Origin: Candidatus Poribacteria bacterium
Lineage (GTDB): Bacteria > Poribacteria > WGA-4E > WGA-3G
Length of the DNA: 64,000 nucleotides
Direction of reading: 5' to 3'
NCBI GenBank assembly: GCA_965197475.1
Contig: CBDANF010000002.1
Location: 192,001 to 256,000 of the forward strand
The notes beneath the pieces were generated by a model. It made no database searches. It saw only the letters and a program-made list of their open reading frames with translations, and was not told the DNA's origin. Every line of letters starts with the position of its first letter. Position 1 is the first letter of the stretch. A program made the translations under genes and the position numbers. Shown piece by piece: positions 1-64,000 of the stretch.

Positions 1-166
1 TCTCCGCGGGCAAATCAAAGATATTTCGATAGTGTTGCTTCGGTATAACCACAAGATGTCCAGGGTTCGCGGGGGCAATATCCATAAAAGCGAAGACGTG
101 TTCGTCTTCATACACTGTCGCAGAGGGAATTTTACCTTCAGCAATCGCACAAAAGATACATTCCAT
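1..166 (-). CDS. HIT (histidine triad) family protein, 5' part; runs off the window start
   Basis: Manual translation from ATG at 166 gives MECIFCAIAEGKIPSATVYEDEHVFAFMDIAPANPGHLVVIPKQH, the typical HINT-like N-terminus (CIFC...D-I-x-P...GH-x-x-VIP). GAGGA RBS lies upstream. Confidence 0.9.
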   Translation of the reverse strand, partial: MECIFCAIAEGKIPSATVYEDEHVFAFMDIAPANPGHLVVIPKQHYRNIFDLPAE

Positions 167-271
167 TAATTCGTATCCTCACAAGAATTTTGAGTTATTT
201 TAGCAAATATAAATTAGAATATCAACCATAAATATAGGAGTCAGAGCCATTCAATGGTCGCGAACTGCTCT

Positions 272-395
272 TGTGGGAGGGTTTTCTAAGCCCAATTTCC
301 AGTCAGAGGGCACCCTTTCAACGCCTTATGCGCGTGGCAGAATGCGCTTTTGGCATTCTGCATGATTCGGCGGGCACAGGGACCCCGTCCTATAG
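272..395. repeat. Cluster of short REP-like palindromes
   Basis: gcagaatgcgcttttggcattctgcatga (337-365) is nearly identical to 24151-24179. gggcacagggaccccgtcctatag resembles motifs at 54024, 55474 and 56194. gtgggagggttttctaagccc resembles 63544. Confidence 0.55.
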
Positions 396-463
396 TAGAA
401 AAACGCGACGCACGCTTCGTCCATTGAACCTATGTGACAAAATATTTACCCATCCTATTTGAT

Positions 464-492
464 TTGACATTTTTAGTCTTTTATGGTATTTT
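464..492 (+). promoter_or_regulatory. Putative sigma70 promoter for the first HEAT lipoprotein
   Basis: TTGACA (464-469), 17-nt spacer, TATTTT (487-492) with a TG extension. Confidence 0.4.
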
Positions 493-658
493 ATAATGAG
501 TACTGTTGAAAAGTTCGCATTTTCACGACACGAATCGTCTGATAAATCAGATAAGGCAAGGATATAATTTCTGGTACTATATCTGGTTAATTCATTTTAA
601 AGACTAAGTCTTATGAACTGACATGATTTAAGTTATTGAGGAGGAACACAAGGGTTTT

Positions 659-1861
659 ATGAAAAATCTCAAAATTATTCCACTGATTCTAATCTTATTC
701 ACCTGTTTTGCTTGTGACACGAAACAGAAAGGCCCTAGCCACTTGACGGTAGGGAGAGATAAACTCAATAATGGGTTTGCAATTGAAGCAGTTAATTATC
801 TCATAGAGGCAGAAAAAAAAGAGGAGGATAAGGCGGAACCGCGAGCACTGCTCGTGATTGCATACTCACATGGGCTATCCTCAGATGTTGCGAAGACGCA
901 AGGGCTTGAAGCAGAATATAAAAAACAGAGAACTGAAAGAATAGCTGCCTTGAATGAAGCAGAGATAAATAAAATGATCGAAATTCTCAGCAAACGTTCG
1001 GAGGTCCAGCAAGATGGCTTTCAAGCATTGGTCGAAAAGGGAACAGATGCCGCAGTTTTACTAATTGATAACCTTGCCAAAGGTTCATATCCAGAAATAC
1101 ACAATAATTTTATTTCGGCACTTGAAGATATGGGATCTAAGGCGATTGATCCTATCTTGGATAGAGTTACCGATGTAGAGGTGACTCCCGAAGTGAAAAT
1201 AAAACTAATTCGGGTGATTGGTGAAATTGGCGATAAGAAGGCGGTTGAGAAGTTAAAATCCATTGACATGACGAACATTGATGTTGCGCTGAAAATGGCA
1301 ATTTACACGACCCTCTATAGGCTCGGTGATAGTAGTCATAAGTCGAAGATACTCATAGGACTAACCGCAAATGAGGTTGAGGTCCGACGTGCTGCAGCAA
1401 AATCTATGGCTAACCTCAAGAAGGTTAACACCGCCACGCTCATCACAGCTCTTAAAGACGGTGATTCGCAAGTAGTTACTGACATTGCAAAGGCACTCGC
1501 TGTCCACAAAACCAAAAATGCTGTTGAACCGCTCGTAAATATCCTCAAGAGTGAGCATAGTCCGGATGCAAAGAAAGAGGTATTAGATACACTTACTGAG
1601 TATGCTGAAATTGGAGGTGAGCTCAAAAAAGGGTTAGCGAGACGCATCTGTTTCCTGCTCATCAGTAAAGAAATAAGCAATTCGCAAACTCGGGTTCGGC
1701 TTGTCCATTTTTTGAAGCATCCTGTGTTAGTAAAGCAGCTAAAAGCAGCAAGTTTGCTTGATGGCCTTGATTCAAAACTCTACAACTATGTCCAAACTGA
1801 TGAGGACAGCGATTTCGTGAAGACAGAAATCCATGACCTTCTTAACATGATTAGAAAATAG
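659..1861 (+). CDS. HEAT-repeat (PBS lyase-like) lipoprotein
   Basis: Signal peptide with lipobox-like CFAC, then HEAT repeats (EVRRAAAKSMANL, QVVTDIAKAL, AVEPLVNILK). GAGGAGG RBS. Confidence 0.75.
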   Translation: MKNLKIIPLILILFTCFACDTKQKGPSHLTVGRDKLNNGFAIEAVNYLIEAEKKEEDKAEPRALLVIAYSHGLSSDVAKTQGLEAEYKKQRTERIAALNEAEINKMIEILSKRSEVQQDGFQALVEKGTDAAVLLIDNLAKGSYPEIHNNFISALEDMGSKAIDPILDRVTDVEVTPEVKIKLIRVIGEIGDKKAVEKLKSIDMTNIDVALKMAIYTTLYRLGDSSHKSKILIGLTANEVEVRRAAAKSMANLKKVNTATLITALKDGDSQVVTDIAKALAVHKTKNAVEPLVNILKSEHSPDAKKEVLDTLTEYAEIGGELKKGLARRICFLLISKEISNSQTRVRLVHFLKHPVLVKQLKAASLLDGLDSKLYNYVQTDEDSDFVKTEIHDLLNMIRK

Positions 1862-2019
1862 AGTGTTAGATGGATACGAATCTATGTGTTCAGATGAGTT
1901 TATATAGCCTCTCTCATAAATTATGAGAGAGGTTCGGATTTTGTTTAGTAAAGGGAACACCTATGTATGCGTTATATATTTTGCGCTTCTAACGCAATCA
2001 GTGCTAAATTAAAATTTTC

Positions 2020-2048
2020 TTGACACAAAAATGTATCTGTTTTATCAT
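2020..2048 (+). promoter_or_regulatory. Putative sigma70 promoter for the second HEAT lipoprotein
   Basis: TTGACA (2020-2025), 17-nt spacer, TATCAT (2043-2048). Confidence 0.5.
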
Positions 2049-2159
2049 ATTTAAAAATGCTATTTGCCTCGGACTCCTGAGGAGATAATTTTATCCGAAT
2101 CTACACAATATATCGGATTTCGCATTTACGTTGATGTTAGGAGGAAAAACGAACGTAAC

Positions 2160-3377
2160 ATGAAAAAACTTATAACGATATGCCTCTTTTTAATATGGGT
2201 TGTGTCGTTTGGCTGTAAGCGGGAACAAATTATTCCTGAAATTCGAGTGGGCAGAGAGAAGTTGGTAGGAGCTGGTCTGGCAATTGAAGCAGTTGAACAT
2301 CTCAAACGAGCAGAAATAGATGAGGAAAATAAGGATGAACCCCGAGCACTCTTGCTCATTGCTTATAGTCATGCACTCTCTGAGAACACTGCGTGGTTAA
2401 AAAATAACAATTTGGAAACTGAATTTCGGGACGAACGAGCCCGGAGACTTGCTGAACTGAACACCTCTGAGATGCAGGAAATTTTTCGGATTCTTAATGA
2501 GAGGCATCGCGTTCAAAAGGACGCTAGACAAATCCTAATTGATAAAGGCGACTCTGTCATTCCCCCCATTTTGAAGAGTTTAATTGGGAATAAGTATTCC
2601 AATGCCCACAACGATTTTACATATATCCTTACGCAGATTGGAACCAAAGGTCTTGATGAACTCTTGATGGCAGTTGATGCCGCAGCTACACCAACCTCCG
2701 TTAAGGTCAAATTAATCCAAATTATAGGAGATATAGGAGACGTTTCCGCTCAAGAAAAATTAGAATCTCTAAAAAACACAGTTACGGATGCTGGCTTACA
2801 GATGGAGATTAATGTTGCACTCTATCAACTCGGTAATAAAGTATACCAGAAAGGCATTGAGGCAGGTTTAAACGATAATAACCTTGTTGCACGCCAAGCC
2901 GCTGCGAGATCGATGATATTGCTCAATAAACCTTCTACTTCCAAAATGGTAAATGCGCTCAAAGATACCGAAGGTCAAGTACAGGAAGACATCGCAAAAG
3001 CACTACAAAAACACGTTGACCCGAACGCTGTAGACAATCTTGTTGATATACTCACTAACGATTCGGGTAATAATACGAAGCAGGCTGTTATGGAGACTTT
3101 AAATCATTATGTTGAAAAAGGACTCGCAGATGGATTAGCACCACGTCTAATTGTCTTATTGACAGGTACTGAAATCGTTGAACACGAAGATAGACTTCGT
3201 ATCGTTCAACTTCTTAGTAAACCTGCACTGATAAAGCAAATTCAAGCAGCGGACATTTTTGATAATTTGCCGCATAAACTTTTTCAGTACTATGATACTA
3301 AGGAAAGCAACTCAATGGTCAAAGATGAGCTTAACACGCTACTTCTTGAACTTGATAAAGGTGAACTTAAAGAATAA
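2160..3377 (+). CDS. HEAT-repeat lipoprotein, paralog of 659-1861
   Basis: Start placed at ATG 2160 (AGGAGG upstream; MKKLITICLFLIWVVSFG-C lipobox). Shares VGR-x-KL...AIEAV...EPRALL-x-IAYSH with the upstream ORF. Confidence 0.75.
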   Translation: MKKLITICLFLIWVVSFGCKREQIIPEIRVGREKLVGAGLAIEAVEHLKRAEIDEENKDEPRALLLIAYSHALSENTAWLKNNNLETEFRDERARRLAELNTSEMQEIFRILNERHRVQKDARQILIDKGDSVIPPILKSLIGNKYSNAHNDFTYILTQIGTKGLDELLMAVDAAATPTSVKVKLIQIIGDIGDVSAQEKLESLKNTVTDAGLQMEINVALYQLGNKVYQKGIEAGLNDNNLVARQAAARSMILLNKPSTSKMVNALKDTEGQVQEDIAKALQKHVDPNAVDNLVDILTNDSGNNTKQAVMETLNHYVEKGLADGLAPRLIVLLTGTEIVEHEDRLRIVQLLSKPALIKQIQAADIFDNLPHKLFQYYDTKESNSMVKDELNTLLLELDKGELKE

Positions 3378-3485
3378 GTAGAAATGTGTTAATCACGGAT
3401 TATCATAACGCTTTTGTAGGAATTACCACAATCGTTGCACTCTTCTCCGATAGTTGTGTTTTCATCACTCATAAGGAGAAATTCC

Positions 3486-4655
3486 ATGCAGAACTATCCA
3501 ACTGACATCAAGATTACCAAAATTGAGCAGGTTACAGTTGAGATTGACCAACCTGCCATCGGTTGTAACTCTGGCGCGAAAGAGATAAAACAACCTGATC
3601 CAAATGGGCAGTGGCAGGAACGGATAACTTGCATTTATACAAACGATGGGACACTCGGTTGGGGAGCGACAAGTTGGGGCGCAACGACTCCTGAGGAAGC
3701 CAAAGGTGCTCTAAATAAAAATCCTTTCGATCTACTGAATCCGGAAGATGGAGTAGTTGAGGAATTTCGTGGACTCGAAAACGCCTTATGGGATACTATC
3801 GGTAAAATCCTTGAAAAACCCGCCTATAAGCTCATGGGGACTGACTCCTACGGTGATGGATTGCCCGCTTACGATAGCACGATCTATTTCAATGATCTAC
3901 TCTATGGAACGAAAGCAGAAGGCCTGAAACGGATTGAGAATGATGTCAAGCAAAGTTTGGCAGATGGGTTTACCGCATGTAAAATGAAAGTGGGACGCGG
4001 AAATCATCTCATGGAGCGCAAAGCCGGACTTGAACGAGACATAGAAGTTGTCCAACTTGCTCGCAGCACTGCTGGAGAAGGTTTCAATATCCTTGTTGAT
4101 GCAAATAACGCGTATACTTATGATGAGGTCATTACTTTCCTGAACGAGACAGGCAATTGCGATGTTTTTTGGATAGAAGAGATGTTTGAAGAGGATGTTG
4201 AATTGTATCGCAACTTAAAGGCTTTTATCCAAGAAAAAGGCTTGAATACGCTCATCGCCGATGGCGAAACCCGTACCCGCGCGCCTCTTGAATTCTACGA
4301 TCCATTCTTTGAAGCGGGTGTAATTGATGTTATCCAGCATGATATGAAGGGGCTTGGTGTTACAGGTTGGAGACGGCTCTCCAATATGGCTGCTGCACAT
4401 AATGTCAAATGCGCACCACATAACTGGGGTTCTCTGCTCGGTTTTTTCCTCAGCCTCCAATTCGCAAAGACGATTCCGCATTTTCTCTACGGTGAAGTCG
4501 CAACCCTAACTAGTGATGTAATTGATACCTCTGGGTATGGATTTGCCGATGGAACATTCACAGTGCCTGACATGCCCGGTCTCGGTTTGGAACTCAATCA
4601 AGATGTTTACGATGCGCGCTACGCTGGTAACGAGGATTGGCAGATCGCAACGTAG
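3486..4655 (+). CDS. Mandelate racemase/muconate lactonizing enzyme (enolase superfamily) protein
   Basis: ALWD-x-x-GK, K-x-K (CKMKVG), metal ligands in VDAN, WIEE and ADGE, APHNW, C-terminal PGLG. AAGGAG RBS before ATG 3486. Confidence 0.85.
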   Translation: MQNYPTDIKITKIEQVTVEIDQPAIGCNSGAKEIKQPDPNGQWQERITCIYTNDGTLGWGATSWGATTPEEAKGALNKNPFDLLNPEDGVVEEFRGLENALWDTIGKILEKPAYKLMGTDSYGDGLPAYDSTIYFNDLLYGTKAEGLKRIENDVKQSLADGFTACKMKVGRGNHLMERKAGLERDIEVVQLARSTAGEGFNILVDANNAYTYDEVITFLNETGNCDVFWIEEMFEEDVELYRNLKAFIQEKGLNTLIADGETRTRAPLEFYDPFFEAGVIDVIQHDMKGLGVTGWRRLSNMAAAHNVKCAPHNWGSLLGFFLSLQFAKTIPHFLYGEVATLTSDVIDTSGYGFADGTFTVPDMPGLGLELNQDVYDARYAGNEDWQIAT

Positions 4656-4732
4656 TAGGTACAATTTATAAAATTGGTAAGGAAACGAATTGATAAGGAG
4701 GAGTTTTATAACTTTCTAAAAACTAAGGTGAT

Positions 4733-6709
4733 ATGACTTTGAATTTATTTGGCTATCCCAATGAAGACTACCTTACCTACAAAGAAGTCTCAGAAGTTTT
4801 AGGGGTTTCTACCGCAACCGTTAGAAATTGGGTAAAACTGGGGCACATTAAGCCAGCAGCGATTCATTTAAGTAATAGATTTCTAAGCTCTCACATAGAA
4901 GAGATTAGAAGTAAAATTACTAATGGCTCTCTTGCCAAACTCAATAAACGTGCAAATAAAGGAAACTCTATCTCTAAGATTATCCCTACAGAATATGCAG
5001 ATAATCGTGAAGTATTTGAGTCTATTTTAAAAATTACTGAACTTTTTAAAAAATATAATCTTGATAGGGATACAGTGCTGCTTGTAACTGCTATGAATTT
5101 ACTAAGGCAGATTGGCTTAATTAAAGATACACAAGATTTATCCCTTAATCGTATCAACTATACTAATGATATAGTAAAAGCTGAAATAGAAGATTGGTTG
5201 CATAGCAAAAAAGGCAGGCAAATCACAAAACATTATGATGATATTTTTGATGTTAAAATCCCGACAAACTGTGATTTCTTAGGGTTACTGCATCAGTCAC
5301 TACTAAATGAGGGCGAGAGGGTAAAAACTGGCTTATATTACACACCAAAACATATTGTCGATGAGGTAGTTAAGCAAAATATAAAAAGCAGCCATACTGT
5401 CCTTGACCCTTGCTGTGGTACTGGTCAGTTTTTGCTTTTAGCTTCTGAAAAAATAGATAATCCATCTCATCTATGGGGTTTTGATATTGACAAAAGTGCT
5501 GTTAGACTTGCAAAGATAAATCTTTTTTTAAAGTTTCCAAAACATAGATTTAAACCAAACATTTATTACAAAAATTCATTACTAGAAGATGGTGAAGGTA
5601 TCCCCAACTTTGATTTAGTTATAACAAATCCGCCTTGGGGATCCCATTTCTCTAAAGATGAAGAGTTGTTACTAAAAAAGAAATACCAAGATATTAAGTC
5701 AAACGAGGCGTTTGCATATTTTCTCAAAGTGGGTATTGGATTTTTGAAAGAGGGTGGCACGCTTTCGTTTATCTTACCCGAGTCAATCCTAAACATTAAA
5801 ATCCATAAAGATATTAGGGAAAAAATCCTTAAGCAAACTACAATTAAAAAAATTAAACACCTTGGTCGTCCGTTTAATGGGGTTTTTACAAATGTAGTTC
5901 GAATAGACTTGGTAAATAAAAAAGCAGACAAAAATTCTTTCATTGCGGAAAAAGAAAATTTACTATTTCATCCTGAGCAAATACGATTATTATCAAATAA
6001 AGATTTTATCTTTGATGTTTTTACAGACACAAGTGATTATGTGTTGACAGATAAGGTGTTTTCTGTCAAACATAGTACGTTAAAAGATAATGCAATATGG
6101 GCTCTTGGTATTGTTACTGGTGACAATAAAAAACACCTACAAGAAAACAAAAGTAGTGACTTAGAACCAATCCTAACTGGTAAGGACATCAAAAGATTTT
6201 GCCCGAATAAACCAAGTAAATTTATTCGGTTTATACCAGATAAGTTTCAACAAGTTGCACCAGAAGAAAAATATCGAGCAAAAGAAAAATTGCTATATAA
6301 GTTTATTTCTAAGCAATTAGTTTTTGCTTATGATGATAGGCAAACCCTCACCCTTAACAGTGCTAATGTATTGATACCAACAATATCTAATTACCCTATT
6401 AAAACAATTTTGGCGTTGTTTAATTCAACCCTATATCAATTTATCTTTGAAAAGAAGTTTGGTGCTATAAAAGTACTTAGAAGCCACATTGAGCAATTAC
6501 CTTTGCCCGATATTAGCAAAAGAGAACATATGAGGTTTGAAAAGTTGGTAGACGAACTGCTAAAAAAAGATCTTGGTATAGAAGAGCGTAAAAGTCTATA
6601 CAAGAAGTTGGATGATGAGGTTATGAGTTTATTTTCTTTAGATGAACAAGAAAAGGAGCGTATATATAACGGAGTGAGCGTATCAGATAAATTACTAGAA
6701 ATAAATTAA
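4733..6709 (+). CDS. N6-adenine DNA methyltransferase (gamma class) with N-terminal HTH and TaqI-like C-terminal specificity domain
   Basis: GLYYTP, LDPCCGTGQFL (motif I), NPPW (motif IV). N-terminal EVSEVLGVSTATVRNWVK HTH. Visibly AT-rich. Confidence 0.9.
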   Translation: MTLNLFGYPNEDYLTYKEVSEVLGVSTATVRNWVKLGHIKPAAIHLSNRFLSSHIEEIRSKITNGSLAKLNKRANKGNSISKIIPTEYADNREVFESILKITELFKKYNLDRDTVLLVTAMNLLRQIGLIKDTQDLSLNRINYTNDIVKAEIEDWLHSKKGRQITKHYDDIFDVKIPTNCDFLGLLHQSLLNEGERVKTGLYYTPKHIVDEVVKQNIKSSHTVLDPCCGTGQFLLLASEKIDNPSHLWGFDIDKSAVRLAKINLFLKFPKHRFKPNIYYKNSLLEDGEGIPNFDLVITNPPWGSHFSKDEELLLKKKYQDIKSNEAFAYFLKVGIGFLKEGGTLSFILPESILNIKIHKDIREKILKQTTIKKIKHLGRPFNGVFTNVVRIDLVNKKADKNSFIAEKENLLFHPEQIRLLSNKDFIFDVFTDTSDYVLTDKVFSVKHSTLKDNAIWALGIVTGDNKKHLQENKSSDLEPILTGKDIKRFCPNKPSKFIRFIPDKFQQVAPEEKYRAKEKLLYKFISKQLVFAYDDRQTLTLNSANVLIPTISNYPIKTILALFNSTLYQFIFEKKFGAIKVLRSHIEQLPLPDISKREHMRFEKLVDELLKKDLGIEERKSLYKKLDDEVMSLFSLDEQEKERIYNGVSVSDKLLEIN

Positions 6710-6713
6710 AAGC

Positions 6714-7451
6714 ATGGATGACTTAAAACAAAAACTGAATCAACTTATAGAAGAACTTTCTGAAGATAAAAAACAGGTAATTAGAAATAGACTGGATGAC
6801 CTAGTATCGGTTTACCCATTTAATGAGTATGAATACATAATTTCATCTTTAGTGGGGTTCGGAAAGATAACTCTGGATGATTACTATGAGATTAGAGATG
6901 ATTACATATCACGTAATGCGTATCTAAAATTATTCGAGATTACATCACCAAGAACTTTTGGAGAAAAGTGGGCACAAGGGCAACTTATGTCTCTTGAGCC
7001 AGACTTTTTAAAACCAACAAAGAAGCTTGATGAAAATTATAGTGGTGAGTACGACCTTGTATTACCATACGGAGACGAAGTTATAAAAATTGAAGTAAAA
7101 GCTTCTAGAGTCGTGCACGCAAAGAGCAAAGAACCACTATACGTAAAAGCTCTATCTTACGAAAGCCTCCATCCATTTTTAATGAATTTCCAACAAATAA
7201 AACCTGCGTGTGCTGATGTGTTTATCTGGATTGCTGTATGGAAAGATGTTATTAAATACTGGGTCATTTCTTCTACTGAAGTAGAAAACAACAAGTACTA
7301 TTCTAAGGTGCAGCACCGAGGGAATATTGGTGAGGGTCAATTACATATCACAGATGACAACATTGAAGAGTTTGTACAATATGAGTGCAATCCCACAGAG
7401 TTAAGACAAACCGTTATTGATGCCTATGAAAGACAAATGAATATTAAATAA
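6714..7451 (+). CDS. Putative Type II restriction endonuclease (PD-(D/E)xK)
   Basis: Directly follows the MTase in the same AT-rich block. YDLVL...IKIEVKAS motif and FQQIK. Confidence 0.65.
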   Translation: MDDLKQKLNQLIEELSEDKKQVIRNRLDDLVSVYPFNEYEYIISSLVGFGKITLDDYYEIRDDYISRNAYLKLFEITSPRTFGEKWAQGQLMSLEPDFLKPTKKLDENYSGEYDLVLPYGDEVIKIEVKASRVVHAKSKEPLYVKALSYESLHPFLMNFQQIKPACADVFIWIAVWKDVIKYWVISSTEVENNKYYSKVQHRGNIGEGQLHITDDNIEEFVQYECNPTELRQTVIDAYERQMNIK

Positions 7452-7578
7452 ATTATTTTAGTAATCAATGTAGCATGAGTATCCACAGAAGAAAGAAATT
7501 GTAACTTATTACCTGCTTAAACATAACGTATTCAGTGATAGTAGGCATACTCCGCATGCTGAAATCTCAGGTAATCCC

Positions 7579-8661
7579 ATGAAAAAAGTTCTCGTCGCAA
7601 TGAGCGGTGGTGTAGATAGTTCCGTTACTGCTGCCATGATGGTTGATGCTGGTTATGATGTCACTGGCATCACCATGCGCCTCGGTGCGCCCGATACAAT
7701 TGAGGTGGAACCTGAACGTCCCAATTGCTGTTCCCTTGAAGGCATTGAGGACGCACGACGTGTTGCCACCCAACTCGGAATCCCGTTTTACGGCGTGAAT
7801 TACGAAGATATTTTCCGAGAACAGATCATTGATTACTTTGTTGCAGAATATCTCGTCGGGAGAACACCGAGTCCCTGCATGGTATGTAACCGAGAACTCA
7901 AGTTTGGCAAACTCCTTGACCTCGCAAAAACTTTGGAATGTGATGCTATCGCTACCGGCCATTATGCCCGAATTGAACAACATCCTGAGACTGGACGTTT
8001 TCTCTTACGCAAGTCACTTGATGTTAGCAAGGATCAGTCCTATTTCCTTGCTGCGCTGACGCAGGATCAGTTGCGATGTGCGATGATGCCCCTTGGTGAA
8101 TACACGAAAGCCGAAGTGCGTGATCTTGCGCGTAAGTATCAGTTGCGAACCGCTGAAAAAGTCGAAAGCCAAGAACTCTGCTTTGTTGCGGATACTAATT
8201 ATAGACGATTCCTCCAAGACAGAATTCCCGAAAAAATTGAAAGTGGCGATATTATTGACAAGGATGGCAAAGTTCTCGGCAGACACCAAGGTGTACCATT
8301 TTATACTGTTGGGCAACGACGCGGTCTCGGTATAGCAGTTGGTAAACCCCTCTATGTGACGCAGCTTAATGCTTCTGAGAATACTGTTGTTGTCGGAGAA
8401 CCGGACGATCTCCTTGAGGACACTATGCATGTAGAACGTATCAACCTTATCTCCATAAAGAAGTTGACAGAACCGATCCGAGCACTTGTCAAAATACGTT
8501 CTCGTGATGATGGTGGTCTCACGACAATCTCTCCTATCAGCGACACAGAAGCGGTTGTTCAATTTGACGAACCGCGGCGTGCAATTACCCCCGGACAAGC
8601 CACCGTTTTCTACGATGGTGAATACGTCATCGGCGGCGGCTGGATCAAAACATCTTTGTAG
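7579..8661 (+). CDS. mnmA: tRNA 2-thiouridine(34) synthase MnmA
   Basis: AMSGGVDSS, TPSPCMVCNRELKF, ATGHYAR, KDQSYFL, ESQELCF, YTVGQRRGLG, AITPGQ. Confidence 0.97.
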   Translation: MKKVLVAMSGGVDSSVTAAMMVDAGYDVTGITMRLGAPDTIEVEPERPNCCSLEGIEDARRVATQLGIPFYGVNYEDIFREQIIDYFVAEYLVGRTPSPCMVCNRELKFGKLLDLAKTLECDAIATGHYARIEQHPETGRFLLRKSLDVSKDQSYFLAALTQDQLRCAMMPLGEYTKAEVRDLARKYQLRTAEKVESQELCFVADTNYRRFLQDRIPEKIESGDIIDKDGKVLGRHQGVPFYTVGQRRGLGIAVGKPLYVTQLNASENTVVVGEPDDLLEDTMHVERINLISIKKLTEPIRALVKIRSRDDGGLTTISPISDTEAVVQFDEPRRAITPGQATVFYDGEYVIGGGWIKTSL

Positions 8662-8677
8662 CACAAATCCCGTGGCA

Positions 8678-9601
8678 ATGAAACCAAAACTCCTCTGTCT
8701 CCTCGGTCCCACAGCGGTTGGTAAAACAGAGATAGCGATTCAACTTGCACAACGCCTCAATGCCGAAATTATATCCGTTGACTCCCGACAAATATATCGT
8801 CAGATGGATGTCGGCACTGCGAAACCTACCCTTGCAGAACAGCAAGCAGCACGACATCATGTAATAGATTGTGTGGATATTGCGCAACCCTTCTCTGTTG
8901 CCGATTTTCAATCCCTTGCTGACACTGCAATCTCAGATATCCAAAACAGAGGTAAACAAGCTTTACTTGTCGGCGGCGCGGGTCTTTACTTTCGGGCGAT
9001 TGTTGATGGGTTGTTTGAGGGACCAGGGGCTGATGTTTCACTCCGAAAGCAACTTGAGCAGGAAGCAGCGCAGCACGGTGTTGATGTGCTCCATGATCGC
9101 CTCCGTGCCTGCGATCCAATATCTGCCCATCGGATTCATCCCAACAACCTCGTTCGAGTTATTCGCGCGCTTGAAATCTACGAACTAACAGGTACTCCCA
9201 TGTCCGAACACCAACAGCAGTGGCATCCGGAAAACCAACGTTTTCCGTTTATCGCCTTCGGATTGACGATACCTCGCGAGCTACTTTACCATCGCATTGA
9301 ACAACGCGTAGACGTGATGCTTGCTAACGGATTGATAGTGGAGGTGGAGTCGTTGTTAGCGGCAGGATATTCACGGGATACTTTTGCGCTCCAAAGTTTT
9401 GGGTATAAAGAACTGATAGCTTATCTGGATGGGAGGTGTACATATGTTGAAGCAGTTTCACAACTAAAACAGAACACGCGCCGATTTGCCAAACGACAGT
9501 TGACGTGGTTTCGTAAAGATATGCGTATTGAATGGTTAGATCGTGAGGAAATGCCCAATATTGTTGGCCATATTTTAAGGAAGATTAAAGGACAATTATG
9601 A
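8678..9601 (+). CDS. miaA: tRNA dimethylallyltransferase MiaA
   Basis: GPTAVGKT, SVDSRQIYR-x-MDVGTAKP, VGGAGLY, RVIRALE, TRRFAKRQLTWFR. Start placed at ATG 8678. Confidence 0.97.
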   Translation: MKPKLLCLLGPTAVGKTEIAIQLAQRLNAEIISVDSRQIYRQMDVGTAKPTLAEQQAARHHVIDCVDIAQPFSVADFQSLADTAISDIQNRGKQALLVGGAGLYFRAIVDGLFEGPGADVSLRKQLEQEAAQHGVDVLHDRLRACDPISAHRIHPNNLVRVIRALEIYELTGTPMSEHQQQWHPENQRFPFIAFGLTIPRELLYHRIEQRVDVMLANGLIVEVESLLAAGYSRDTFALQSFGYKELIAYLDGRCTYVEAVSQLKQNTRRFAKRQLTWFRKDMRIEWLDREEMPNIVGHILRKIKGQL

Positions 9602-9676
9602 TAAACACCTTCTTGATTATGTTAAGTAAAACTGATACAATAAATAATTGATGCTCTTAGCGAAAAGGAGAGAAAG

Positions 9677-11344
9677 ATGAGACGTTTTGGAACACAAGGT
9701 CCAGTCAACCCTCAAGAACACTACATTGTTTCACGGTCCGAGGAAATTGCCGACTACATTGCGCGTGTTGCAGAAGGCAAATATGTCGTCCTTTTCGCAC
9801 CACGCCAAACAGGCAAAACCACCTTCTTTCAAGCTGCCTTAGAAACACTCATTGCCGGTGTTGAACCAAATACATCTGTCACACCAACCGAATCCGTTTC
9901 AAAGTTTAACTACTTCCCTATTCAACTAAATTTTGACATCTATAAAAACCTTGATCTGTCAGAGTTTTATACGCATTTGTACGAACAGATCTGTGAAAAA
10001 ATAGAAGCCGTTTTTCAAAGACGTGGTGTTGTTCCTTCTGCGGATTTAAGTCAATTCCTGGAGAACACGACTTTAACAAATCATCTCTCATTGTTGTCGT
10101 TCTTTAAACGGTTTGCGAGTTTTCTGGACTCTGAGTTTGCTGGGCAGCAAGTTGTTCTTGTTATTGACGAATTTGATGGCATCCCGCAAGTTGCAGTAAG
10201 CGATTTCCTTCATACGCTCCGTCATATTTACATTTCCGGCAAGCCGCGATGTCCCCACAGCGTTGGTATCGTCGGAGTTAAGAGTATTGCGCAGCTCAAC
10301 TACGACAGGTCTATTTCCCCTTTCAATATTCAAGACGAGTTCCATCTGCCCAATTTTACCCTTGAACAGATGCAGAAACTGCTTGGACAATATACTGACG
10401 AAATCGGACAAGTCTTCATCCCAGAAGTTATAAAGTCTATTCATAAGCAAACTGCCGGGCAACCTGTGCTTGTCAACCGATTCGCGCAGATTCTCACAGA
10501 AGAACTGGATATCCCGAAAACTGAGCCGATTATCATGGCACACTTTTCAAAGGCACACGCTCAACTGCTACATGATCGGAATACCAATATTGAGCATCTA
10601 ACAACCAATATCCGAAAGAATCCGCGCTTTGAAAACGTTCTAATGCGAATTATGGAACGTGATGAAGGTGTGGACTTCAACATGGACGATGACATCATCA
10701 GTGAACTCGCCACTTATGGTGTCATCAAAAAAGCCTCAGACGGTATGTGTGAAATCCTCAATCCGATTTATCTCTACCGCATCATGAGAACCTTTAAACC
10801 GACAGTGAATGGCTTAGAGAATCAGTACCTTCCTGGAGGTGGCGATGAGGGATTTTTCAATTATCTCAAACCCACCGGTCAGATTGATATGGAGGCGTTA
10901 CTCAATAACTTTCGAGATTTCATTGCACGGGCGGGGTTCAAGATTTTACAGGTGCCAGATACGCCACAAGAATCGGTTGGCAGACATCTCCTGCTCGCGT
11001 ATCTCGACCAGTTTGTTAAAATCGTAGGCGGTTTTATGCACATTGAAGTGCAAACCGGCAGAGGCAGAATGGACATCATTATCACCCATAACCAGCAAAA
11101 ATATATCGTAGAAACAAAAATTTGGAGAGGCGACAGTCGTTATCAAACAGGTAAAAAGCAACTTGCTGTATATCTCAACACTGAGGGAGTAAAGGAGGGA
11201 TATTACATCGTCTTTGATCATCGAGAACAACCAGAGCCACGGACAGAGACAGAAATGATAGAGGGGTTGACGATTCGGAGTTATGTTATTCCTGTGATGC
11301 AGGAGCTACCCTCAGGAATTGTAAGTACTCATAGAATGAAATAA
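9677..11344 (+). CDS. AAA-like ATPase with C-terminal PD-(D/E)xK nuclease-like domain
   Basis: APRQTGKTT (Walker A), VIDEFDG (Walker B), SPFNI, TAGQP. C-terminal GRGRMDIII...YIVETK...QL-x-x-YL. Confidence 0.8.
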   Translation: MRRFGTQGPVNPQEHYIVSRSEEIADYIARVAEGKYVVLFAPRQTGKTTFFQAALETLIAGVEPNTSVTPTESVSKFNYFPIQLNFDIYKNLDLSEFYTHLYEQICEKIEAVFQRRGVVPSADLSQFLENTTLTNHLSLLSFFKRFASFLDSEFAGQQVVLVIDEFDGIPQVAVSDFLHTLRHIYISGKPRCPHSVGIVGVKSIAQLNYDRSISPFNIQDEFHLPNFTLEQMQKLLGQYTDEIGQVFIPEVIKSIHKQTAGQPVLVNRFAQILTEELDIPKTEPIIMAHFSKAHAQLLHDRNTNIEHLTTNIRKNPRFENVLMRIMERDEGVDFNMDDDIISELATYGVIKKASDGMCEILNPIYLYRIMRTFKPTVNGLENQYLPGGGDEGFFNYLKPTGQIDMEALLNNFRDFIARAGFKILQVPDTPQESVGRHLLLAYLDQFVKIVGGFMHIEVQTGRGRMDIIITHNQQKYIVETKIWRGDSRYQTGKKQLAVYLNTEGVKEGYYIVFDHREQPEPRTETEMIEGLTIRSYVIPVMQELPSGIVSTHRMK

Positions 11345-11353
11345 AATGGTTTT

Positions 11354-14300
11354 TCAATCAATACCATGTTCTTTGCAATAGTCCCGAATAATTGGCAAAA
11401 AATCATCGGCATATTTTTCGGTTTTCTTAGGACCAACACCATGAATTCGCCTAAATGCTGTTCGGGTTTTTGGGAAATGGATTGCCATTTCTCTTAATGT
11501 CCTATTAGTGAAAATCCCTTTTCCTTCTACCTTTGCCAACTTTTTACTTTTATCCTGAAGTTGCTCAAAAAGATCATGGTCGTATTCAATTCGTTCTTTG
11601 GATGTAGCATCATTAGTATTGAGACCTTCAGTTTTGATCTCTACCGAATTTATTCCATGCTCCTCGCAATAGGTAAGGATTATAGGAAAGAAAATATCAG
11701 TATATTTTTTTAATTTCTCTGGTTCTACGTTAGACATCTGTCTAAACGATTCCTCAGATGTCGGAAAATAGGTCGCCATCGCTTGAAGTGTTTTATCGTG
11801 AAAAGTCTCGTAAACCTGATGCCTCTCTGTCTCAAAGATTTTATCTCGTTCAGCTTGTAGTAATTCAAAGAGTTCTGGAGAATGTTCATTTAGTGCTTCG
11901 GATGTGGCATCATGAGTATTCAATGTTTCAGGTGCGTCCGCTACGGAATTAATGTCTTGTTCTTTGCAATAGTCGCGGATAATCGGTAAAAAATCATCGG
12001 AGTATTTTTCAACTTTCACATCACCAACACCATTAATCTGGAGAAATGCTTCCTTTGATTGTGGTAATTTGATTGCCATCTCTTGCAATGTCTTATTGCT
12101 AAAAATGCAGTATGCCGGTAACTTTTCATGCCCTGCTAACATTGTGCGTCTTTCGCGAAGTTGGTCGTAAAGTTCAGGAGCGGATAAGTTTGAAACCTCG
12201 GATGTTGATTCATAAGTATTTACTACTTCGGTTACCTGATTTACTGTATCCACCGGAAGTCCCCAAAACATCTCTTTGTTTTTTAATACATCCCACCCTT
12301 TTTTTGTCAAACGAAGACTACCGTACCGTGAATCTCGCTCTAGCAGTTCGTGTTTAAGGAATTGATGTGCTAAATATCGCCACTGCTCCTTGTTGTACTT
12401 GCTACCTTTGCCATAGGTCTTGATTTTATCATGGTCGTTATCAAGAATCTTTTTACGCTTTGAGCCCCGTAAAATATCAACAATATATACTTCTCCGAAA
12501 ATCTGATTTGTACAGTAAACACCAGAAAGAAATTTTTGCGCTGGTTCTGTCAAGTCAACCCGCTCCATTTCAGAATTGTGGCAGTTGTCACACATTCCAC
12601 AATTCTGTATCTCGTATTCTTCCCCGAAATAGCCTAACAATTCCTTACGGCGGCACTCTGTTGAAGTCGTCCACGAAACAAGCGTTTGCAATCGTTTAAG
12701 TCGTCCTTCCCGTTCAGATGAGGCACCTTGCTCAATGAAATCGTTGATGATTTCTGCATCTTCATTATCAAATAGCAAAAGACATTCTGCTCTGATCCTA
12801 TCTCGGCCTGCACGTCCAATTTCCTGATAATAAGATTCTGGATTCTTTGGCAATCCAGCATGTAGGACAAAGCGTACATCTGCTTTGTCTATACCCATTC
12901 CAAACGCAATTGTGGCAACTATCACCCGGGTGTTGCCATTAATGAAAGCCTCTTGATTTTGCTTGCGGGTTTCACTATCAAGTCCTGCATGATAGGGCAG
13001 TGCCGAAATTCCATGTGCCACTAAATCCTGATACAGCGATTCAACTTGTTTTCTCCTTTGACAGTAGATTATACCGGAGCCGTTAGTATGCTTATTAAGA
13101 AATGTTAATGTTTGCCCAAGTAAGTCAAACCGCGGCTCAACAGCGATGAAGAGGTTTTCTCTGTCAAAACTGGTAATAAACTCGTTTTCATCAGGAATTT
13201 TTAGCAACTTCTTAATATCATCTTGAACCCGCGGAGTTGCGGTGGCCGTTAGTGCCACACAAACAGCGTTCGGAAAGCGTTGACGAATAGAGACTAATTC
13301 TCGATAATCTGGACGAAAATCGTGCCCCCACTGCGAAATACAGTGTGCTTCATCAATCGCAAGACATGACACATTTGATCTATCAAGTTTCAGCAACGTT
13401 CCAGGTTTCACCAGCGTTTCAGGAGCCATGTAAAGCAGCTTCACTTCACCCTGTTTGACACGTTGCATTGTGGTTTCTTGTTCTGAATAGCTGAGAGTGC
13501 TGTTGAAAAAGGCCGCGCGAATACCCCTCTGTTCCAACTTCATTACCTGGTCCTGCATAAGCGAAATTAGCGGTGAAACAACAACGGTCAGACCGTCAAA
13601 GATAAGTGCTGGCAATTGGTAACAGAGTGACTTTCCACCACCCGTCGGTAGAACAATCAGAGCATCCTGCCCATTGAGGATATGTTTAATAATCTCGTCC
13701 TGAAATGGGCGGAACCCTTCATGCCCAAAAACGTTTTTGAGAATTTCTAAGGAAGTTTGCGTTAAAGTTTGAGATGGAGGCAGTTTCTCTTTACGGAGAG
13801 GTTTCTGTTCTTCTTGCGTTGCTTTCTCAAAAAACCAGCCAGAAATTTGAGCGTAGCAACGTTTTTCTACTTCTGGTTTATCTTCTGGTCGCCACCAATG
13901 CGCTAGCGACACCCGCAAGAGCGTATCTGCAGGAATTATCTCAAGCGGTTCTTGAAAACCTCCGAAAGTAAATGTACAGCCTCCATTTTCTGTAGGATAA
14001 CGATACCGGGGTCTCTGTTTCTCTATATCAAGGGTGAGCGGCAGATCTGGTCTCCAAAATGTAGTGCTGTAGATTGGAATACCGTTTTGCTTGGCGATGT
14101 GCAGCCTACCGCGCTCAGTATTTTGCAATAAACCTTCATAAAGCATCCGCGGAGGTCCAATTTTCGGCGGCATTAAGAGTTCAATTGCACTTATCAGCTC
14201 TCTCGTGTCTTGCGTCCTATAAAGCCGCGACTTACTGTGCACGACAAAGTTTTCGTTATGTGGCGGAATCAGCGAAGTTTCCGGTTCACCAGTAATTTTC

Positions 14301-14449
14301 CAAATATCGCCAACCTCATATTTTCGATTAGCACCGTCATGCGGATCAGCGTTAAAAGGGATGAGTCTAACACTTTCTCCCGTCTCTGTAATTGCGCCAA
14401 TACACGCACCGCTCCCCATTCGTGTTTTCGCAACAATTAGAACTCTCAT
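11354..14449 (-). CDS. recQ: RecQ DNA helicase with an N-terminal ~210-aa dual-OB-like domain and three HRDC domains
   Basis: [52 protein letters not shown], Zn site CRR...CGMCDNC, three HRDC copies. Extra N-terminal domain begins [20 protein letters not shown]. Confidence 0.9.
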
Positions 14450-14934
14450 GGCAAAATATTTTCAACCTCCAAATTGAATGTTTCCGCCAGTTTATCTGCT
14501 ACTAATGATCGGTGACATGCCTCCGGTGCAGTTTCTACACAAAAGAGTGCCAAAATCTTTGCATCCGATTCTAATTCATCAAGCAGACTTTGCGGGTCAA
14601 ACGCATCAAGGCATTCGGTGTGATAAGCTTCAATAAACGCTTCTCCAAGTTCAGTGCGTTTACGTTTAGCCGTTTTTGTTGCTTTATCCGCCGCAGCTTG
14701 CTTTTCTCGGACGGTTTTTGTCGGCCCAAGGTCCTTTCTATGGATATATCGGATGCCAAGTTTTGCAAGACGTGCTTGCAACCGCTTGCTGTTGGCAAAT
14801 GCATAAGTTGCGCCGCGCACACCTCGTCGGCTACGAATATCGCAGAACGTATCAACCTCTGCTTTGCACAAAGCGTCAAAAAAACTGGTTTCATCAAATC
14901 CATATACACCTATAGTCACAATTTTAATCTTCAT
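14446..14934 (-). CDS. DUF488 family protein
   Basis: TIGVYG, DIRS, LFCVE-x-x-P-x-x-CHR. ATGA overlap with the RecQ start. Confidence 0.8.
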
Positions 14935-15494
14935 ACTGAATCAGGGCGTTTCTTCCGCGAGTGAAACGTCTCCTCCCCAAACAGATCCATCTGCCCACCC
15001 GTAATACGCTCAATAATCTGCTCCTGAGTCATCTGCTCACTGTTTTCATCAATATGAATCACAGGTAAATCCTGAGTCGTGAGGGTTGCACTAATCAGTT
15101 TACATCGATGGCAATGCTCCGGCTTCTCCTCGCTACACATAAGTGCCACGCACTGTTGTTGCAAAAAGGCGTTGTGGAGACGTTTAATACCACGCTGATA
15201 AAATTCCGCATTCTGAACTTTCTCGTAATCAACCATTCCGTTGACGTAACACGTTTCATCATCAGGTTTGCCACCGAGTGAATCTCCCATAAACACATAG
15301 CGAATACCTTGCTGTTCTAATTCATTAGCAAGCGGTTTTTTAGAGAATTCCGGTTTATAGCGTGAATACGGAACTGAACGGACATCAATGAGAAAAACAA
15401 TCTCATACTGGCGAAGCACCTCAATGAATTCCGTTATCGAACGGCTGCCATAACCTATCGTATAGATTGGGATAGTGTCTGTTGTTCTTTCCAT
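14931..15494 (-). CDS. DUF488 family protein
   Basis: IYTIGYGSR, LIDVRSVPYSRY-x-P, LGG-x-P, LMCSEEKPEHCHR. ATGA overlap with the next gene. Confidence 0.85.
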   Translation of the reverse strand: MERTTDTIPIYTIGYGSRSITEFIEVLRQYEIVFLIDVRSVPYSRYKPEFSKKPLANELEQQGIRYVFMGDSLGGKPDDETCYVNGMVDYEKVQNAEFYQRGIKRLHNAFLQQQCVALMCSEEKPEHCHRCKLISATLTTQDLPVIHIDENSEQMTQEQIIERITGGQMDLFGEETFHSRKKRPDSV

Positions 15495-15813
15495 GATAAG
15501 TAGATAATATCATATTACCCTCCAAAAAACAACTGGATTTTATTGCTCCATTTCTCCAATTAAAAAATCCTTGCTATTTTAACATAGAATCTGTTATATT
15601 AATTACATTCCTTGATTTTGTGTAGATAGCGCATTAGTTCTCCGTTTTTTCAGAACTTTTTTAGGATAATATAGTCTAATTCATAAGGATATGGTCGGAA
15701 CCGTTTCTGCTAAGCGTGTCCATATCAGGGAACTTGTGCTACGTTTTGGGGTAACTCTCAATAAATAGACAGGATTTATGACCTCAGGATTTGCCATAGA
15801 CAAAAGGTAAAAG

Positions 15814-16473
15814 ATGAAAGAGAGTTGGCAAAACCTTATTGATCTCGTTGTGAAGCCAAGTGCTACATTTGAACGTCTTAAAGCCAACCCGAAGTGGGTG
15901 ATGGCATTTGTTCTATTTTTTTCACTTTCTATCGGGTTGGCTTGGGCAAATGCGCCGTTCATAGAACGCCTCATGTTCCTACTGAAACCGGATGTCGCTA
16001 CAACAACTTCCTTCAAATCATATCTGACAAAGGGGACTGTTACAATAGTACTCTGGTGCATTATACTGAGTGTGATATTCACAATCGCAGCGCGAGTTTT
16101 CAAAATAAATCCCGCACTAAAATTTAAACATATTTATGCGGCCGTTGTGCATACGTCATTGATCGGCACCATAATATATCTAATCAATATTGGGTTGTTC
16201 CCATTTTTTAGGCAGCTTGAAGATATTAATAGACCGATTGATATGAAACTTCTCCCGGGATTACACATGTTAGCGGGATCAATCGAAAATGCACATATTC
16301 TTACGTTTCTGAGTTATATAAACCCTTTGAGTGTATGGTATATTGTTGTCTTAACAATTGCCGTTGCTATTCTCGCCGAAGTAAACCGAGTTAAGGCATG
16401 TTTTACAGCACTAATCATCTTTTTTATTAGAATTGGTACCGAGATTCTGTTTTTTTATCTGACTTTTTACTAA
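15814..16473 (+). CDS. YIP1-family membrane protein
   Basis: N-terminal KPSATFERL, about five hydrophobic segments, NPLSVW motif. Confidence 0.7.
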   Translation: MKESWQNLIDLVVKPSATFERLKANPKWVMAFVLFFSLSIGLAWANAPFIERLMFLLKPDVATTTSFKSYLTKGTVTIVLWCIILSVIFTIAARVFKINPALKFKHIYAAVVHTSLIGTIIYLINIGLFPFFRQLEDINRPIDMKLLPGLHMLAGSIENAHILTFLSYINPLSVWYIVVLTIAVAILAEVNRVKACFTALIIFFIRIGTEILFFYLTFY

Positions 16474-16630
16474 ATGTATCAATACCACAGAAATAGTTGT
16501 GAGTTAAAATAATTTTGCGAGATTAAAACACTTTTTAACTGATACCGAGAAATGTCTTCAAAATATAGGCGGATATCTGTAAGTTGCTCCAAACCTGTCT
16601 TTTGGCAGATGGGGTGAAGGAGAAAAATTA

Positions 16631-19600
16631 ATGAGTCCCAGCGAAAATTATGCAGAATTACAAGCAAAGATTTTAGACGCGCGGCGTGTGTGGAAACGCA
16701 GCCTCTTCTGGACAGGATTTGCCATTGTACTAATAGGTATCCTTGCAATTCTGGTTGGAGGATCAATTGTTGATTGGCTAATGCCGATGCCAAGTGCTGT
16801 CCGTATTGCCCTGCTTGCAGGAATTGTCGGCACAACCCTCTACCTACTTTACAAATACCTGATTCAACCGATGAGAGCCGCACTTACCCTCCGCGATGTT
16901 GCTCTCAACGTTGAACAAAGCCATCCAAACCTTGAGGATAGGCTTGTGAGTGCTGTGCAATTCGGTGCCCGCGAATCTGATGATCCAATTGAGTCGCACA
17001 TGCTTCAACGATTGCTTGAAGACACAACTCAACGGATCAAAGGGATTGATTTCAAAACAACGATTGACCACAGTCGAGCCCGGAAGTATGTCGGTATCGC
17101 AGTTTTAGTCATTGCTGCATGTGGTTTGCTTGCACTCCTGTTTCCCACAGAAATCAATACGAGCTTGATGCGAATACTTGTGCCGTGGGAAAAAACTGAC
17201 CCGATTTTAACAACCAAGGTTAAAGTTTCACCCGGCAATGCTCGTATCCTGCGTGGAAAAAGCCTGCCTATCCAAGTCATCGTTACTGGCAAATCCGCAG
17301 AAAAGGTTGTCTTGGCGTATTATGACAAAGATGCTCCGCCTACTGCAGAAAACGAAAATAGCAAACAAGAAGTCAATATGGTGCAAAACCCGAAGGATAA
17401 ACGCGGATTTGCTTATGAAATTTTCAATATTAACGCGGATATGGAATACTATGTTGTGGCTAATGAAACGACATCAGAACGCTACACAGTTGAGGTTTTC
17501 GAGATGCCGCGCATAGACAATGTTTCCGTCTCTTATACCTACCCTGAGTATACGATGCTCAAACCGGTTGTGCAGCAAGGTAGTGGGGACATTCAAGCGG
17601 TCGTCGGCAGCACAGCAGAAATCAGAATCACCGCCAATAAAACTATTCAGAAAGCAACGTTCACCCTCCAAAGTTCAGAATCTGCAGCCAAAACTGAAGA
17701 TAGTGACACGGATGAATCGGTTCCTTCAAAATCCTCAGAAATGGTCATTGCTGATGGTAACATTCTCACCACAACCTTAGAAGTCCGTGAAGATGGGAAA
17801 TATACTGTTGAACTGCTCTGTATTGATGGGTTCAATAATGAGGTGCCGATTGAATATAATATCAAAGCAATGCCGGACAACGCGCCTGAAGTGGTTATCA
17901 AAGAACCCGGACGCGATGTGAAAGCAACAAAATTGGAAGAGGTGAAAATCGTTGCTGAGGCTACGGACGACTACGGTGTTGAAAAATTAAGCTTAATGTA
18001 TCGCATCGGCGCAGGTGAATTGAAGGAGATCGTCCTTGAATCTACTGGTGAACTTACAGCGGAAGATGCTGATTTGCGATCAGGTAAACACCTCCAAGCT
18101 GGCACTTATACCTTCTATCTGGAGGAATTTGATGTTGAACCGGGCGAAGTTATCTCCTATTACGCACACGCCATCGACAATAACACGCTTACAGGACCTG
18201 GTGAAGCGAACAGTGAGATTTACTTCATAGAAATCAAACCTTTTAATCAGAGGCTCGAACAGGGTGAATCAGCTGAAGAACAACAGCAACAACAAGGTAT
18301 GCCGAACCCGTTTCTCGAATTAATGGCTTCTCAGAAGCAGATTATCCGAGAGACATGGAAGCATATTAACGCAAAACCAGATACGGTTACAGAAGAATAC
18401 AGGTCCGCAGTTAAGAAAACTAGTGAGAAGCAATCTGAACTAAAGGATAATACTCAGCGCGTGGCAGACGAGCTTAGTACTGCGATGCAAGAAATGCAGG
18501 TTGCACCAGAAGTTATGATGAACCTTGAAGAGGCAATTGCTCAGATGGGCAAGGCGAGAGATAACCTGAATGCTACCCAACCTGTAGAGGCAATGCCACC
18601 GGAACAAGCTGCACTTGAACTGCTCAATAAAGTCAATCTTGAAATCCCAAAAGTGCTGCAGCAGGCGAGATCTAGTCAGCCGCAACTCGCTGAGAACTTT
18701 GAATTGGAAATGGAAGATTTGCAAAGCGAGCTTGAACAGGATCAGGAAGAACTTGAACGAGAGATGCAGGAACAGACGCAGCAAATGTTAGACCAAGCGC
18801 GTGAAATGTTGGAACAACAGCAGAACCTAAATCAACAGAGCCAGCAGTTGGGCAGAGAAAATCAACCCTCTCCAAGCGACATGCAACAGAACAGTCAGCA
18901 GCAGGGGCAGTTGTCTCAGCAAGCGCAGCAGATGTCACAACAACTCGGTCAAATGCAAGGCAATGCGCAAGGCACACAGGAACAACGCCTGGGTCAGGCT
19001 GGACAGGCAATGCAACAAGCAGGCGAACAGATGCAACAAGCTTCGCAAGGGATGCAACAGCAGCAACCTCAGCAGAGTGCTGCTAAAGGTGAAAAGGCGG
19101 AAGACAGGCTTGAAGAAGCCATTGAACAACTTGAGAGAGCCGCCGCTGAATTCACAGATAATGCGTTAGAGAGAACTTCCCAACAACTGCAGCAGTTGAC
19201 TGAGGAGCAATCTGACGTTCAACAGCAGACGCAAGAACTAAGGGATAGGTCTCAGCAATCCGGAATGAGTCCCGAAGATTATCGCCAAGCCTCTGAACTC
19301 TCGAATCAACAACGTCAACTTCAACAGGACTTAGAGTCGCTTCAGAACAATTTGAGCGATCTTCAGGAACAACTTAGCCAAGAGAATCCGGAGGCTTCCC
19401 AAAATGTCTCAAATGCCTCAAGAAGACTTACTGAAGAACAGACTGCGGAAGATATGGCAACGGCGCAGCGTGCATTGCAATGGCGTAGTTTGCAATCCGC
19501 AGACCTGAATCAGCAAGAAGCGGTAGAGACTTTAGAGCAAGCACAAGCGGATCTTCAACAGGCAAAAGCCAATATGGCACGCACTGAAGAGGAACAACTT

Positions 19601-20155
19601 GAAGCTGCCCTGGAACAACTCCAAAACTTTGAAGAACAGATGCAAGATATACAACGTGAACTTGAAGCGATGGAGGGACAGGAACAGACAGAGGCGCAAC
19701 AAGAACGAGAACAGCAGCTTGCTGAACAACAGCAGCAGCTTCAGGAACGGATGCAACAAGCGCAGCAGGCTATGCAGAATGCACAGGAAGGGGAGCAACC
19801 CGGACAGGAAGGGCAACAACCTGCACAGAATGGACAGGAAGGGCAACAACCTGCACAGAACGGACAGGGCGAAAACGAAACTGATGTCGCACGCGGCGGG
19901 GCAGAATCCAATCGCAAAATTGAGGAATTGTGGCTCGGCATGCTTGATGCTATGCAGCCCCCTCGGACAAATCGTTCCAGACCTTTTCCGAACTATGAAC
20001 TCGCTATCCGTGATCTGAGAAAACTGGAATCCGCTTTAGAAGAACGGCTCAGTATGCTTCAAGAGAAGAAACAGTTGACACAGGTTGCGAAGGAAGACGT
20101 GCCCCCTGAATATCGCAGACTCGTTGATAACTACTACGAGTCTTTAGCGAAGTAG
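16631..20155 (+). CDS. DUF4175-like membrane-anchored protein with Ig-like domains and Gln-rich coiled coil
   Basis: N-terminal TM helices, LEDRLVSAVQF, Y-x-YP-x-YT, D-x-x-PEV...A-x-DDYGV, long Q/E-rich tail, terminal VPPEYRRLVDNYYESL. Confidence 0.7.
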   Translation: MSPSENYAELQAKILDARRVWKRSLFWTGFAIVLIGILAILVGGSIVDWLMPMPSAVRIALLAGIVGTTLYLLYKYLIQPMRAALTLRDVALNVEQSHPNLEDRLVSAVQFGARESDDPIESHMLQRLLEDTTQRIKGIDFKTTIDHSRARKYVGIAVLVIAACGLLALLFPTEINTSLMRILVPWEKTDPILTTKVKVSPGNARILRGKSLPIQVIVTGKSAEKVVLAYYDKDAPPTAENENSKQEVNMVQNPKDKRGFAYEIFNINADMEYYVVANETTSERYTVEVFEMPRIDNVSVSYTYPEYTMLKPVVQQGSGDIQAVVGSTAEIRITANKTIQKATFTLQSSESAAKTEDSDTDESVPSKSSEMVIADGNILTTTLEVREDGKYTVELLCIDGFNNEVPIEYNIKAMPDNAPEVVIKEPGRDVKATKLEEVKIVAEATDDYGVEKLSLMYRIGAGELKEIVLESTGELTAEDADLRSGKHLQAGTYTFYLEEFDVEPGEVISYYAHAIDNNTLTGPGEANSEIYFIEIKPFNQRLEQGESAEEQQQQQGMPNPFLELMASQKQIIRETWKHINAKPDTVTEEYRSAVKKTSEKQSELKDNTQRVADELSTAMQEMQVAPEVMMNLEEAIAQMGKARDNLNATQPVEAMPPEQAALELLNKVNLEIPKVLQQARSSQPQLAENFELEMEDLQSELEQDQEELEREMQEQTQQMLDQAREMLEQQQNLNQQSQQLGRENQPSPSDMQQNSQQQGQLSQQAQQMSQQLGQMQGNAQGTQEQRLGQAGQAMQQAGEQMQQASQGMQQQQPQQSAAKGEKAEDRLEEAIEQLERAAAEFTDNALERTSQQLQQLTEEQSDVQQQTQELRDRSQQSGMSPEDYRQASELSNQQRQLQQDLESLQNNLSDLQEQLSQENPEASQNVSNASRRLTEEQTAEDMATAQRALQWRSLQSADLNQQEAVETLEQAQADLQQAKANMARTEEEQLEAALEQLQNFEEQMQDIQRELEAMEGQEQTEAQQEREQQLAEQQQQLQERMQQAQQAMQNAQEGEQPGQEGQQPAQNGQEGQQPAQNGQGENETDVARGGAESNRKIEELWLGMLDAMQPPRTNRSRPFPNYELAIRDLRKLESALEERLSMLQEKKQLTQVAKEDVPPEYRRLVDNYYESLAK
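19802..19860 (+). repeat. In-frame 30-bp tandem duplication
   Basis: ggacaggaagggcaacaacctgcacagaa occurs twice (GQEGQQPAQN x2). Confidence 0.9.
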
Positions 20156-20167
20156 GCGGGTTGCATT

Positions 20168-20381
20168 CAACTATGGTGGAATATGAAATAGGTAGACACC
20201 TACTAGTAGGCGCGCTTTGATGAAGTTTAAGTATTTAAATCGGTAATCCCGATTTCCCCATGTCCGGTAGGTGCGGTTTCCTAACCGCACCGAGCATTGC
20301 TAGTAAATTACCGAATTATTTTTTTAATCTTCATTAAGCGCGCTGATCGACGGTGTATCATTAATTGTAAAATCTACTATA
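20168..20381. repeat. Nested MITE/REP-like composite element
   Basis: Outer unit is homologous to 24306-24396. A 115-bp insert (20220-20334) has ~28-bp imperfect terminal inverted repeats and contains the REP gtaggtgcggtttcctaaccgcacc. Confidence 0.7.
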
Positions 20382-20396
20382 TAATGGAGAATTACT

Positions 20397-21224
20397 ATGG
20401 TCCAACCTTTTATTGTTAAGCCCGGTAACAGCATTAGTCTGAACGGGGTTGGAAAGGGTTGTAATCCCGAACATGTCCCAGAATATACAGGGGCTTACCA
20501 AAAAAAGGCTGAAACTAAAAAGCCGTTGAAAAAACTACATAAAAAGATGCTCAAACTTCAGGAGCTGCTTTACGCGGAGAATCAACACGCGCTTCTGATT
20601 ATCTTGCAAGGCATGGATACATGCGGCAAGGACGGTACCATCAGAAAGGTGATGGCTGGTATCAACGTGCAGGGCTGCGATGTAGTTAATTTCAAAGTTC
20701 CCACAGTGGATGAGATTTCTCGAGATTTTTTGTGGCGGGCACACAAAGCGGTGCCACAGAAGGGAAAGATCGGAATTTTCAACCGTTCACATTATGAGGA
20801 TGTGCTTGTTGTCCGTGTGCATGATCTTGTGCCGCAATCGGTTAGGAAACAACGCTACCAGCAGATTAACGATTTTGAAAAAATGTTGGTAGAAAATGGA
20901 ACGATTGTTCTAAAATTTTTCCTCCACATTTCAAAGGACGAGCAGAAAGAACGGCTTGAATCTCGGATCAACGACCCTTCAAAGCATTGGAAAATCACCG
21001 AAGCCGATATTCGCGAACGCGCCTACTGGGATGATTACATGCAGGCGTATGAAACAGTTCTCCAAAAATGTAGTACCGATTGGGCACCTTGGTATATAAT
21101 CCCCGCTAATAAGAAGTGGTATCGAAATCTTGTTATCACGGAACGCATTGTTGAAACCCTTGAGGGGTTGGACATGAAATTCCCGAAACCGACATCTGAT
21201 GTGTCAATATTTTCCGTAGAATGA
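20397..21224 (+). CDS. ppk2: Polyphosphate kinase 2 family protein
   Basis: QGMDTCGKDG, FLWR, IFNRSHYEDVLV, KFFLHISKDEQ-x-x-R, APWYIIPANKKWYR. Confidence 0.95.
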   Translation: MVQPFIVKPGNSISLNGVGKGCNPEHVPEYTGAYQKKAETKKPLKKLHKKMLKLQELLYAENQHALLIILQGMDTCGKDGTIRKVMAGINVQGCDVVNFKVPTVDEISRDFLWRAHKAVPQKGKIGIFNRSHYEDVLVVRVHDLVPQSVRKQRYQQINDFEKMLVENGTIVLKFFLHISKDEQKERLESRINDPSKHWKITEADIRERAYWDDYMQAYETVLQKCSTDWAPWYIIPANKKWYRNLVITERIVETLEGLDMKFPKPTSDVSIFSVE

Positions 21225-21244
21225 GCAGAAATGAAAGAGTGGCT

Positions 21245-21541
21245 ATGAAATTCAATCTTTTGAGTGATAACAAAAGAATCGTAGAAATAGCAATGTTGAT
21301 AGGGATAGTAATGGTGAGCGTGGATGCTATAATGCAAAACCGAGGTATTGCGGAAAAACATTTTTTGTGGATCTCCGGATTGGGATTTCTCGTAATGCTT
21401 TGGAGCATTTTTTCATACATTTTCGTTAACGCCAAGGCTATTAGCATAAAACCTTCAAGGATTTTAGGAAACATTTTATTTTTGGTCTTGTCCGCTTTTT
21501 GGGGAATATTTATGACGTGGATATACTTCGGAACGCAGTAG
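21245..21541 (+). CDS. Small membrane protein, hypothetical
   Basis: Three hydrophobic segments. Start may be 21221 or 21245. Confidence 0.5.
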   Translation: MKFNLLSDNKRIVEIAMLIGIVMVSVDAIMQNRGIAEKHFLWISGLGFLVMLWSIFSYIFVNAKAISIKPSRILGNILFLVLSAFWGIFMTWIYFGTQ

Positions 21542-21592
21542 TTTTTTTGACTGTTATGTGCAGAGTATTGTAAATTTTGAAACAAGGAATAT

Positions 21593-22375
21593 TTGATGCT
21601 TTCCACAGCACAATTAAAGCAATTTGAAGAAGAGGGGTATCTGCTACTTTCCGGTTTGATTCCAAAAGAGACCATCGTCCAAGCAGAACAAGCAATGTGG
21701 CATTCAATGGGTATGGATGCGAACGATCCTGACTCATGGAAACATATCCAACGTCCCTTTCTCACCGGTTTTTATATAGAAAACATGTCAAACGAAAATC
21801 GTATTGAGCTTTTCGGCGTAACGCATCCAGATATGTTGGCGTGTTGCACACCAGATTATCTCATCGTCCTCAACCAACTCGCTGAAAGATATCCATCTAT
21901 TTCGCATTGTAAAAGCCAATATCCAGATGGTATCTGGGCTATGAATCAATTCCCTATTTCTGCTGAGCGGAAAATACCTCTCCCTCACCTTGATGGATAC
22001 TCCAGAGATTTACGGTTGGATCCGGGTACTTTTCGTGTATCCAGTTTAACCTATCTCACCGATGCCAATTCCCATCAAGGAACGACAGTGATATGGCCCG
22101 AAGGTCCGCAACGGATTCGGGAGTTCCGCCAAAAGAATCCGTATTTTTCAAAACATGTTCGATCTATGCTGACACAGTTACCACAGATGGATTTGGGTGA
22201 ACCGATGGAAGTTGTCGCAAAACAAGGCGATGTACTCCTTTTTCATCACCTACTGCCGCATTCCGGAACAATAAATGCTGGCACTTCTCCGCGTTTCGCA
22301 ATTCGGTTTATGTGTCTTTGTCTTGATTGTCATCCTTGGCAGAAAAGAGGTGAGTGGAATATCTGGATGCCTTAG
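21593..22375 (+). CDS. Phytanoyl-CoA dioxygenase (PhyH) family protein
   Basis: LS-x-x-Q-x-x-x-F-x-x-x-GYL, H-x-D (PHLDG), GDVLLFHH-x-x-x-HSG...R. Confidence 0.85.
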   Translation: MMLSTAQLKQFEEEGYLLLSGLIPKETIVQAEQAMWHSMGMDANDPDSWKHIQRPFLTGFYIENMSNENRIELFGVTHPDMLACCTPDYLIVLNQLAERYPSISHCKSQYPDGIWAMNQFPISAERKIPLPHLDGYSRDLRLDPGTFRVSSLTYLTDANSHQGTTVIWPEGPQRIREFRQKNPYFSKHVRSMLTQLPQMDLGEPMEVVAKQGDVLLFHHLLPHSGTINAGTSPRFAIRFMCLCLDCHPWQKRGEWNIWMP

Positions 22376-22471
22376 AAAATATAGATACAACAGCATGTTG
22401 TTGAATTAATAGTTAATAGGATTCCTTGACATTAAACGTCCGAAGATATGATTGTAAACCAACTAACCTAA

Positions 22472-22726
22472 CATAACAAAGGTCGCGAACCTTTTAAACT
22501 CGCAATCAAGGAGAAAAAAGGTAAAAAAGGACTCGCTTTTCGTGATCCTGCCGTAAATCCTGTTGCTAAATGGATTTCTTTCCATGTTTATACAATGGCT
22601 GCCCCCGGATACGTAGATGATTTACTTGTCTATGAGGGTGACAAACCGATAAACCTTGCCGTTGACCCAAATGGAAAACTCGCTACCGTTTGGGGGCATA
22701 TCAAAAGACATTCCTCATTTCAGTAG
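22472..22726 (+). pseudogene. 3' remnant of a secreted protein carrying the C-terminal TW-x-x-IK tail
   Basis: Open frame without its own 5' region: ...GYVDDLLVYEGDKPINLAVDPNGKLATVWGHIKRHSSFQ*. Confidence 0.6.
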
Positions 22727-22831
22727 GAGTTACAATTCTAACCTCTGAGATAATAGACATTATAATGATTTAATCGTCCGTCCCTGATATCACTAAGACC
22801 GAAATATAGTCTAAACGCTAATGGCTTGTCC

Positions 22832-22980
22832 GTCGGGTAGAGTTTGCGAAACCCGACATGTTTGTTCTGAATGTCAAGTGTTCAGATGGTGGAAGTTACC
22901 GTTTTATAGATTGCGAAATCTGCTATATTATCTCTGGAACCCTGATATTGTCGGGTTTCGCTGCGCTCTACCCGACCTAC
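22832..22980. repeat. Inverted pair of REP-like elements
   Basis: gtcgggtagagtttgcgaaacccgaca (22832-22858) is inverted relative to tgtcgggtttcgctgcgctctacccgacctac (22949-22980). Same family as 23926-23956. Confidence 0.8.
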
Positions 22981-23073
22981 GAACTTTAGATTTTATTATA
23001 GACCAGTAACAACACACAATTAAAACGTTATAATGTCTAATGTGTTTATTGAAAAGATGCAAAGGAGTTTAAT

Positions 23074-23889
23074 ATGGACAACGAAACAGTTCATCTAACG
23101 CCTGCACAACGGTTACACTTTGACATTTACGGTTTCGTGTTGTTGGAGAACGTTCTGACTACCGACGAAATTGATCGGATGAAAGATGCTTTATACAGAA
23201 TCAAAGCGGATAAAGACCTTGATGGTAAAAGAGTCTATCTGAATTGGCGAGGTGAACATCACGCGCACATGGGAAACCTTGTTGAGTATGATCCGGCACT
23301 ATTAGAATATGCAGCGCATCCTAAACTTGTCCCGTTGGTTGAGGAGGTTGTTGGCGGGGCAGTCCGTCTTGAGGAAACTGAAGCAATTATTAACAGACGA
23401 AACGCAGAGGTTGATTTAGATGAACTTTTCAAACGTCGTTACAACCCAACTGGCTTTCATCGTGGCACGCAACACGGTTGGGGCACCTACATGGAACAGG
23501 ATAAGTTCCACTGCATCTTTGTGAAGACGCTTGCATGCCTAACCGATGTCGGCCCTGATGATGGTGGAACGTGTGTCATACCGGGTAGCCACCGCTTGAC
23601 ATGGAAACAGCGTGAAATGATTGAGGCAGCTTTATCTGATGACAAACTCATCCATCAAGTTGAAGCGTCCGCCGGTTCTGTCCTGCTTTTTGCAGAGGCC
23701 CTCGTTCACAGTACCACTGCCATTCGTAGCGACAAAGAGCGGGTTATTCTGATCGCAGGCTACACCCCACCGATGGTCCGAGAATGGCCGGGCAACGAGG
23801 TGAGTCCAGAATTTGTTGAGACACTTCCCGAAGAAATTCGCCCGCTTATCTCTGGCAGCGACAGTTGGCACTGGAAACGGCGGTACTAA
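23074..23889 (+). CDS. Phytanoyl-CoA dioxygenase (PhyH) family protein
   Basis: FDIYGFVLLENVL, FHRG, LTDVGPDDGGT-x-VIPGSH, AGSVLLF...LVH...R. Confidence 0.85.
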   Translation: MDNETVHLTPAQRLHFDIYGFVLLENVLTTDEIDRMKDALYRIKADKDLDGKRVYLNWRGEHHAHMGNLVEYDPALLEYAAHPKLVPLVEEVVGGAVRLEETEAIINRRNAEVDLDELFKRRYNPTGFHRGTQHGWGTYMEQDKFHCIFVKTLACLTDVGPDDGGTCVIPGSHRLTWKQREMIEAALSDDKLIHQVEASAGSVLLFAEALVHSTTAIRSDKERVILIAGYTPPMVREWPGNEVSPEFVETLPEEIRPLISGSDSWHWKRRY

Positions 23890-23925
23890 GTTAACGTGCA
23901 TTTGATAATAAGATCCAATGTAGAT

Positions 23926-24299
23926 GTAGGTTGGGTAGAGCGCAGCGAAACCCAACACGTCAACCATTGGGATGTGATAAATTGTTGGGTTTCACGTTGT
24001 TCTACCCTTATGTGTCAATTTAGTGTGCTATATGCAAAAAGATGCTGATTTGTGATAATAGCAGCACCAGCGGTGCGGAATGTGTATAGAATCAAACAGT
24101 CTCTTGAACCCCGCCAAATGCCATACGCGCATTTGGCGTTGATTCGCGGGGCAGCATGCGCTTTTGGCATGCTGCATGAGGTGTCTGACAACACGTACAC
24201 ATATACACCTTTCGCCCCTCTGGGGTTTAGATATCCAAAATATAGGTTTATTTCCTTAAGTTGACACTTATGGGTTTCACGTTGTTCTACCCAACCTAC
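23926..24299. mobile_element. MITE inserted into a REP doublet, flanked by a long direct repeat
   Basis: gggtttcacgttgttctaccc occurs at 23987-24007 and 24272-24292. The insert ends cccttatgtgtcaattta and taagttgacacttatggg are imperfect inverted repeats. Confidence 0.7.
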
Positions 24300-24305
24300 T
24301 TTAGT

Positions 24306-24396
24306 CAACTATAGTGAAGTATAAAAAGTAGACATTTGCTTGTAGGTGCGCTTTGTAAGCGCGCTATCAGTGGTATTTCAATAATTCTTGACTATA
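24306..24396. repeat. Short MITE/REP unit (empty-site equivalent of 20168-20381)
   Basis: caactatagtg...gtaggtgcgctttgtaagcgcgc...actata, collinear with the flanks of the 20168 element. Confidence 0.65.
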
Positions 24397-24436
24397 ATTG
24401 ACTGTAGGATGGGTACCGTGCCTTACCCACACTGTT

Positions 24437-25948
24437 TTATGCGCCCGAAGTCCGCGGCATCGGCAGCGGTTCTTTCCCCATTTCCGCAAACAAAAGTTTC
24501 ATCACCAGGTCCGCCTTCAATTCCGCATGTTCAGATGAATTCCAAAGGTTATTGATTTCACCTGGATCCTCGCGCATATCAAACAATTCCCCATATTCTC
24601 GGTTGTAATAGACGGTAAGTTTATATCGGTCATCAACGTAGGTTTTTACGTGGACAGTTGTCGGTTCGTGATGGTTTTCAACGATGATGTGGTCACGTGC
24701 CTGCTCTTCCTGTCCGTACCAGACCGGTGTCTGATCTACCCCTGTCATCGGAAGTGGAATATCAATCCCCGCGGCACTAAGAAACGAAGGTGCTAAATCC
24801 ACTAAAGTCTGCAACGCATCAGATTGTTTCCCCGCAGGCACAACACCCGGATACCGAGCGATAAACGGCACCTTGATTACATCTTCATAGTGGAACGCTC
24901 CTTTTGCAATCAGACCGTGCTGCCCATAAAAATGTCCATGATCGGAGGTGAAAACAACCAACGTGTTATCAGCAAGTCCAAGTTCGTCAAGTTTTCCCAA
25001 GATTTTGCCGATATACTTATCCATCAGACTCACCATGCCGTAATAGACAGCAATATCTTTAGCAAGTTCATCCCGATCTCGTAAATGCGACCTGAATCCG
25101 TGGACACCTTTGCCGCTTTCTCGCCATTCGGAGAAATCCGGTTTTTTCTGCTGTGTCATTTGGAAATGTATGGGATTTTTGTCATGCTCACCTTCTGTTA
25201 CAGATGGCACCGTCAAAGCATCAGGGTCATACATCGTATCCCACGGTTCTGGCACGAGATATTTCGGGTGCGGATCAAAGAAACTTGCCCAGAGGAAAAA
25301 GTTCTCGTCATTTTGCTGATAGGTTTCCATGAGTGCGTTCGTTCGTTCAGCAATCCAAGTATCGTAATGGTATTCTTCAGGAATGGGCCACTTGCGATAT
25401 TGTCCTTTAGCGTTTCCTGTAGGTGGTGCATAAAAATCACGCCAATTTGATAGACCTTTTTCCTCCATCCAGATAGCGTAGTGCTGCCCGACGTGTGCTT
25501 CATCGGCGTGGTTACGCGCAAGTTCAACATGCTCAAATCCGTAAAACGGTTCATTGAAGTTTCGCCAGAAGTCTAAATCTTGTAGAATCGGATAGGATTC
25601 CAATGAAGGGAATTCGTCTGTTCCGTGTAAGGGTTGAAAGTGCGCTTTTCCAACAAGGGCAGTACGGTAACCTGCGTCGGTAAAATCTTCACCGACGGTA
25701 TGTTCATCTTCAAGGAGTTTTGTGCCGAGAGACCATGCACCGTGTTGGCTTGGATACTTTCCTGTAATGATAGATGCGCGGGTCGGTGTGCAAGTTGGGT
25801 TAGGGCAATAGGCTCTGTTAAAGAGTGTGCCATCTTGTGCTAAGGCATCCAAGTGAGGTGTCTGAATTTCGGGGTTAAGACACCCCAAGGTATTCCAATG
25901 TTGTTGATCGCTTGTGATAAGCAAAATATTGGGTCGGTTTTTATCCAT
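24437..25948 (-). CDS. Sulfatase (Cys-type, formylglycine-dependent)
   Basis: PNILLITSDQ, CTPTRASIITG (C-x-P-x-R), GYRT-x-x-x-GK-x-H, FTSDHG, ELFD-x-x-x-DP-x-E. Confidence 0.95.
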   Translation of the reverse strand: MDKNRPNILLITSDQQHWNTLGCLNPEIQTPHLDALAQDGTLFNRAYCPNPTCTPTRASIITGKYPSQHGAWSLGTKLLEDEHTVGEDFTDAGYRTALVGKAHFQPLHGTDEFPSLESYPILQDLDFWRNFNEPFYGFEHVELARNHADEAHVGQHYAIWMEEKGLSNWRDFYAPPTGNAKGQYRKWPIPEEYHYDTWIAERTNALMETYQQNDENFFLWASFFDPHPKYLVPEPWDTMYDPDALTVPSVTEGEHDKNPIHFQMTQQKKPDFSEWRESGKGVHGFRSHLRDRDELAKDIAVYYGMVSLMDKYIGKILGKLDELGLADNTLVVFTSDHGHFYGQHGLIAKGAFHYEDVIKVPFIARYPGVVPAGKQSDALQTLVDLAPSFLSAAGIDIPLPMTGVDQTPVWYGQEEQARDHIIVENHHEPTTVHVKTYVDDRYKLTVYYNREYGELFDMREDPGEINNLWNSSEHAELKADLVMKLLFAEMGKEPLPMPRTSGA

Positions 25949-26036
25949 TAAACTTCCTTTTTATGTCTTTCGCAAAACCAGAAAAACGGACTTCATTTTA
26001 TCAGCGAACTTTATCCTTGCGTTCTACGCCTGCTGC

Positions 26037-27347
26037 TTAAGCTCCCTTCCTTAAACAACACTGCTTATACTTTCGTCCACTACCGCATGAGCAAGGTGAG
26101 TTTCGCCCGACCTTCTGCGATGACGTGGAGAGGGTCCGAACCTTCAAATTATTGCTTTTGCCATTTGCTTGCCGACGTTCCCGCATCATCGGTATAATAC
26201 TATTCGCGGGTTTTCCCGCCTGTAGAGCCGAAGCCATCAGTTTCATCGGTTCATCAATGTGATTGAAAAAATGCTTGTAGCCAGCACAGAGGTAGTTCAA
26301 GCCTTCCTCTCCTGATGGAGTCTCAATAATTCGGTTTTTCGGACAACCGCCATTGCAAACGAACTTTACCTCACAATTGCGGCAGTATTCCGGTAGCATG
26401 TCCCGCTTATCGGTGCCGAATTTACGTTGAAACGGTGAATCCACCATGTCCGCTATTGAGGTCTCTTCTATGTTGCCGATGTAGTAGTCAGGGGTAACGT
26501 AATGATCGCAGGAATAGAGATCGCCATTATGTTCAATTGCCATCGCATCGCCACAGGTCTCATTGAAAATACAGAGGCTTGGGTTATAACCCATCCACGC
26601 TTCTAACGCTACATCAAAAATCTGGACGAAGATTTTACCGATGTCGTTTACCACCCATTCATCGAAAATGGTGGAGAGGAATTTACCGTATTGCTTTGCC
26701 GTGACAGAGCGCGGGGACACGTTTTTGCTGTCAAAGTGTTCAACCGCAGGAATAAACTGCATAAATTCTACGCCAAGCTCTTTGAAATAGGAGTATACCT
26801 CCTTCGGATAATCAGCGTTGTGTCTGTTAACAACGCAAAGCACATTATAATCAACCTTATGCTCCTGCAATATCCGCAACCCACGGATTACCTGTTCTGA
26901 TGTTGGACGGCCGCGTTTGTCATAACGATATTTATCGTGGATCTCCGGTGGACCATCGATACTTATCCCTATTAAAAATCTATTTTGCTTGAAAAAATGC
27001 CCCCATTCATCGTCTAATAGCGTGGCATTCGTTTGAAAAGTATTTTGAATCCTCATACCAGTGCGGCGGTATTTTTGCTGATAACGTACTGCCTGTCGGA
27101 AAAAATCCACACCCATCAAAGTCGGTTCGCCACCTTGCCACGCGAACGTAACTTCGTTAACCTGCTGTGCCTCAATATATTGCTTGACATAGTTTTCCAA
27201 AGTTTCGTCGCCCATCCGGAAAGAGCGAGTTTCGGGGTAGAGTTCCTCTTTTTCCAGATAAAAGCAGTATTCGCAATCTAAATTGCAGATCGGTCCGATC
27301 GGCTTTGTCATCACATGAAAAGCGCGTGGAGCTTTAGGTTGAACCAT
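26037..27347 (-). CDS. Anaerobic sulfatase-maturating radical SAM enzyme with C-terminal SEC-C motif
   Basis: KP-x-G-x-x-CNL-x-C-x-YCFY, WQGGEPTL, SPASM cysteines, GRNSPCSCGSGRKYKQCC. Adjacent to the sulfatase. Confidence 0.95.
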   Translation of the reverse strand: MVQPKAPRAFHVMTKPIGPICNLDCEYCFYLEKEELYPETRSFRMGDETLENYVKQYIEAQQVNEVTFAWQGGEPTLMGVDFFRQAVRYQQKYRRTGMRIQNTFQTNATLLDDEWGHFFKQNRFLIGISIDGPPEIHDKYRYDKRGRPTSEQVIRGLRILQEHKVDYNVLCVVNRHNADYPKEVYSYFKELGVEFMQFIPAVEHFDSKNVSPRSVTAKQYGKFLSTIFDEWVVNDIGKIFVQIFDVALEAWMGYNPSLCIFNETCGDAMAIEHNGDLYSCDHYVTPDYYIGNIEETSIADMVDSPFQRKFGTDKRDMLPEYCRNCEVKFVCNGGCPKNRIIETPSGEEGLNYLCAGYKHFFNHIDEPMKLMASALQAGKPANSIIPMMRERRQANGKSNNLKVRTLSTSSQKVGRNSPCSCGSGRKYKQCCLRKGA

Positions 27348-27484
27348 TCGAATTACCTCTTGTTTTGACTTTGCGTTAAGTGTAGCACATTCCGCATGAA
27401 ACTACAAGAAAAAAGTGGAAGTCAATCGCATTCTGCAGGAGTACCTCTTTTTCCTCTGTAGGAGCGACCTCCCGGTCGAGATCC

Positions 27485-29017
27485 CTAAACAACCCTGTTT
27501 TCAACCCCACCAAACGACAAAATTTTCTTTATCTTACCCGGTTGTGCCCAATTGCACTTTCCTGCCCCATTAAGTTGTCGCAGCAAAACCGGAATTTCCG
27601 GATCTTCAAGTGCTGTCTTTATCCTTTGTGCCTCGTCTTCACGCCAGCACGGAATGAACGCATGCATCGCCTGATTGCCTTGCCACATCTGCCCGTCTAC
27701 ACTGCTCAACACAATCGGGTTAAAGTGGTTTTTCCCGTATGCCTCCCATATCACTTTGAAAGGTGCAAACGAATAGGGACCAACACCGAGCAACGCCCAC
27801 CAATACCCTCTATTCATAGACGCTCGTAGAAGTGTTCCTTTTCGACTCTGTAACACATCTTGACAATTCTGAAGATAGTTTCTTAATGTATCAAACTTTT
27901 CGATTTGTTCCCATGTTAGCGGTTTCCCTGTCTCCTGATGATACGGCAATAGAATCCATTTGTGAGGTGTCAAGTCATGTTGTCGCCATATCTCCTTCGT
28001 TGCCAGCGGGTATAGAAACGCTTCAGGGAGATGTGTAGGTTTGTGGTCAAAGATAAAAACGCTATTCGCACCGCATGTATTCACACCTTGTCTTGGCTTT
28101 TGTTCAGGTGTCAATCTGATTTCAAGTGTTTTACCCGCATTAAGTTCATCAAGGTTTTGCACGATCCGCCACGGGTCATCAGAATTTTTGAGTGGTAAAG
28201 CCTTATGTTCAACCCAATTTCCGTCCAACTCTTTGAAATATGTGACCGGAAATTCCTGTTGTGCATCACCTTGGAACCTGGCACAACAGTATGCAGTGTT
28301 AACGCCATCAAACACTTTAGTAGATGTAAATTCATAAACAGCATCTATGGCGAAATTCCGATATGTATCAAAGAAACTTTGCGAGCATTTAGCATTGTAA
28401 TTTCTAAATCCACTATGTGCACCATCGCCAAAAAAGAGAGACGTGGGAAGATAGAAATATCCTGAACCGTTCTTTTTGAGTAGTTTTCCAAGAACGACCT
28501 TCAATACTAATGCAGCTATATCAACGCGGGAAGACCCCAAAAGCGTCCGTTGCGTATCCGCTACAAGTCCTTCTTGAAGAAAATAGGGTTTAATTTCCGT
28601 TTTGTAAGCCGTAGGTAAGTCTCCGAAGTTTGCCCACGGAGGATTCCCAATGAGTATATCATATTGTTGCGTATGCGTCTCTGTGATAACATCTTGACAG
28701 AAGATGTGTGAGGAAGGAAAATCAACGCCAAATTCTCGTTGAACATTTTCTCTGAACTGCTCAAGGAACGAAGGGATTATCTCAATGAGCGTTAGACGTG
28801 ACATGCGTTCCGTGGTAATAGGAATTCCTTTGTTTCGCGCGATATGGAGCATCGCAAGCACAAACGCACCCTGCCCCGCTGTTGGGTCACAGATATGTGC
28901 ACCGTCAAGCCACGCATCAAAGATATTCCACTTATTGATGAGCCATTCTGCCCATTTGAGTGGTGTAAAAACTTTTCCGATATTAGCGTCTATTAAATGA
29001 GAAGTGTTTGTATCCAT
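27485..29017 (-). CDS. N6-adenine DNA methyltransferase
   Basis: GKVFTP, DPTAGQGAF (motif I), GNPPW (motif IV), C-terminal GPYSFAPFKVIW. Confidence 0.85.
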   Translation of the reverse strand: MDTNTSHLIDANIGKVFTPLKWAEWLINKWNIFDAWLDGAHICDPTAGQGAFVLAMLHIARNKGIPITTERMSRLTLIEIIPSFLEQFRENVQREFGVDFPSSHIFCQDVITETHTQQYDILIGNPPWANFGDLPTAYKTEIKPYFLQEGLVADTQRTLLGSSRVDIAALVLKVVLGKLLKKNGSGYFYLPTSLFFGDGAHSGFRNYNAKCSQSFFDTYRNFAIDAVYEFTSTKVFDGVNTAYCCARFQGDAQQEFPVTYFKELDGNWVEHKALPLKNSDDPWRIVQNLDELNAGKTLEIRLTPEQKPRQGVNTCGANSVFIFDHKPTHLPEAFLYPLATKEIWRQHDLTPHKWILLPYHQETGKPLTWEQIEKFDTLRNYLQNCQDVLQSRKGTLLRASMNRGYWWALLGVGPYSFAPFKVIWEAYGKNHFNPIVLSSVDGQMWQGNQAMHAFIPCWREDEAQRIKTALEDPEIPVLLRQLNGAGKCNWAQPGKIKKILSFGGVENRVV

Positions 29018-29657
29018 TGTTTCTAAATGCCTCTAAATCTGCAATACGTCTTAACGCGTCACTGCTAACTCGTCTATAATGTTGGATAGCGAGATCTATG
29101 AACATATCATAGAAATCAGTAATATCCCGATTCCAATCAATTTCCTCCCAAACTTGGTTAACTGTGTAATTAAGCCGTATTTGTCCAGTACCAAGATTTT
29201 TAATTCTGTATGCATCCTGAGGAAATAAAATAAAAGGTGCTACACGGATATATACAAAATCGCGTTTTTCACTCTGGGAAGATAATTTGTTGTGTCCAAA
29301 TTCTGCGATAAGGAACATCCCATTATCATTTGCCAGAAATTTCAACAAATTACCAACAGCACAAATCCCACCATCAGAGTACCGAGTTGAATCTAGGTCC
29401 TTAGTTTTAACATCAATTCCAATGATTCTATTTTCAAACTGTAAAGCAAAATCAAAGATGGTACGTCTTCCTGGTCGTTCTAACGCAGGATATCCAAGAT
29501 CTGAACACATCTGATCCCAATTATCAGCTATCTTTTTTTCAATCATTGCTCCAAAAGCTCGAGAATCTTCGCGTGCTGCTAACCCCGATGTTAGTTCTTC
29601 AGAAAAAATCTCAGATAGTTTATCTTCTATTTGACTGGATATTTCCTTTAGATCCAT
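28983..29657 (-). CDS. Putative Type II restriction endonuclease
   Basis: FDF...IGIDVKTK PD-(D/E)xK-like motif and NLGTGQI. Overlaps the MTase start. Confidence 0.6.
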   Translation of the reverse strand: MDLKEISSQIEDKLSEIFSEELTSGLAAREDSRAFGAMIEKKIADNWDQMCSDLGYPALERPGRRTIFDFALQFENRIIGIDVKTKDLDSTRYSDGGICAVGNLLKFLANDNGMFLIAEFGHNKLSSQSEKRDFVYIRVAPFILFPQDAYRIKNLGTGQIRLNYTVNQVWEEIDWNRDITDFYDMFIDLAIQHYRRVSSDALRRIADLEAFRNNGYKHFSFNRR

Positions 29658-29822
29658 AAAATTCCTCCCCTACCATTTATTATAGTCAATTTATTAGTAT
29701 GATATTACAATTATGCCAACAACCGAGATAGTTGGGATAGTCGCAATAACCTCATGTTACAATGTTAGTATGTATTTTATCACTTATAAATATATTAATC
29801 AACTTGTTAAATTTCTTTTGGC

Positions 29823-29852
29823 TTGACCTTTTCAGAGCAAATATGGTACTAT
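29823..29852 (+). promoter_or_regulatory. Putative promoter for the 30072 methyltransferase
   Basis: TTGACC, 18-nt spacer, TACTAT with a TG extension. Confidence 0.35.
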
Positions 29853-29894
29853 TTGATAACTAACGTGAGTTCGATATAAGCATTTTTGGGAATT

Positions 29895-29919
29895 GGTGCG
29901 GTTAGGAAACCGCACCTAC
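29895..29919. repeat. REP-like palindrome
   Basis: ggtgcggttaggaaaccgcacctac; same family as 20267-20291 (inverted) and 62504-62527. Confidence 0.8.
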
Positions 29920-30071
29920 CGCTGTTATGTGAGTAGAATAGTAGAATTCAAAGCATTAAGAACTTCATACCTCTTACACCGAACTCACGTTACTACTTGT
30001 AATGGCAGAAGTTTGAAGGGTTTTCCGCACACCGTAATGGCACTTATGGATAGTGAAAGGCAGATCATGCA

Positions 30072-30920
30072 ATGGCAGCAATAAAAACAGACCTTTATCT
30101 TGGAGATTGTTTAGAGGTCCTGTCCAATTTTGACACTGATTCATTTGACCTGATTGTAACTTCTCCTCCATACGCGGACCGGCGATCTAAAACTTATGGC
30201 GGAATCAATCCTAATGAATATGTGAATTGGTTTATACCTCGCGCTGAGCAATTTTTAAGGGTTCTCAAGCCATCCGGCACATTTATCCTGAACATCAAAG
30301 AGAAAGCTGTTAACGGAGAACGGCATACCTATGTTATTGAGTTGATACTTGAAATGAAAAAACAGGGATGGTTGTGGACAGAGGAGTTTATCTGGCACAA
30401 GAAAAACAGCTACCCGGGCAAGTGGCCGAATAGGTTCAGAGATTCTTGGGAAAGATGTATACAGTTTAACAAAACTAAGAAATTCAATATGTATCAGGAT
30501 GCGGTAATGGTGCCGATGGGTGACTGGGCAGAGAAAAGGTTGAAAAAGCTTAGTAAGACAGATCAAAGTCGAGATACGTCCAAAGTAGGGAGTGGATTTG
30601 GAAAGAACGTATCAAATTGGTTAGACCGAAAAATGGCGTATCCGACTAATGTTTTACATCTCGCAACGGAAACTGGAAATCGAAAACATAGTGCCGTTTT
30701 TCCGAAGACGTTACCTGAATGGTTCATCAAGTTGTTTACGAAAGAAAATGATTGGGTTCTTGATCCGTTTGCAGGTTCCGGAACGACTTGCCAGGTTGCC
30801 CAAATGTTGTTGAGAAATTCTGCTGGTATTGAAATTTTTCCGGAGTATTATCAAGTGGCAAAGGAGAATATTACGCCGACACAATATAAGATTGAGGGCA
30901 GCATATGTGCTACTGCTTGA
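30072..30920 (+). CDS. N4-cytosine/N6-adenine DNA methyltransferase (beta class)
   Basis: TSPPY (motif IV) precedes H-x-A-x-FP and LDPFAGSGTT (motif I). Confidence 0.92.
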   Translation: MAAIKTDLYLGDCLEVLSNFDTDSFDLIVTSPPYADRRSKTYGGINPNEYVNWFIPRAEQFLRVLKPSGTFILNIKEKAVNGERHTYVIELILEMKKQGWLWTEEFIWHKKNSYPGKWPNRFRDSWERCIQFNKTKKFNMYQDAVMVPMGDWAEKRLKKLSKTDQSRDTSKVGSGFGKNVSNWLDRKMAYPTNVLHLATETGNRKHSAVFPKTLPEWFIKLFTKENDWVLDPFAGSGTTCQVAQMLLRNSAGIEIFPEYYQVAKENITPTQYKIEGSICATA

Positions 30921-31017
30921 AGTTATGCGGACAAACTTTTGGCAGTTTATTTCTGATGACGGTAACATACTTTGGGAAGAAATCGTTAAATTTAATTCCG
31001 CAAAGACTACATCTTGA
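30917..31017 (+). pseudogene. Eroded remnant of a Type II restriction endonuclease (EcoO109I/PmeII-like C-terminus)
   Basis: Two frames give LKLCGQ and FWQFISD...DGNILWEEIVKFNS, resembling from memory the C-terminal motifs of that family. Sits immediately after the MTase. Confidence 0.45.
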
Positions 31018-31267
31018 ATCTAATTCTAAATCCTGCTTGACACCTAATTATAATTCAACCTCCACCCAATCAAAACACTATCACCAAATCCCGCTAATTA
31101 TAATTCAATACTCGGCAAACGCGCCTGGACAGTTTCAATTTCGTTTATAGTATTCAGTATCTACAATAGGAATGCTTCCCAGAAATCACAAATTTTCTGG
31201 ACATGCAACAAATGCTATGCTATGCTAAATACTATATATCTTATAGACAATATGCTGAGGAGAAACT

Positions 31268-32824
31268 ATGGCTAACGAAGATTTTACCTCGAAAGTACCC
31301 CACTATACCTTCGCGGAAACATTGGAAGAACAGGAAGAACAGTTAAAGACAAATCCGTTAATGCAACGGTTGATCGCTTATCGGAAGACTTATGAAGGCG
31401 ACCCGCATCGCCCGATCTATCACTATATCAATCCGGAAGCGATGCTCAACGATCCGAACGGTCTTTGCTTTTGGCAAGGACGATGGCACCTCTTCTATCA
31501 AGCATATCCACTGGAAGATACACGTCAGCATTGGGGACACGCTGTTAGCGATGACCTTATCCACTGGCGCGATTTGCCTTATGCGATTTATCCGAACCCA
31601 GAACGCTGCTGTTTTTCCGGTTCAACCTATGTTGAAGAGGATCGCGTGATTGCCATGTATCACGGGACTGTTGTCGGTAATATGGTAGCAGTGTCAAGCG
31701 ACCCACTTCTTTTGAATTGGGAGAAGGTTTCTGGCAAAGCGGTGATACCCTCAAGACACGCTGATGGCACAAACCCTGTTTATCGTGTTTTCGATCCGTG
31801 TATTTGGAAAAAAGATGATATGTATTATTCGCTATCGGGTGGAACGTTACCACACGGTCCCGGTGGCAAACCTGTTCGAGCGAACTTTCTGCTCCGTTCA
31901 GCAGATCTGGCGAACTGGGTCTATTTGCACCCCTTCGTTGAAGATGATCAATACACGTTGGTAGGTGATGATGGTGCATGTCCGTATTTTTGGCCCATCG
32001 GCGATCGACACATCCTTCTATTTTTCAGTCACATGAGTGGTGGGCAATATCTGCTCGGTGATTACGACACGGCACGTGATAAGTTCGTTGTGACAGCAGG
32101 TGCAAAGAATAACTTCAGAGCAGCGTCTCCCGCTGGTGTTCATGCGCCGTCTGCGGTTCCTGATGGTGAGGGTGGTGTCATCGTAATCTACAACATGAAC
32201 CCCGCAAAACCGACTAAGGGTTGGAACCAGATTATGACGTTGCCGCGTCGCCTGACGCTTCTCTCAAAAGATGATCTCGGTGTTGAACCTGCTGGCGATA
32301 TTGAATCTTTGCGGTCCGACCATCAGCATGTTAATGCGACAACACTTCCTGCAAATGAGGAAGTTGTGTTAGAAAACATAAATGGCAACGCTATGGAGCT
32401 TGCGCTTGAAATTGACACAAAAGGTTCACCCATGGTTGAACTGAACGTCTTGCGTTCACCACAGAAAGAGGAATTTACCCGTATCGCGTTCTTCAGAGAA
32501 CGCGGCATGCGTAACCTCAATTCAGGCAGAAATGTTCGCGATAGCTTGCTAACAATTGATTCCTCTTATTCGTCAATTGCACCAGATGTGCGTTCGCGTG
32601 CCCCCGAAACTGGTACGCTTTCAATTACCGGAGACGAAACGCTCAAATTGCGTGTGTTTGTTGATAAGAGTGTCGTGGAAGTATTCGCTAATGGACGACA
32701 ATGTGTTGCTATGCGGGTTTATCCTGACAGAGAAGATAGTGTCGGTGTATCTTTGCGTTCGCAAGGGCAAGATAGCGAACTCAAATCGTTGGATGCTTGG
32801 CAGATGAAGAATATCTATGCTTAG
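31268..32824 (+). CDS. Glycoside hydrolase family 32 protein
   Basis: LNDPNG, WHLFYQ, HWGHAVS-x-DLIHW, CFSGS, C-terminal LRVFVDKSVVEVF-x-N. Confidence 0.9.
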   Translation: MANEDFTSKVPHYTFAETLEEQEEQLKTNPLMQRLIAYRKTYEGDPHRPIYHYINPEAMLNDPNGLCFWQGRWHLFYQAYPLEDTRQHWGHAVSDDLIHWRDLPYAIYPNPERCCFSGSTYVEEDRVIAMYHGTVVGNMVAVSSDPLLLNWEKVSGKAVIPSRHADGTNPVYRVFDPCIWKKDDMYYSLSGGTLPHGPGGKPVRANFLLRSADLANWVYLHPFVEDDQYTLVGDDGACPYFWPIGDRHILLFFSHMSGGQYLLGDYDTARDKFVVTAGAKNNFRAASPAGVHAPSAVPDGEGGVIVIYNMNPAKPTKGWNQIMTLPRRLTLLSKDDLGVEPAGDIESLRSDHQHVNATTLPANEEVVLENINGNAMELALEIDTKGSPMVELNVLRSPQKEEFTRIAFFRERGMRNLNSGRNVRDSLLTIDSSYSSIAPDVRSRAPETGTLSITGDETLKLRVFVDKSVVEVFANGRQCVAMRVYPDREDSVGVSLRSQGQDSELKSLDAWQMKNIYA

Positions 32825-32830
32825 AAAGTT

Positions 32831-32914
32831 ACGGTTCTTCGTATCCTACGTGCTATAAACATCGCGCCTTTACAAGAAGGCTATAGATTCAGTTTGTAGG
32901 ATTTGAAGAACCGT
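32831..32914. repeat. 19-bp inverted repeat (terminator- or MITE-like) after the GH32 gene
   Basis: acggttcttcgtatcctac and gtaggatttgaagaaccgt are complementary at 17 of 19 positions. Confidence 0.6.
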
Positions 32915-33085
32915 GATCTAAAAATCTTGGGTATTTGATATGGCAAATACGGTATAAATAACGGGAAAAATCCTATTTTGCAGTCGGTGGTGAGGCGAAG
33001 ATTATTTCAATGGATGTGTGGCAGAAGGGTTCTATCTGGCAAGAATTAAAATATCGAGAAGGGGAGTAGCAAGACAGAAATTAGA

Positions 33086-34393
33086 ATGGGGAACCTCATG
33101 AAAACTCCACGAATTTATAACAATAATACAAATGGTGTCTTAGTCCGGGTGATGGCAATTTGCCTGATGCTTTGTTTAACCGCTATCTTTACAAGCTGCG
33201 GCATCTTTTATTCTATTCAACACACCGAAACAACACAAGACATCAACATACCTGAACCTTCTCCTCCCCCGGTCTCTGTCCGCAAGACTTTTGATCTGGA
33301 TCCGTTTTACCAGCAATGGATTGATGTGGAAGGATTACCTATTATAGCATCCGCGAAGGTGAATCCTTATGCCGTAAAAGAGGCAGCATGGCTCATCAGA
33401 CAAATGATCGGGCATCGGAAGGATGTGCTGCAGGCATTAGCACAAAATGGTGTGCGTTTTGCTGTTATGGCACACAATGAAATGACAACACAGATTCCTG
33501 AGCATAGTGATCTCCAACCTGACTTTTATTGGGATGTACGTGCACGTGGTTTAGGTCCTACACCTTCAAATCTCGCGACCAGTTGTGGTGAAGAAAATCT
33601 ACTGAATTATCAAGGCGATCCGTATGACACAGAAAATATTTTAATTCATGAATTCAGTCATGCGATCCATCTAATGGGACTGAATACAGTTGATCCAAGT
33701 TTTGATCAACGGCTTGAAGAAACATATAATGCTGCAGTAAACAAAGGGTTGTGGAAAGGCACCTATGCTATTACAAACAGAGAAGAGTACTGGGCAGAAG
33801 GTACACAATCCTGGTTTAATACAAATCGGGTAAATGACTACCAACATAATCATGTCAATACTCAGGAAAAACTAAAAGTATATGATCCAGCACTTGCGGG
33901 GATGCTTTCCGAAATCTACGGTGATTCAGACTGGCGATACTCGCTTGCAAAAACCCGGACCCATCTTTCACATCTGAAAGGATTCAATCCGAAGAATTCT
34001 CCAAAATTTAGCTGGCCTCCGGAGGTAACAGAATGGTCAGTACTACAACAGCAATTGCTGGACCTTGCAAGTGATGGCAATGGTAAATGGGTCCCTTTGA
34101 ATCAGCTTAATCCTAATCAACATCCAAAACCAAGTTCTGTAGATAGTAACGCCGAAACCTTAATCCTTTTTGCGAATGCCACGAAAGAAGTAGTCACTTA
34201 CCACTGGATAGATACAGAGGGTAATGAACATTTCTACGGCAGGGTCGCTCCCAATTCTTTTGCCGGTCAACTCACGTTCGCGGGGCATGTTTGGGTCGTC
34301 AAAGACGAGAAAGAGAAAAACATATCTGTCTTTCGCGCTGAGAAAAAAACGGGTCGGGCTTTTGTGACCACAAGACCTCAGATTAAGCAGTAG
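33086..34393 (+). CDS. Lipoprotein zinc metallopeptidase with C-terminal VHL beta-like domain
   Basis: Lipobox FTS-C; ENILIHEFSHAIH plus EYWAEG; C-terminal F-x-N-x-T...HWID-x-x-G...Y...TF-x-x-H-x-WVV. Confidence 0.7.
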   Translation: MGNLMKTPRIYNNNTNGVLVRVMAICLMLCLTAIFTSCGIFYSIQHTETTQDINIPEPSPPPVSVRKTFDLDPFYQQWIDVEGLPIIASAKVNPYAVKEAAWLIRQMIGHRKDVLQALAQNGVRFAVMAHNEMTTQIPEHSDLQPDFYWDVRARGLGPTPSNLATSCGEENLLNYQGDPYDTENILIHEFSHAIHLMGLNTVDPSFDQRLEETYNAAVNKGLWKGTYAITNREEYWAEGTQSWFNTNRVNDYQHNHVNTQEKLKVYDPALAGMLSEIYGDSDWRYSLAKTRTHLSHLKGFNPKNSPKFSWPPEVTEWSVLQQQLLDLASDGNGKWVPLNQLNPNQHPKPSSVDSNAETLILFANATKEVVTYHWIDTEGNEHFYGRVAPNSFAGQLTFAGHVWVVKDEKEKNISVFRAEKKTGRAFVTTRPQIKQ

Positions 34394-34414
34394 GTTACGT
34401 AAGGAGTAAGAACC

Positions 34415-35563
34415 ATGAAACGACTTACACTAACATCGTTAGGACAGATCCCTGAAGCCGATATCTCCTTTGGGGACTTGACTGTGTTGGTAGGTGAACA
34501 AGCGAGTGGAAAGAGCATTCTACTCCAACTTGTAAAGTTAATTTTAGACGTAGGCGATATTACGCAAACTCTCAAAAAACACGGTTTTGATTGGCACGAG
34601 AAATCTGAGGATTTTTTATCCCTCTATTTCGGTGAAGGGATGGAAGGGATTTGGGACAATACCACGACGAAAATCACCGTTGACGACGTGGACTTTGATC
34701 TTGACAAAGAATTATCCAGAAAAGGTAGAAAAAAATCGGAGAGACTCTTCCTGATTCCTGCACACCGAGTAATGACACTCAAGGATGGATGGCCACGTGC
34801 TTTTACGGATTACGCTCTTGGTGACCCTTACGTTGTTAAGCAATTTAGTGAACACCTGCGTCTATTACTAGAAACGGGTTTGGGTTCTGGTAAAGGTGAC
34901 ATCTTTCCGCAGGCAGGCCGTATGAATAAAGCGATACGCGACACAATTGGGGAGCGTATTTTTGGCGGAGCTAAAGTTCAACTGGATCGTTCAGGTTTGC
35001 GTAAACGAATTGTCTTAGAGGTTGAAGGTAGTCATCTACCGTTTATGGTTTGGTCAACTGGTCAGCGGGAATTCGTGCCTCTGTTGATGGGACTGTACAG
35101 GTTAATGCCTGCGGGAGGCACGCGAAAGAAAAATAACCTCAATTGGGTTGTTATTGAAGAACCGGAAATGGGCTTACATCCTCAATCCATTTCAGCACTG
35201 CTCACTGTTATTTTTGAGTTAATGCGGCGCGATTACAAAGTAATTGTTTCTACTCATTCGTCGCAAGTTCCTGAGCTAATATGGGCGGCACAATTACTTG
35301 TCAAATGGAATGTTGATTCAACAACCCTATTAAAATTATTGGATTTGAATACCACTTCCTTTTCCACGGAGTTAGCAGAAACAGTATTTTGGAAAAAAAC
35401 TTTCAAGACCTATTATTTGTCTCCACATAACGAGGTTAAAGACATTTCAACATTAGATGCTGAAGATCCGGACGAAGCAGTTTCAGATTGGGGTGGACTC
35501 ACGATATTCAGCACAAAGGTCGCTGATGTCATTTCTGAAGCTATGTGGAGAGCAAACCTATGA
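34415..35563 (+). CDS. ABC-type (AAA_15/AAA_21-like) ATPase
   Basis: GEQASGKS, signature-like STGQRE, VVIEEPEMGLHP, VSTHS. Confidence 0.85.
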   Translation: MKRLTLTSLGQIPEADISFGDLTVLVGEQASGKSILLQLVKLILDVGDITQTLKKHGFDWHEKSEDFLSLYFGEGMEGIWDNTTTKITVDDVDFDLDKELSRKGRKKSERLFLIPAHRVMTLKDGWPRAFTDYALGDPYVVKQFSEHLRLLLETGLGSGKGDIFPQAGRMNKAIRDTIGERIFGGAKVQLDRSGLRKRIVLEVEGSHLPFMVWSTGQREFVPLLMGLYRLMPAGGTRKKNNLNWVVIEEPEMGLHPQSISALLTVIFELMRRDYKVIVSTHSSQVPELIWAAQLLVKWNVDSTTLLKLLDLNTTSFSTELAETVFWKKTFKTYYLSPHNEVKDISTLDAEDPDEAVSDWGGLTIFSTKVADVISEAMWRANL

Positions 35564-36018
35564 GTTTTGTTGATGCAGTTAGGCACACTCTCGAAATTGC
35601 CGAATGCCTAAAAGCAGGGCTGCAGGCACTGGGTTCTAATCGTCATAAAGTCAAAGCAGATGCAACGCGCAGCATAACAGGAAGCGTTGATTTAGACGAA
35701 TGTCTTGCGCAACGTTATCCAAATGCGACTCGTTGGGACTATGTATTCGGTTATAAAGATCGGCTTTACTATGTTGAAGTTCATCAAGGGCGCGCAAGTG
35801 AAATAGAAAACGTCATAGCAAAATTAGATTGGTTAAGACAATGGCGCAAACAGGCAGCAACAAACCTTGAAAATTTGAAGGATCGGAGCACCTATCACTG
35901 GATTTCCACCGGAAAAATTGAATCAGCATTCGCTAAAAATAATAGATATCGTAGAATCTTGCGTCAAAAGAGTATCTTTGGACCAGATCGTATGTTGAAC
36001 GTTGATTCTGTTCCGTAA
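35560..36018 (+). CDS. Small hypothetical protein, possible PD-(D/E)xK-fold nuclease partner of the ATPase
   Basis: ATGA overlap with the ATPase stop; RWDY...YYVEVH...K motif. Confidence 0.55.
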   Translation: MSFVDAVRHTLEIAECLKAGLQALGSNRHKVKADATRSITGSVDLDECLAQRYPNATRWDYVFGYKDRLYYVEVHQGRASEIENVIAKLDWLRQWRKQAATNLENLKDRSTYHWISTGKIESAFAKNNRYRRILRQKSIFGPDRMLNVDSVP

Positions 36019-36069
36019 TTATATTGCTGCCTGTTTAGACATAACCTTAAAAGATGTGGAAAAAGACAG

Positions 36070-36702
36070 ATGAGTGAATTGATCGAAAAAGTCACTGCAT
36101 TTATTACGCAAGAACGCAATGGGGTGAAGGCGTTACTTGTATTCAAACATCCCACTGCTGGTATCCAAATTCCAGCGGGGACAGTTGAAGTCGGTGAAGA
36201 TATTGAAACTGCTGTCCAGAGAGAGGCACATGAAGAAACAGGACTGCAAAATGTAAAGATTGAAAAATATCTCGGCTGTTTTGAAAATGAGTTAGGAGAG
36301 CAAGAGCGGATAATAACAGAAACAACGAAAGTTTATATCAAACCCGATTTAAACGCGATTCCGTATAAAGATAAACTAACCAGAGGACTCACTGTGGCGT
36401 ATCATTCAACCCATAAAGATTTCACTCACGTTTCATATTTTGAATACGATAAATTTCCCGATCCCTCGTATATTGCCTATAATATATCGGGATGGATGCC
36501 GAACAAAAACTTGAGCAAACAGAAAACACGACATTTCTTTCTGTTGAGTACTTCAGAAAAAACAGAGGATATGTGGGAATTGGAAAGCGATAGAGGTCAT
36601 ATTTTTCAGCCTTTTTGGACACCACTTGCACCGAAACCCGATATTGTGTTGCCGCAAAATAGATGGTTGGATTTTGTCTATGAGAAAATACTTGTTGAAT
36701 AA
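36070..36702 (+). CDS. NUDIX hydrolase
   Basis: PAGTVEVGEDIETAVQREAHEETG Nudix box. Confidence 0.9.
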   Translation: MSELIEKVTAFITQERNGVKALLVFKHPTAGIQIPAGTVEVGEDIETAVQREAHEETGLQNVKIEKYLGCFENELGEQERIITETTKVYIKPDLNAIPYKDKLTRGLTVAYHSTHKDFTHVSYFEYDKFPDPSYIAYNISGWMPNKNLSKQKTRHFFLLSTSEKTEDMWELESDRGHIFQPFWTPLAPKPDIVLPQNRWLDFVYEKILVE

Positions 36703-37201
36703 TTATAGTAACAACATATCAGGAAAATAAGCAACAATAATCAATTTCAAAGATGAACACTGCCGCCGCATCGTACAGCACAGTTTCATTGAGTTGGCGG
36801 AAGCGGAGTTAATCAAGCGACGAGACGAACCGATTCTTTGGTACCAACGTTATGGACAGCAATCGCTCTACGCTAACCCGATGATGATTATCACGACCAG
36901 TGAGATAGAGAGATCTCGCCTTGCACCCATCACCGATTGAGTATCCATGAATGTTCAATTAGCAGATACCTCTCTCAGCAAGCATCGCTCTCGGAAAGCT
37001 GTCATGCTGAAAGCATAAAATATCCAGCCACCACTGAATTCGTCCAGATTTTTTGTTTAGAAAATTGAAACTGTGATAGAATGACGAACAATGGTAAGAG
37101 CGAGTCAGTGGTATGTCCACACATTGCATGTTTAACCCCTATATGTCGTCACGAATTCTCAATTCACAACCTTCTTACACAATAAAAGGAGATCATGACA
37201 G

Positions 37202-37966
37202 ATGAAGATCGTAATAGCGAATTTAATTCTTGGTTGTGCCAGTTTAATAGTCCTTAGCCTGATATTCGTTGGCATCAGCAATGCCGAACTTGATCTGAAA
37301 ACCGTTGTCGGAATGTGGCACTTTGATGATAATAAGGGGAATACGGCGGAGGATTCCTCTGAAAATGGCAATGACGGAAAACTTGTGAACAGTCCAAAAT
37401 GGGCAGAGAACGGTAAGTTCGGATCCGCACTGGAATTTGATGGAAATGAAAGTAAAGGCCAGGTGGCTGTTGGGGATTTGGGTTTATCTGGAACGATCAC
37501 ATTAATTTTGTGGGCGAATCCAAACGACGCGGTTAATGATGATCGGCTAATATCGAATACCAGTGGACCGACAAATCCAGCCTTCGCAACCCGGTTCCAA
37601 AATGGCGGAGTTGAAATCTGGGGTGCCGCCTGGAAACCCGTCATCCCAAAATTTGATAATAATAAATGGGGACACTATGTCTTCGTATTTGATGGTGCTG
37701 GAAATGTGACAGGCTATTACAATGGTAAAAAAGAGGACACAGTTTCCGATCCTTATGTTTTTACGGAGATCGGTATTGGCGCGAATTTTTTAGATCAATG
37801 GGGACAATATTTTTCAGGTCTCTTTGATGAGGTCGCGTTTTTCAATGTTGCTTTGACTGAGGTTGACATTAAAGTCCTCATGACAAAAGGGCTCAAATCC
37901 GCGTTGTCGGTTTACCCCGCAAGCAAATTAACTACAACATGGGAAAATATAAAAGCCACCCTGTAG
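37202..37966 (+). CDS. Secreted LamG-like jellyroll protein
   Basis: Signal peptide, WHFDD-x-x-G...DSS-x-NG-x-DG, GKFGSALEFDG, F-x-G-x-x-DEV-x-x-FN-x-AL, C-terminal VYPASKLTTTWENIK. Confidence 0.85.
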   Translation: MKIVIANLILGCASLIVLSLIFVGISNAELDLKTVVGMWHFDDNKGNTAEDSSENGNDGKLVNSPKWAENGKFGSALEFDGNESKGQVAVGDLGLSGTITLILWANPNDAVNDDRLISNTSGPTNPAFATRFQNGGVEIWGAAWKPVIPKFDNNKWGHYVFVFDGAGNVTGYYNGKKEDTVSDPYVFTEIGIGANFLDQWGQYFSGLFDEVAFFNVALTEVDIKVLMTKGLKSALSVYPASKLTTTWENIKATL

Positions 37967-38016
37967 GGATCAAGTTAAGTACAAAGCATGTCCTCATCAG
38001 CATTTTCGATTAGGAA

Positions 38017-38250
38017 TTGAATGGCATCGCTTCATCAAGTTATGATGCCATGCTGCTTTTGGCAAACGCGATTGAACAGGCCCAATCAACGGATCCTGTT
38101 GCGGCTCGCGATGCGTTGGCCGCAACAAAAGACTTTCAGGGTTCAACCTATATTTCTCATTACGATGAGAGCCAGCATCCCGACAAAAATCTGGCAATCC
38201 TGACGGTTGGCGATGGGAAATCCCAAACCTATAAAATCGTTGAGCCGTAA
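38017..38250 (+). pseudogene. 3' fragment of a LivJ-type ABC substrate-binding protein
   Basis: YDAMLLLANAIEQAQSTDP...RDALAATKDFQGST is the typical C-terminus of the family; the N-terminal region is absent. Confidence 0.65.
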
Positions 38251-38334
38251 TTCTCTGGTAGAGCTGTGCAAAGGAAGGGTTTAACGCCTTAAGCCTTCAC
38301 AGCTTCCTGACACACTTTCTTGGAGGAGATAAAG

Positions 38335-39435
38335 ATGTCAACTTATCGTGCAGGCGTAATCGGTTTAGGACGGATGGGGAGTACTTTTGATGACGAGATC
38401 ACGCAGGGAGGATCACTTTTTCTTCCTTATTGTCATGCTCCAAGTTATCAGGCTTCACCAAAAGTGGAATTGGTCGCGGGTGCGGATCTACATGCTGAAC
38501 AAGCCTCAATTTTTGGCAAACGTTGGGGATTAGGGTCAAAACATATCTATGGCGATTATCGTGAAATGTTAGAGAAGGAAAATCTTGATCTTGTAAGTAT
38601 TTGCACGACAGCACGGGTACGTGCGACTATTGTGCAAGATGTGGCGCGTGCGGGTGCAAAAGGGATATGGGCAGAAAAACCGATTTCGCTCAGTCTCGCC
38701 GAAGCAGATACGATGGTGGATGTCTGCCGAGAAAACGGTGTCGTAATGGCAATAAATTGTGCAAGACGGTGGAATCCTTTCTTTAGCGAGGCAAGAAAAC
38801 TTATTGACGAGGGTGAAATTGGTAATGTGCTGCAGGTAACTGTGTATGCACAGTGCGGTCTCTCGCATAACGGCAGCCATGCCATTGATATTCTACGTTA
38901 TATGGCAGGTGGAAATGTAGAATGGGTTTTCGGTGAGATGCAGTCCGATGAAGCCGCTGCAGGTGAAAACGACTTGATGGGAAACGGCTACATGGTATTT
39001 GATAACGGTGTGCGTGCATATCTCCGAAGCACAGCGTGTGGCGCAGCACCTTGGGAGGTGGATGTCATCGGCACAAGCGGACGTATCCGATCAATCAACA
39101 ATGCCGAGACGTTTGAACTGATTCGTATGGTTCCCGGTGGACGACGTGGACGCGGCGTTCCTGCTACGTGTCCGTTCCCGTGGCCCGTGCGGATGCAAGG
39201 CATGGGATTGACCATTGTTGACGACATCATCAACGCTATTGAAAACGGAGGTTCGCCTAAATGTTCAGGTGAAGATGGTCGTGCTGCGCTTGAGGTTGCC
39301 ATTGCACTTCGAGAATCGCATCGCCGTGGTGGTGTAAAAGTGGACTTGCCGATTGAAGATCGAAGTCTGCGTATTCTTTCGTCTGAGATTCGGGGTGATG
39401 ATACACCTGCACGGGTTAGACGGATGCGGAGTTGA
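38335..39435 (+). CDS. Gfo/Idh/MocA family oxidoreductase
   Basis: VIGLGRMG, AEKPIS, GSHAID. GGAGGAG RBS before ATG 38335. Confidence 0.92.
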   Translation: MSTYRAGVIGLGRMGSTFDDEITQGGSLFLPYCHAPSYQASPKVELVAGADLHAEQASIFGKRWGLGSKHIYGDYREMLEKENLDLVSICTTARVRATIVQDVARAGAKGIWAEKPISLSLAEADTMVDVCRENGVVMAINCARRWNPFFSEARKLIDEGEIGNVLQVTVYAQCGLSHNGSHAIDILRYMAGGNVEWVFGEMQSDEAAAGENDLMGNGYMVFDNGVRAYLRSTACGAAPWEVDVIGTSGRIRSINNAETFELIRMVPGGRRGRGVPATCPFPWPVRMQGMGLTIVDDIINAIENGGSPKCSGEDGRAALEVAIALRESHRRGGVKVDLPIEDRSLRILSSEIRGDDTPARVRRMRS

Positions 39436-39474
39436 AATAACTTATATGTGTATTACACAAAATAAATTTTTAAT

Positions 39475-39503
39475 TTGAAAATATATTGGAAATATGGTAT
39501 ATT
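39475..39503 (+). promoter_or_regulatory. Putative sigma70 promoter of the STAND pair
   Basis: TTGAAA, 17-nt spacer, TATATT with a TG extension. Confidence 0.45.
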
Positions 39504-39558
39504 TACAGTAAGTTTTACTTTTCGCACTAAACTTTAAAGTGTCAAAAATAGAGTAGTT

Positions 39559-42500
39559 ATGCGTATACAATTAATTCAACAGAAGGTTCCAATTGGAAGC
39601 CAAATCATACTTACGCTAAAAAATGATGAGGAAGTCTCAGGACTTCTTACGGAAATCGGGCTTGATTATATAACTCTGGAAATAGCAAATCGTCAAAAAA
39701 CAATTTTGGCGGACGCAATCTTAATGTTTGACGTACAAGGAGAGGACAGTGAAGTTGAAGCAACTAATTCAACAGATGTTAATACAGTATCAACCGATTC
39801 GGTTCCAGAGCAGGTTGAAACACCTGACTCAACAGATGCTAACACAGAAGCAATAGACCCGGTTGAAGCATCAGAGTCTTCAGACGTTAAAACAGAGCCA
39901 ACAGAACCAGTTCCAGAGCAGGTTGAAGCCCCTGACTCAACAGATGCTAACACAGAATCAATAGACCCGGTTCCAGAGCAGGTTGAAGCATCGGAGTCTT
40001 CAGACGTTAAAACAGAGCCAACAGAACCAGTTCCAGAGCAGGTTGGAGCCTCGGAGTCTTCAGATGCTAAAACAGAAACATCTGACTCAGTTCCAGACCA
40101 AGTTGAAGCATTTAATCCAACAGATGCTGATACGGAATCAACAGATCTCGTTAATCCTGAAGAACAGGCTTCTGAAAAACTAACTGAAATCGTGACCCGA
40201 TATAATACTGAAATCAATATCTCCTCAATTGAATTGGAAGTGCCAGATTTTACCTTTCCCGCAAAAGAGTTGACAAGTTGGCAAAATACAGATATTGCTG
40301 GCAAGTGGTTACAAATCAAGAATAAGTATGAGAACGCTCAAAAAATCAATGAATTAAGTACTAAATTTGGTAGAATTCAACCACTTCTAATGGAAGTTAA
40401 ATCTTTAGTTCGGCGTTTCCCAAATTCTCCATCGCTAAAACGTGTTACTGCCTATTTTTACGCTGTATCAGATGATTGGCAGGAGGCTATCCAGATTTAT
40501 AAAGAGGTGGCGATTACTTCTGAGGACGCGAACGATTGGTTTAATGTTGCAGTATCAGCGTTGCAGCTGAATAAAAAAGAACTCGCTTGTTATAGTTTGG
40601 AAAAATACTTCAATGGCATTTCTGTAATTGATAAGTTAAATGCGTGGTATATCTATGTCAATCTCGTAGGGAAATTTAACAACCTTTCTGCCTTCCGTGA
40701 ATTGTGTAAAAAAGGCGAAAATGATGTTGCTGAAAATGAAATTGAAGTTTTATTGGATGCGGCTATATATCTCTTTAAGAGGAAGGTTACCACAGAATTA
40801 GCGGTAGAAATTGTACAAAAACGAATCAAAGGCGAACCCATTGCATCTCTGCTTATAGAAGTCTCTCAAAAACTTGGTGGTCAGTCCACTGAGTCCTACA
40901 AGCGATTCTTGTCAGAGTTCATGAACGATATGATTGCTTCGGAGAAAACAATACATCCGATTTCTCCTGAATATCCTGAACGCATTGATACCGTAAAAAA
41001 GAGCCTTCATCATATACCATCACAAAAACATGACTTAGAAACTCAAGAGGAAGACCCTTATACGATCGCAAAGCGTGCTGATTTAGTGGAAAAAGACCTT
41101 GAGAAAGCGGAACAGTATTATCGAGCGTGCATTAGCCAAAATATCAAGCATGACAGTGCAATTAAGGATTTGGCAATGGTTCTTGTTCGGTTAGGGCAAC
41201 CAGAGGAAGCAGTAGATTTACTCGAAAAAAATAGAGAAAAAGTTATAGATGAACAGTCTATAGATAACGTTTTAATTTCTGTGTACCCTGCTGCGGCTCA
41301 ATATGATAAAGCAATTAACCTGCTTAACAATGCTCTCAAGCAAACCCATGATCAGGAACGTAGACTGCAAATTCGCATGCAAATCGCTAGTGCTTATATT
41401 AAGCTAGAAGATTATGTAAGTGCTGAAAAGCAATTCCATCTTGTTCAGAAACTACGCCCACAAAATATTACTGTACAAAGGAATCTTGCCTTTTGTCTCT
41501 CAAAACAGAATCGCTATGATGAAGCAAAGCAGATTTTAGATATAATTCAGAGTACGTCCCCTGACGCGAAAACTACGGAGTTATTAGAAGCAATTGAAAG
41601 GGCAAAGAGGACAGGCGAATTTATACTTGATGAGGACGCAATCATTGAGGTTGAAACTGTCCTTTCATATTTGTCAGGTGAATTAAGTGACTTCGCACAT
41701 TTTTTCCTAGATCGGTGTGCATTTGATGGTGTCTCACCTGAACGGGTTAACGAGGGGAAATACACGGGTTCTGAAAAAGATTTTCGGTATGATATGGAAA
41801 GGCTTGAAGATATTGCCAAGCAACTAGGGACCAAGCGACCTCGTGATAGAAGTCATTATTATCTCTCGGCTGCTAGAATCTACTTTGATCTGGGTGGTAA
41901 TCAGAATGTTTTCTATCGTTACCTCTGCCGAAGTTTTGCTTCAAGAGGTGATGCTGCGGTGAGTGAAAATAAACACTTGGATACTGTTAGAGAATGGTAT
42001 TGTGAGGCATTAACTGCTTATGATGGCGACAAAACACGACGTAAAAGGGATGAGCAGGATGCAGTTAATTCACTCGTTAGATATCTATATTCAACATTGG
42101 GGAATGCACATATTGATTTAACTCCGAACACCCGCACTTTCAATGAAGTAGTGAGAAACGTTATTAATAATCATCCAGACAAGAAAAAAGTTTTTGATTT
42201 TATTGCGTATCTTATTTTACACAGTCGGTTTGCTGCTGACAGGCTTTTGAACCGTCTATACGATAATGATACTCTAAGAACAATTGCAGTAGATTATTTA
42301 AAAGAAATGGATATACTGGTACCTGATGTGATGGATCGGCTCGTGGATTTTGTCCATCCTTGGAATGAATTACGAAATGGGAAATTCAACGAAGCTCATA
42401 ACATATCAGACAAATTGCGATTATTGAACAATTTTGATCTGACACCGTCATGGTTAGAAGACAACATTAGATTCACAAAAGACATTCGGACAAGTTTGTT

Positions 42501-44316
42501 TTTTGAATTAGATCAACAACGTGTTGGAGCATTGCAGAGAATCCTTGAAAGCGCATTGGAACTTTGCAAACAGGTAACGTTTGAAGAACGACAACACTGG
42601 TGTTCTCAACTTCGTAGTTTTTGTCAGGATCTACTTAGAGGTATTGAAGAAAGCCCAACAAGAGTCTCTGTAGAAGATGTTTATCCTATTACTGAGGTCA
42701 TCCAAGAGAAAGTGAATTCATACCTCGACGAACTTTACGAGACCTCAAAACCTCAACTGACACTCAGACTACCTGTGGAATCTTATGTCCCTGATACTAA
42801 CCGACAAATAGAAGTTCAGATTGTTTTAGAAAATGAGAGAGGCCGAAGTCCCGCTGAGTCGTTAGAGTTAATCGTTCAGGCGGACGAAGCATTTTTTGTG
42901 GTGACAGAATCGGAGATTAAGCAGAATGAATCTTTACGTGGAGGCGAACAATCAATTCTGACAGTCCCATTACGCGTAACTCCGGACGCTTTACAATCCC
43001 AGACCTTTTCTTTATCCCTTTGTGCTCAATATCGTACTCGGACGAAAGAACAAGTACAAACTCCAGATGAGAATCTTTCCATTCGCCTTTATTCAGAAGA
43101 TGAATTTGAGAAAATTGAAAACCCTTATGCTGCTTATGCTGAAGGTGGTATTGTTGGCGATACGAATATGTTCTTTGGGCGGGAAGAACTTATCCGAAAC
43201 ATTGCACAAGCTATTCAAGAATCTCAATTGCAGAGCAAATGTGTCTTGGTCTTTGGACAAAAAAGATCTGGAAAGTCTTCGGTGTTGTATCACCTAAAAG
43301 AGTTGCTCCAGGAAGATAGAGAACTTCTTATCCTTGATTTAGGAAACATGTCTACGCTTCTGGATCAACATGCCCAAACCTCACTCTTGCACCAATTTCT
43401 CAACGGTATTTTGAGAGCATTTGAACGTGCGATTCAGCGAAAACAACATGAGGGTTTAAGTCCCCTTGAACTTGCTATTCCTGGTAAAGAATTCTACGAT
43501 CATCCCGCACCTCTGCAACTTTTTGAAGATACCTTTGTGAAACTAAAGGATTTGACTAACGGGCAAGCAGGCCAAGAAGATTGGCGTGGCACAAGGGTTG
43601 TCCTCCTGATAGATGAATTTCAGTACATCTATGACCCGATCATTGAAGGCAAAATTCCTGACTCGTTCATGAAAAATTGGAAAGCTTTGCTACAGGCGAA
43701 TTACTTTAGTGCTGTGTTGGTAGGACAAGATGTGATGAAGAAGTTCAAACTCCGATTTCCCAATGAGTTCGGCACAGCGCAGGATGAGCGAGTCACCTAT
43801 CTTAAGGAAGAAGATGCCCGGAAACTTATTGATGAACCAATACGCATTGATGGAAGGCAAGGGGACAGTCGCTACCGGGAACAAGCAATCGAACGTATTG
43901 TAGAACTCACTGCAAGAAGTCCATTCTATATTCAAATTATTTGCAACCGTCTCGTTGACTACATGAATGTTAAACATGCGGGACTGGTAACAGAGGCGGA
44001 TGTAGAACAAGTCAAAAATGAACTAATACACGACGTAAATGCACTTGGCCTAGACAAATTTGATAATCTCATCAATTCGGGAGATACATCACCAGATGCT
44101 ATTTCAGATGAAGATGCTCTAAAAGTTCTGAAAGTTATCGCTGACAATAGTAATAGGACAGATCCTTGTCATCGCGATCGAATCGTTTGCCAAACAAATT
44201 CACCAATTGATACAATTCTGGATGATCTTGTGAATCGGGATGTTGTTAAACGCCGCGATCAATCTTATCAAATTCAGGTTGGCCTTTTCAAAGAGTGGCT
44301 TGCTGTCAACGGATAA
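39559..44316 (+). CDS. Large TPR-containing protein with C-terminal STAND-type P-loop ATPase
   Basis: N-terminal Sm-like beta domain, acidic repeats, TPRs (AIKDLAMVLVRLGQPEEAV, NLAFCLSKQNRYDEA), beta-sandwich, then NPY...FFGRE...GQKRSGKSS...LLIDEF...SPFYIQ. Confidence 0.8.
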   Translation: MRIQLIQQKVPIGSQIILTLKNDEEVSGLLTEIGLDYITLEIANRQKTILADAILMFDVQGEDSEVEATNSTDVNTVSTDSVPEQVETPDSTDANTEAIDPVEASESSDVKTEPTEPVPEQVEAPDSTDANTESIDPVPEQVEASESSDVKTEPTEPVPEQVGASESSDAKTETSDSVPDQVEAFNPTDADTESTDLVNPEEQASEKLTEIVTRYNTEINISSIELEVPDFTFPAKELTSWQNTDIAGKWLQIKNKYENAQKINELSTKFGRIQPLLMEVKSLVRRFPNSPSLKRVTAYFYAVSDDWQEAIQIYKEVAITSEDANDWFNVAVSALQLNKKELACYSLEKYFNGISVIDKLNAWYIYVNLVGKFNNLSAFRELCKKGENDVAENEIEVLLDAAIYLFKRKVTTELAVEIVQKRIKGEPIASLLIEVSQKLGGQSTESYKRFLSEFMNDMIASEKTIHPISPEYPERIDTVKKSLHHIPSQKHDLETQEEDPYTIAKRADLVEKDLEKAEQYYRACISQNIKHDSAIKDLAMVLVRLGQPEEAVDLLEKNREKVIDEQSIDNVLISVYPAAAQYDKAINLLNNALKQTHDQERRLQIRMQIASAYIKLEDYVSAEKQFHLVQKLRPQNITVQRNLAFCLSKQNRYDEAKQILDIIQSTSPDAKTTELLEAIERAKRTGEFILDEDAIIEVETVLSYLSGELSDFAHFFLDRCAFDGVSPERVNEGKYTGSEKDFRYDMERLEDIAKQLGTKRPRDRSHYYLSAARIYFDLGGNQNVFYRYLCRSFASRGDAAVSENKHLDTVREWYCEALTAYDGDKTRRKRDEQDAVNSLVRYLYSTLGNAHIDLTPNTRTFNEVVRNVINNHPDKKKVFDFIAYLILHSRFAADRLLNRLYDNDTLRTIAVDYLKEMDILVPDVMDRLVDFVHPWNELRNGKFNEAHNISDKLRLLNNFDLTPSWLEDNIRFTKDIRTSLFFELDQQRVGALQRILESALELCKQVTFEERQHWCSQLRSFCQDLLRGIEESPTRVSVEDVYPITEVIQEKVNSYLDELYETSKPQLTLRLPVESYVPDTNRQIEVQIVLENERGRSPAESLELIVQADEAFFVVTESEIKQNESLRGGEQSILTVPLRVTPDALQSQTFSLSLCAQYRTRTKEQVQTPDENLSIRLYSEDEFEKIENPYAAYAEGGIVGDTNMFFGREELIRNIAQAIQESQLQSKCVLVFGQKRSGKSSVLYHLKELLQEDRELLILDLGNMSTLLDQHAQTSLLHQFLNGILRAFERAIQRKQHEGLSPLELAIPGKEFYDHPAPLQLFEDTFVKLKDLTNGQAGQEDWRGTRVVLLIDEFQYIYDPIIEGKIPDSFMKNWKALLQANYFSAVLVGQDVMKKFKLRFPNEFGTAQDERVTYLKEEDARKLIDEPIRIDGRQGDSRYREQAIERIVELTARSPFYIQIICNRLVDYMNVKHAGLVTEADVEQVKNELIHDVNALGLDKFDNLINSGDTSPDAISDEDALKVLKVIADNSNRTDPCHRDRIVCQTNSPIDTILDDLVNRDVVKRRDQSYQIQVGLFKEWLAVNG
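39765..40150 (+). repeat. 60-bp (20-aa) intragenic tandem repeats
   Basis: gttccagagcaggttg at 39802, 39910, 39970 and 40030, with a variant at 40090; units PVPEQVEASESSDVKTEPTE and PVPEQVEAPDSTDANTESID. Confidence 0.9.
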
Positions 44317-44326
44317 ACGGAAAAAC

Positions 44327-45853
44327 ATGAATCCATTTGCTAATTACGGTAGAATCGTCCATGGTGACCGTTTCATTGGACGTAAGACAATTGTGAACAA
44401 TATCGAAAACCGGATTATTCATCCCGATAATCCGGGGAATCTTGTGATCATTGGGATGCATCGTATCGGCAAAAGCAGCCTGGCGCACAAAGCAATCATT
44501 GAGCAAAAAGAAAACCTAACAAAGAAAGGGGTACTTCCGATTTGGATGGGGGTTGCTTCATACGATCTGTCCTCAGATTTCTTCCACGCGCTGGTAAAGA
44601 GATGTGTTCGGGAAATGAAGAGGTTAGATTGGCTATCAGGCACGGTTCAAGACTTAGCTGACTACGCATTGGAAACTGAAGATTCATGGGACGAAATTAA
44701 AGATTTTTTTATAGAAGTTAAAGAAATCGGGTATCGGATGCTCCTTATTCTTGATGAATTTGATCACGCGCGACATCTCTTCAAAGGAAACACGGCCTTT
44801 CAACGTTTACGGGAACTTGCTGATTACCCAGATTACGGGTTTTCTCTCGTTCTCACATCCCGTCGAAGTATTAGAGATATCGAACTTTCGGCTGGATCCT
44901 CGTCCCCATTTCATAACATTTTTCAAGTTCAACGTTTGGGAATGTTTAATGACGAGGACTTAGAAATTTATTTTTCCAGATTTTCAAATATTGGAATACC
45001 AATTTCTGATGAAGACAAAAAACGTGTGTTGTTCTATTGTGGAGATCATCCCTATCTGCTTGAGATGTTAGGTTGGGAAATAGTTGAGAGGTATCGTCAA
45101 AATCAAGAACAGGAAATTGATGTTGATAAAGCTGCTGATGCTATTATTCAATCTGTCTTTGAGCATTATGACGACATGATTCGGTTACTGCGGGAGGAAA
45201 AAACACTTAATAAACTCCTCCAAATTTTGCTTGGTCCTGTCATTGATGTCAAGCCAACTGATGTAACTGAACTTCAAAACTACGGTTTGATTAAACTTAC
45301 CGAGAAAGATCATGGAGATGAAAAGCACCCTGAAAAAGGTACTTATGTTGCCTATTCAGAACATTTCCACGATTATCTTAAACTGCATGAACGTTCAACA
45401 GAATTTACTGATGATGTATGGCCAATCTGGAGGAAAACTGAGAAAGCATTGCGTGAAGTGATTACAACCACCCTGTTTAAGACGTATGGAGATGACTGGA
45501 TTAAAGAGTTAGAGAAAGGACGTTCTAACTTAAAGAAAATTTTCGACGAGTGTCGACAAGCACAACGGAAAGAAGAAAATTCTTTTGGAGACAGAGCGTC
45601 ACAGAATTTGATTGATTTCACCTATCCTGCAGATTTGTTTACGATTATTTTCGCAAAAGGATTGTGGCAACCATATTTTCAACCACTCTTTGGACATAAT
45701 CCAAATTACTGGGAGCAACGCAAACAGTTATTGACAAAGTGTAGAAATCCCTTGGCTCATAATCGTGGTGAGATACTTAAACCCCATGAGCGTAAGACTC
45801 TTGAAGCATACTGTGATGAAATTCTGGGAGTATTGTCTGATTATATAGAATAA
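44327..45853 (+). CDS. STAND-type ATPase with C-terminal Swt1-like HEPN domain
   Basis: Start placed at ATG 44327. NPF...FIGR, GMHRIGKSS, LILDEFD, HPYLL; C-terminal TEKALR...W...RNPLAH (R-x4-H). Confidence 0.8.
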   Translation: MNPFANYGRIVHGDRFIGRKTIVNNIENRIIHPDNPGNLVIIGMHRIGKSSLAHKAIIEQKENLTKKGVLPIWMGVASYDLSSDFFHALVKRCVREMKRLDWLSGTVQDLADYALETEDSWDEIKDFFIEVKEIGYRMLLILDEFDHARHLFKGNTAFQRLRELADYPDYGFSLVLTSRRSIRDIELSAGSSSPFHNIFQVQRLGMFNDEDLEIYFSRFSNIGIPISDEDKKRVLFYCGDHPYLLEMLGWEIVERYRQNQEQEIDVDKAADAIIQSVFEHYDDMIRLLREEKTLNKLLQILLGPVIDVKPTDVTELQNYGLIKLTEKDHGDEKHPEKGTYVAYSEHFHDYLKLHERSTEFTDDVWPIWRKTEKALREVITTTLFKTYGDDWIKELEKGRSNLKKIFDECRQAQRKEENSFGDRASQNLIDFTYPADLFTIIFAKGLWQPYFQPLFGHNPNYWEQRKQLLTKCRNPLAHNRGEILKPHERKTLEAYCDEILGVLSDYIE

Positions 45854-45871
45854 AACATCTCAAAGAACCGT

Positions 45872-46321
45872 ATGCCACAAAAAACAGCATTCGTCTATCA
45901 CTCAGACTACCTTAACCACGACACAGGTCCCGAACACCCTGAACGGTCTGACCGACTCATAGCCAGCCTTGCAGCACTCCAACAAAGCAATGTTTGGCAG
46001 CAGCTGCACCACATTGGCCCTACACCCGCGACCGTTGAGCAGATCACTTACGCACACAACCCCGGTTATAGCGAACATATCCGTCAATACTGTGAGTCGG
46101 AAGTTCCACTCACCTACGACACGCCTGTCGGACATGAATCTTATGATATTGCCCTGCTTTCAACGGGTGGGGTGTTATGTGCAGCAGAGGCAGTGATCAC
46201 AAAGAAAGTGAAAAACGCCTTTGCGATGGTTCGTCCACCAGGACACCACGCGACGCCGGGACAGAGCATGGGGTTTTGTCTATTCAACAACATCGCCATT
46301 ACAGCACGTTATCTTCAATGA
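45872..46321 (+). pseudogene. Histone deacetylase family protein, truncated after about 149 aa
   Basis: HPE-x-x-x-RL, RPPGHHA...MGFCLFNN. The Zn-binding D-x-D-x-HHGNG half is not found in the window, and the stop coincides with the start of the IS island. Confidence 0.8.
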
Positions 46322-46400
46322 ATTGTGCTACTACAAACGCCTAATCGGGCTTACAAATCCTTCAACAATTTTGAGTTAGCTCATACTTTCAAAACCACAT

Positions 46401-47062
46401 AATACCATTTCTGAATAATTATATTCCATTTGCGACTTTCGTGAAATATTTAAAATTTGTGATTTGGGCAATAGCTGCCTTCGTATACTTTCTCAAGATT
46501 TGTGTGATTTTGTCCTGCATTTCCTCTATTGACCCCAATGTGTGCTGAAACAATTTGGCTTTGATGTCTTGCCAGAGTCTTTCGATCGGGTTCAACTCTG
46601 GACTATAAGGGGGTAGAAAAATCAAGGCGATGTTGTCAGGAAGTTGTAGCGATTTCGCCTGATGAAAACGACCATTATCAAGCACAAGGACATTTAGCGT
46701 CTCTGGAAAAGTCTTTGCTAACTCATCAATGCATACTTGGAAACAGACACCATTGAGCCAGGGCATTTCAAGGAAGAAACTTTCTCCTGTTATCGGTTCC
46801 ACAGCTCCGTATAGATAAAGGCTCTGGTAAGTGTGATCAACATTGGCAATCGGTTTAACACCGCGTAAGGTGGGACGCCGAGACGACACAGGCAAAAGAC
46901 CACACCTTGACTCGTCTTGGCAAAAAAGTCGGACGCTTTGAAAAGAAGATGCCTTCTCCGAAATCACCTCCTCAACTTTGGTAGCGAAGTTAGCAACGAA
47001 CGCATCACACGCTACATCGTTTTTTTTATGACTTTTGCGAGGCACTTTGAGTTTCGCATTCC
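46401..47062 (-). mobile_element. IS630 family element, 5'-truncated (DDE domain ORF 46419-47045)
   Basis: FCQDESRCG, LDNGRFH, LPPYSPELNPIERLW. The N-terminal HTH region is missing upstream of AKLKVPRKSH. Confidence 0.85.
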
Positions 47063-48124
47063 ATTCAGTGGTTGTGTTGAATTATGATGCTGCAATAGGT
47101 GGAAATCCTACTAACCTTGTAACATAAAACACAAAAATTATCAAGTGTTTACATGGCGCGTGCCTTGAATGTGTCAAACCAGCATCTTCTGATACTCTTA
47201 AATGGTGATAATTAAAGAGATATACTTTTCTCTTTTAATTTAGATGGTTTTGAATACATTTATTTCTGCTTAATTTCACCCCATAAAGTAGCGACTTTGT
47301 CTTTAGGATTTATACTATATCTAATCTGTGAATTAGATATTAATTTAGGATCGCCTACCGCAGGATGATCACATGATGCACCATCAACACTACTATCAAT
47401 TACCATTTTTAATACTTCTGCATCAAAAGGTATATAAAAATTAACCTCTTCATAAGGATCCTCACCAGTTAATAATCTGGATTCGTATACCTTCTTTCCA
47501 TCGATCTCAAATCTAAATATACAGCTACCGCCTACAAAACAACTTTTATTTTGATTTTTACCTATCTCAAAATCTCTATCATTAGTCATCCCAATATATC
47601 CTTCAAATGCGATATATTTATTTCCTTGCAAATTATATTTAAGAGATGAGGCTTTTGGATGATTAGGTGGAGATAGAGAAAGACCTCTTTCAAAAGTAAC
47701 ATTTCTAATAATAATAGGATTACCGTTATTAGTTTTATTATCTGAAATAGATTGCGATCCCCAACCATTTTTATATTCACGACTGGGATTAAAAGGTTTT
47801 AGACCATCTTCATCAGGTAAAGTCTTTTTTCCTGAATTAATATTAAGATATACAACATTTTTAGAAGTATCTTCTTTAATAGTTATCGGTTCTGAATCTT
47901 TTTCAATCCCTAAATCTTCATTTTTATTACGTATAGGAGTTTGTTTATCAACCAACTCATCTTTAAATCTTGGAGGCATAATAAAATCGTATTTATGAAA
48001 ATTAAAAGCACCAAAAATATCCATAGTCATAAACGTTATATGATTCTTTCCTATAAGTTTACTTCTATTTATTCTAAGATCTATATTAGTATTTTTACCA
48101 TTAATATATTGCCAACCTAATACT

Positions 48125-49369
48125 TGTACTGCCATCGGAAATTCGGGCCACTCTCTAAGACAAGATTATGGTATAATATCCATCTCCTTGAAAGGAGTAT
48201 CCGATGGCGAAACGAAAACGAAGAAACTTCACCCCCGAGTTTAAAGCCGAAGTTGTTCTTGAGGCTCTCAGCGTTGAAAGTTCCCAAGCAGAAGTGTGTC
48301 GGCGACATAACCTCAGCGATGAACAACTTTCAAAGTGGAAGCGACAGCTTCTTGAAAAAGCGGCGACCCTCTTTGAACCCGCTGATAAACAGTCTGATGC
48401 CTCTGCGGAGCGGATCGCCCAACTTGAGCAACTCGTTGGGCGGTTGACCCTGGCACTTGACATCCAAAAAAAAGCCTCAACTTACTTGAGCTAACCCCGA
48501 TGGAGCAACGAGAAATGGTTACGGCATTACGGACAGACTTTTCGGTTCGGCAGATATGTGAGACACTCGGTTTCAACCGAAGCAACCTCTATTATCACCC
48601 CAAGCAGGCCCCGTGTGAAGCGGGCCTCCAGGATGAAATAGAGACGTTATCTTTGCTATATCCAACATACGGATATAGGCGTCCCACACAGTTGTTGGTG
48701 CGTAACGGATACACCATCGGGTATAAACGTGTTGCCCGATTGATGAAGTCCGCCAACCTCTCGGTTTCTGTCAAGCGTGTCTGTCAAACCACGACATCCG
48801 TTGCGGGTGTGCGTCCCTGGAGCAATCGCCTTGAAAACCTTGATGTCTCCCGATGTGATCAGGTCTGGGTGGGCGATATCACCTACGTCCGCCTCAAAGG
48901 ACACTTTATCTATGTTTGTCTGCTCATGGATGTCTTCACTCGCATGATCAGAGGGTGGTATATCAGTCAACACTTGACGCAATCTCTAACGTTGAAACCT
49001 TTGGAGACAGCATTATGTCAAAATGTCCCAGAGATCCATCATTCTGATCAAGGCGTTCAATATCTTTCAAATGCGTCCATCTCACTGCTTAGGCATCATG
49101 GGATTGAGATTTCAGTCGCCCGGAGAGGGTGTCCTTGGGAGAACGGATATGCTGAAAGACTTATCCGCACGCTCAAGGAAGAAGAAGTTCATCTCAACGA
49201 CTATGAGGACATCCACGAAGCGAGAGCCCGCATTGGGCATTTTATTACACAAGTATATAATCACAAACGCCCTCACTCTGCGTTAGGGTATTTGACACCT
49301 GTGGAATTTGAGCAAAAAAACTTGTCTTAACTTTGCTAAATTTTGGTCTGAATAAACGGTAGCACTTCA
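48125..49369 (+). mobile_element. IS3 family element (orfA 48204-48494, orfB 48500-49330)
   Basis: TG...CA ends with imperfect TIRs and 3-bp TSD ACT. A8G slippery run near 48466 with orfB in the -1 frame. WVGDITY, HHSDQG-x-QY, ENGYAER motifs. Confidence 0.95.
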
Positions 49370-49796
49370 ACTAATATATTATTATCCATAACTATAACTA
49401 TAACTTGATATAAATCATTTGGACTTGTAATATTTGCTTTAATACTAATTATATTAGGTTCTATTTCTTCAACATTAAATACTTGATTTATCTTTGGATG
49501 TTGCCATGTTATTACTCGATTGGCATTAAAAAAATAATGTTTATGTAACCATCTAGCTTCGTATTCTGATAATCCTTTTCCTGGTCCCATAAAAGAATTT
49601 ACAGCTTCAGTATGATATAAACCAAAGGTATGTCCTATTTCATGTGCAATAAGTCTAACCATATCTGTATCTGCATTCTCTGCAAGATAACATGAACCTC
49701 CAAAATTAAAATTATAAAAAGGCCATCCAACTCCCCATTGACAGCATCCTTGATGCAAATTAATTGTATTAATACCTCCCACAATAAAAACATGTA

Positions 49797-50782
49797 GGCT
49801 CATGTAAAAAGTAAGTGCTATTTTTTCAAAGTTATGTTAGCGTGTTACCTATGGACTTTCCAATACAATCTCTCATGGATGAAGAAAAAACTCAAGCGTG
49901 GGTGTTGGATCATTTCCACCCTCAAGGGCTGTGTTGCCCAAAATGCCAAGCGAGCGTGGCGGAGGCACGCAAGTTCCGTCCGACTGAAACAAGTGGTCTA
50001 CAAGTGTATCGCTGCAAACACTGTGAGAGCATCTACAACCTCTATACCGGGACGGTCTTTGCTGGCACGCAGTTTCGTCCCTCACAGGTCGTTCTGCTTT
50101 TGCGCGGTGTCTGTCAAGGTGTTTCAAGTGCACAACTCGGGTGTGAACTGGGTCTAAGTCGTCAAACCGTTCTTTCTATAAGACGTAAACTCCAAACTTC
50201 GGCAGAGCAGATACAACCCGAAGCTGCTTTACCTGATGCTGAAGTCGAAACAGATGAGATGTTTCAAAACGCCGGTGAAAAAGGCGATAAGCACGTTGAT
50301 GCTTCGGATCCGCCGCGTCGGCGTGGCAATAAACGCAGGGGACATGGGACTTATGACAATGATCGTCCGCCTATTGTTGGGACGAAAGGTCGCGAAAGCG
50401 GTCTCCTGAGATTACGTGTTGTGCGGCACACCGATTCTGCGACGCTTTCAACACACGTTCATCAGTGGACGTTGCCGACTTCAACGGTGTATACGGATGG
50501 TTGGCGTGGCTATAACCGTATTCAGCGCGCCCGTGAGATTGTTCTCCATAAGGATGGCGAGTGGGCAAGAGACGCAGACGGTGATGGTCTTTACGAGATC
50601 CATACAAGGACGATTGAAGGTGCCTGGACGACGCTGCGAAACTTCCTTCGTCCCTTTCGTGGCGTTCATAAAAAGTTCCTCGCCGGTTACGTCGCAATCT
50701 GTGAGTTCGTCATGAATCTAAAAGCTGTCAGTGTTGATTTTATAGCAAAACTCGTCAAAAGCACTTACTCTTGACATGAGCG
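49797..50782 (+). mobile_element. IS1595 family element (transposase 49815-50774)
   Basis: TIRs ggctcatgtaaaaagtaagtgct and cgctcatgtcaagagtaagtgct, 9-bp direct repeat AAACATGTA. Zn-finger cysteines, VETDEMF, VYTDGW-x-x-Y, H-x-x-TIEG-x-W. Confidence 0.93.
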
Positions 50783-51366
50783 AAACATGTATATTCTTTG
50801 AATTCTTTAATACTTGAGGTATTTCAGGACTTATTTTATCCCATGTATTTGATTGATATATCAATGACGGATGATCACCATCTACTACATTTATTTTTAC
50901 ATTTCCATTTACTTCCCTTTCTAACTTAAAAGTTTGATTTCCATAACCATATCTGAACATTTCTTCCGTATATAGTTCCTGAACATCATTCATCCATCCT
51001 CTAATTTTATTAAATGGAATATTGTTTATATTATTAGGTTTAAAATAAATTGTTTTTACCAAATAATCTGCGTTAACTTGTATTGATACTATCATTAAAA
51101 CTATAGTTAATAATAGCAATCTTAATTTTTTCATAATAACTCCCTATATCAATTAATTATATTTTGTTTGAGGATATTGGTTAAATAATGATGCAAGAAT
51201 TAGCGGGATACCCTCTGAACCGCGCTGCATCATATTTCAGTTGCGGTAATGATAACACTTATAACGAGAGTTGTCAATGAAAAAATCAGACTGATTTTCA
51301 TTGACTTATATGCCTAAAACTTGTATCCTCATTGAAACAACTCATTTCTACTCACAGGAGGATACC

Positions 51367-52095
51367 ATGAAAGCGTGTCCAAGATGTCAACATATTCACT
51401 TCGTCAAAAACGGGTTCGTCAACGCAAAACAACGCTATAAATGTCCAAGTTGCCACTATCAATTCACACGCAAAACACCACGAGGTAAACCCCAGACACA
51501 TAAAACCCTCGCTCTGCTCTTGGACTGCCACGGTATTTCAATGAATGCTATCTCAAAACTCTTCAACATTCATGTAACAACTGTTCTCAAATGGGGACGC
51601 TCCTATGCGAAAAAACACGCCCCGAAACGGACATTTTCACCCGGATCCACCGTAGTTTTGGAGCTTGATGAAATGTGGCATTATATCGGAAAGAAGAAAA
51701 ACAAACTTTGGATATGGAAAGCACTTGACAGGAACACAGGATACCTCATAGATTGGCAATGCGGCGGACGCAACACAGAAACCCTTGAAAAACTGACGCA
51801 TCGCCTCAAAGCCTTGAATGTCAAAATGTCCTACACCGACAAGTGGCAGGTGGACGAATCCATCCTACCTGCTTCAAAACATGTTCAAACGAAAGCGGAG
51901 ACACATCGCATTGAACGCAACAATTGCTTGATGCGGCACTGGTTCGGCCGGTTCAAACGTCCGTCCATTATTGTTTCAAAAAGTGTGGAGATGGTGAACC
52001 TAACGATTGCCTTGTTCGCACGATTTCGTGTTAATGGAGACGTGTTTGACATTTTAAAACTTGGCGGAATGGAAACCATGAATATCATTAGTTAG
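51367..52095 (+). mobile_element. IS1 family transposase (InsA and InsB in one frame)
   Basis: CP-x-C...KNG...QRYKC-x-x-C, ELDEMWHY, LWIW-x-A, YTD-x-W, IERNN...R. IS1-like ends GGTAATG (51245) and CAATACC (to 52103). Confidence 0.88.
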
Positions 52096-52224
52096 GCAAT
52101 ACCCTCTTTTGTTTTTGCAATTAGAAATGATAACAGGTTTGGCAAAAACTCTCAAGGAAAAGGCAGATTAAATCATTCTTCCCAAACTTGTCCAAATAAG
52201 GGTATAGTGTAAAATTTCTCTACA

Positions 52225-53814
52225 CTACTTTTCATTCTCTTTTGCTGGTTCTACAGAAATTTTTGCCTGAAAGGCATTGATGTTTCCTTTTCCACTAAAC
52301 CAAGTACCGGTAGCACCCAACTGAAAGATTTTACCTTCGTCAAAACTATATCGCATTCTCCCTATCTGTCCAGACGGGATATCCCACACAGAAGTAAGTG
52401 CCTCAGTGGGAATTCCTTTTATAGGCAATTCGGCATCACCGTCAAACAGATCAAACGACCCGCCAGATTTGGCACTACCCATACGGATATCAATCTTTGG
52501 CGTCCCACCATCCTTAAACGCAGTGGTATCTATTGTAATGACATTGTAGTCTTGGTCACCGTGCCTTGGTGCGCGAAGAACATGCAAGACCTCTTGCTCA
52601 AGATGCTCTCCATCAAGCACTATGTTCAAACCGTTCAATATAGATGCGGAGGTATTCTCCCCGAACCCTGGGAATTTCGCATCCAAGGAATCCATGAGAA
52701 ACGTAAGGTAAGCCTCCTCTTCCGATATGCCCATTCCTGAGGGGTTGTCATAGAGATCATCTTCTGGAAGTTTACCCATCATATCAAATTCCGGAGAAAT
52801 AACTAAGCAATCTACCGGTGAATGTTGTTTCCAACCCTCCATGATGGGTTTTGCTAACGGGTGTGTTCTGTTAAAAATCTTTGACTTATCCTTATATCTC
52901 TGTGCCATGTAGGCTTTCTTTCTGGGAGTGCGTTCTAATTCTGCATTGGAAACCCAGATGTTGATAAAATTTTCATTTAAGAACTCTATAGTTCGATTGT
53001 CAGAGAGAGCACCTGCCCTCAAGCCTTTTCCGCTCCCTCAGCAGGACTCATCCGCTAACGGACCATCTATTGAGATAACATGAATTAGCTTAGCTTGTTC
53101 TTCTGCCAACTCCACTGCTTGATATGGAGACATCCAGTTAATTTGTTCTGACTTGTAGAAACATAAACTCAGCGCGCGTTCTGCCTCTTCTTGGGTTATT
53201 GATTCTGTGAAATCGGTGTTTTGTGCCACATCTTCTATTCCTGTTGTTAGTTCCATTTGGGGGCAGAAACCTGCATCCGTAATAGCGTAATCATCGTTTT
53301 TGTCCTCATGCCAATTGACATCAAAGTTCACTGTGCCTTCGGGCACGTACATCTTAAAGAAAGCAATTTTATCTTCTATCTTGTCAATTATGAGATTTCC
53401 TTTAAACTGTGAGGGTGTAAACCATCCATCTTTTAACTTAAACTCTGCATGTATACGAAATTGAATTTCGGCAAATCTATCGTTATACGCACGTAGGCAT
53501 GCCCATAGACCTTGTGAGTCTTCTGCATCCATTTCCAGACGTGGATCGGGATGAAGTTGCCTTAGCAATGTGAGCACACCTTATTTTTCAATTTGCCAAA
53601 GTTCACCAACCGAAACCGATTCCGATGGAAGAAATGTTTGAAAAACCGATTCAGGATACTGCTTCTCCGGTTCAGCAACCTGCAGGTTTGCTAATTCATC
53701 CCACTCCACGTGGAAGTTGTATTGCGTGTATTCAATGGGCGCGATGAAACCTTTGACCAACACGTCTGCATCACCGTCAAGATTAAGCGTAATTTTGTCT
53801 GATAAAATACTCAT
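52225..53814 (-). CDS. Selenoprotein N (SELENON)-like protein with in-frame UGA (Sec) at 53038-53040 and a further in-frame TAA at 53581-53583 (possible pseudogene)
   Basis: Three ORFs lie in one frame, with GGAG RBS before ATG 53814. Read-through gives GPLADESC-U-GSGKGLRAGAL. Motifs FLP, WACL, FRIHAEF, WFTPSQF-x-G, DAGFCPQMEL and KLIHVI follow the SelN order. Confidence 0.8.
53003..53039 (-). promoter_or_regulatory. Candidate SECIS-like hairpin immediately 3' of the UGA
   Basis: mRNA UGA GGGAGC GGAAAAG GCU-UGAG-GGC AGGU GCUCUC UC: GGGAGC pairs with GCUCUC below a short apical hairpin with a G-containing loop. Folded by eye only. Confidence 0.35.
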
Positions 53815-53934
53815 TTTAATTCTCCACTGCAGAAATTTTTTGTATTCACTTATACGCATTTTCGGATGCAGTTTGCGGGTGTGTAGGTATTTTGTGATAT
53901 AAGGTTAACTTTCAAAAAACCTGTAGTGTTTTCA

Positions 53935-54113
53935 ATGTAGGGCCAAATCAACGCAGCGTGCGCGTGTGACACGCTGCGGGATCTCTGTGCCCGCCCGTTG
54001 TTTTCGTATATGAGAGATAGCGGGAAACCCAGAGACCCCGCCCAACGAGGCGTGACGAGATTTGTCTCCTAAATTGATACCTATGGGTTTCACGGTGTTC
54101 TACACAACCTATA
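53935..54113. repeat. REP/MITE cluster
   Basis: cctaaattgatacctatggg (MITE end like 24257-24274) is followed by tttcacggtgttctacacaaccta, the same REP target as at 24275. Palindrome cgcagcgtg...cacgctgcg. Confidence 0.6.
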
Positions 54114-54133
54114 AATTTCAGTGCGATAGTGTG

Positions 54134-55261
54134 TCAGCGACCGCCCAGGTGTTCCAATCTTTTGAAAGGGACCCCGCCTTCGCTATACATGTGCATCACA
54201 TGGTCAATAAATTCGTATTTGGCAAGTGAACAGGAACGAAGTTTATTAGGGTGGAAAAGATAATATGCAACACTTTCCGCCCAATCTTCATTTGGATTCT
54301 TTGAATAAGCGTATGCTGTAACAAATTCTTTTTGACTTTTCGTCTTTGACCACCCATGCTTATTATTTGGGTCTTTACGCCATCCTCCAAGTTCCGACCA
54401 TTCCTTTCTAAGCTTCCCGTTAAGGGCATACTCCCATAAAAAATGTGCTTTTTCATGAATGATTATGCGCTGGAACTCAATTTGATTACCTATGCGAAAA
54501 GTATGTGCGGCATACTCAACACAATCTGCAACAATCCATGCCGAACCTGCATACGGTGCTTGCTGGCTACGAAGAAGATATTTTAATCGAGGTATTTTAT
54601 GTAATCCTTTGGGGAATTTTTCAAATACTGACATGAGCATCATAAGTTCTTGGTTTGTAAATTTCGATACACGTAGTTCCCCTATATACTTACGTAGTTT
54701 CTGTCCTATCTTCTCAGCTTCAGGTGTCCTTATACTAACTAAACTAAGACCGTACACTTCTTTCAGCACGAGTTCTATTGCATATCTGTCAGCCCCATCC
54801 TTCAGTATTAGTTTTACTGCAGGCATATTTGTCCAATCCTCAGTTACGAATTGAGCGACAACCCGAAAAAGCCGTTTGTTTGATAGCAATTCTTCCTGAG
54901 ATTCTTCTTCCTGAAATTCTTCAGTTGAAAAAACATCACTACTAATAGTAACGTGTTTCAAACTATTTACAGATTCAACCCGAACATCATCTTGTAAATC
55001 TTCATCACTTATCTTCCACACAGAAAGATTCAATTTGTGGTTTGGATATTTAGATTTTTGATATATAGGATAAATAGATTCAAAGGTTTCTAAAAGCGCG
55101 TCTGCTTGTTTTGTAGTCCAAGTAGTGTCTAAATTGACAGCATGCCTCTGTTTCAACTGTGTAAAAGTATTTTGACTCGGTTTTTGAAAAAGAGATACAT
55201 AGCAACTTGATTGAAAAATTATGATAGTAAGAAAAACAGTGCTGTTAATAACTCGCATCAT
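54134..55261 (-). CDS. Putative secreted/lipoprotein zinc metallopeptidase
   Basis: Signal-like N-terminus with Cys; IIIHEKAHF...W...FVTAYA-x-x-x-NP-x-EDWAES. Confidence 0.7.
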   Translation of the reverse strand: MMRVINSTVFLTIIIFQSSCYVSLFQKPSQNTFTQLKQRHAVNLDTTWTTKQADALLETFESIYPIYQKSKYPNHKLNLSVWKISDEDLQDDVRVESVNSLKHVTISSDVFSTEEFQEEESQEELLSNKRLFRVVAQFVTEDWTNMPAVKLILKDGADRYAIELVLKEVYGLSLVSIRTPEAEKIGQKLRKYIGELRVSKFTNQELMMLMSVFEKFPKGLHKIPRLKYLLRSQQAPYAGSAWIVADCVEYAAHTFRIGNQIEFQRIIIHEKAHFLWEYALNGKLRKEWSELGGWRKDPNNKHGWSKTKSQKEFVTAYAYSKNPNEDWAESVAYYLFHPNKLRSCSLAKYEFIDHVMHMYSEGGVPFKRLEHLGGR

Positions 55262-55578
55262 TACCTCTTATTGCTGTGAAGCACACATCTTAGACTTGTG
55301 ATATGAAGCCTTTTCTTTACTTTTAGCCAGTTTATTATAAGGTTATTAAGTTTCGATTTTTCGGGTGTATTTTAACAAATGTTAATGTTTTATAGCAAAT
55401 CTAAATATGTGAACGCACCTGTGCCTGGTAGGTGCAGTGAATAAACGTCAAATGCGCGTATGGCATTCGGAAGGAAACCCAGAGACCTCGCCCTATAATG
55501 AAAAGGATAACACACGCTGAATTGATGTCTATGGGTTAGACTGAAAGTGAAGTCCAAACTTGGGCAAAGGGAGTTAGT

Positions 55579-56160
55579 CTATTGGTTTTCATACGCAGCA
55601 ATGTCCGCTTCATACTGCAAAGTCCAACCGATTTCATCGAGTCCATTTAGCATGCAGTATTTCTCAAAATTGCCAATCTCATAAGTGTGTGCAGTTCCAT
55701 CAGGACAGATTACCGATTGTTCTTCTAAATCTACCATTAGTCGGTACCCTTCGGTATCCTGCCCTGCTTGGCTCAGCGAGGCGATAACATCTGTAGATAG
55801 GGCTATGGGCAGTATACCGTTCTTATAACAATTGTTGCGGAAGATGTCGGCAAATGATGGTGCAAGAATCGCTTTGAAACCGTACTGCTGCAATGCCCAC
55901 GGCGCATGCTCTCGTGAACTACCACAACCGAAGTTTACACCAGCAATTAGTATACTTGCGCCCGCATAACGCGGATAGTTCAGCACAAACTCAGGATTTG
56001 GGTCGCCATTTTCGAGGTAACGCCAATCGTAAAATAAAAATTCGCCGAAGCCGGTCCGTTCAATCCTTTTCAGAAATTGCTTAGGGATAATCTGGTCGGT
56101 GTCAACATTAATTCGGTCAAGTGGTACAACAAGTCCAACGTGTTCTTTAAATGCTTCCAT
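55579..56160 (-). CDS. leuD: 3-isopropylmalate dehydratase small subunit
   Basis: [34 protein letters not shown]-x-NN. Confidence 0.97.
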
Positions 56161-56193
56161 TTCTTTGTGACTCCTCTGTTACGAACAGTAGGA

Positions 56194-56270
56194 CTGAGGC
56201 ACGGAGACCTCACCCTACAATAATTAAAGGGCAGTAACAAGGCTGAGGCACGGGGACCTCACCCTACAAT
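56194..56270. repeat. Direct repeat of a 28-bp REP-like unit between leuC and leuD
   Basis: ctgaggcacgg(a/g)gacctcaccctacaat at 56194 and 56243 (27 of 28 identical). Confidence 0.85.
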
Positions 56271-56272
56271 GA

Positions 56273-57676
56273 TCACTGTGTGAATTCTCTGATGTCAACA
56301 AAACGACCTGTTACAGCAGTTGCAGCCGCCATCTGTGGACTGACAAGGTGCGTGCGTCCACCTTTACCCTGTCTACCTTCAAAATTCCTGTTTGATGTAC
56401 TTGCACATCGTTGGCCGGGCATGAGAATGTCGGGATTCATACCGAGACACATACTACAGCCAGCCTCGCGCCATTCAAACCCTGCCGCACGGAAAATATC
56501 GTGAAGTCCTTCCGCTTCCGCTTGCCGTTTGACCGCTTGCGAACCTGGGACGACCATTGCATCAACGGTCTCTGCAACTTTCCTGCCCTTCACAACCTCG
56601 GCTGCAGCGCGTAAATCACTGATACGTGAATTGGTGCAGCTACCGATAAAAACTCTCTCAACCGTAATATCTGTCATCGGCGTACCGGGTTCAAGGTCCA
56701 TATATTCCAAAGCGTGTTCTGCGGCACGTTTCTCGTCAGTTGTATCCATATCCACAGGATTTGGCACACGTCCTGTTACATCAGTAACCATGCCAGGATT
56801 TGTACCCCATGTCACCTGCGGTGCTATATCCGCTGCGTCAAGTTTTAGCGTCCGATTGTATGTTGCTTCCTCATCAGTTGGGAGTTGTTTCCAACTTTCA
56901 ACTGCTGCATCAAACGCTTCACCTTTCGGGGCAAAACGTTTGCCAGCGATGTATTCGTAGGTCATGTCATCAGGGGCAATCATTCCAGCGCGAGCACCTG
57001 CCTCAATTGACATGTTACAGACGGTCATCCGTTCCTCAACGCTGAGGGAGCGGATCGTGGAACCTGTATATTCCACCACAGCACCGTTGCCGCCATCTAT
57101 ACCGATATGTCCGATAATAGAGAGGATAATATCTTTCGCAGTTACGCCGTAAGGCAGTGTGCCATCAACTCGGATTTCAAAGGTTTCCGACTTGTGTTGT
57201 AATAAGCACTGTGTTGCGAGGACATGCTCAATCTCACTTGTCCCAATGCCGAAAGCAAGCGCACCGAGCGCACCGTGTGTTGAGGTGTGGCTATCACCGC
57301 ATACAATCGTTTGTCCGGGCTGCGTGATACCCAGCTCAGGTCCGATTACGTGGACGATGCCTTGCTCAGGACTGTTGATGTCGTAGAGCGGAATATCAAA
57401 CTCTGCGCAATTTTGTGCAAGTGTTTCCATCTGCTTCGCTGCGATCAGATCGGCAACAGGAAACGTTCTATCCGTGGTCGGAACGTTGTGATCCATCGTA
57501 GCGAACGTTAGCTCGGGACGGCGTACCTTGCGGTTGCTGAGCCGCAACTCTTCAAATGCTTGGGGAGATGTCACTTCGTGAACAAGGTGTGTATCTATAT
57601 AAAGAATCGGCACCTCATCTGCGGATGCCCGCACGAGATGCGCGTCCCATATCTTTTCATACATCGTTTTTTTCAT
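56273..57676 (-). CDS. leuC: 3-isopropylmalate dehydratase large subunit
   Basis: [49 protein letters not shown]. Start placed at ATG 57676. Confidence 0.97.
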
Positions 57677-57961
57677 CGTTTTTCTATAACCTCTGTCTTG
57701 TTTATCTATAAAAAAATAAAAATTGTTTCGGTAATTCACAGCGGAGTTATCACAAAGCGGAGTAGCTGACGATGGATTTGTTGAAAAGCAAGTCGCTAAC
57801 AGGCTTGCAGTTTTGGTAGACACCGAGCATGAAGACCCCGGCGGTTGCGTGCCTGAAAAATGCTGTTAAAGCATTCAGAATCGCGTCTTATCTCCTTGTT
57901 GTAAGGGTATTGTGCCTTTCATAGATGTCAGTTGTTAGTAGGAATTCGCCAATCCGGAGTA

Positions 57962-58378
57962 TTAGGGGTTTACAATCCGCTGTTGTTTGAGCGTTTCGAT
58001 TTCTTGTGTGAGCGTTTCAATCTGCTTTTCAAGGGTGTAATCTTTTCTGCTTCGCCTATGTGCTAATATGCCCCACACAGTTGCACCGATCGCGAGAATC
58101 GCCAAAGGGATACCAATACAGGCAATGATGATGTTATTTTGTCTGTCAAAATTCTTTTGAATAGTGTCAAAGCCGTTACTCATAGTTTCTTTTAGATTTG
58201 TGACTTCTGTTTTTACGACTGCCCCATCAGTTTTTAGCGTCACAATATCGGCTTTTATAGGTCTGATTTCTTCTTGAACAATCAAGCGGATTTTATCAAG
58301 GTCAACATCAGTTAACGCTGCCATAGTTGGTAAAGCGATGACACAAAAGAGTATAGTGAGAGCGAGCATCGTTTTCAT
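57962..58378 (-). CDS. Hypothetical secreted/membrane coiled-coil protein
   Basis: Signal peptide, coiled-coil segment, one TM helix, short C-terminal coiled coil. Confidence 0.6.
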   Translation of the reverse strand: MKTMLALTILFCVIALPTMAALTDVDLDKIRLIVQEEIRPIKADIVTLKTDGAVVKTEVTNLKETMSNGFDTIQKNFDRQNNIIIACIGIPLAILAIGATVWGILAHRRSRKDYTLEKQIETLTQEIETLKQQRIVNP

Positions 58379-58603
58379 AGAGTATTCCCAGTGCCAGCTT
58401 GATTTATCCCCCAGCAAAGGTGGGAGGATGGTAGACATGTCTTGCCAGCATGCTTCACAGTATCACCCAAAACTGGATAACTTAATTATGGGTCTTTTCG
58501 TAGGCACGTTCGATCAAATATATCACTAACGAGTCGTTAACAACAGTATCATACCCTAAAAACAACCGAAAATCAAACAAAAAACGTCCTCGTTCTTTTT
58601 CCT

Positions 58604-61600
58604 CTACAGATACTTTGTGAGAATGGCATTTTTACGCTCAGTGGCTTCGTCAATTACGGCTTGTGCCCCGGTGATTTTTGCTTCTAATTGCCCAACTTCT
58701 GCCGCTAACTGTTTTTGAATGTTAAGCGGAGGAACAGGGATTCTTATGTTTTTAATTTCTGTTAGATTAAGCATGTCATATTGAGATAAATCTTGTATTA
58801 TTCGCTTATAAAGCGATTTCAGACAATAAAAAATATAAATATCCAGTATGTTCTTTGACAAAGATTTTATTCCTGCAATATTCTGATTCGTAGTTGCTTC
58901 AAATGTCAAAAAGGCAGTTTTGCCTTTTGTAGCACCTACTAAAGCAATTAAAGTCGTATTTGATGCAAGCCATTTTGCGCTGGAATTATTTAATCCTTCT
59001 TCGGTAATACATTCATAGTCAATATTTTTACTAATATGCGTTTCTTTACAGACTTCTGAGCGCAACCAAGGTATCAATCCGTTTTCCCAATAAGCATTAT
59101 TTTTTCTTGAAGGCGTACCACCGCTTTTAATATCTGTTATATCACCCAATTTTTTTATTTCAGAACTGGCACTTACAACAGTCTGTAGCTTTTCTTCAAT
59201 TTCCTGTTTGGCTGTGGTAATAGCTTCGCGGGCTTGAGCAGTTTCCTGATCCACCGCCTCACATTCATCAACAATCTGTTGCTGTTTATGGGACGGTGGA
59301 AGAGGAATTTTTATTTCTTTAAGGTTGGTTGAATTTAATCCGCCTTGGGCAGATCCTGTGATATTATGTTTTAGCAGATTTTGACCGTTTTCCGAAAAAA
59401 GAAAATTAAAAATATAATATTGCTTTAGTTGTAATTCACACCGCAAAAGAAAAACATGTTCATTCACCATTGCATTTTCATTGTTCAGTTCCTCCCTTAA
59501 AAGTGCAATTTTTCCAGTTAAAGCACCATCTTTGCAAAGCAAAATATCATTTTCTTGCAATTTACCTCTTGTGCTGTCGCGATAAAAATCTAACGGAACA
59601 TATTTAGGCGTGCTTAAATCAACCATTCCAGTTGTTGAATGTATATGTTCACCTCCCAAACTCCAAGCACCGCTTGATATATTTTCAACACCACCTTTGG
59701 GTCTATTTCCAGTTTCAATTGTTTCTATCTCATCTCCTAACTTCACCAATGGCCATTGGGTTTCAATATCAATATTTTGCTGAGGGTTTAAACTAATGAT
59801 TTTATGAAAATCTACACGGCTAAAATTCAACATATCGGTGAGTTTGGCATAATGGCAATGTTCGGGCAATGGGTCCGGGGTTTCACCAATAAAGTTTCGT
59901 TTAATTGCGGTGTTTATTTTTGCGATGTTATCTGGATCCTTCGGGTCAAATAGGGGTGTGATAATATCGTTTACCGTTTCGCCTCCCTCGTATTTAATGC
60001 CCTCTCGACCTTTGGCACTACTCCATTCATAACCTAAAAATCGCTTTCGTTCTTTGTTGATATTTGGTGCATTGACAATTAGCACCTTGTTTTCCTGCTC
60101 GTGTGCCAGAATAAAGTAGTAGAGTTTTTCTTTTTCTATGGTGTGTAGGTAATCAATAAGACGTTGTGCTAATTCTTCGGATTGTTCCGTTGGTGTTTTT
60201 TTCTTGAAGACATTGGATTTTTTCAGATTTTTTATATCAGTCCTTTGATTAAAGGCTTGCTCATAGTCTTGGAAAATATCGTATACTAATAGGTCGGCAA
60301 GCGGCTCAAGGTTGGTTTGGGCAAAGAGCTTAATGTATTCTTCATAAGAGACATCAATATGGTGGCAGTAAGCTTTTATTAGGTGGTGATCTTGGTAATA
60401 TTCTTCACTCTCGTCATCACCTGCAAAAAAGACTTTCACTCGATTGCGGTAATGGTCGGCGGCTTCCGGTTTTCGCTTTTTCCGTCTTAAAAAAAGCACC
60501 ACAGTATTGGTCCCAGTCTTGCCAAAGGTGCCACTTCCTAGTTCGGCAATACTCATTATATCAAAAAATTGTAGCAGAATCTCACGCGTCCGGTTGTGAA
60601 CCGCTTCCGTATTGGACAAGATGCTGGAGGGAACAATTACACCAACCACCCCATCTGGTGCCATTAAGTGATGAATCCGTTCTAAAAAGAAGCATTCAAT
60701 GTTATTGGTATTGCTATTTTCACCTGTGGCTTCAATGAGTTTATACTCATTTTTGTCCGCATCGCTCAAGGTTTGTAGAAAGCCTTCGACGGCAAAGGGT
60801 GGATTAGCCACCAAGACATCAAAACTTTGTGGTGGAATTTCAGGGCGAGAGGCGAGCGCGTCAGCGTCTAATATCTTAATCTGCTCTTGACCGTGCATAT
60901 ACGCTGCAACCTTGGCGACTTTTGCCAAGCGATCTTCTTTTTCTATGCCAGTGATGTGGTTATAATAGCGGACTCTTTCTTGTTTTTGAACAAACTGCTT
61001 TATTTGATAGGCGTATTCATTTAGGAAATGTCCAGACCCACAGGCGTAGTCAATCACTTTAATCGGTTCAGCTTTCTCTATTATTTTTTGTTCAAGTGGC
61101 AAGGAGCCGACGATAAATTTGCAGATAGGCAGCGGCGTGAAAAATTGACCTTCGGACTGCTTGATACCGTTGTCAAGAAAGAACTCAAACATATCACCCA
61201 AAAATTGGTTTTGCTCATCTGTTTTGAGGCGTAACCCTTGCCACATTTGTACAACCTCTGACAAAACTGCGGTGTTTCTTTCGAATAAATCTTTGTTATG
61301 GGTGTCTAAAAATGAGAACGCTGAGTTGGAGAAAAATTTAAGTTCTGTAAAAAAGTCATGAATCTTTTTCTTGGTGGCGTTGCGGTCATTTTTGACAGGC
61401 CAAAATGCCTCGTCAATTTGTTCACGACTGATGTAACTGATTTCTTCGTTTAGAAACTTACGCATTCCCCGCTGATAGAGGTTTTGCAGTCTATCAACGA
61501 AATCGAAATAGTTATCGTAAGCGGGCCCATTCCAATAAAATTTGAGGTTATCTTTGTTTTCTTCTTCATCAACAAGTTTGCATAGAAACAGATTGACCAA

Positions 61601-62407
61601 AACCTCAAAAGCGGTTTCCTTTCTTGCGATGTTGTGCTTTCTTAAAATAGTTCGGAACTTATCGTATTTACCTGTTTTATCGTCAACATCAATGGGTTTG
61701 GTGTCCTCGGCGAGGGTGTAGTTGTCCTTACCGATTTGGTAGGATTGAATATTAGGTTCAAAAATACCAGTTTCTGTGAATTCTAATTTGTAGGTATCAC
61801 GCCAAACAGCGAATCGGTGTTCGGCTTTGTTAGCCTTTTCATAGGTGAGTAGTGATGTATCTTCTGCTAAAAATTGCTTATTGTCATGATGCGGAATCAG
61901 TTTGTATTTATAATCTAACTCATTTTCTAAGAAACTGGAAGCGTAAAGACATAAATATTGAATTTGGGCATCTTGGTGGGCATAACTAAATAACTGCCCC
62001 CCATCTTGACGGGTATTATCCCACGCCTTTTCAAATTCCTCGCCTGCAGTTTTGCACTCAATAATCAACAAAGGATTACTTTGTTGGTCTTTAACCAATA
62101 TATCAGCACGTCCACCACTGGCACTGTGCCCAATTCTCCAGGTTGGTTCAAGTTCTAAATGTTCGGGTTTGTAACCTTTGTCCAGTAACCTATGGACACA
62201 CTCAAACACAACAAAATTCTCATCCTTAGAGAAATTGCATGTGTCCTGTCGATTGACTTTTAAACCTTTATCTTCGGGGTAAATAATTTTTTGTTTGCCG
62301 AAGTCTACCTTCAAATCGACTTCACCAATTGATTTTTGGAAGATGTTCTCTTCTTCTGTGAAGCCAAGCGTTTTGAGTAGGTTTTTAAAGTTGGTTTTCG
62401 TTATCAT
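58604..62407 (-). CDS. Fused restriction-modification-specificity enzyme (HsdR-N-like nuclease, N6-MTase, two HsdS-type TRDs)
   Basis: GRADILV...IIECKT; GQFFTP, DYACGSGHFL, NPPF; WPLVKLG...IPLPP-x-x-x-QQQIV and GGTPSR...IPVPP-x-x-x-Q. Confidence 0.9.
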   Translation of the reverse strand: MITKTNFKNLLKTLGFTEEENIFQKSIGEVDLKVDFGKQKIIYPEDKGLKVNRQDTCNFSKDENFVVFECVHRLLDKGYKPEHLELEPTWRIGHSASGGRADILVKDQQSNPLLIIECKTAGEEFEKAWDNTRQDGGQLFSYAHQDAQIQYLCLYASSFLENELDYKYKLIPHHDNKQFLAEDTSLLTYEKANKAEHRFAVWRDTYKLEFTETGIFEPNIQSYQIGKDNYTLAEDTKPIDVDDKTGKYDKFRTILRKHNIARKETAFEVLVNLFLCKLVDEEENKDNLKFYWNGPAYDNYFDFVDRLQNLYQRGMRKFLNEEISYISREQIDEAFWPVKNDRNATKKKIHDFFTELKFFSNSAFSFLDTHNKDLFERNTAVLSEVVQMWQGLRLKTDEQNQFLGDMFEFFLDNGIKQSEGQFFTPLPICKFIVGSLPLEQKIIEKAEPIKVIDYACGSGHFLNEYAYQIKQFVQKQERVRYYNHITGIEKEDRLAKVAKVAAYMHGQEQIKILDADALASRPEIPPQSFDVLVANPPFAVEGFLQTLSDADKNEYKLIEATGENSNTNNIECFFLERIHHLMAPDGVVGVIVPSSILSNTEAVHNRTREILLQFFDIMSIAELGSGTFGKTGTNTVVLFLRRKKRKPEAADHYRNRVKVFFAGDDESEEYYQDHHLIKAYCHHIDVSYEEYIKLFAQTNLEPLADLLVYDIFQDYEQAFNQRTDIKNLKKSNVFKKKTPTEQSEELAQRLIDYLHTIEKEKLYYFILAHEQENKVLIVNAPNINKERKRFLGYEWSSAKGREGIKYEGGETVNDIITPLFDPKDPDNIAKINTAIKRNFIGETPDPLPEHCHYAKLTDMLNFSRVDFHKIISLNPQQNIDIETQWPLVKLGDEIETIETGNRPKGGVENISSGAWSLGGEHIHSTTGMVDLSTPKYVPLDFYRDSTRGKLQENDILLCKDGALTGKIALLREELNNENAMVNEHVFLLRCELQLKQYYIFNFLFSENGQNLLKHNITGSAQGGLNSTNLKEIKIPLPPSHKQQQIVDECEAVDQETAQAREAITTAKQEIEEKLQTVVSASSEIKKLGDITDIKSGGTPSRKNNAYWENGLIPWLRSEVCKETHISKNIDYECITEEGLNNSSAKWLASNTTLIALVGATKGKTAFLTFEATTNQNIAGIKSLSKNILDIYIFYCLKSLYKRIIQDLSQYDMLNLTEIKNIRIPVPPLNIQKQLAAEVGQLEAKITGAQAVIDEATERKNAILTKYL

Positions 62408-62503
62408 AGTGATGTTTTCGTTGGTTAGGGTATTCTACGGTCTGATTGAGATAAAATTCTACCAGAATTTGAGAAGGATGTCAAGTTTAGAATTTCGGGC
62501 ATC

Positions 62504-62527
62504 GATGCGGTTAGAAACCGCACCTAC
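62504..62527. repeat. REP-like palindrome
   Basis: gatgcggttagaaaccgcacctac, same family as 29895 and 20267. Confidence 0.75.
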
Positions 62528-62608
62528 CAGATGCCGAATTCGGAGAATTGCTTAATTCCTATTTTTGTGCTATACTCTATTCAGAACTTTGAAAAGGGAA
62601 AATGTTAA

Positions 62609-63529
62609 ATGAACACAAATAACGAACAAGACACATCAAAATCGGATCTACCTGAAGGTGCAAAATTTCGGCTTGGCAAAAGTAGTATAATAGGTAATGT
62701 AGCGTTCTCTCCAGATGGCACTCGACTTGCTGTTGCTGGAGACATCGGAACATGGATATACGATGCAGATACTGGTGAAGAGGTTAGCCTCCTTGCAGGA
62801 CATACGGAGTATGTTTGGAGTGTTGCGTATTCTCCAAATGGCGAGACTGTTGCTTCTGGAAGTTATGAAGAGATATGGCTATGGGATAGTGCAACAGGGC
62901 TTCCAAAAGCGACACTCAAAGAACATAGGGATTATGTCAGAGCGTTAGCATATTCACCTGACGGGAGCACGCTCGCGAGTGGCGGTGCGGACAATATTGG
63001 GATACTGTGGGACGTTGCCACAGAAGAACCAAAAGCCACACTCAAAGGACATTTAGGGTCTATAAGGAGTATTGCGTATTCGCCTGATGGCAGCACCATT
63101 GCCAGCGCCAGTTCGGACGAGACGGTGATACTATGGCAAGCTGCAACCGGACAATCTAAGACGATACTCAAAGGACATACACACGTTGTCAATTCAGTTG
63201 CATATTCACCTGATGGTGCGACAATCGTTACCGGAAGTTCTGATGGTACAGTGCGGTTGTGGGATGCATTCACCGCACGCCGTAAAAGCACACTCACAGA
63301 ACATAAGTTTTATATTTGGAGTGTGGTATATTCACCTGATGGTAGCATCATTGCAATTGGTGGTAGAGATGGCGCGGTGCGTTTAGTGGAGGTTGTTACA
63401 AGTCAAGTCAAAAACGAACTCAAGGGGCACATAGGTTCTGTTAGAAGTGTTGCGTATTCGCCTGATGGCAACACGATTGCCAGCGGCAGTGAAGATCATT
63501 CAGTACTTTTGTGGGACCTTGCTTTGTAG
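62609..63529 (+). CDS. WD40 repeat protein
   Basis: About seven repeats of GH...SVAYSPDG-x-TIASGS-x-D-x-x-V-x-LWD; N-terminal LPEGAKFRLGK. Confidence 0.95.
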   Translation: MNTNNEQDTSKSDLPEGAKFRLGKSSIIGNVAFSPDGTRLAVAGDIGTWIYDADTGEEVSLLAGHTEYVWSVAYSPNGETVASGSYEEIWLWDSATGLPKATLKEHRDYVRALAYSPDGSTLASGGADNIGILWDVATEEPKATLKGHLGSIRSIAYSPDGSTIASASSDETVILWQAATGQSKTILKGHTHVVNSVAYSPDGATIVTGSSDGTVRLWDAFTARRKSTLTEHKFYIWSVVYSPDGSIIAIGGRDGAVRLVEVVTSQVKNELKGHIGSVRSVAYSPDGNTIASGSEDHSVLLWDLAL

Positions 63530-63583
63530 CAGTTGATATTCTTGTGGGAAGGGTTTCAACCCCGATTTACAACCAAAAATATT

Positions 63584-64000
63584 CTACACTCGCATAACAA
63601 CAGGGAGAACTAACGGGCTCCGTTGCATCTGCTTCGCGAAAAACCGGCGGAGTGCGGTTCGTATCTCATCCTGCACTATTCCTGTTTCGTGTTTCTGTTC
63701 GTCAGTTAGATTTTCGATGACCTTGCGAGTAATTTCTTTCGCTTCAGTTACAAGGTCTTCCGAATTGTCCATGTAAACAAAACCGCGAGAAACAATCTCG
63801 GGTTCAGTAGCGATCCCACCGCCATCACTATGCAAGACAATAATTGGAATAACCATTCCATCTTGTGAAAGCTGGATTCTGTCCCGCAGAACAATGTCCT
63901 CAAGTTCATTTTCTGGTTTTCCATCAACCAATACCCTTCCCGATCGCCCCTGCCGTTCAAGCACTTCACACGACTCAGGCGTGAGACTAATCAGTTCTCC
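63584..64000 (-). CDS. rnj: Ribonuclease J, 3' part; gene begins beyond the window end
   Basis: G-x-VLVDG...VLRDR-x-x-LS-x-DG...PEIVSRGFVY...R-x-P-x-VLP. Frame is open to the window edge. Confidence 0.9.
   Translation of the reverse strand, partial: GELISLTPESCEVLERQGRSGRVLVDGKPENELEDIVLRDRIQLSQDGMVIPIIVLHSDGGGIATEPEIVSRGFVYMDNSEDLVTEAKEITRKVIENLTDEQKHETGIVQDEIRTALRRFFAKQMQRSPLVLPVVMRV

Follow-up and report, generated by a model that had tools for sequence, protein, structure and literature searches.

Two adjacent genes in the window, the whole 64,000-nucleotide stretch of a Candidatus Poribacteria contig analysed here, raise the question of whether two STAND ATPases, one with a putative sensor and the other with a putative effector, work together as an anti-invader system, and whether such a system has been described before. 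The stop codon of gene 1 (TAA, 44314-44316) is separated from the ATG of gene 2, at 44327, by 10 nt according to the ORF check. The order of domains in both genes, all on the forward strand, is the following:

39559..44316, + strand, gene 1, 1585 aa, putative sensor or scaffold protein that ends in a STAND ATPase
39559..39738, + strand, Sm/Hfq-like (SH3-type) small beta-barrel, aa 1-60 (profile matches and model)
39739..40155, + strand, acidic linker, disordered, built from a 20-aa (60-nt) repeat unit, aa 61-199 (model and repeat analysis)
40156..40944, + strand, TPR-like helical block A, aa 200-462 (model and family HMM)
40945..41055, + strand, disordered stretch at the position of the cold-shock (OB-fold) domain of many relatives (CSD HMM)
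41056..41628, + strand, canonical TPR block B, aa 500-690 (Pfam TPR_19, 59 bits; VIA Z 12-14 against TPR proteins)
41656..42744, + strand, helical repeats (aa 700-927) followed by a long four-helix bundle (aa 928-1062), both specific to the family (model)
42745..43098, + strand, Ig-like beta-sandwich, aa 1063-1180 (modelled, pLDDT about 90)
43114..44313, + strand, STAND ATPase 1 ending in a winged helix, with the Walker motifs GQKRSGKSS (A) and LLIDE (B) (Pfam nSTAND1)
44327..45853, + strand, gene 2, 508 aa, STAND ATPase 2 followed by a HEPN effector
44327..45400, + strand, MNS-like STAND ATPase 2 with winged helix, nSTAND2-related (model pLDDT 95, fold matches)
45416..45841, + strand, predicted Swt1-like HEPN RNase domain, with R473 at 45743-45745 and H478 at 45758-45760

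The pair gave no match above cutoff in an NCBIfam scan, and no structured RNA was matched by Rfam between 38000 and 47000. A promoter-like site at 39475-39503 was dismissed as being at chance level (one found, 1.4 expected). The pair is flanked by an oxidoreductase on one side and a deacetylase fragment on the other, and this site is common to other Poribacteria.

The two ATPases share a series of motifs, NPY..FGR..GQKRSGKSS..LLIDEF..SPFY in gene 1 and NPF..FIGR..GMHRIGKSS..LILDEF..HPY in gene 2 (Walker B context LILDEFD). Their BLASTP identity is just 23% (E 0.01); the profile-profile comparison gave a probability of 98% (E 3e-14), and together with the coordinates and the motifs this agrees with the initial annotation, which had described two ORFs 10 nt apart sharing an ATPase. 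ATPase 1 matched Pfam nSTAND1 with 36 bits (cutoff 27.1). The top fold matches of the ATPase 2 model were 2qen (Z 20.3, rmsd 4.6, 314 residues aligned) and 2fna/SSO1545 (Z 19.2, rmsd 4.7, 307 aligned), and the fold search additionally detected a resemblance to Orc/Cdc6 and NLR resistosomes; 2fna was also the top sequence-profile match (E 2e-7). SSO1545 (2fna) and PAB2304 (2qen), archaeal ATPases of the MNS clade of STAND, consist of an ATPase and a wHTH alone, in about 350 aa, and lack the HEPN domain found in gene 2. The Walker residues G, K, D and E of ATPase 1 were unchanged in 57/57 sequences, and among 117 aligned homologs of ATPase 2 the G and K were kept in all 117, the D in 112 and the E in 109; the genome-scan patterns contained the Walker motifs, so the 57/57 count of conserved motifs in gene 2 loci follows in part from the way the loci were selected. 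The Walker B Glu was missing in 12 of the 32 ATPase-2 sequences of a separate alignment (A2). Both proteins are therefore AAA+ NTPases of the STAND/Orc-Cdc6 clade, and they belong to a single STAND lineage in which the motifs for nucleotide binding are conserved.

The C-terminal domain of gene 2 starts about five residues past the ATPase-wHTH. In the window copy it scored 24 bits against Pfam HEPN_Swt1, below the cutoff of 27.5; the profile was matched at E<=0.01 by 50/57 family members, with 31 and 38.8 bits in members above the cutoff. The R-x4-H motif is intact in the window, R473 being kept in 116/117 and H478 in 113/117 of the aligned homologs, which bears out the earlier description of gene 2 as an ATPase followed by a HEPN domain with an intact motif. 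No TPRs were found in the window copy of gene 2 by Pfam search. Among 30 hand-picked representatives, ATPase 2 was joined to a Schlafen domain in five, a protein kinase in three and EAD7 in one, with a cold-shock domain (CSD) added in six; a double HEPN was observed in two relatives, and a GT4 effector was absent from the 30. The effectors on ATPase 2 are thus exchangeable, the conserved HEPN dyad being replaced by other toxic effectors in relatives.

The N-terminal barrel of gene 1 was modelled by AlphaFold2 as one helix and five strands (block pLDDT 83-95), a topology that fits Sm/Hfq/Lsm. Its family profile matched the Hfq/Lsm chains MJ1435 (E 0.001) and Hfq (E 0.002), and scored the non-Sm C-terminal barrel of BirA (biotin-ligase SH3-like) equally (E 0.0009); DUF6897 was an atlas lead (score 0.85). 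The linker that follows contains 29% D/E, with the 60-nt unit repeated at 39747-40154 and modelled as disordered; in relatives its length ranges from 13 to 144 aa. The TPRs exceed Pfam cutoffs. Fold searches of residues 1-1185 yielded TPR proteins exclusively and are uninformative on the Sm, bundle and Ig regions. Median identity across 50 loci was 0.48 for the helical repeats, 0.41 for the four-helix bundle and 0.54 for the beta-sandwich, the best-conserved region outside the ATPase, for which a profile search among solved structures found no relatives. The architecture proposed at first for gene 1 therefore holds for the Pfam TPRs, the acidic 60-nt repeats, the modelled beta-sandwich and the barrel topology, with the Sm identity resting on E of about 1e-3. 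The initial annotation had missed the cold-shock domain of many gene 1 relatives. The CSD HMM matched 31/59 long locus-derived gene 1 proteins and 22/119 database homologs, and PF00313 (cold-shock) was annotated on eight of the gene 1 homologs listed; gene 1 of the window gave no match to this HMM.

Database searches retrieved 643 homologs of gene 1 residues 690-1585, those with names being mostly Ca. Poribacteria, and 672 homologs of gene 2, with 336 clusters (50% identity) at E<=1e-30. In 72/79 GTDB loci, under 16 phylum labels, the gene immediately upstream of gene 2 is gene 1, with a median gap of 21 nt; two loci were uninformative, and five contain gene 2 without gene 1. The HEPN motif is kept in four of these orphans, in which gene 1 is absent within 3.9-10 kb upstream. 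The FastTree trees of the two ATPases are congruent (patristic Spearman 0.93, against a top value of 0.28 in 500 permutations), and 14 supported splits, of 20 and 21, are common to both, with one conflict. Phyla are intermixed on the tree, where Chloroflexota needs seven changes, three of them forced by starred branches. No recurrent third gene was detected across the loci, the shared flanks being lineage synteny. The two genes are, therefore, a conserved, co-inherited unit in which the TPRs and the effector are carried by separate ATPases, and the co-occurrence anticipated from the window is borne out in other genomes. In addition, one natural fusion (P0327) has the order ATPase2-HEPN-bundle-Ig-ATPase1; it could reflect an isolated event in which tandem copies were rearranged. 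In six loci gene 1 has shrunk in frame to Sm and ATPase, having lost its TPR region wholly or for the most part, and gene 2 is intact in five of them.

The neighbours in these loci are mostly housekeeping genes, and individual insertions adjoin BREX remnants, Cas1, type II RM and DndH-like genes. The enrichment in defence islands proposed as a check was not shown: PADLOC at 1e-8 matched 44/262 neighbours against 13/44 other window genes, in a count that left out 13/79 loci (same-site duplicates or too short) and 38/300 selected neighbours (actinomycete loci L073-L079), that took a single window as control, and in which ORF calls are unreliable in high-GC loci. The pair occupies stable chromosomal sites within Poribacteria and within Latescibacterota. 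A phage search with the C-terminal part of gene 1 gave no matches, and a plasmid search gave none for gene 2 and one distant match for gene 1.

The pair had not been recognised as a named system. PADLOC indeed contains no model for either whole protein; its Avs models matched neither of them, and a named system was rejected after weak matches to PDC-M34B, in the HEPN region, and to mad8. Yet Kaur et al. (2021; PMC8195603), in their passages on the nSTAND2 operon, describe a two-gene STAND-STAND operon of the same order, a "??" N-terminus with STAND and wHTH followed by an MNS-like STAND with wHTH and HEPN, with HEPN or GT4 effectors, a conserved arginine finger in both STAND proteins and a predicted toroidal counter-invader hetero-multimer. 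The gene order, the variable effector on the second STAND and the predicted hetero-multimer are common to both; gene 1 is set beside the "??" N-terminus by description. According to the same passages, the effector STAND is inactive there, whereas both ATPases keep Walker A and B here; TPRs precede the HEPN in full-length proteins of 530-770 aa there, whereas gene 2 has about 500 aa and lacks them; and the hosts listed there are almost all proteobacteria. The nSTAND2 profile was matched at E<=0.01 by 17/57 gene 2 relatives, but not by the window copy; the Pfam cutoff (24 bits) was passed by two of six re-scored relatives, over profile positions 112-231 only, with 28.8 and 26.6 bits in actinobacterial relatives. 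R162 is invariant in ATPase 2, the aligned position of ATPase 1 being an invariant Lys, and may correspond to the arginine finger of Kaur et al. The gene pair is therefore a new, widespread variant of the paired-STAND system predicted in 2021, the layout itself not being new; it differs by two ATPases with Walker motifs, a large resolved front end and effector swaps (HEPN, Schlafen, kinase). In the literature, with mainly open-access coverage, no experimental study of the pair or of its 2021 relative was found, and in the text available meaningful use of the name nSTAND2 was confined to Kaur et al. and a fungal NLR paper/preprint.

Other relatives share parts of this design. Avs and other bacterial NLR-like STANDs have the STAND ATPase, the TPR solenoid and the toxic effector in common with the pair, but in the characterised defence proteins, as presented in the relevant sections of Lee et al. 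(2026; PMC13581612), one chain holds all the parts and the sensor is C-terminal, whereas here there are two chains with N-terminal TPRs. The survey described in those sections took only regions C-terminal to the NTPase as sensors, so that an N-terminal TPR region like that of gene 1 falls outside its sensor analysis. The Swt1-like HEPN fusions of Anantharaman et al. (2013; PMC3710099), predicted to be mostly active, include STAND-ATPase, TPR and S1, and thus the same domain set (Swt1 HEPN, STAND, TPR, OB-fold); the HEPN is N-terminal on one chain there, and the two-gene arrangement is not among the fusions in the passages describing them. A large family in proteobacteria has a related STAND pair behind, or fused to, the M-S subunit of a type I restriction system, with hsdR upstream of it. 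Its first gene scored 99.7 bits against the ATPase-1 profile and 25 against the ATPase-2 profile, and its second 68 bits against ATPase-2 and 16 against ATPase-1. Comparison by hhalign of its beta-rich region and bundle with the Ig and bundle of gene 1 gave probabilities of 1% and 0.1%, detecting no homology, and only the ATPases therefore link the two forms. A Microvirga pPIWI_RE-STAND fusion was not counted (16 bits to ATPase 1, with a downstream gene unlike ATPase 2).

The complex prediction for ATPase 1 and ATPase 2 gave a score of 0.51, against a best of 0.00 in three controls; no cousin ATPase was among these, and likeness to known AAA+/STAND rings could thus produce the score. The runs agreed in at least 91% of contacts, with partner pLDDT of at least 81. 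The mark is reached by 116/157 solved complexes and 2/215 mismatches, and at scores of 0.60 or less by just 18/157 solved complexes and both mismatches. The model thus weakly suggests that the two ATPases may associate, in line with the hetero-oligomerisation proposed at first.

The reading preferred, with a probability of about 0.5, is that the pair is a two-protein anti-invader, probably anti-phage, switch. Protein 1 would be the receptor, its TPR solenoids recognising an invader protein or ribonucleoprotein with the possible aid of two domains of RNA-binding type, the Sm domain and, in many relatives, the cold-shock domain. Once released by this recognition, ATPase 1 would start the assembly of an ATP-bound ring that also contains ATPase 2. 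In the ring the HEPN domains would come together as active RNase dimers, whose cleavage of cellular RNA would arrest the infected cell. The part of ATPase 2 may be mainly that of an assembly scaffold for the effector, since many relatives do without its catalytic Glu, which is also eroded in nSTAND2. Phage sensing by the TPRs and abortive infection are both inferences. The upstream order, the congruent trees, the lack of a third gene, the effector exchange, the complex score, the P0327 fusion, the mixed phyla, the loss of the Walker B Glu and the independent prediction of the layout in the nSTAND2 passages of PMC8195603 were all counted for this switch; the lack of defence-island enrichment, the orphan copies of gene 2, the gene 1 forms with Sm and ATPase only and the non-defence flanks in the window were counted against it.

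In some plant NLR pairs the sensor represses the executor. By a similar de-repression, protein 1 would silence protein 2 through ATPase contact, until an invader factor binds or cleaves protein 1; protein 2, once free, would then assemble by itself and cut RNA. The six loci that lost the middle of gene 1, with differing breakpoints and the ATPase in frame, and an intact HEPN gene in five, point in this direction, as does the RM-linked form, whose position suits guarding of an RM complex. Nevertheless, four orphans carry an intact HEPN with no nearby gene 1, and the in-frame count is biased because out-of-frame deletions were scored otherwise; such a mechanism is considered somewhat unlikely. 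It is improbable that the pair is a non-antiviral module for stress, RNA quality control or programmed death, in which Sm, CSD and TPR read the state of host RNA or RNP and trigger the RNase. The housekeeping neighbourhood without enrichment over the window control, the stable chromosomal sites and the phage and plasmid searches fit it, but the swaps among unrelated toxic effectors and the patchy spread across phyla with decay, duplication and deletion are typical of conflict systems, as are individual insertions beside the defence genes named above. Finally, if the two ATPases were co-transcribed but physically separate, each forming homo-oligomers, the weak complex score and the orphans would be accounted for, and any linked genes would give congruent trees; the constant gene order and close spacing under 16 phylum labels, together with the cross-specific pairing in the RM-linked form, make this very improbable.

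The switch reading may be extended, tentatively and with some doubt, to a portable signal coupler. The STAND1-to-STAND2 pair, in the manner of sensor/executor NLR pairs but in bacteria, would receive plug-in front ends (Sm-TPR-CSD, or RM M-S serving as a built-in guard) and plug-in effectors (HEPN, Schlafen, kinase, EAD7). What the Sm-TPR-CSD family would sense is an RNA-protein feature of the infection, not a phage structural protein, via a mixed ring of two catalytically intact ATPases. Paired plant NLRs have NB-ARC and C-terminal LRRs, are usually head-to-head and split the labour between sensor and executor. The likeness is one of analogy, the labour being divided here between two linked STAND proteins that are head-to-tail and MNS-like. 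With sensor and effector split over two STANDs and the sensor N-terminal, mixed rings and plant-like sensor/executor pairs would become testable in bacteria, and the 2021 nSTAND2 prediction gains a relative that is catalytically intact and whose front end is resolved. The form fused to a restriction subunit suggests a possible guard on type I RM. Moreover, the pair is present in cultured, non-pathogenic Streptomyces, Micromonospora and Actinomadura.

The pair of genes found in the window constitutes a real and widespread two-gene system, related to the paired-STAND kind predicted as nSTAND2 (Kaur et al., 2021; PMC8195603). The initial annotation had described two adjacent genes, 10 nt apart, sharing ATPase motifs, and both reading frames and the motifs in both proteins were confirmed. 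Their features were as follows, the protein segments being those of an AlphaFold2 model of gene 1 residues 1–1185 (mean pLDDT 82.6, pTM 0.50).

39559–44316, + strand: gene 1, 1585 aa
44327–45853, + strand: gene 2, 508 aa, 10 nt after gene 1
gene 1, aa 1–60: barrel, a helix and five strands
gene 1, aa 62–197: acidic disordered linker, made of 60-nt repeat units
gene 1, aa 200–462: helical repeats
gene 1, aa 465–497: disordered gap
gene 1, aa 500–690: canonical TPRs, also seen in domain matches
gene 1, between the TPRs and the four-helix bundle: additional helical repeats
gene 1, aa 928–1062: long four-helix bundle
gene 1, aa 1063–1180: beta-sandwich

Close homologs of both genes with an organism name came from Candidatus Poribacteria, which is therefore the probable host. 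Judged by BLASTP (23% identity) and profile comparison (98% probability), ATPase 1 and ATPase 2 are distant relatives.

The conservation of the pair was analyzed by scanning GTDB genomes with the ATPase-2 alignment; the best 80 of 92 relatives gave 79 loci, all seeded from gene 2, and the pairing counts are those of gene-2 loci. A gene-1-type ATPase ended directly upstream of gene 2 in 71 of them by script (median gap 21 nt), and in L058 the two genes overlapped by a few bases, so that the co-occurrence expected by the initial annotation was borne out in 72/79 loci. Two further loci ended within about 300 nt upstream of gene 2, and five (L056, L057, L059, L061, and L070) had a partner-less gene 2, with 3.9–10 kb upstream checked. 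The phylum labels of the 57 pairs used for trees numbered 16; among the pairs are two on short contigs labelled archaeal, possibly misbinned, and members of several phyla lay scattered over the tree (quick IQ-TREE). The ATPase 1 and ATPase 2 trees agreed (Spearman 0.93, where 500 permutations gave 0.28 at most; supported splits conflicted once), as expected from linkage of the two genes alone. No recurrent third gene was found around the loci beyond lineage synteny.

The barrel of gene 1 is likely Sm-like: its family profile matched Hfq and Lsm chains with E values near 1e-3, which falls short of proof because a biotin-ligase SH3-like barrel was matched equally well. No cold-shock domain (CSD) was found at gap 465–497 of the window protein; a CSD occupied this position in 31/59 long locus-derived gene 1 proteins and 22/119 database homologs. 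The disordered gap marks a CSD site whose domain is missing from the window copy. Variants with two or three CSDs were present in L065:4091-9976 and L043:4642-9978. The C-terminal ATPase scored above the Pfam nSTAND1 cutoff, and its Walker A and Walker B residues were invariant in 57/57 aligned sequences.

ATPase 2 was modelled with a pLDDT of 95. Its top fold matches were two archaeal ATPases, 2qen with a Z of 20.3 (314 aligned residues, rmsd 4.6) and 2fna/SSO1545 with a Z of 19.2 (307 aligned residues, rmsd 4.7), which we take to be of the MNS clade of STAND, followed by Orc/Cdc6 and NLR resistosomes. The Walker B glutamate was lost in 12/32 ATPase-2 sequences of alignment A2. From profile matches, the C-terminal domain of gene 2 is a Swt1-like HEPN; the window copy lies below the profile cutoff, and 50/57 family members match at E<=0.01. 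Of 117 homologs, 116 kept R473 and 113 kept H478. HEPN RNases require dimerisation.

The effector end is exchanged among relatives. Of 30 hand-picked from 150 ATPase-2 relatives listed, with the genomic partner known for L016 only, the effector was a Schlafen RNase in five, a protein kinase in three and EAD7 in one; an added CSD was observed in 6/30, and tandem HEPNs in two relatives. ATPase 2 lacked an effector in L066, L068, and L070, and gene 2 of L065 had a non-HEPN domain at its C-terminal end. In L010, L011, L017, L022, L035, and L038, which span several lineages, in-frame losses with differing breakpoints left gene 1 with Sm and ATPase only (500–660 aa); it ends there at about 9970 (6253 in L011). 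One protein, P0327, fused ATPase 2, a weak HEPN, the bundle, Ig and ATPase 1. Local duplications were seen as a second, diverged gene pair (L014:16088-21050) and as a further ATPase 1 gene that stands alone behind gene 2 (L016:12401-13627).

Additionally, tblastn of plasmids detected one distant ATPase 1 match, in Acinetobacter ursingii, where an HsdM-HsdS-STAND fusion and then a STAND gene lie downstream of hsdR. The fusion scored 99.7 bits with the ATPase-1 profile and 25 with the ATPase-2 profile, and the STAND gene 68 bits with ATPase-2 and 16 with ATPase-1; therefore, STAND pairing in this form linked to restriction-modification (RM) is lineage-matched. No homology to gene 1 was detected outside the ATPases. 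The fusion region had 1169 database matches, and all 120 of those listed carried an HsdS domain and an ATPase-1 profile match. These loci are a large proteobacterial family. The form occurred in 3/5426 E. coli genomes, and the downstream STAND gene was seen in Acinetobacter and E. coli records only. A targeted literature search found no description of the HsdM-HsdS-STAND locus. Loci of this type I RM-like form are L080:1017-8782 (NZ_MH220285.1) and L083:5855-10181, and P0398 and P0399 have two tandem ATPase-1-like domains. A Microvirga plasmid (L082:3334-19538, NZ_CP069357.1) carries a three-gene pPIWI_RE island with a WYL regulator upstream, a PIWI protein that reaches 3394 aa through an added STAND-like ATPase at its C-terminus, and a next gene with an AAA_33 kinase-like domain.

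The hetero-oligomer proposed in the initial annotation was modelled with ESMFold2, giving weak support for association: ATPase 1 with full gene 2 scored 0.51, and the best of three controls 0.00. Runs agreed in at least 91% of contacts, with a partner pLDDT of at least 81. The complex-score mark was reached by 116/157 solved complexes and 2/215 mismatches, and 18 of the 157 solved complexes and both passing mismatches lay at 0.60 or under. Since the controls held no cousin ATPase, the score may be explained by likeness to solved AAA+/STAND rings.

The reading we favor, with a probability of about 0.5, is that protein 1 would detect an invader feature and nucleate a mixed STAND ring; the ring would dimerise the HEPN domains borne by protein 2, and the HEPN dimers would cleave RNA and cause arrest, a putative anti-phage role. 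Of this reading, gene linkage, the domains present, their motifs and the exchange of effectors were observed directly; the sensing, ring assembly, RNase activity and anti-phage role are inferred. De-repression of protein 2 is a distinctly less probable explanation: the in-frame sensor deletions in gene 1 fit it, as does the RM-fused form, whereas gene 2 copies that lack a partner do not. A role in non-viral stress or death is unlikely, and two proteins acting independently are more improbable still.

Compared with nSTAND2 as outlined in excerpts of Kaur et al. (2021), the window copy has no nSTAND2 match, keeps its active-site motifs and has a gene 2 without TPRs; therefore, the pair would be a relative, not a member, of nSTAND2. 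As a variant of the predicted paired-STAND kind, the pair is new; it has intact ATPases, exchangeable ends, and an Sm-TPR-(CSD)-Ig front end resolved here for the first time. An excerpt of Anantharaman et al. (2013; PMC3710099) tabulates Swt1 HEPN fusions to STAND, TPR, and S1, and the sensor analysis in the available part of Lee et al. (2026; PMC13581612) is confined to C-terminal sensors. Excerpts of PMC7159879, PMC11090510, PMC10853773, PMC12839542, and bioRxiv 10.64898/2026.10.19.760177 held no description of the gene pair, and no experimental study was found in a literature search with most subscription papers outside its scope.

Moreover, individual pairs were located between BREX pglX and pglZ fragments (L044), near Cas1 (L045), type II RM (L050) or a DndH-like gene (L063), and beside AbiL/PDC-M38-like ATPases (L015, L031, L051). 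PADLOC matches at 1e-8 were obtained for 44/262 scanned neighbours (13 loci and 38 selected neighbours being left out) and 13/44 other window genes; thus, the suggested defence-island enrichment was not shown. In the window, the pair is flanked by a Gfo/Idh/MocA oxidoreductase and, downstream of gene 2, a deacetylase truncated beside a DDE_3 transposase; the latter region (45872–52095) also holds a cluster of integrase-type, IS1595-like and IS1-like transposases, one of them between two metallopeptidase fragments. An ABC-type ATPase and a small protein 3.5 kb upstream of the pair (34415–36018) are PDC-M56A/B candidates (PADLOC), also found in L004, L008, and L013. A possible defence operon (11354–15494, − strand) consists of two DUF488 genes and, after them, a Dual-OB/RecQ helicase fusion, with PDC-M45-like matches. 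Several RM genes, namely a type II MTase-REase pair, two more methyltransferases and a type IIG fusion, lie at 4733–7451, 27485–30920, and 58604–62407, and a separate AAA_35-type ATPase, another STAND-like gene, at 9677–11344. Finally, a 1174-aa ORF (16631–20155) that is strongly A/T-skewed and has a DUF4175-like match is probably low-complexity or repetitive.
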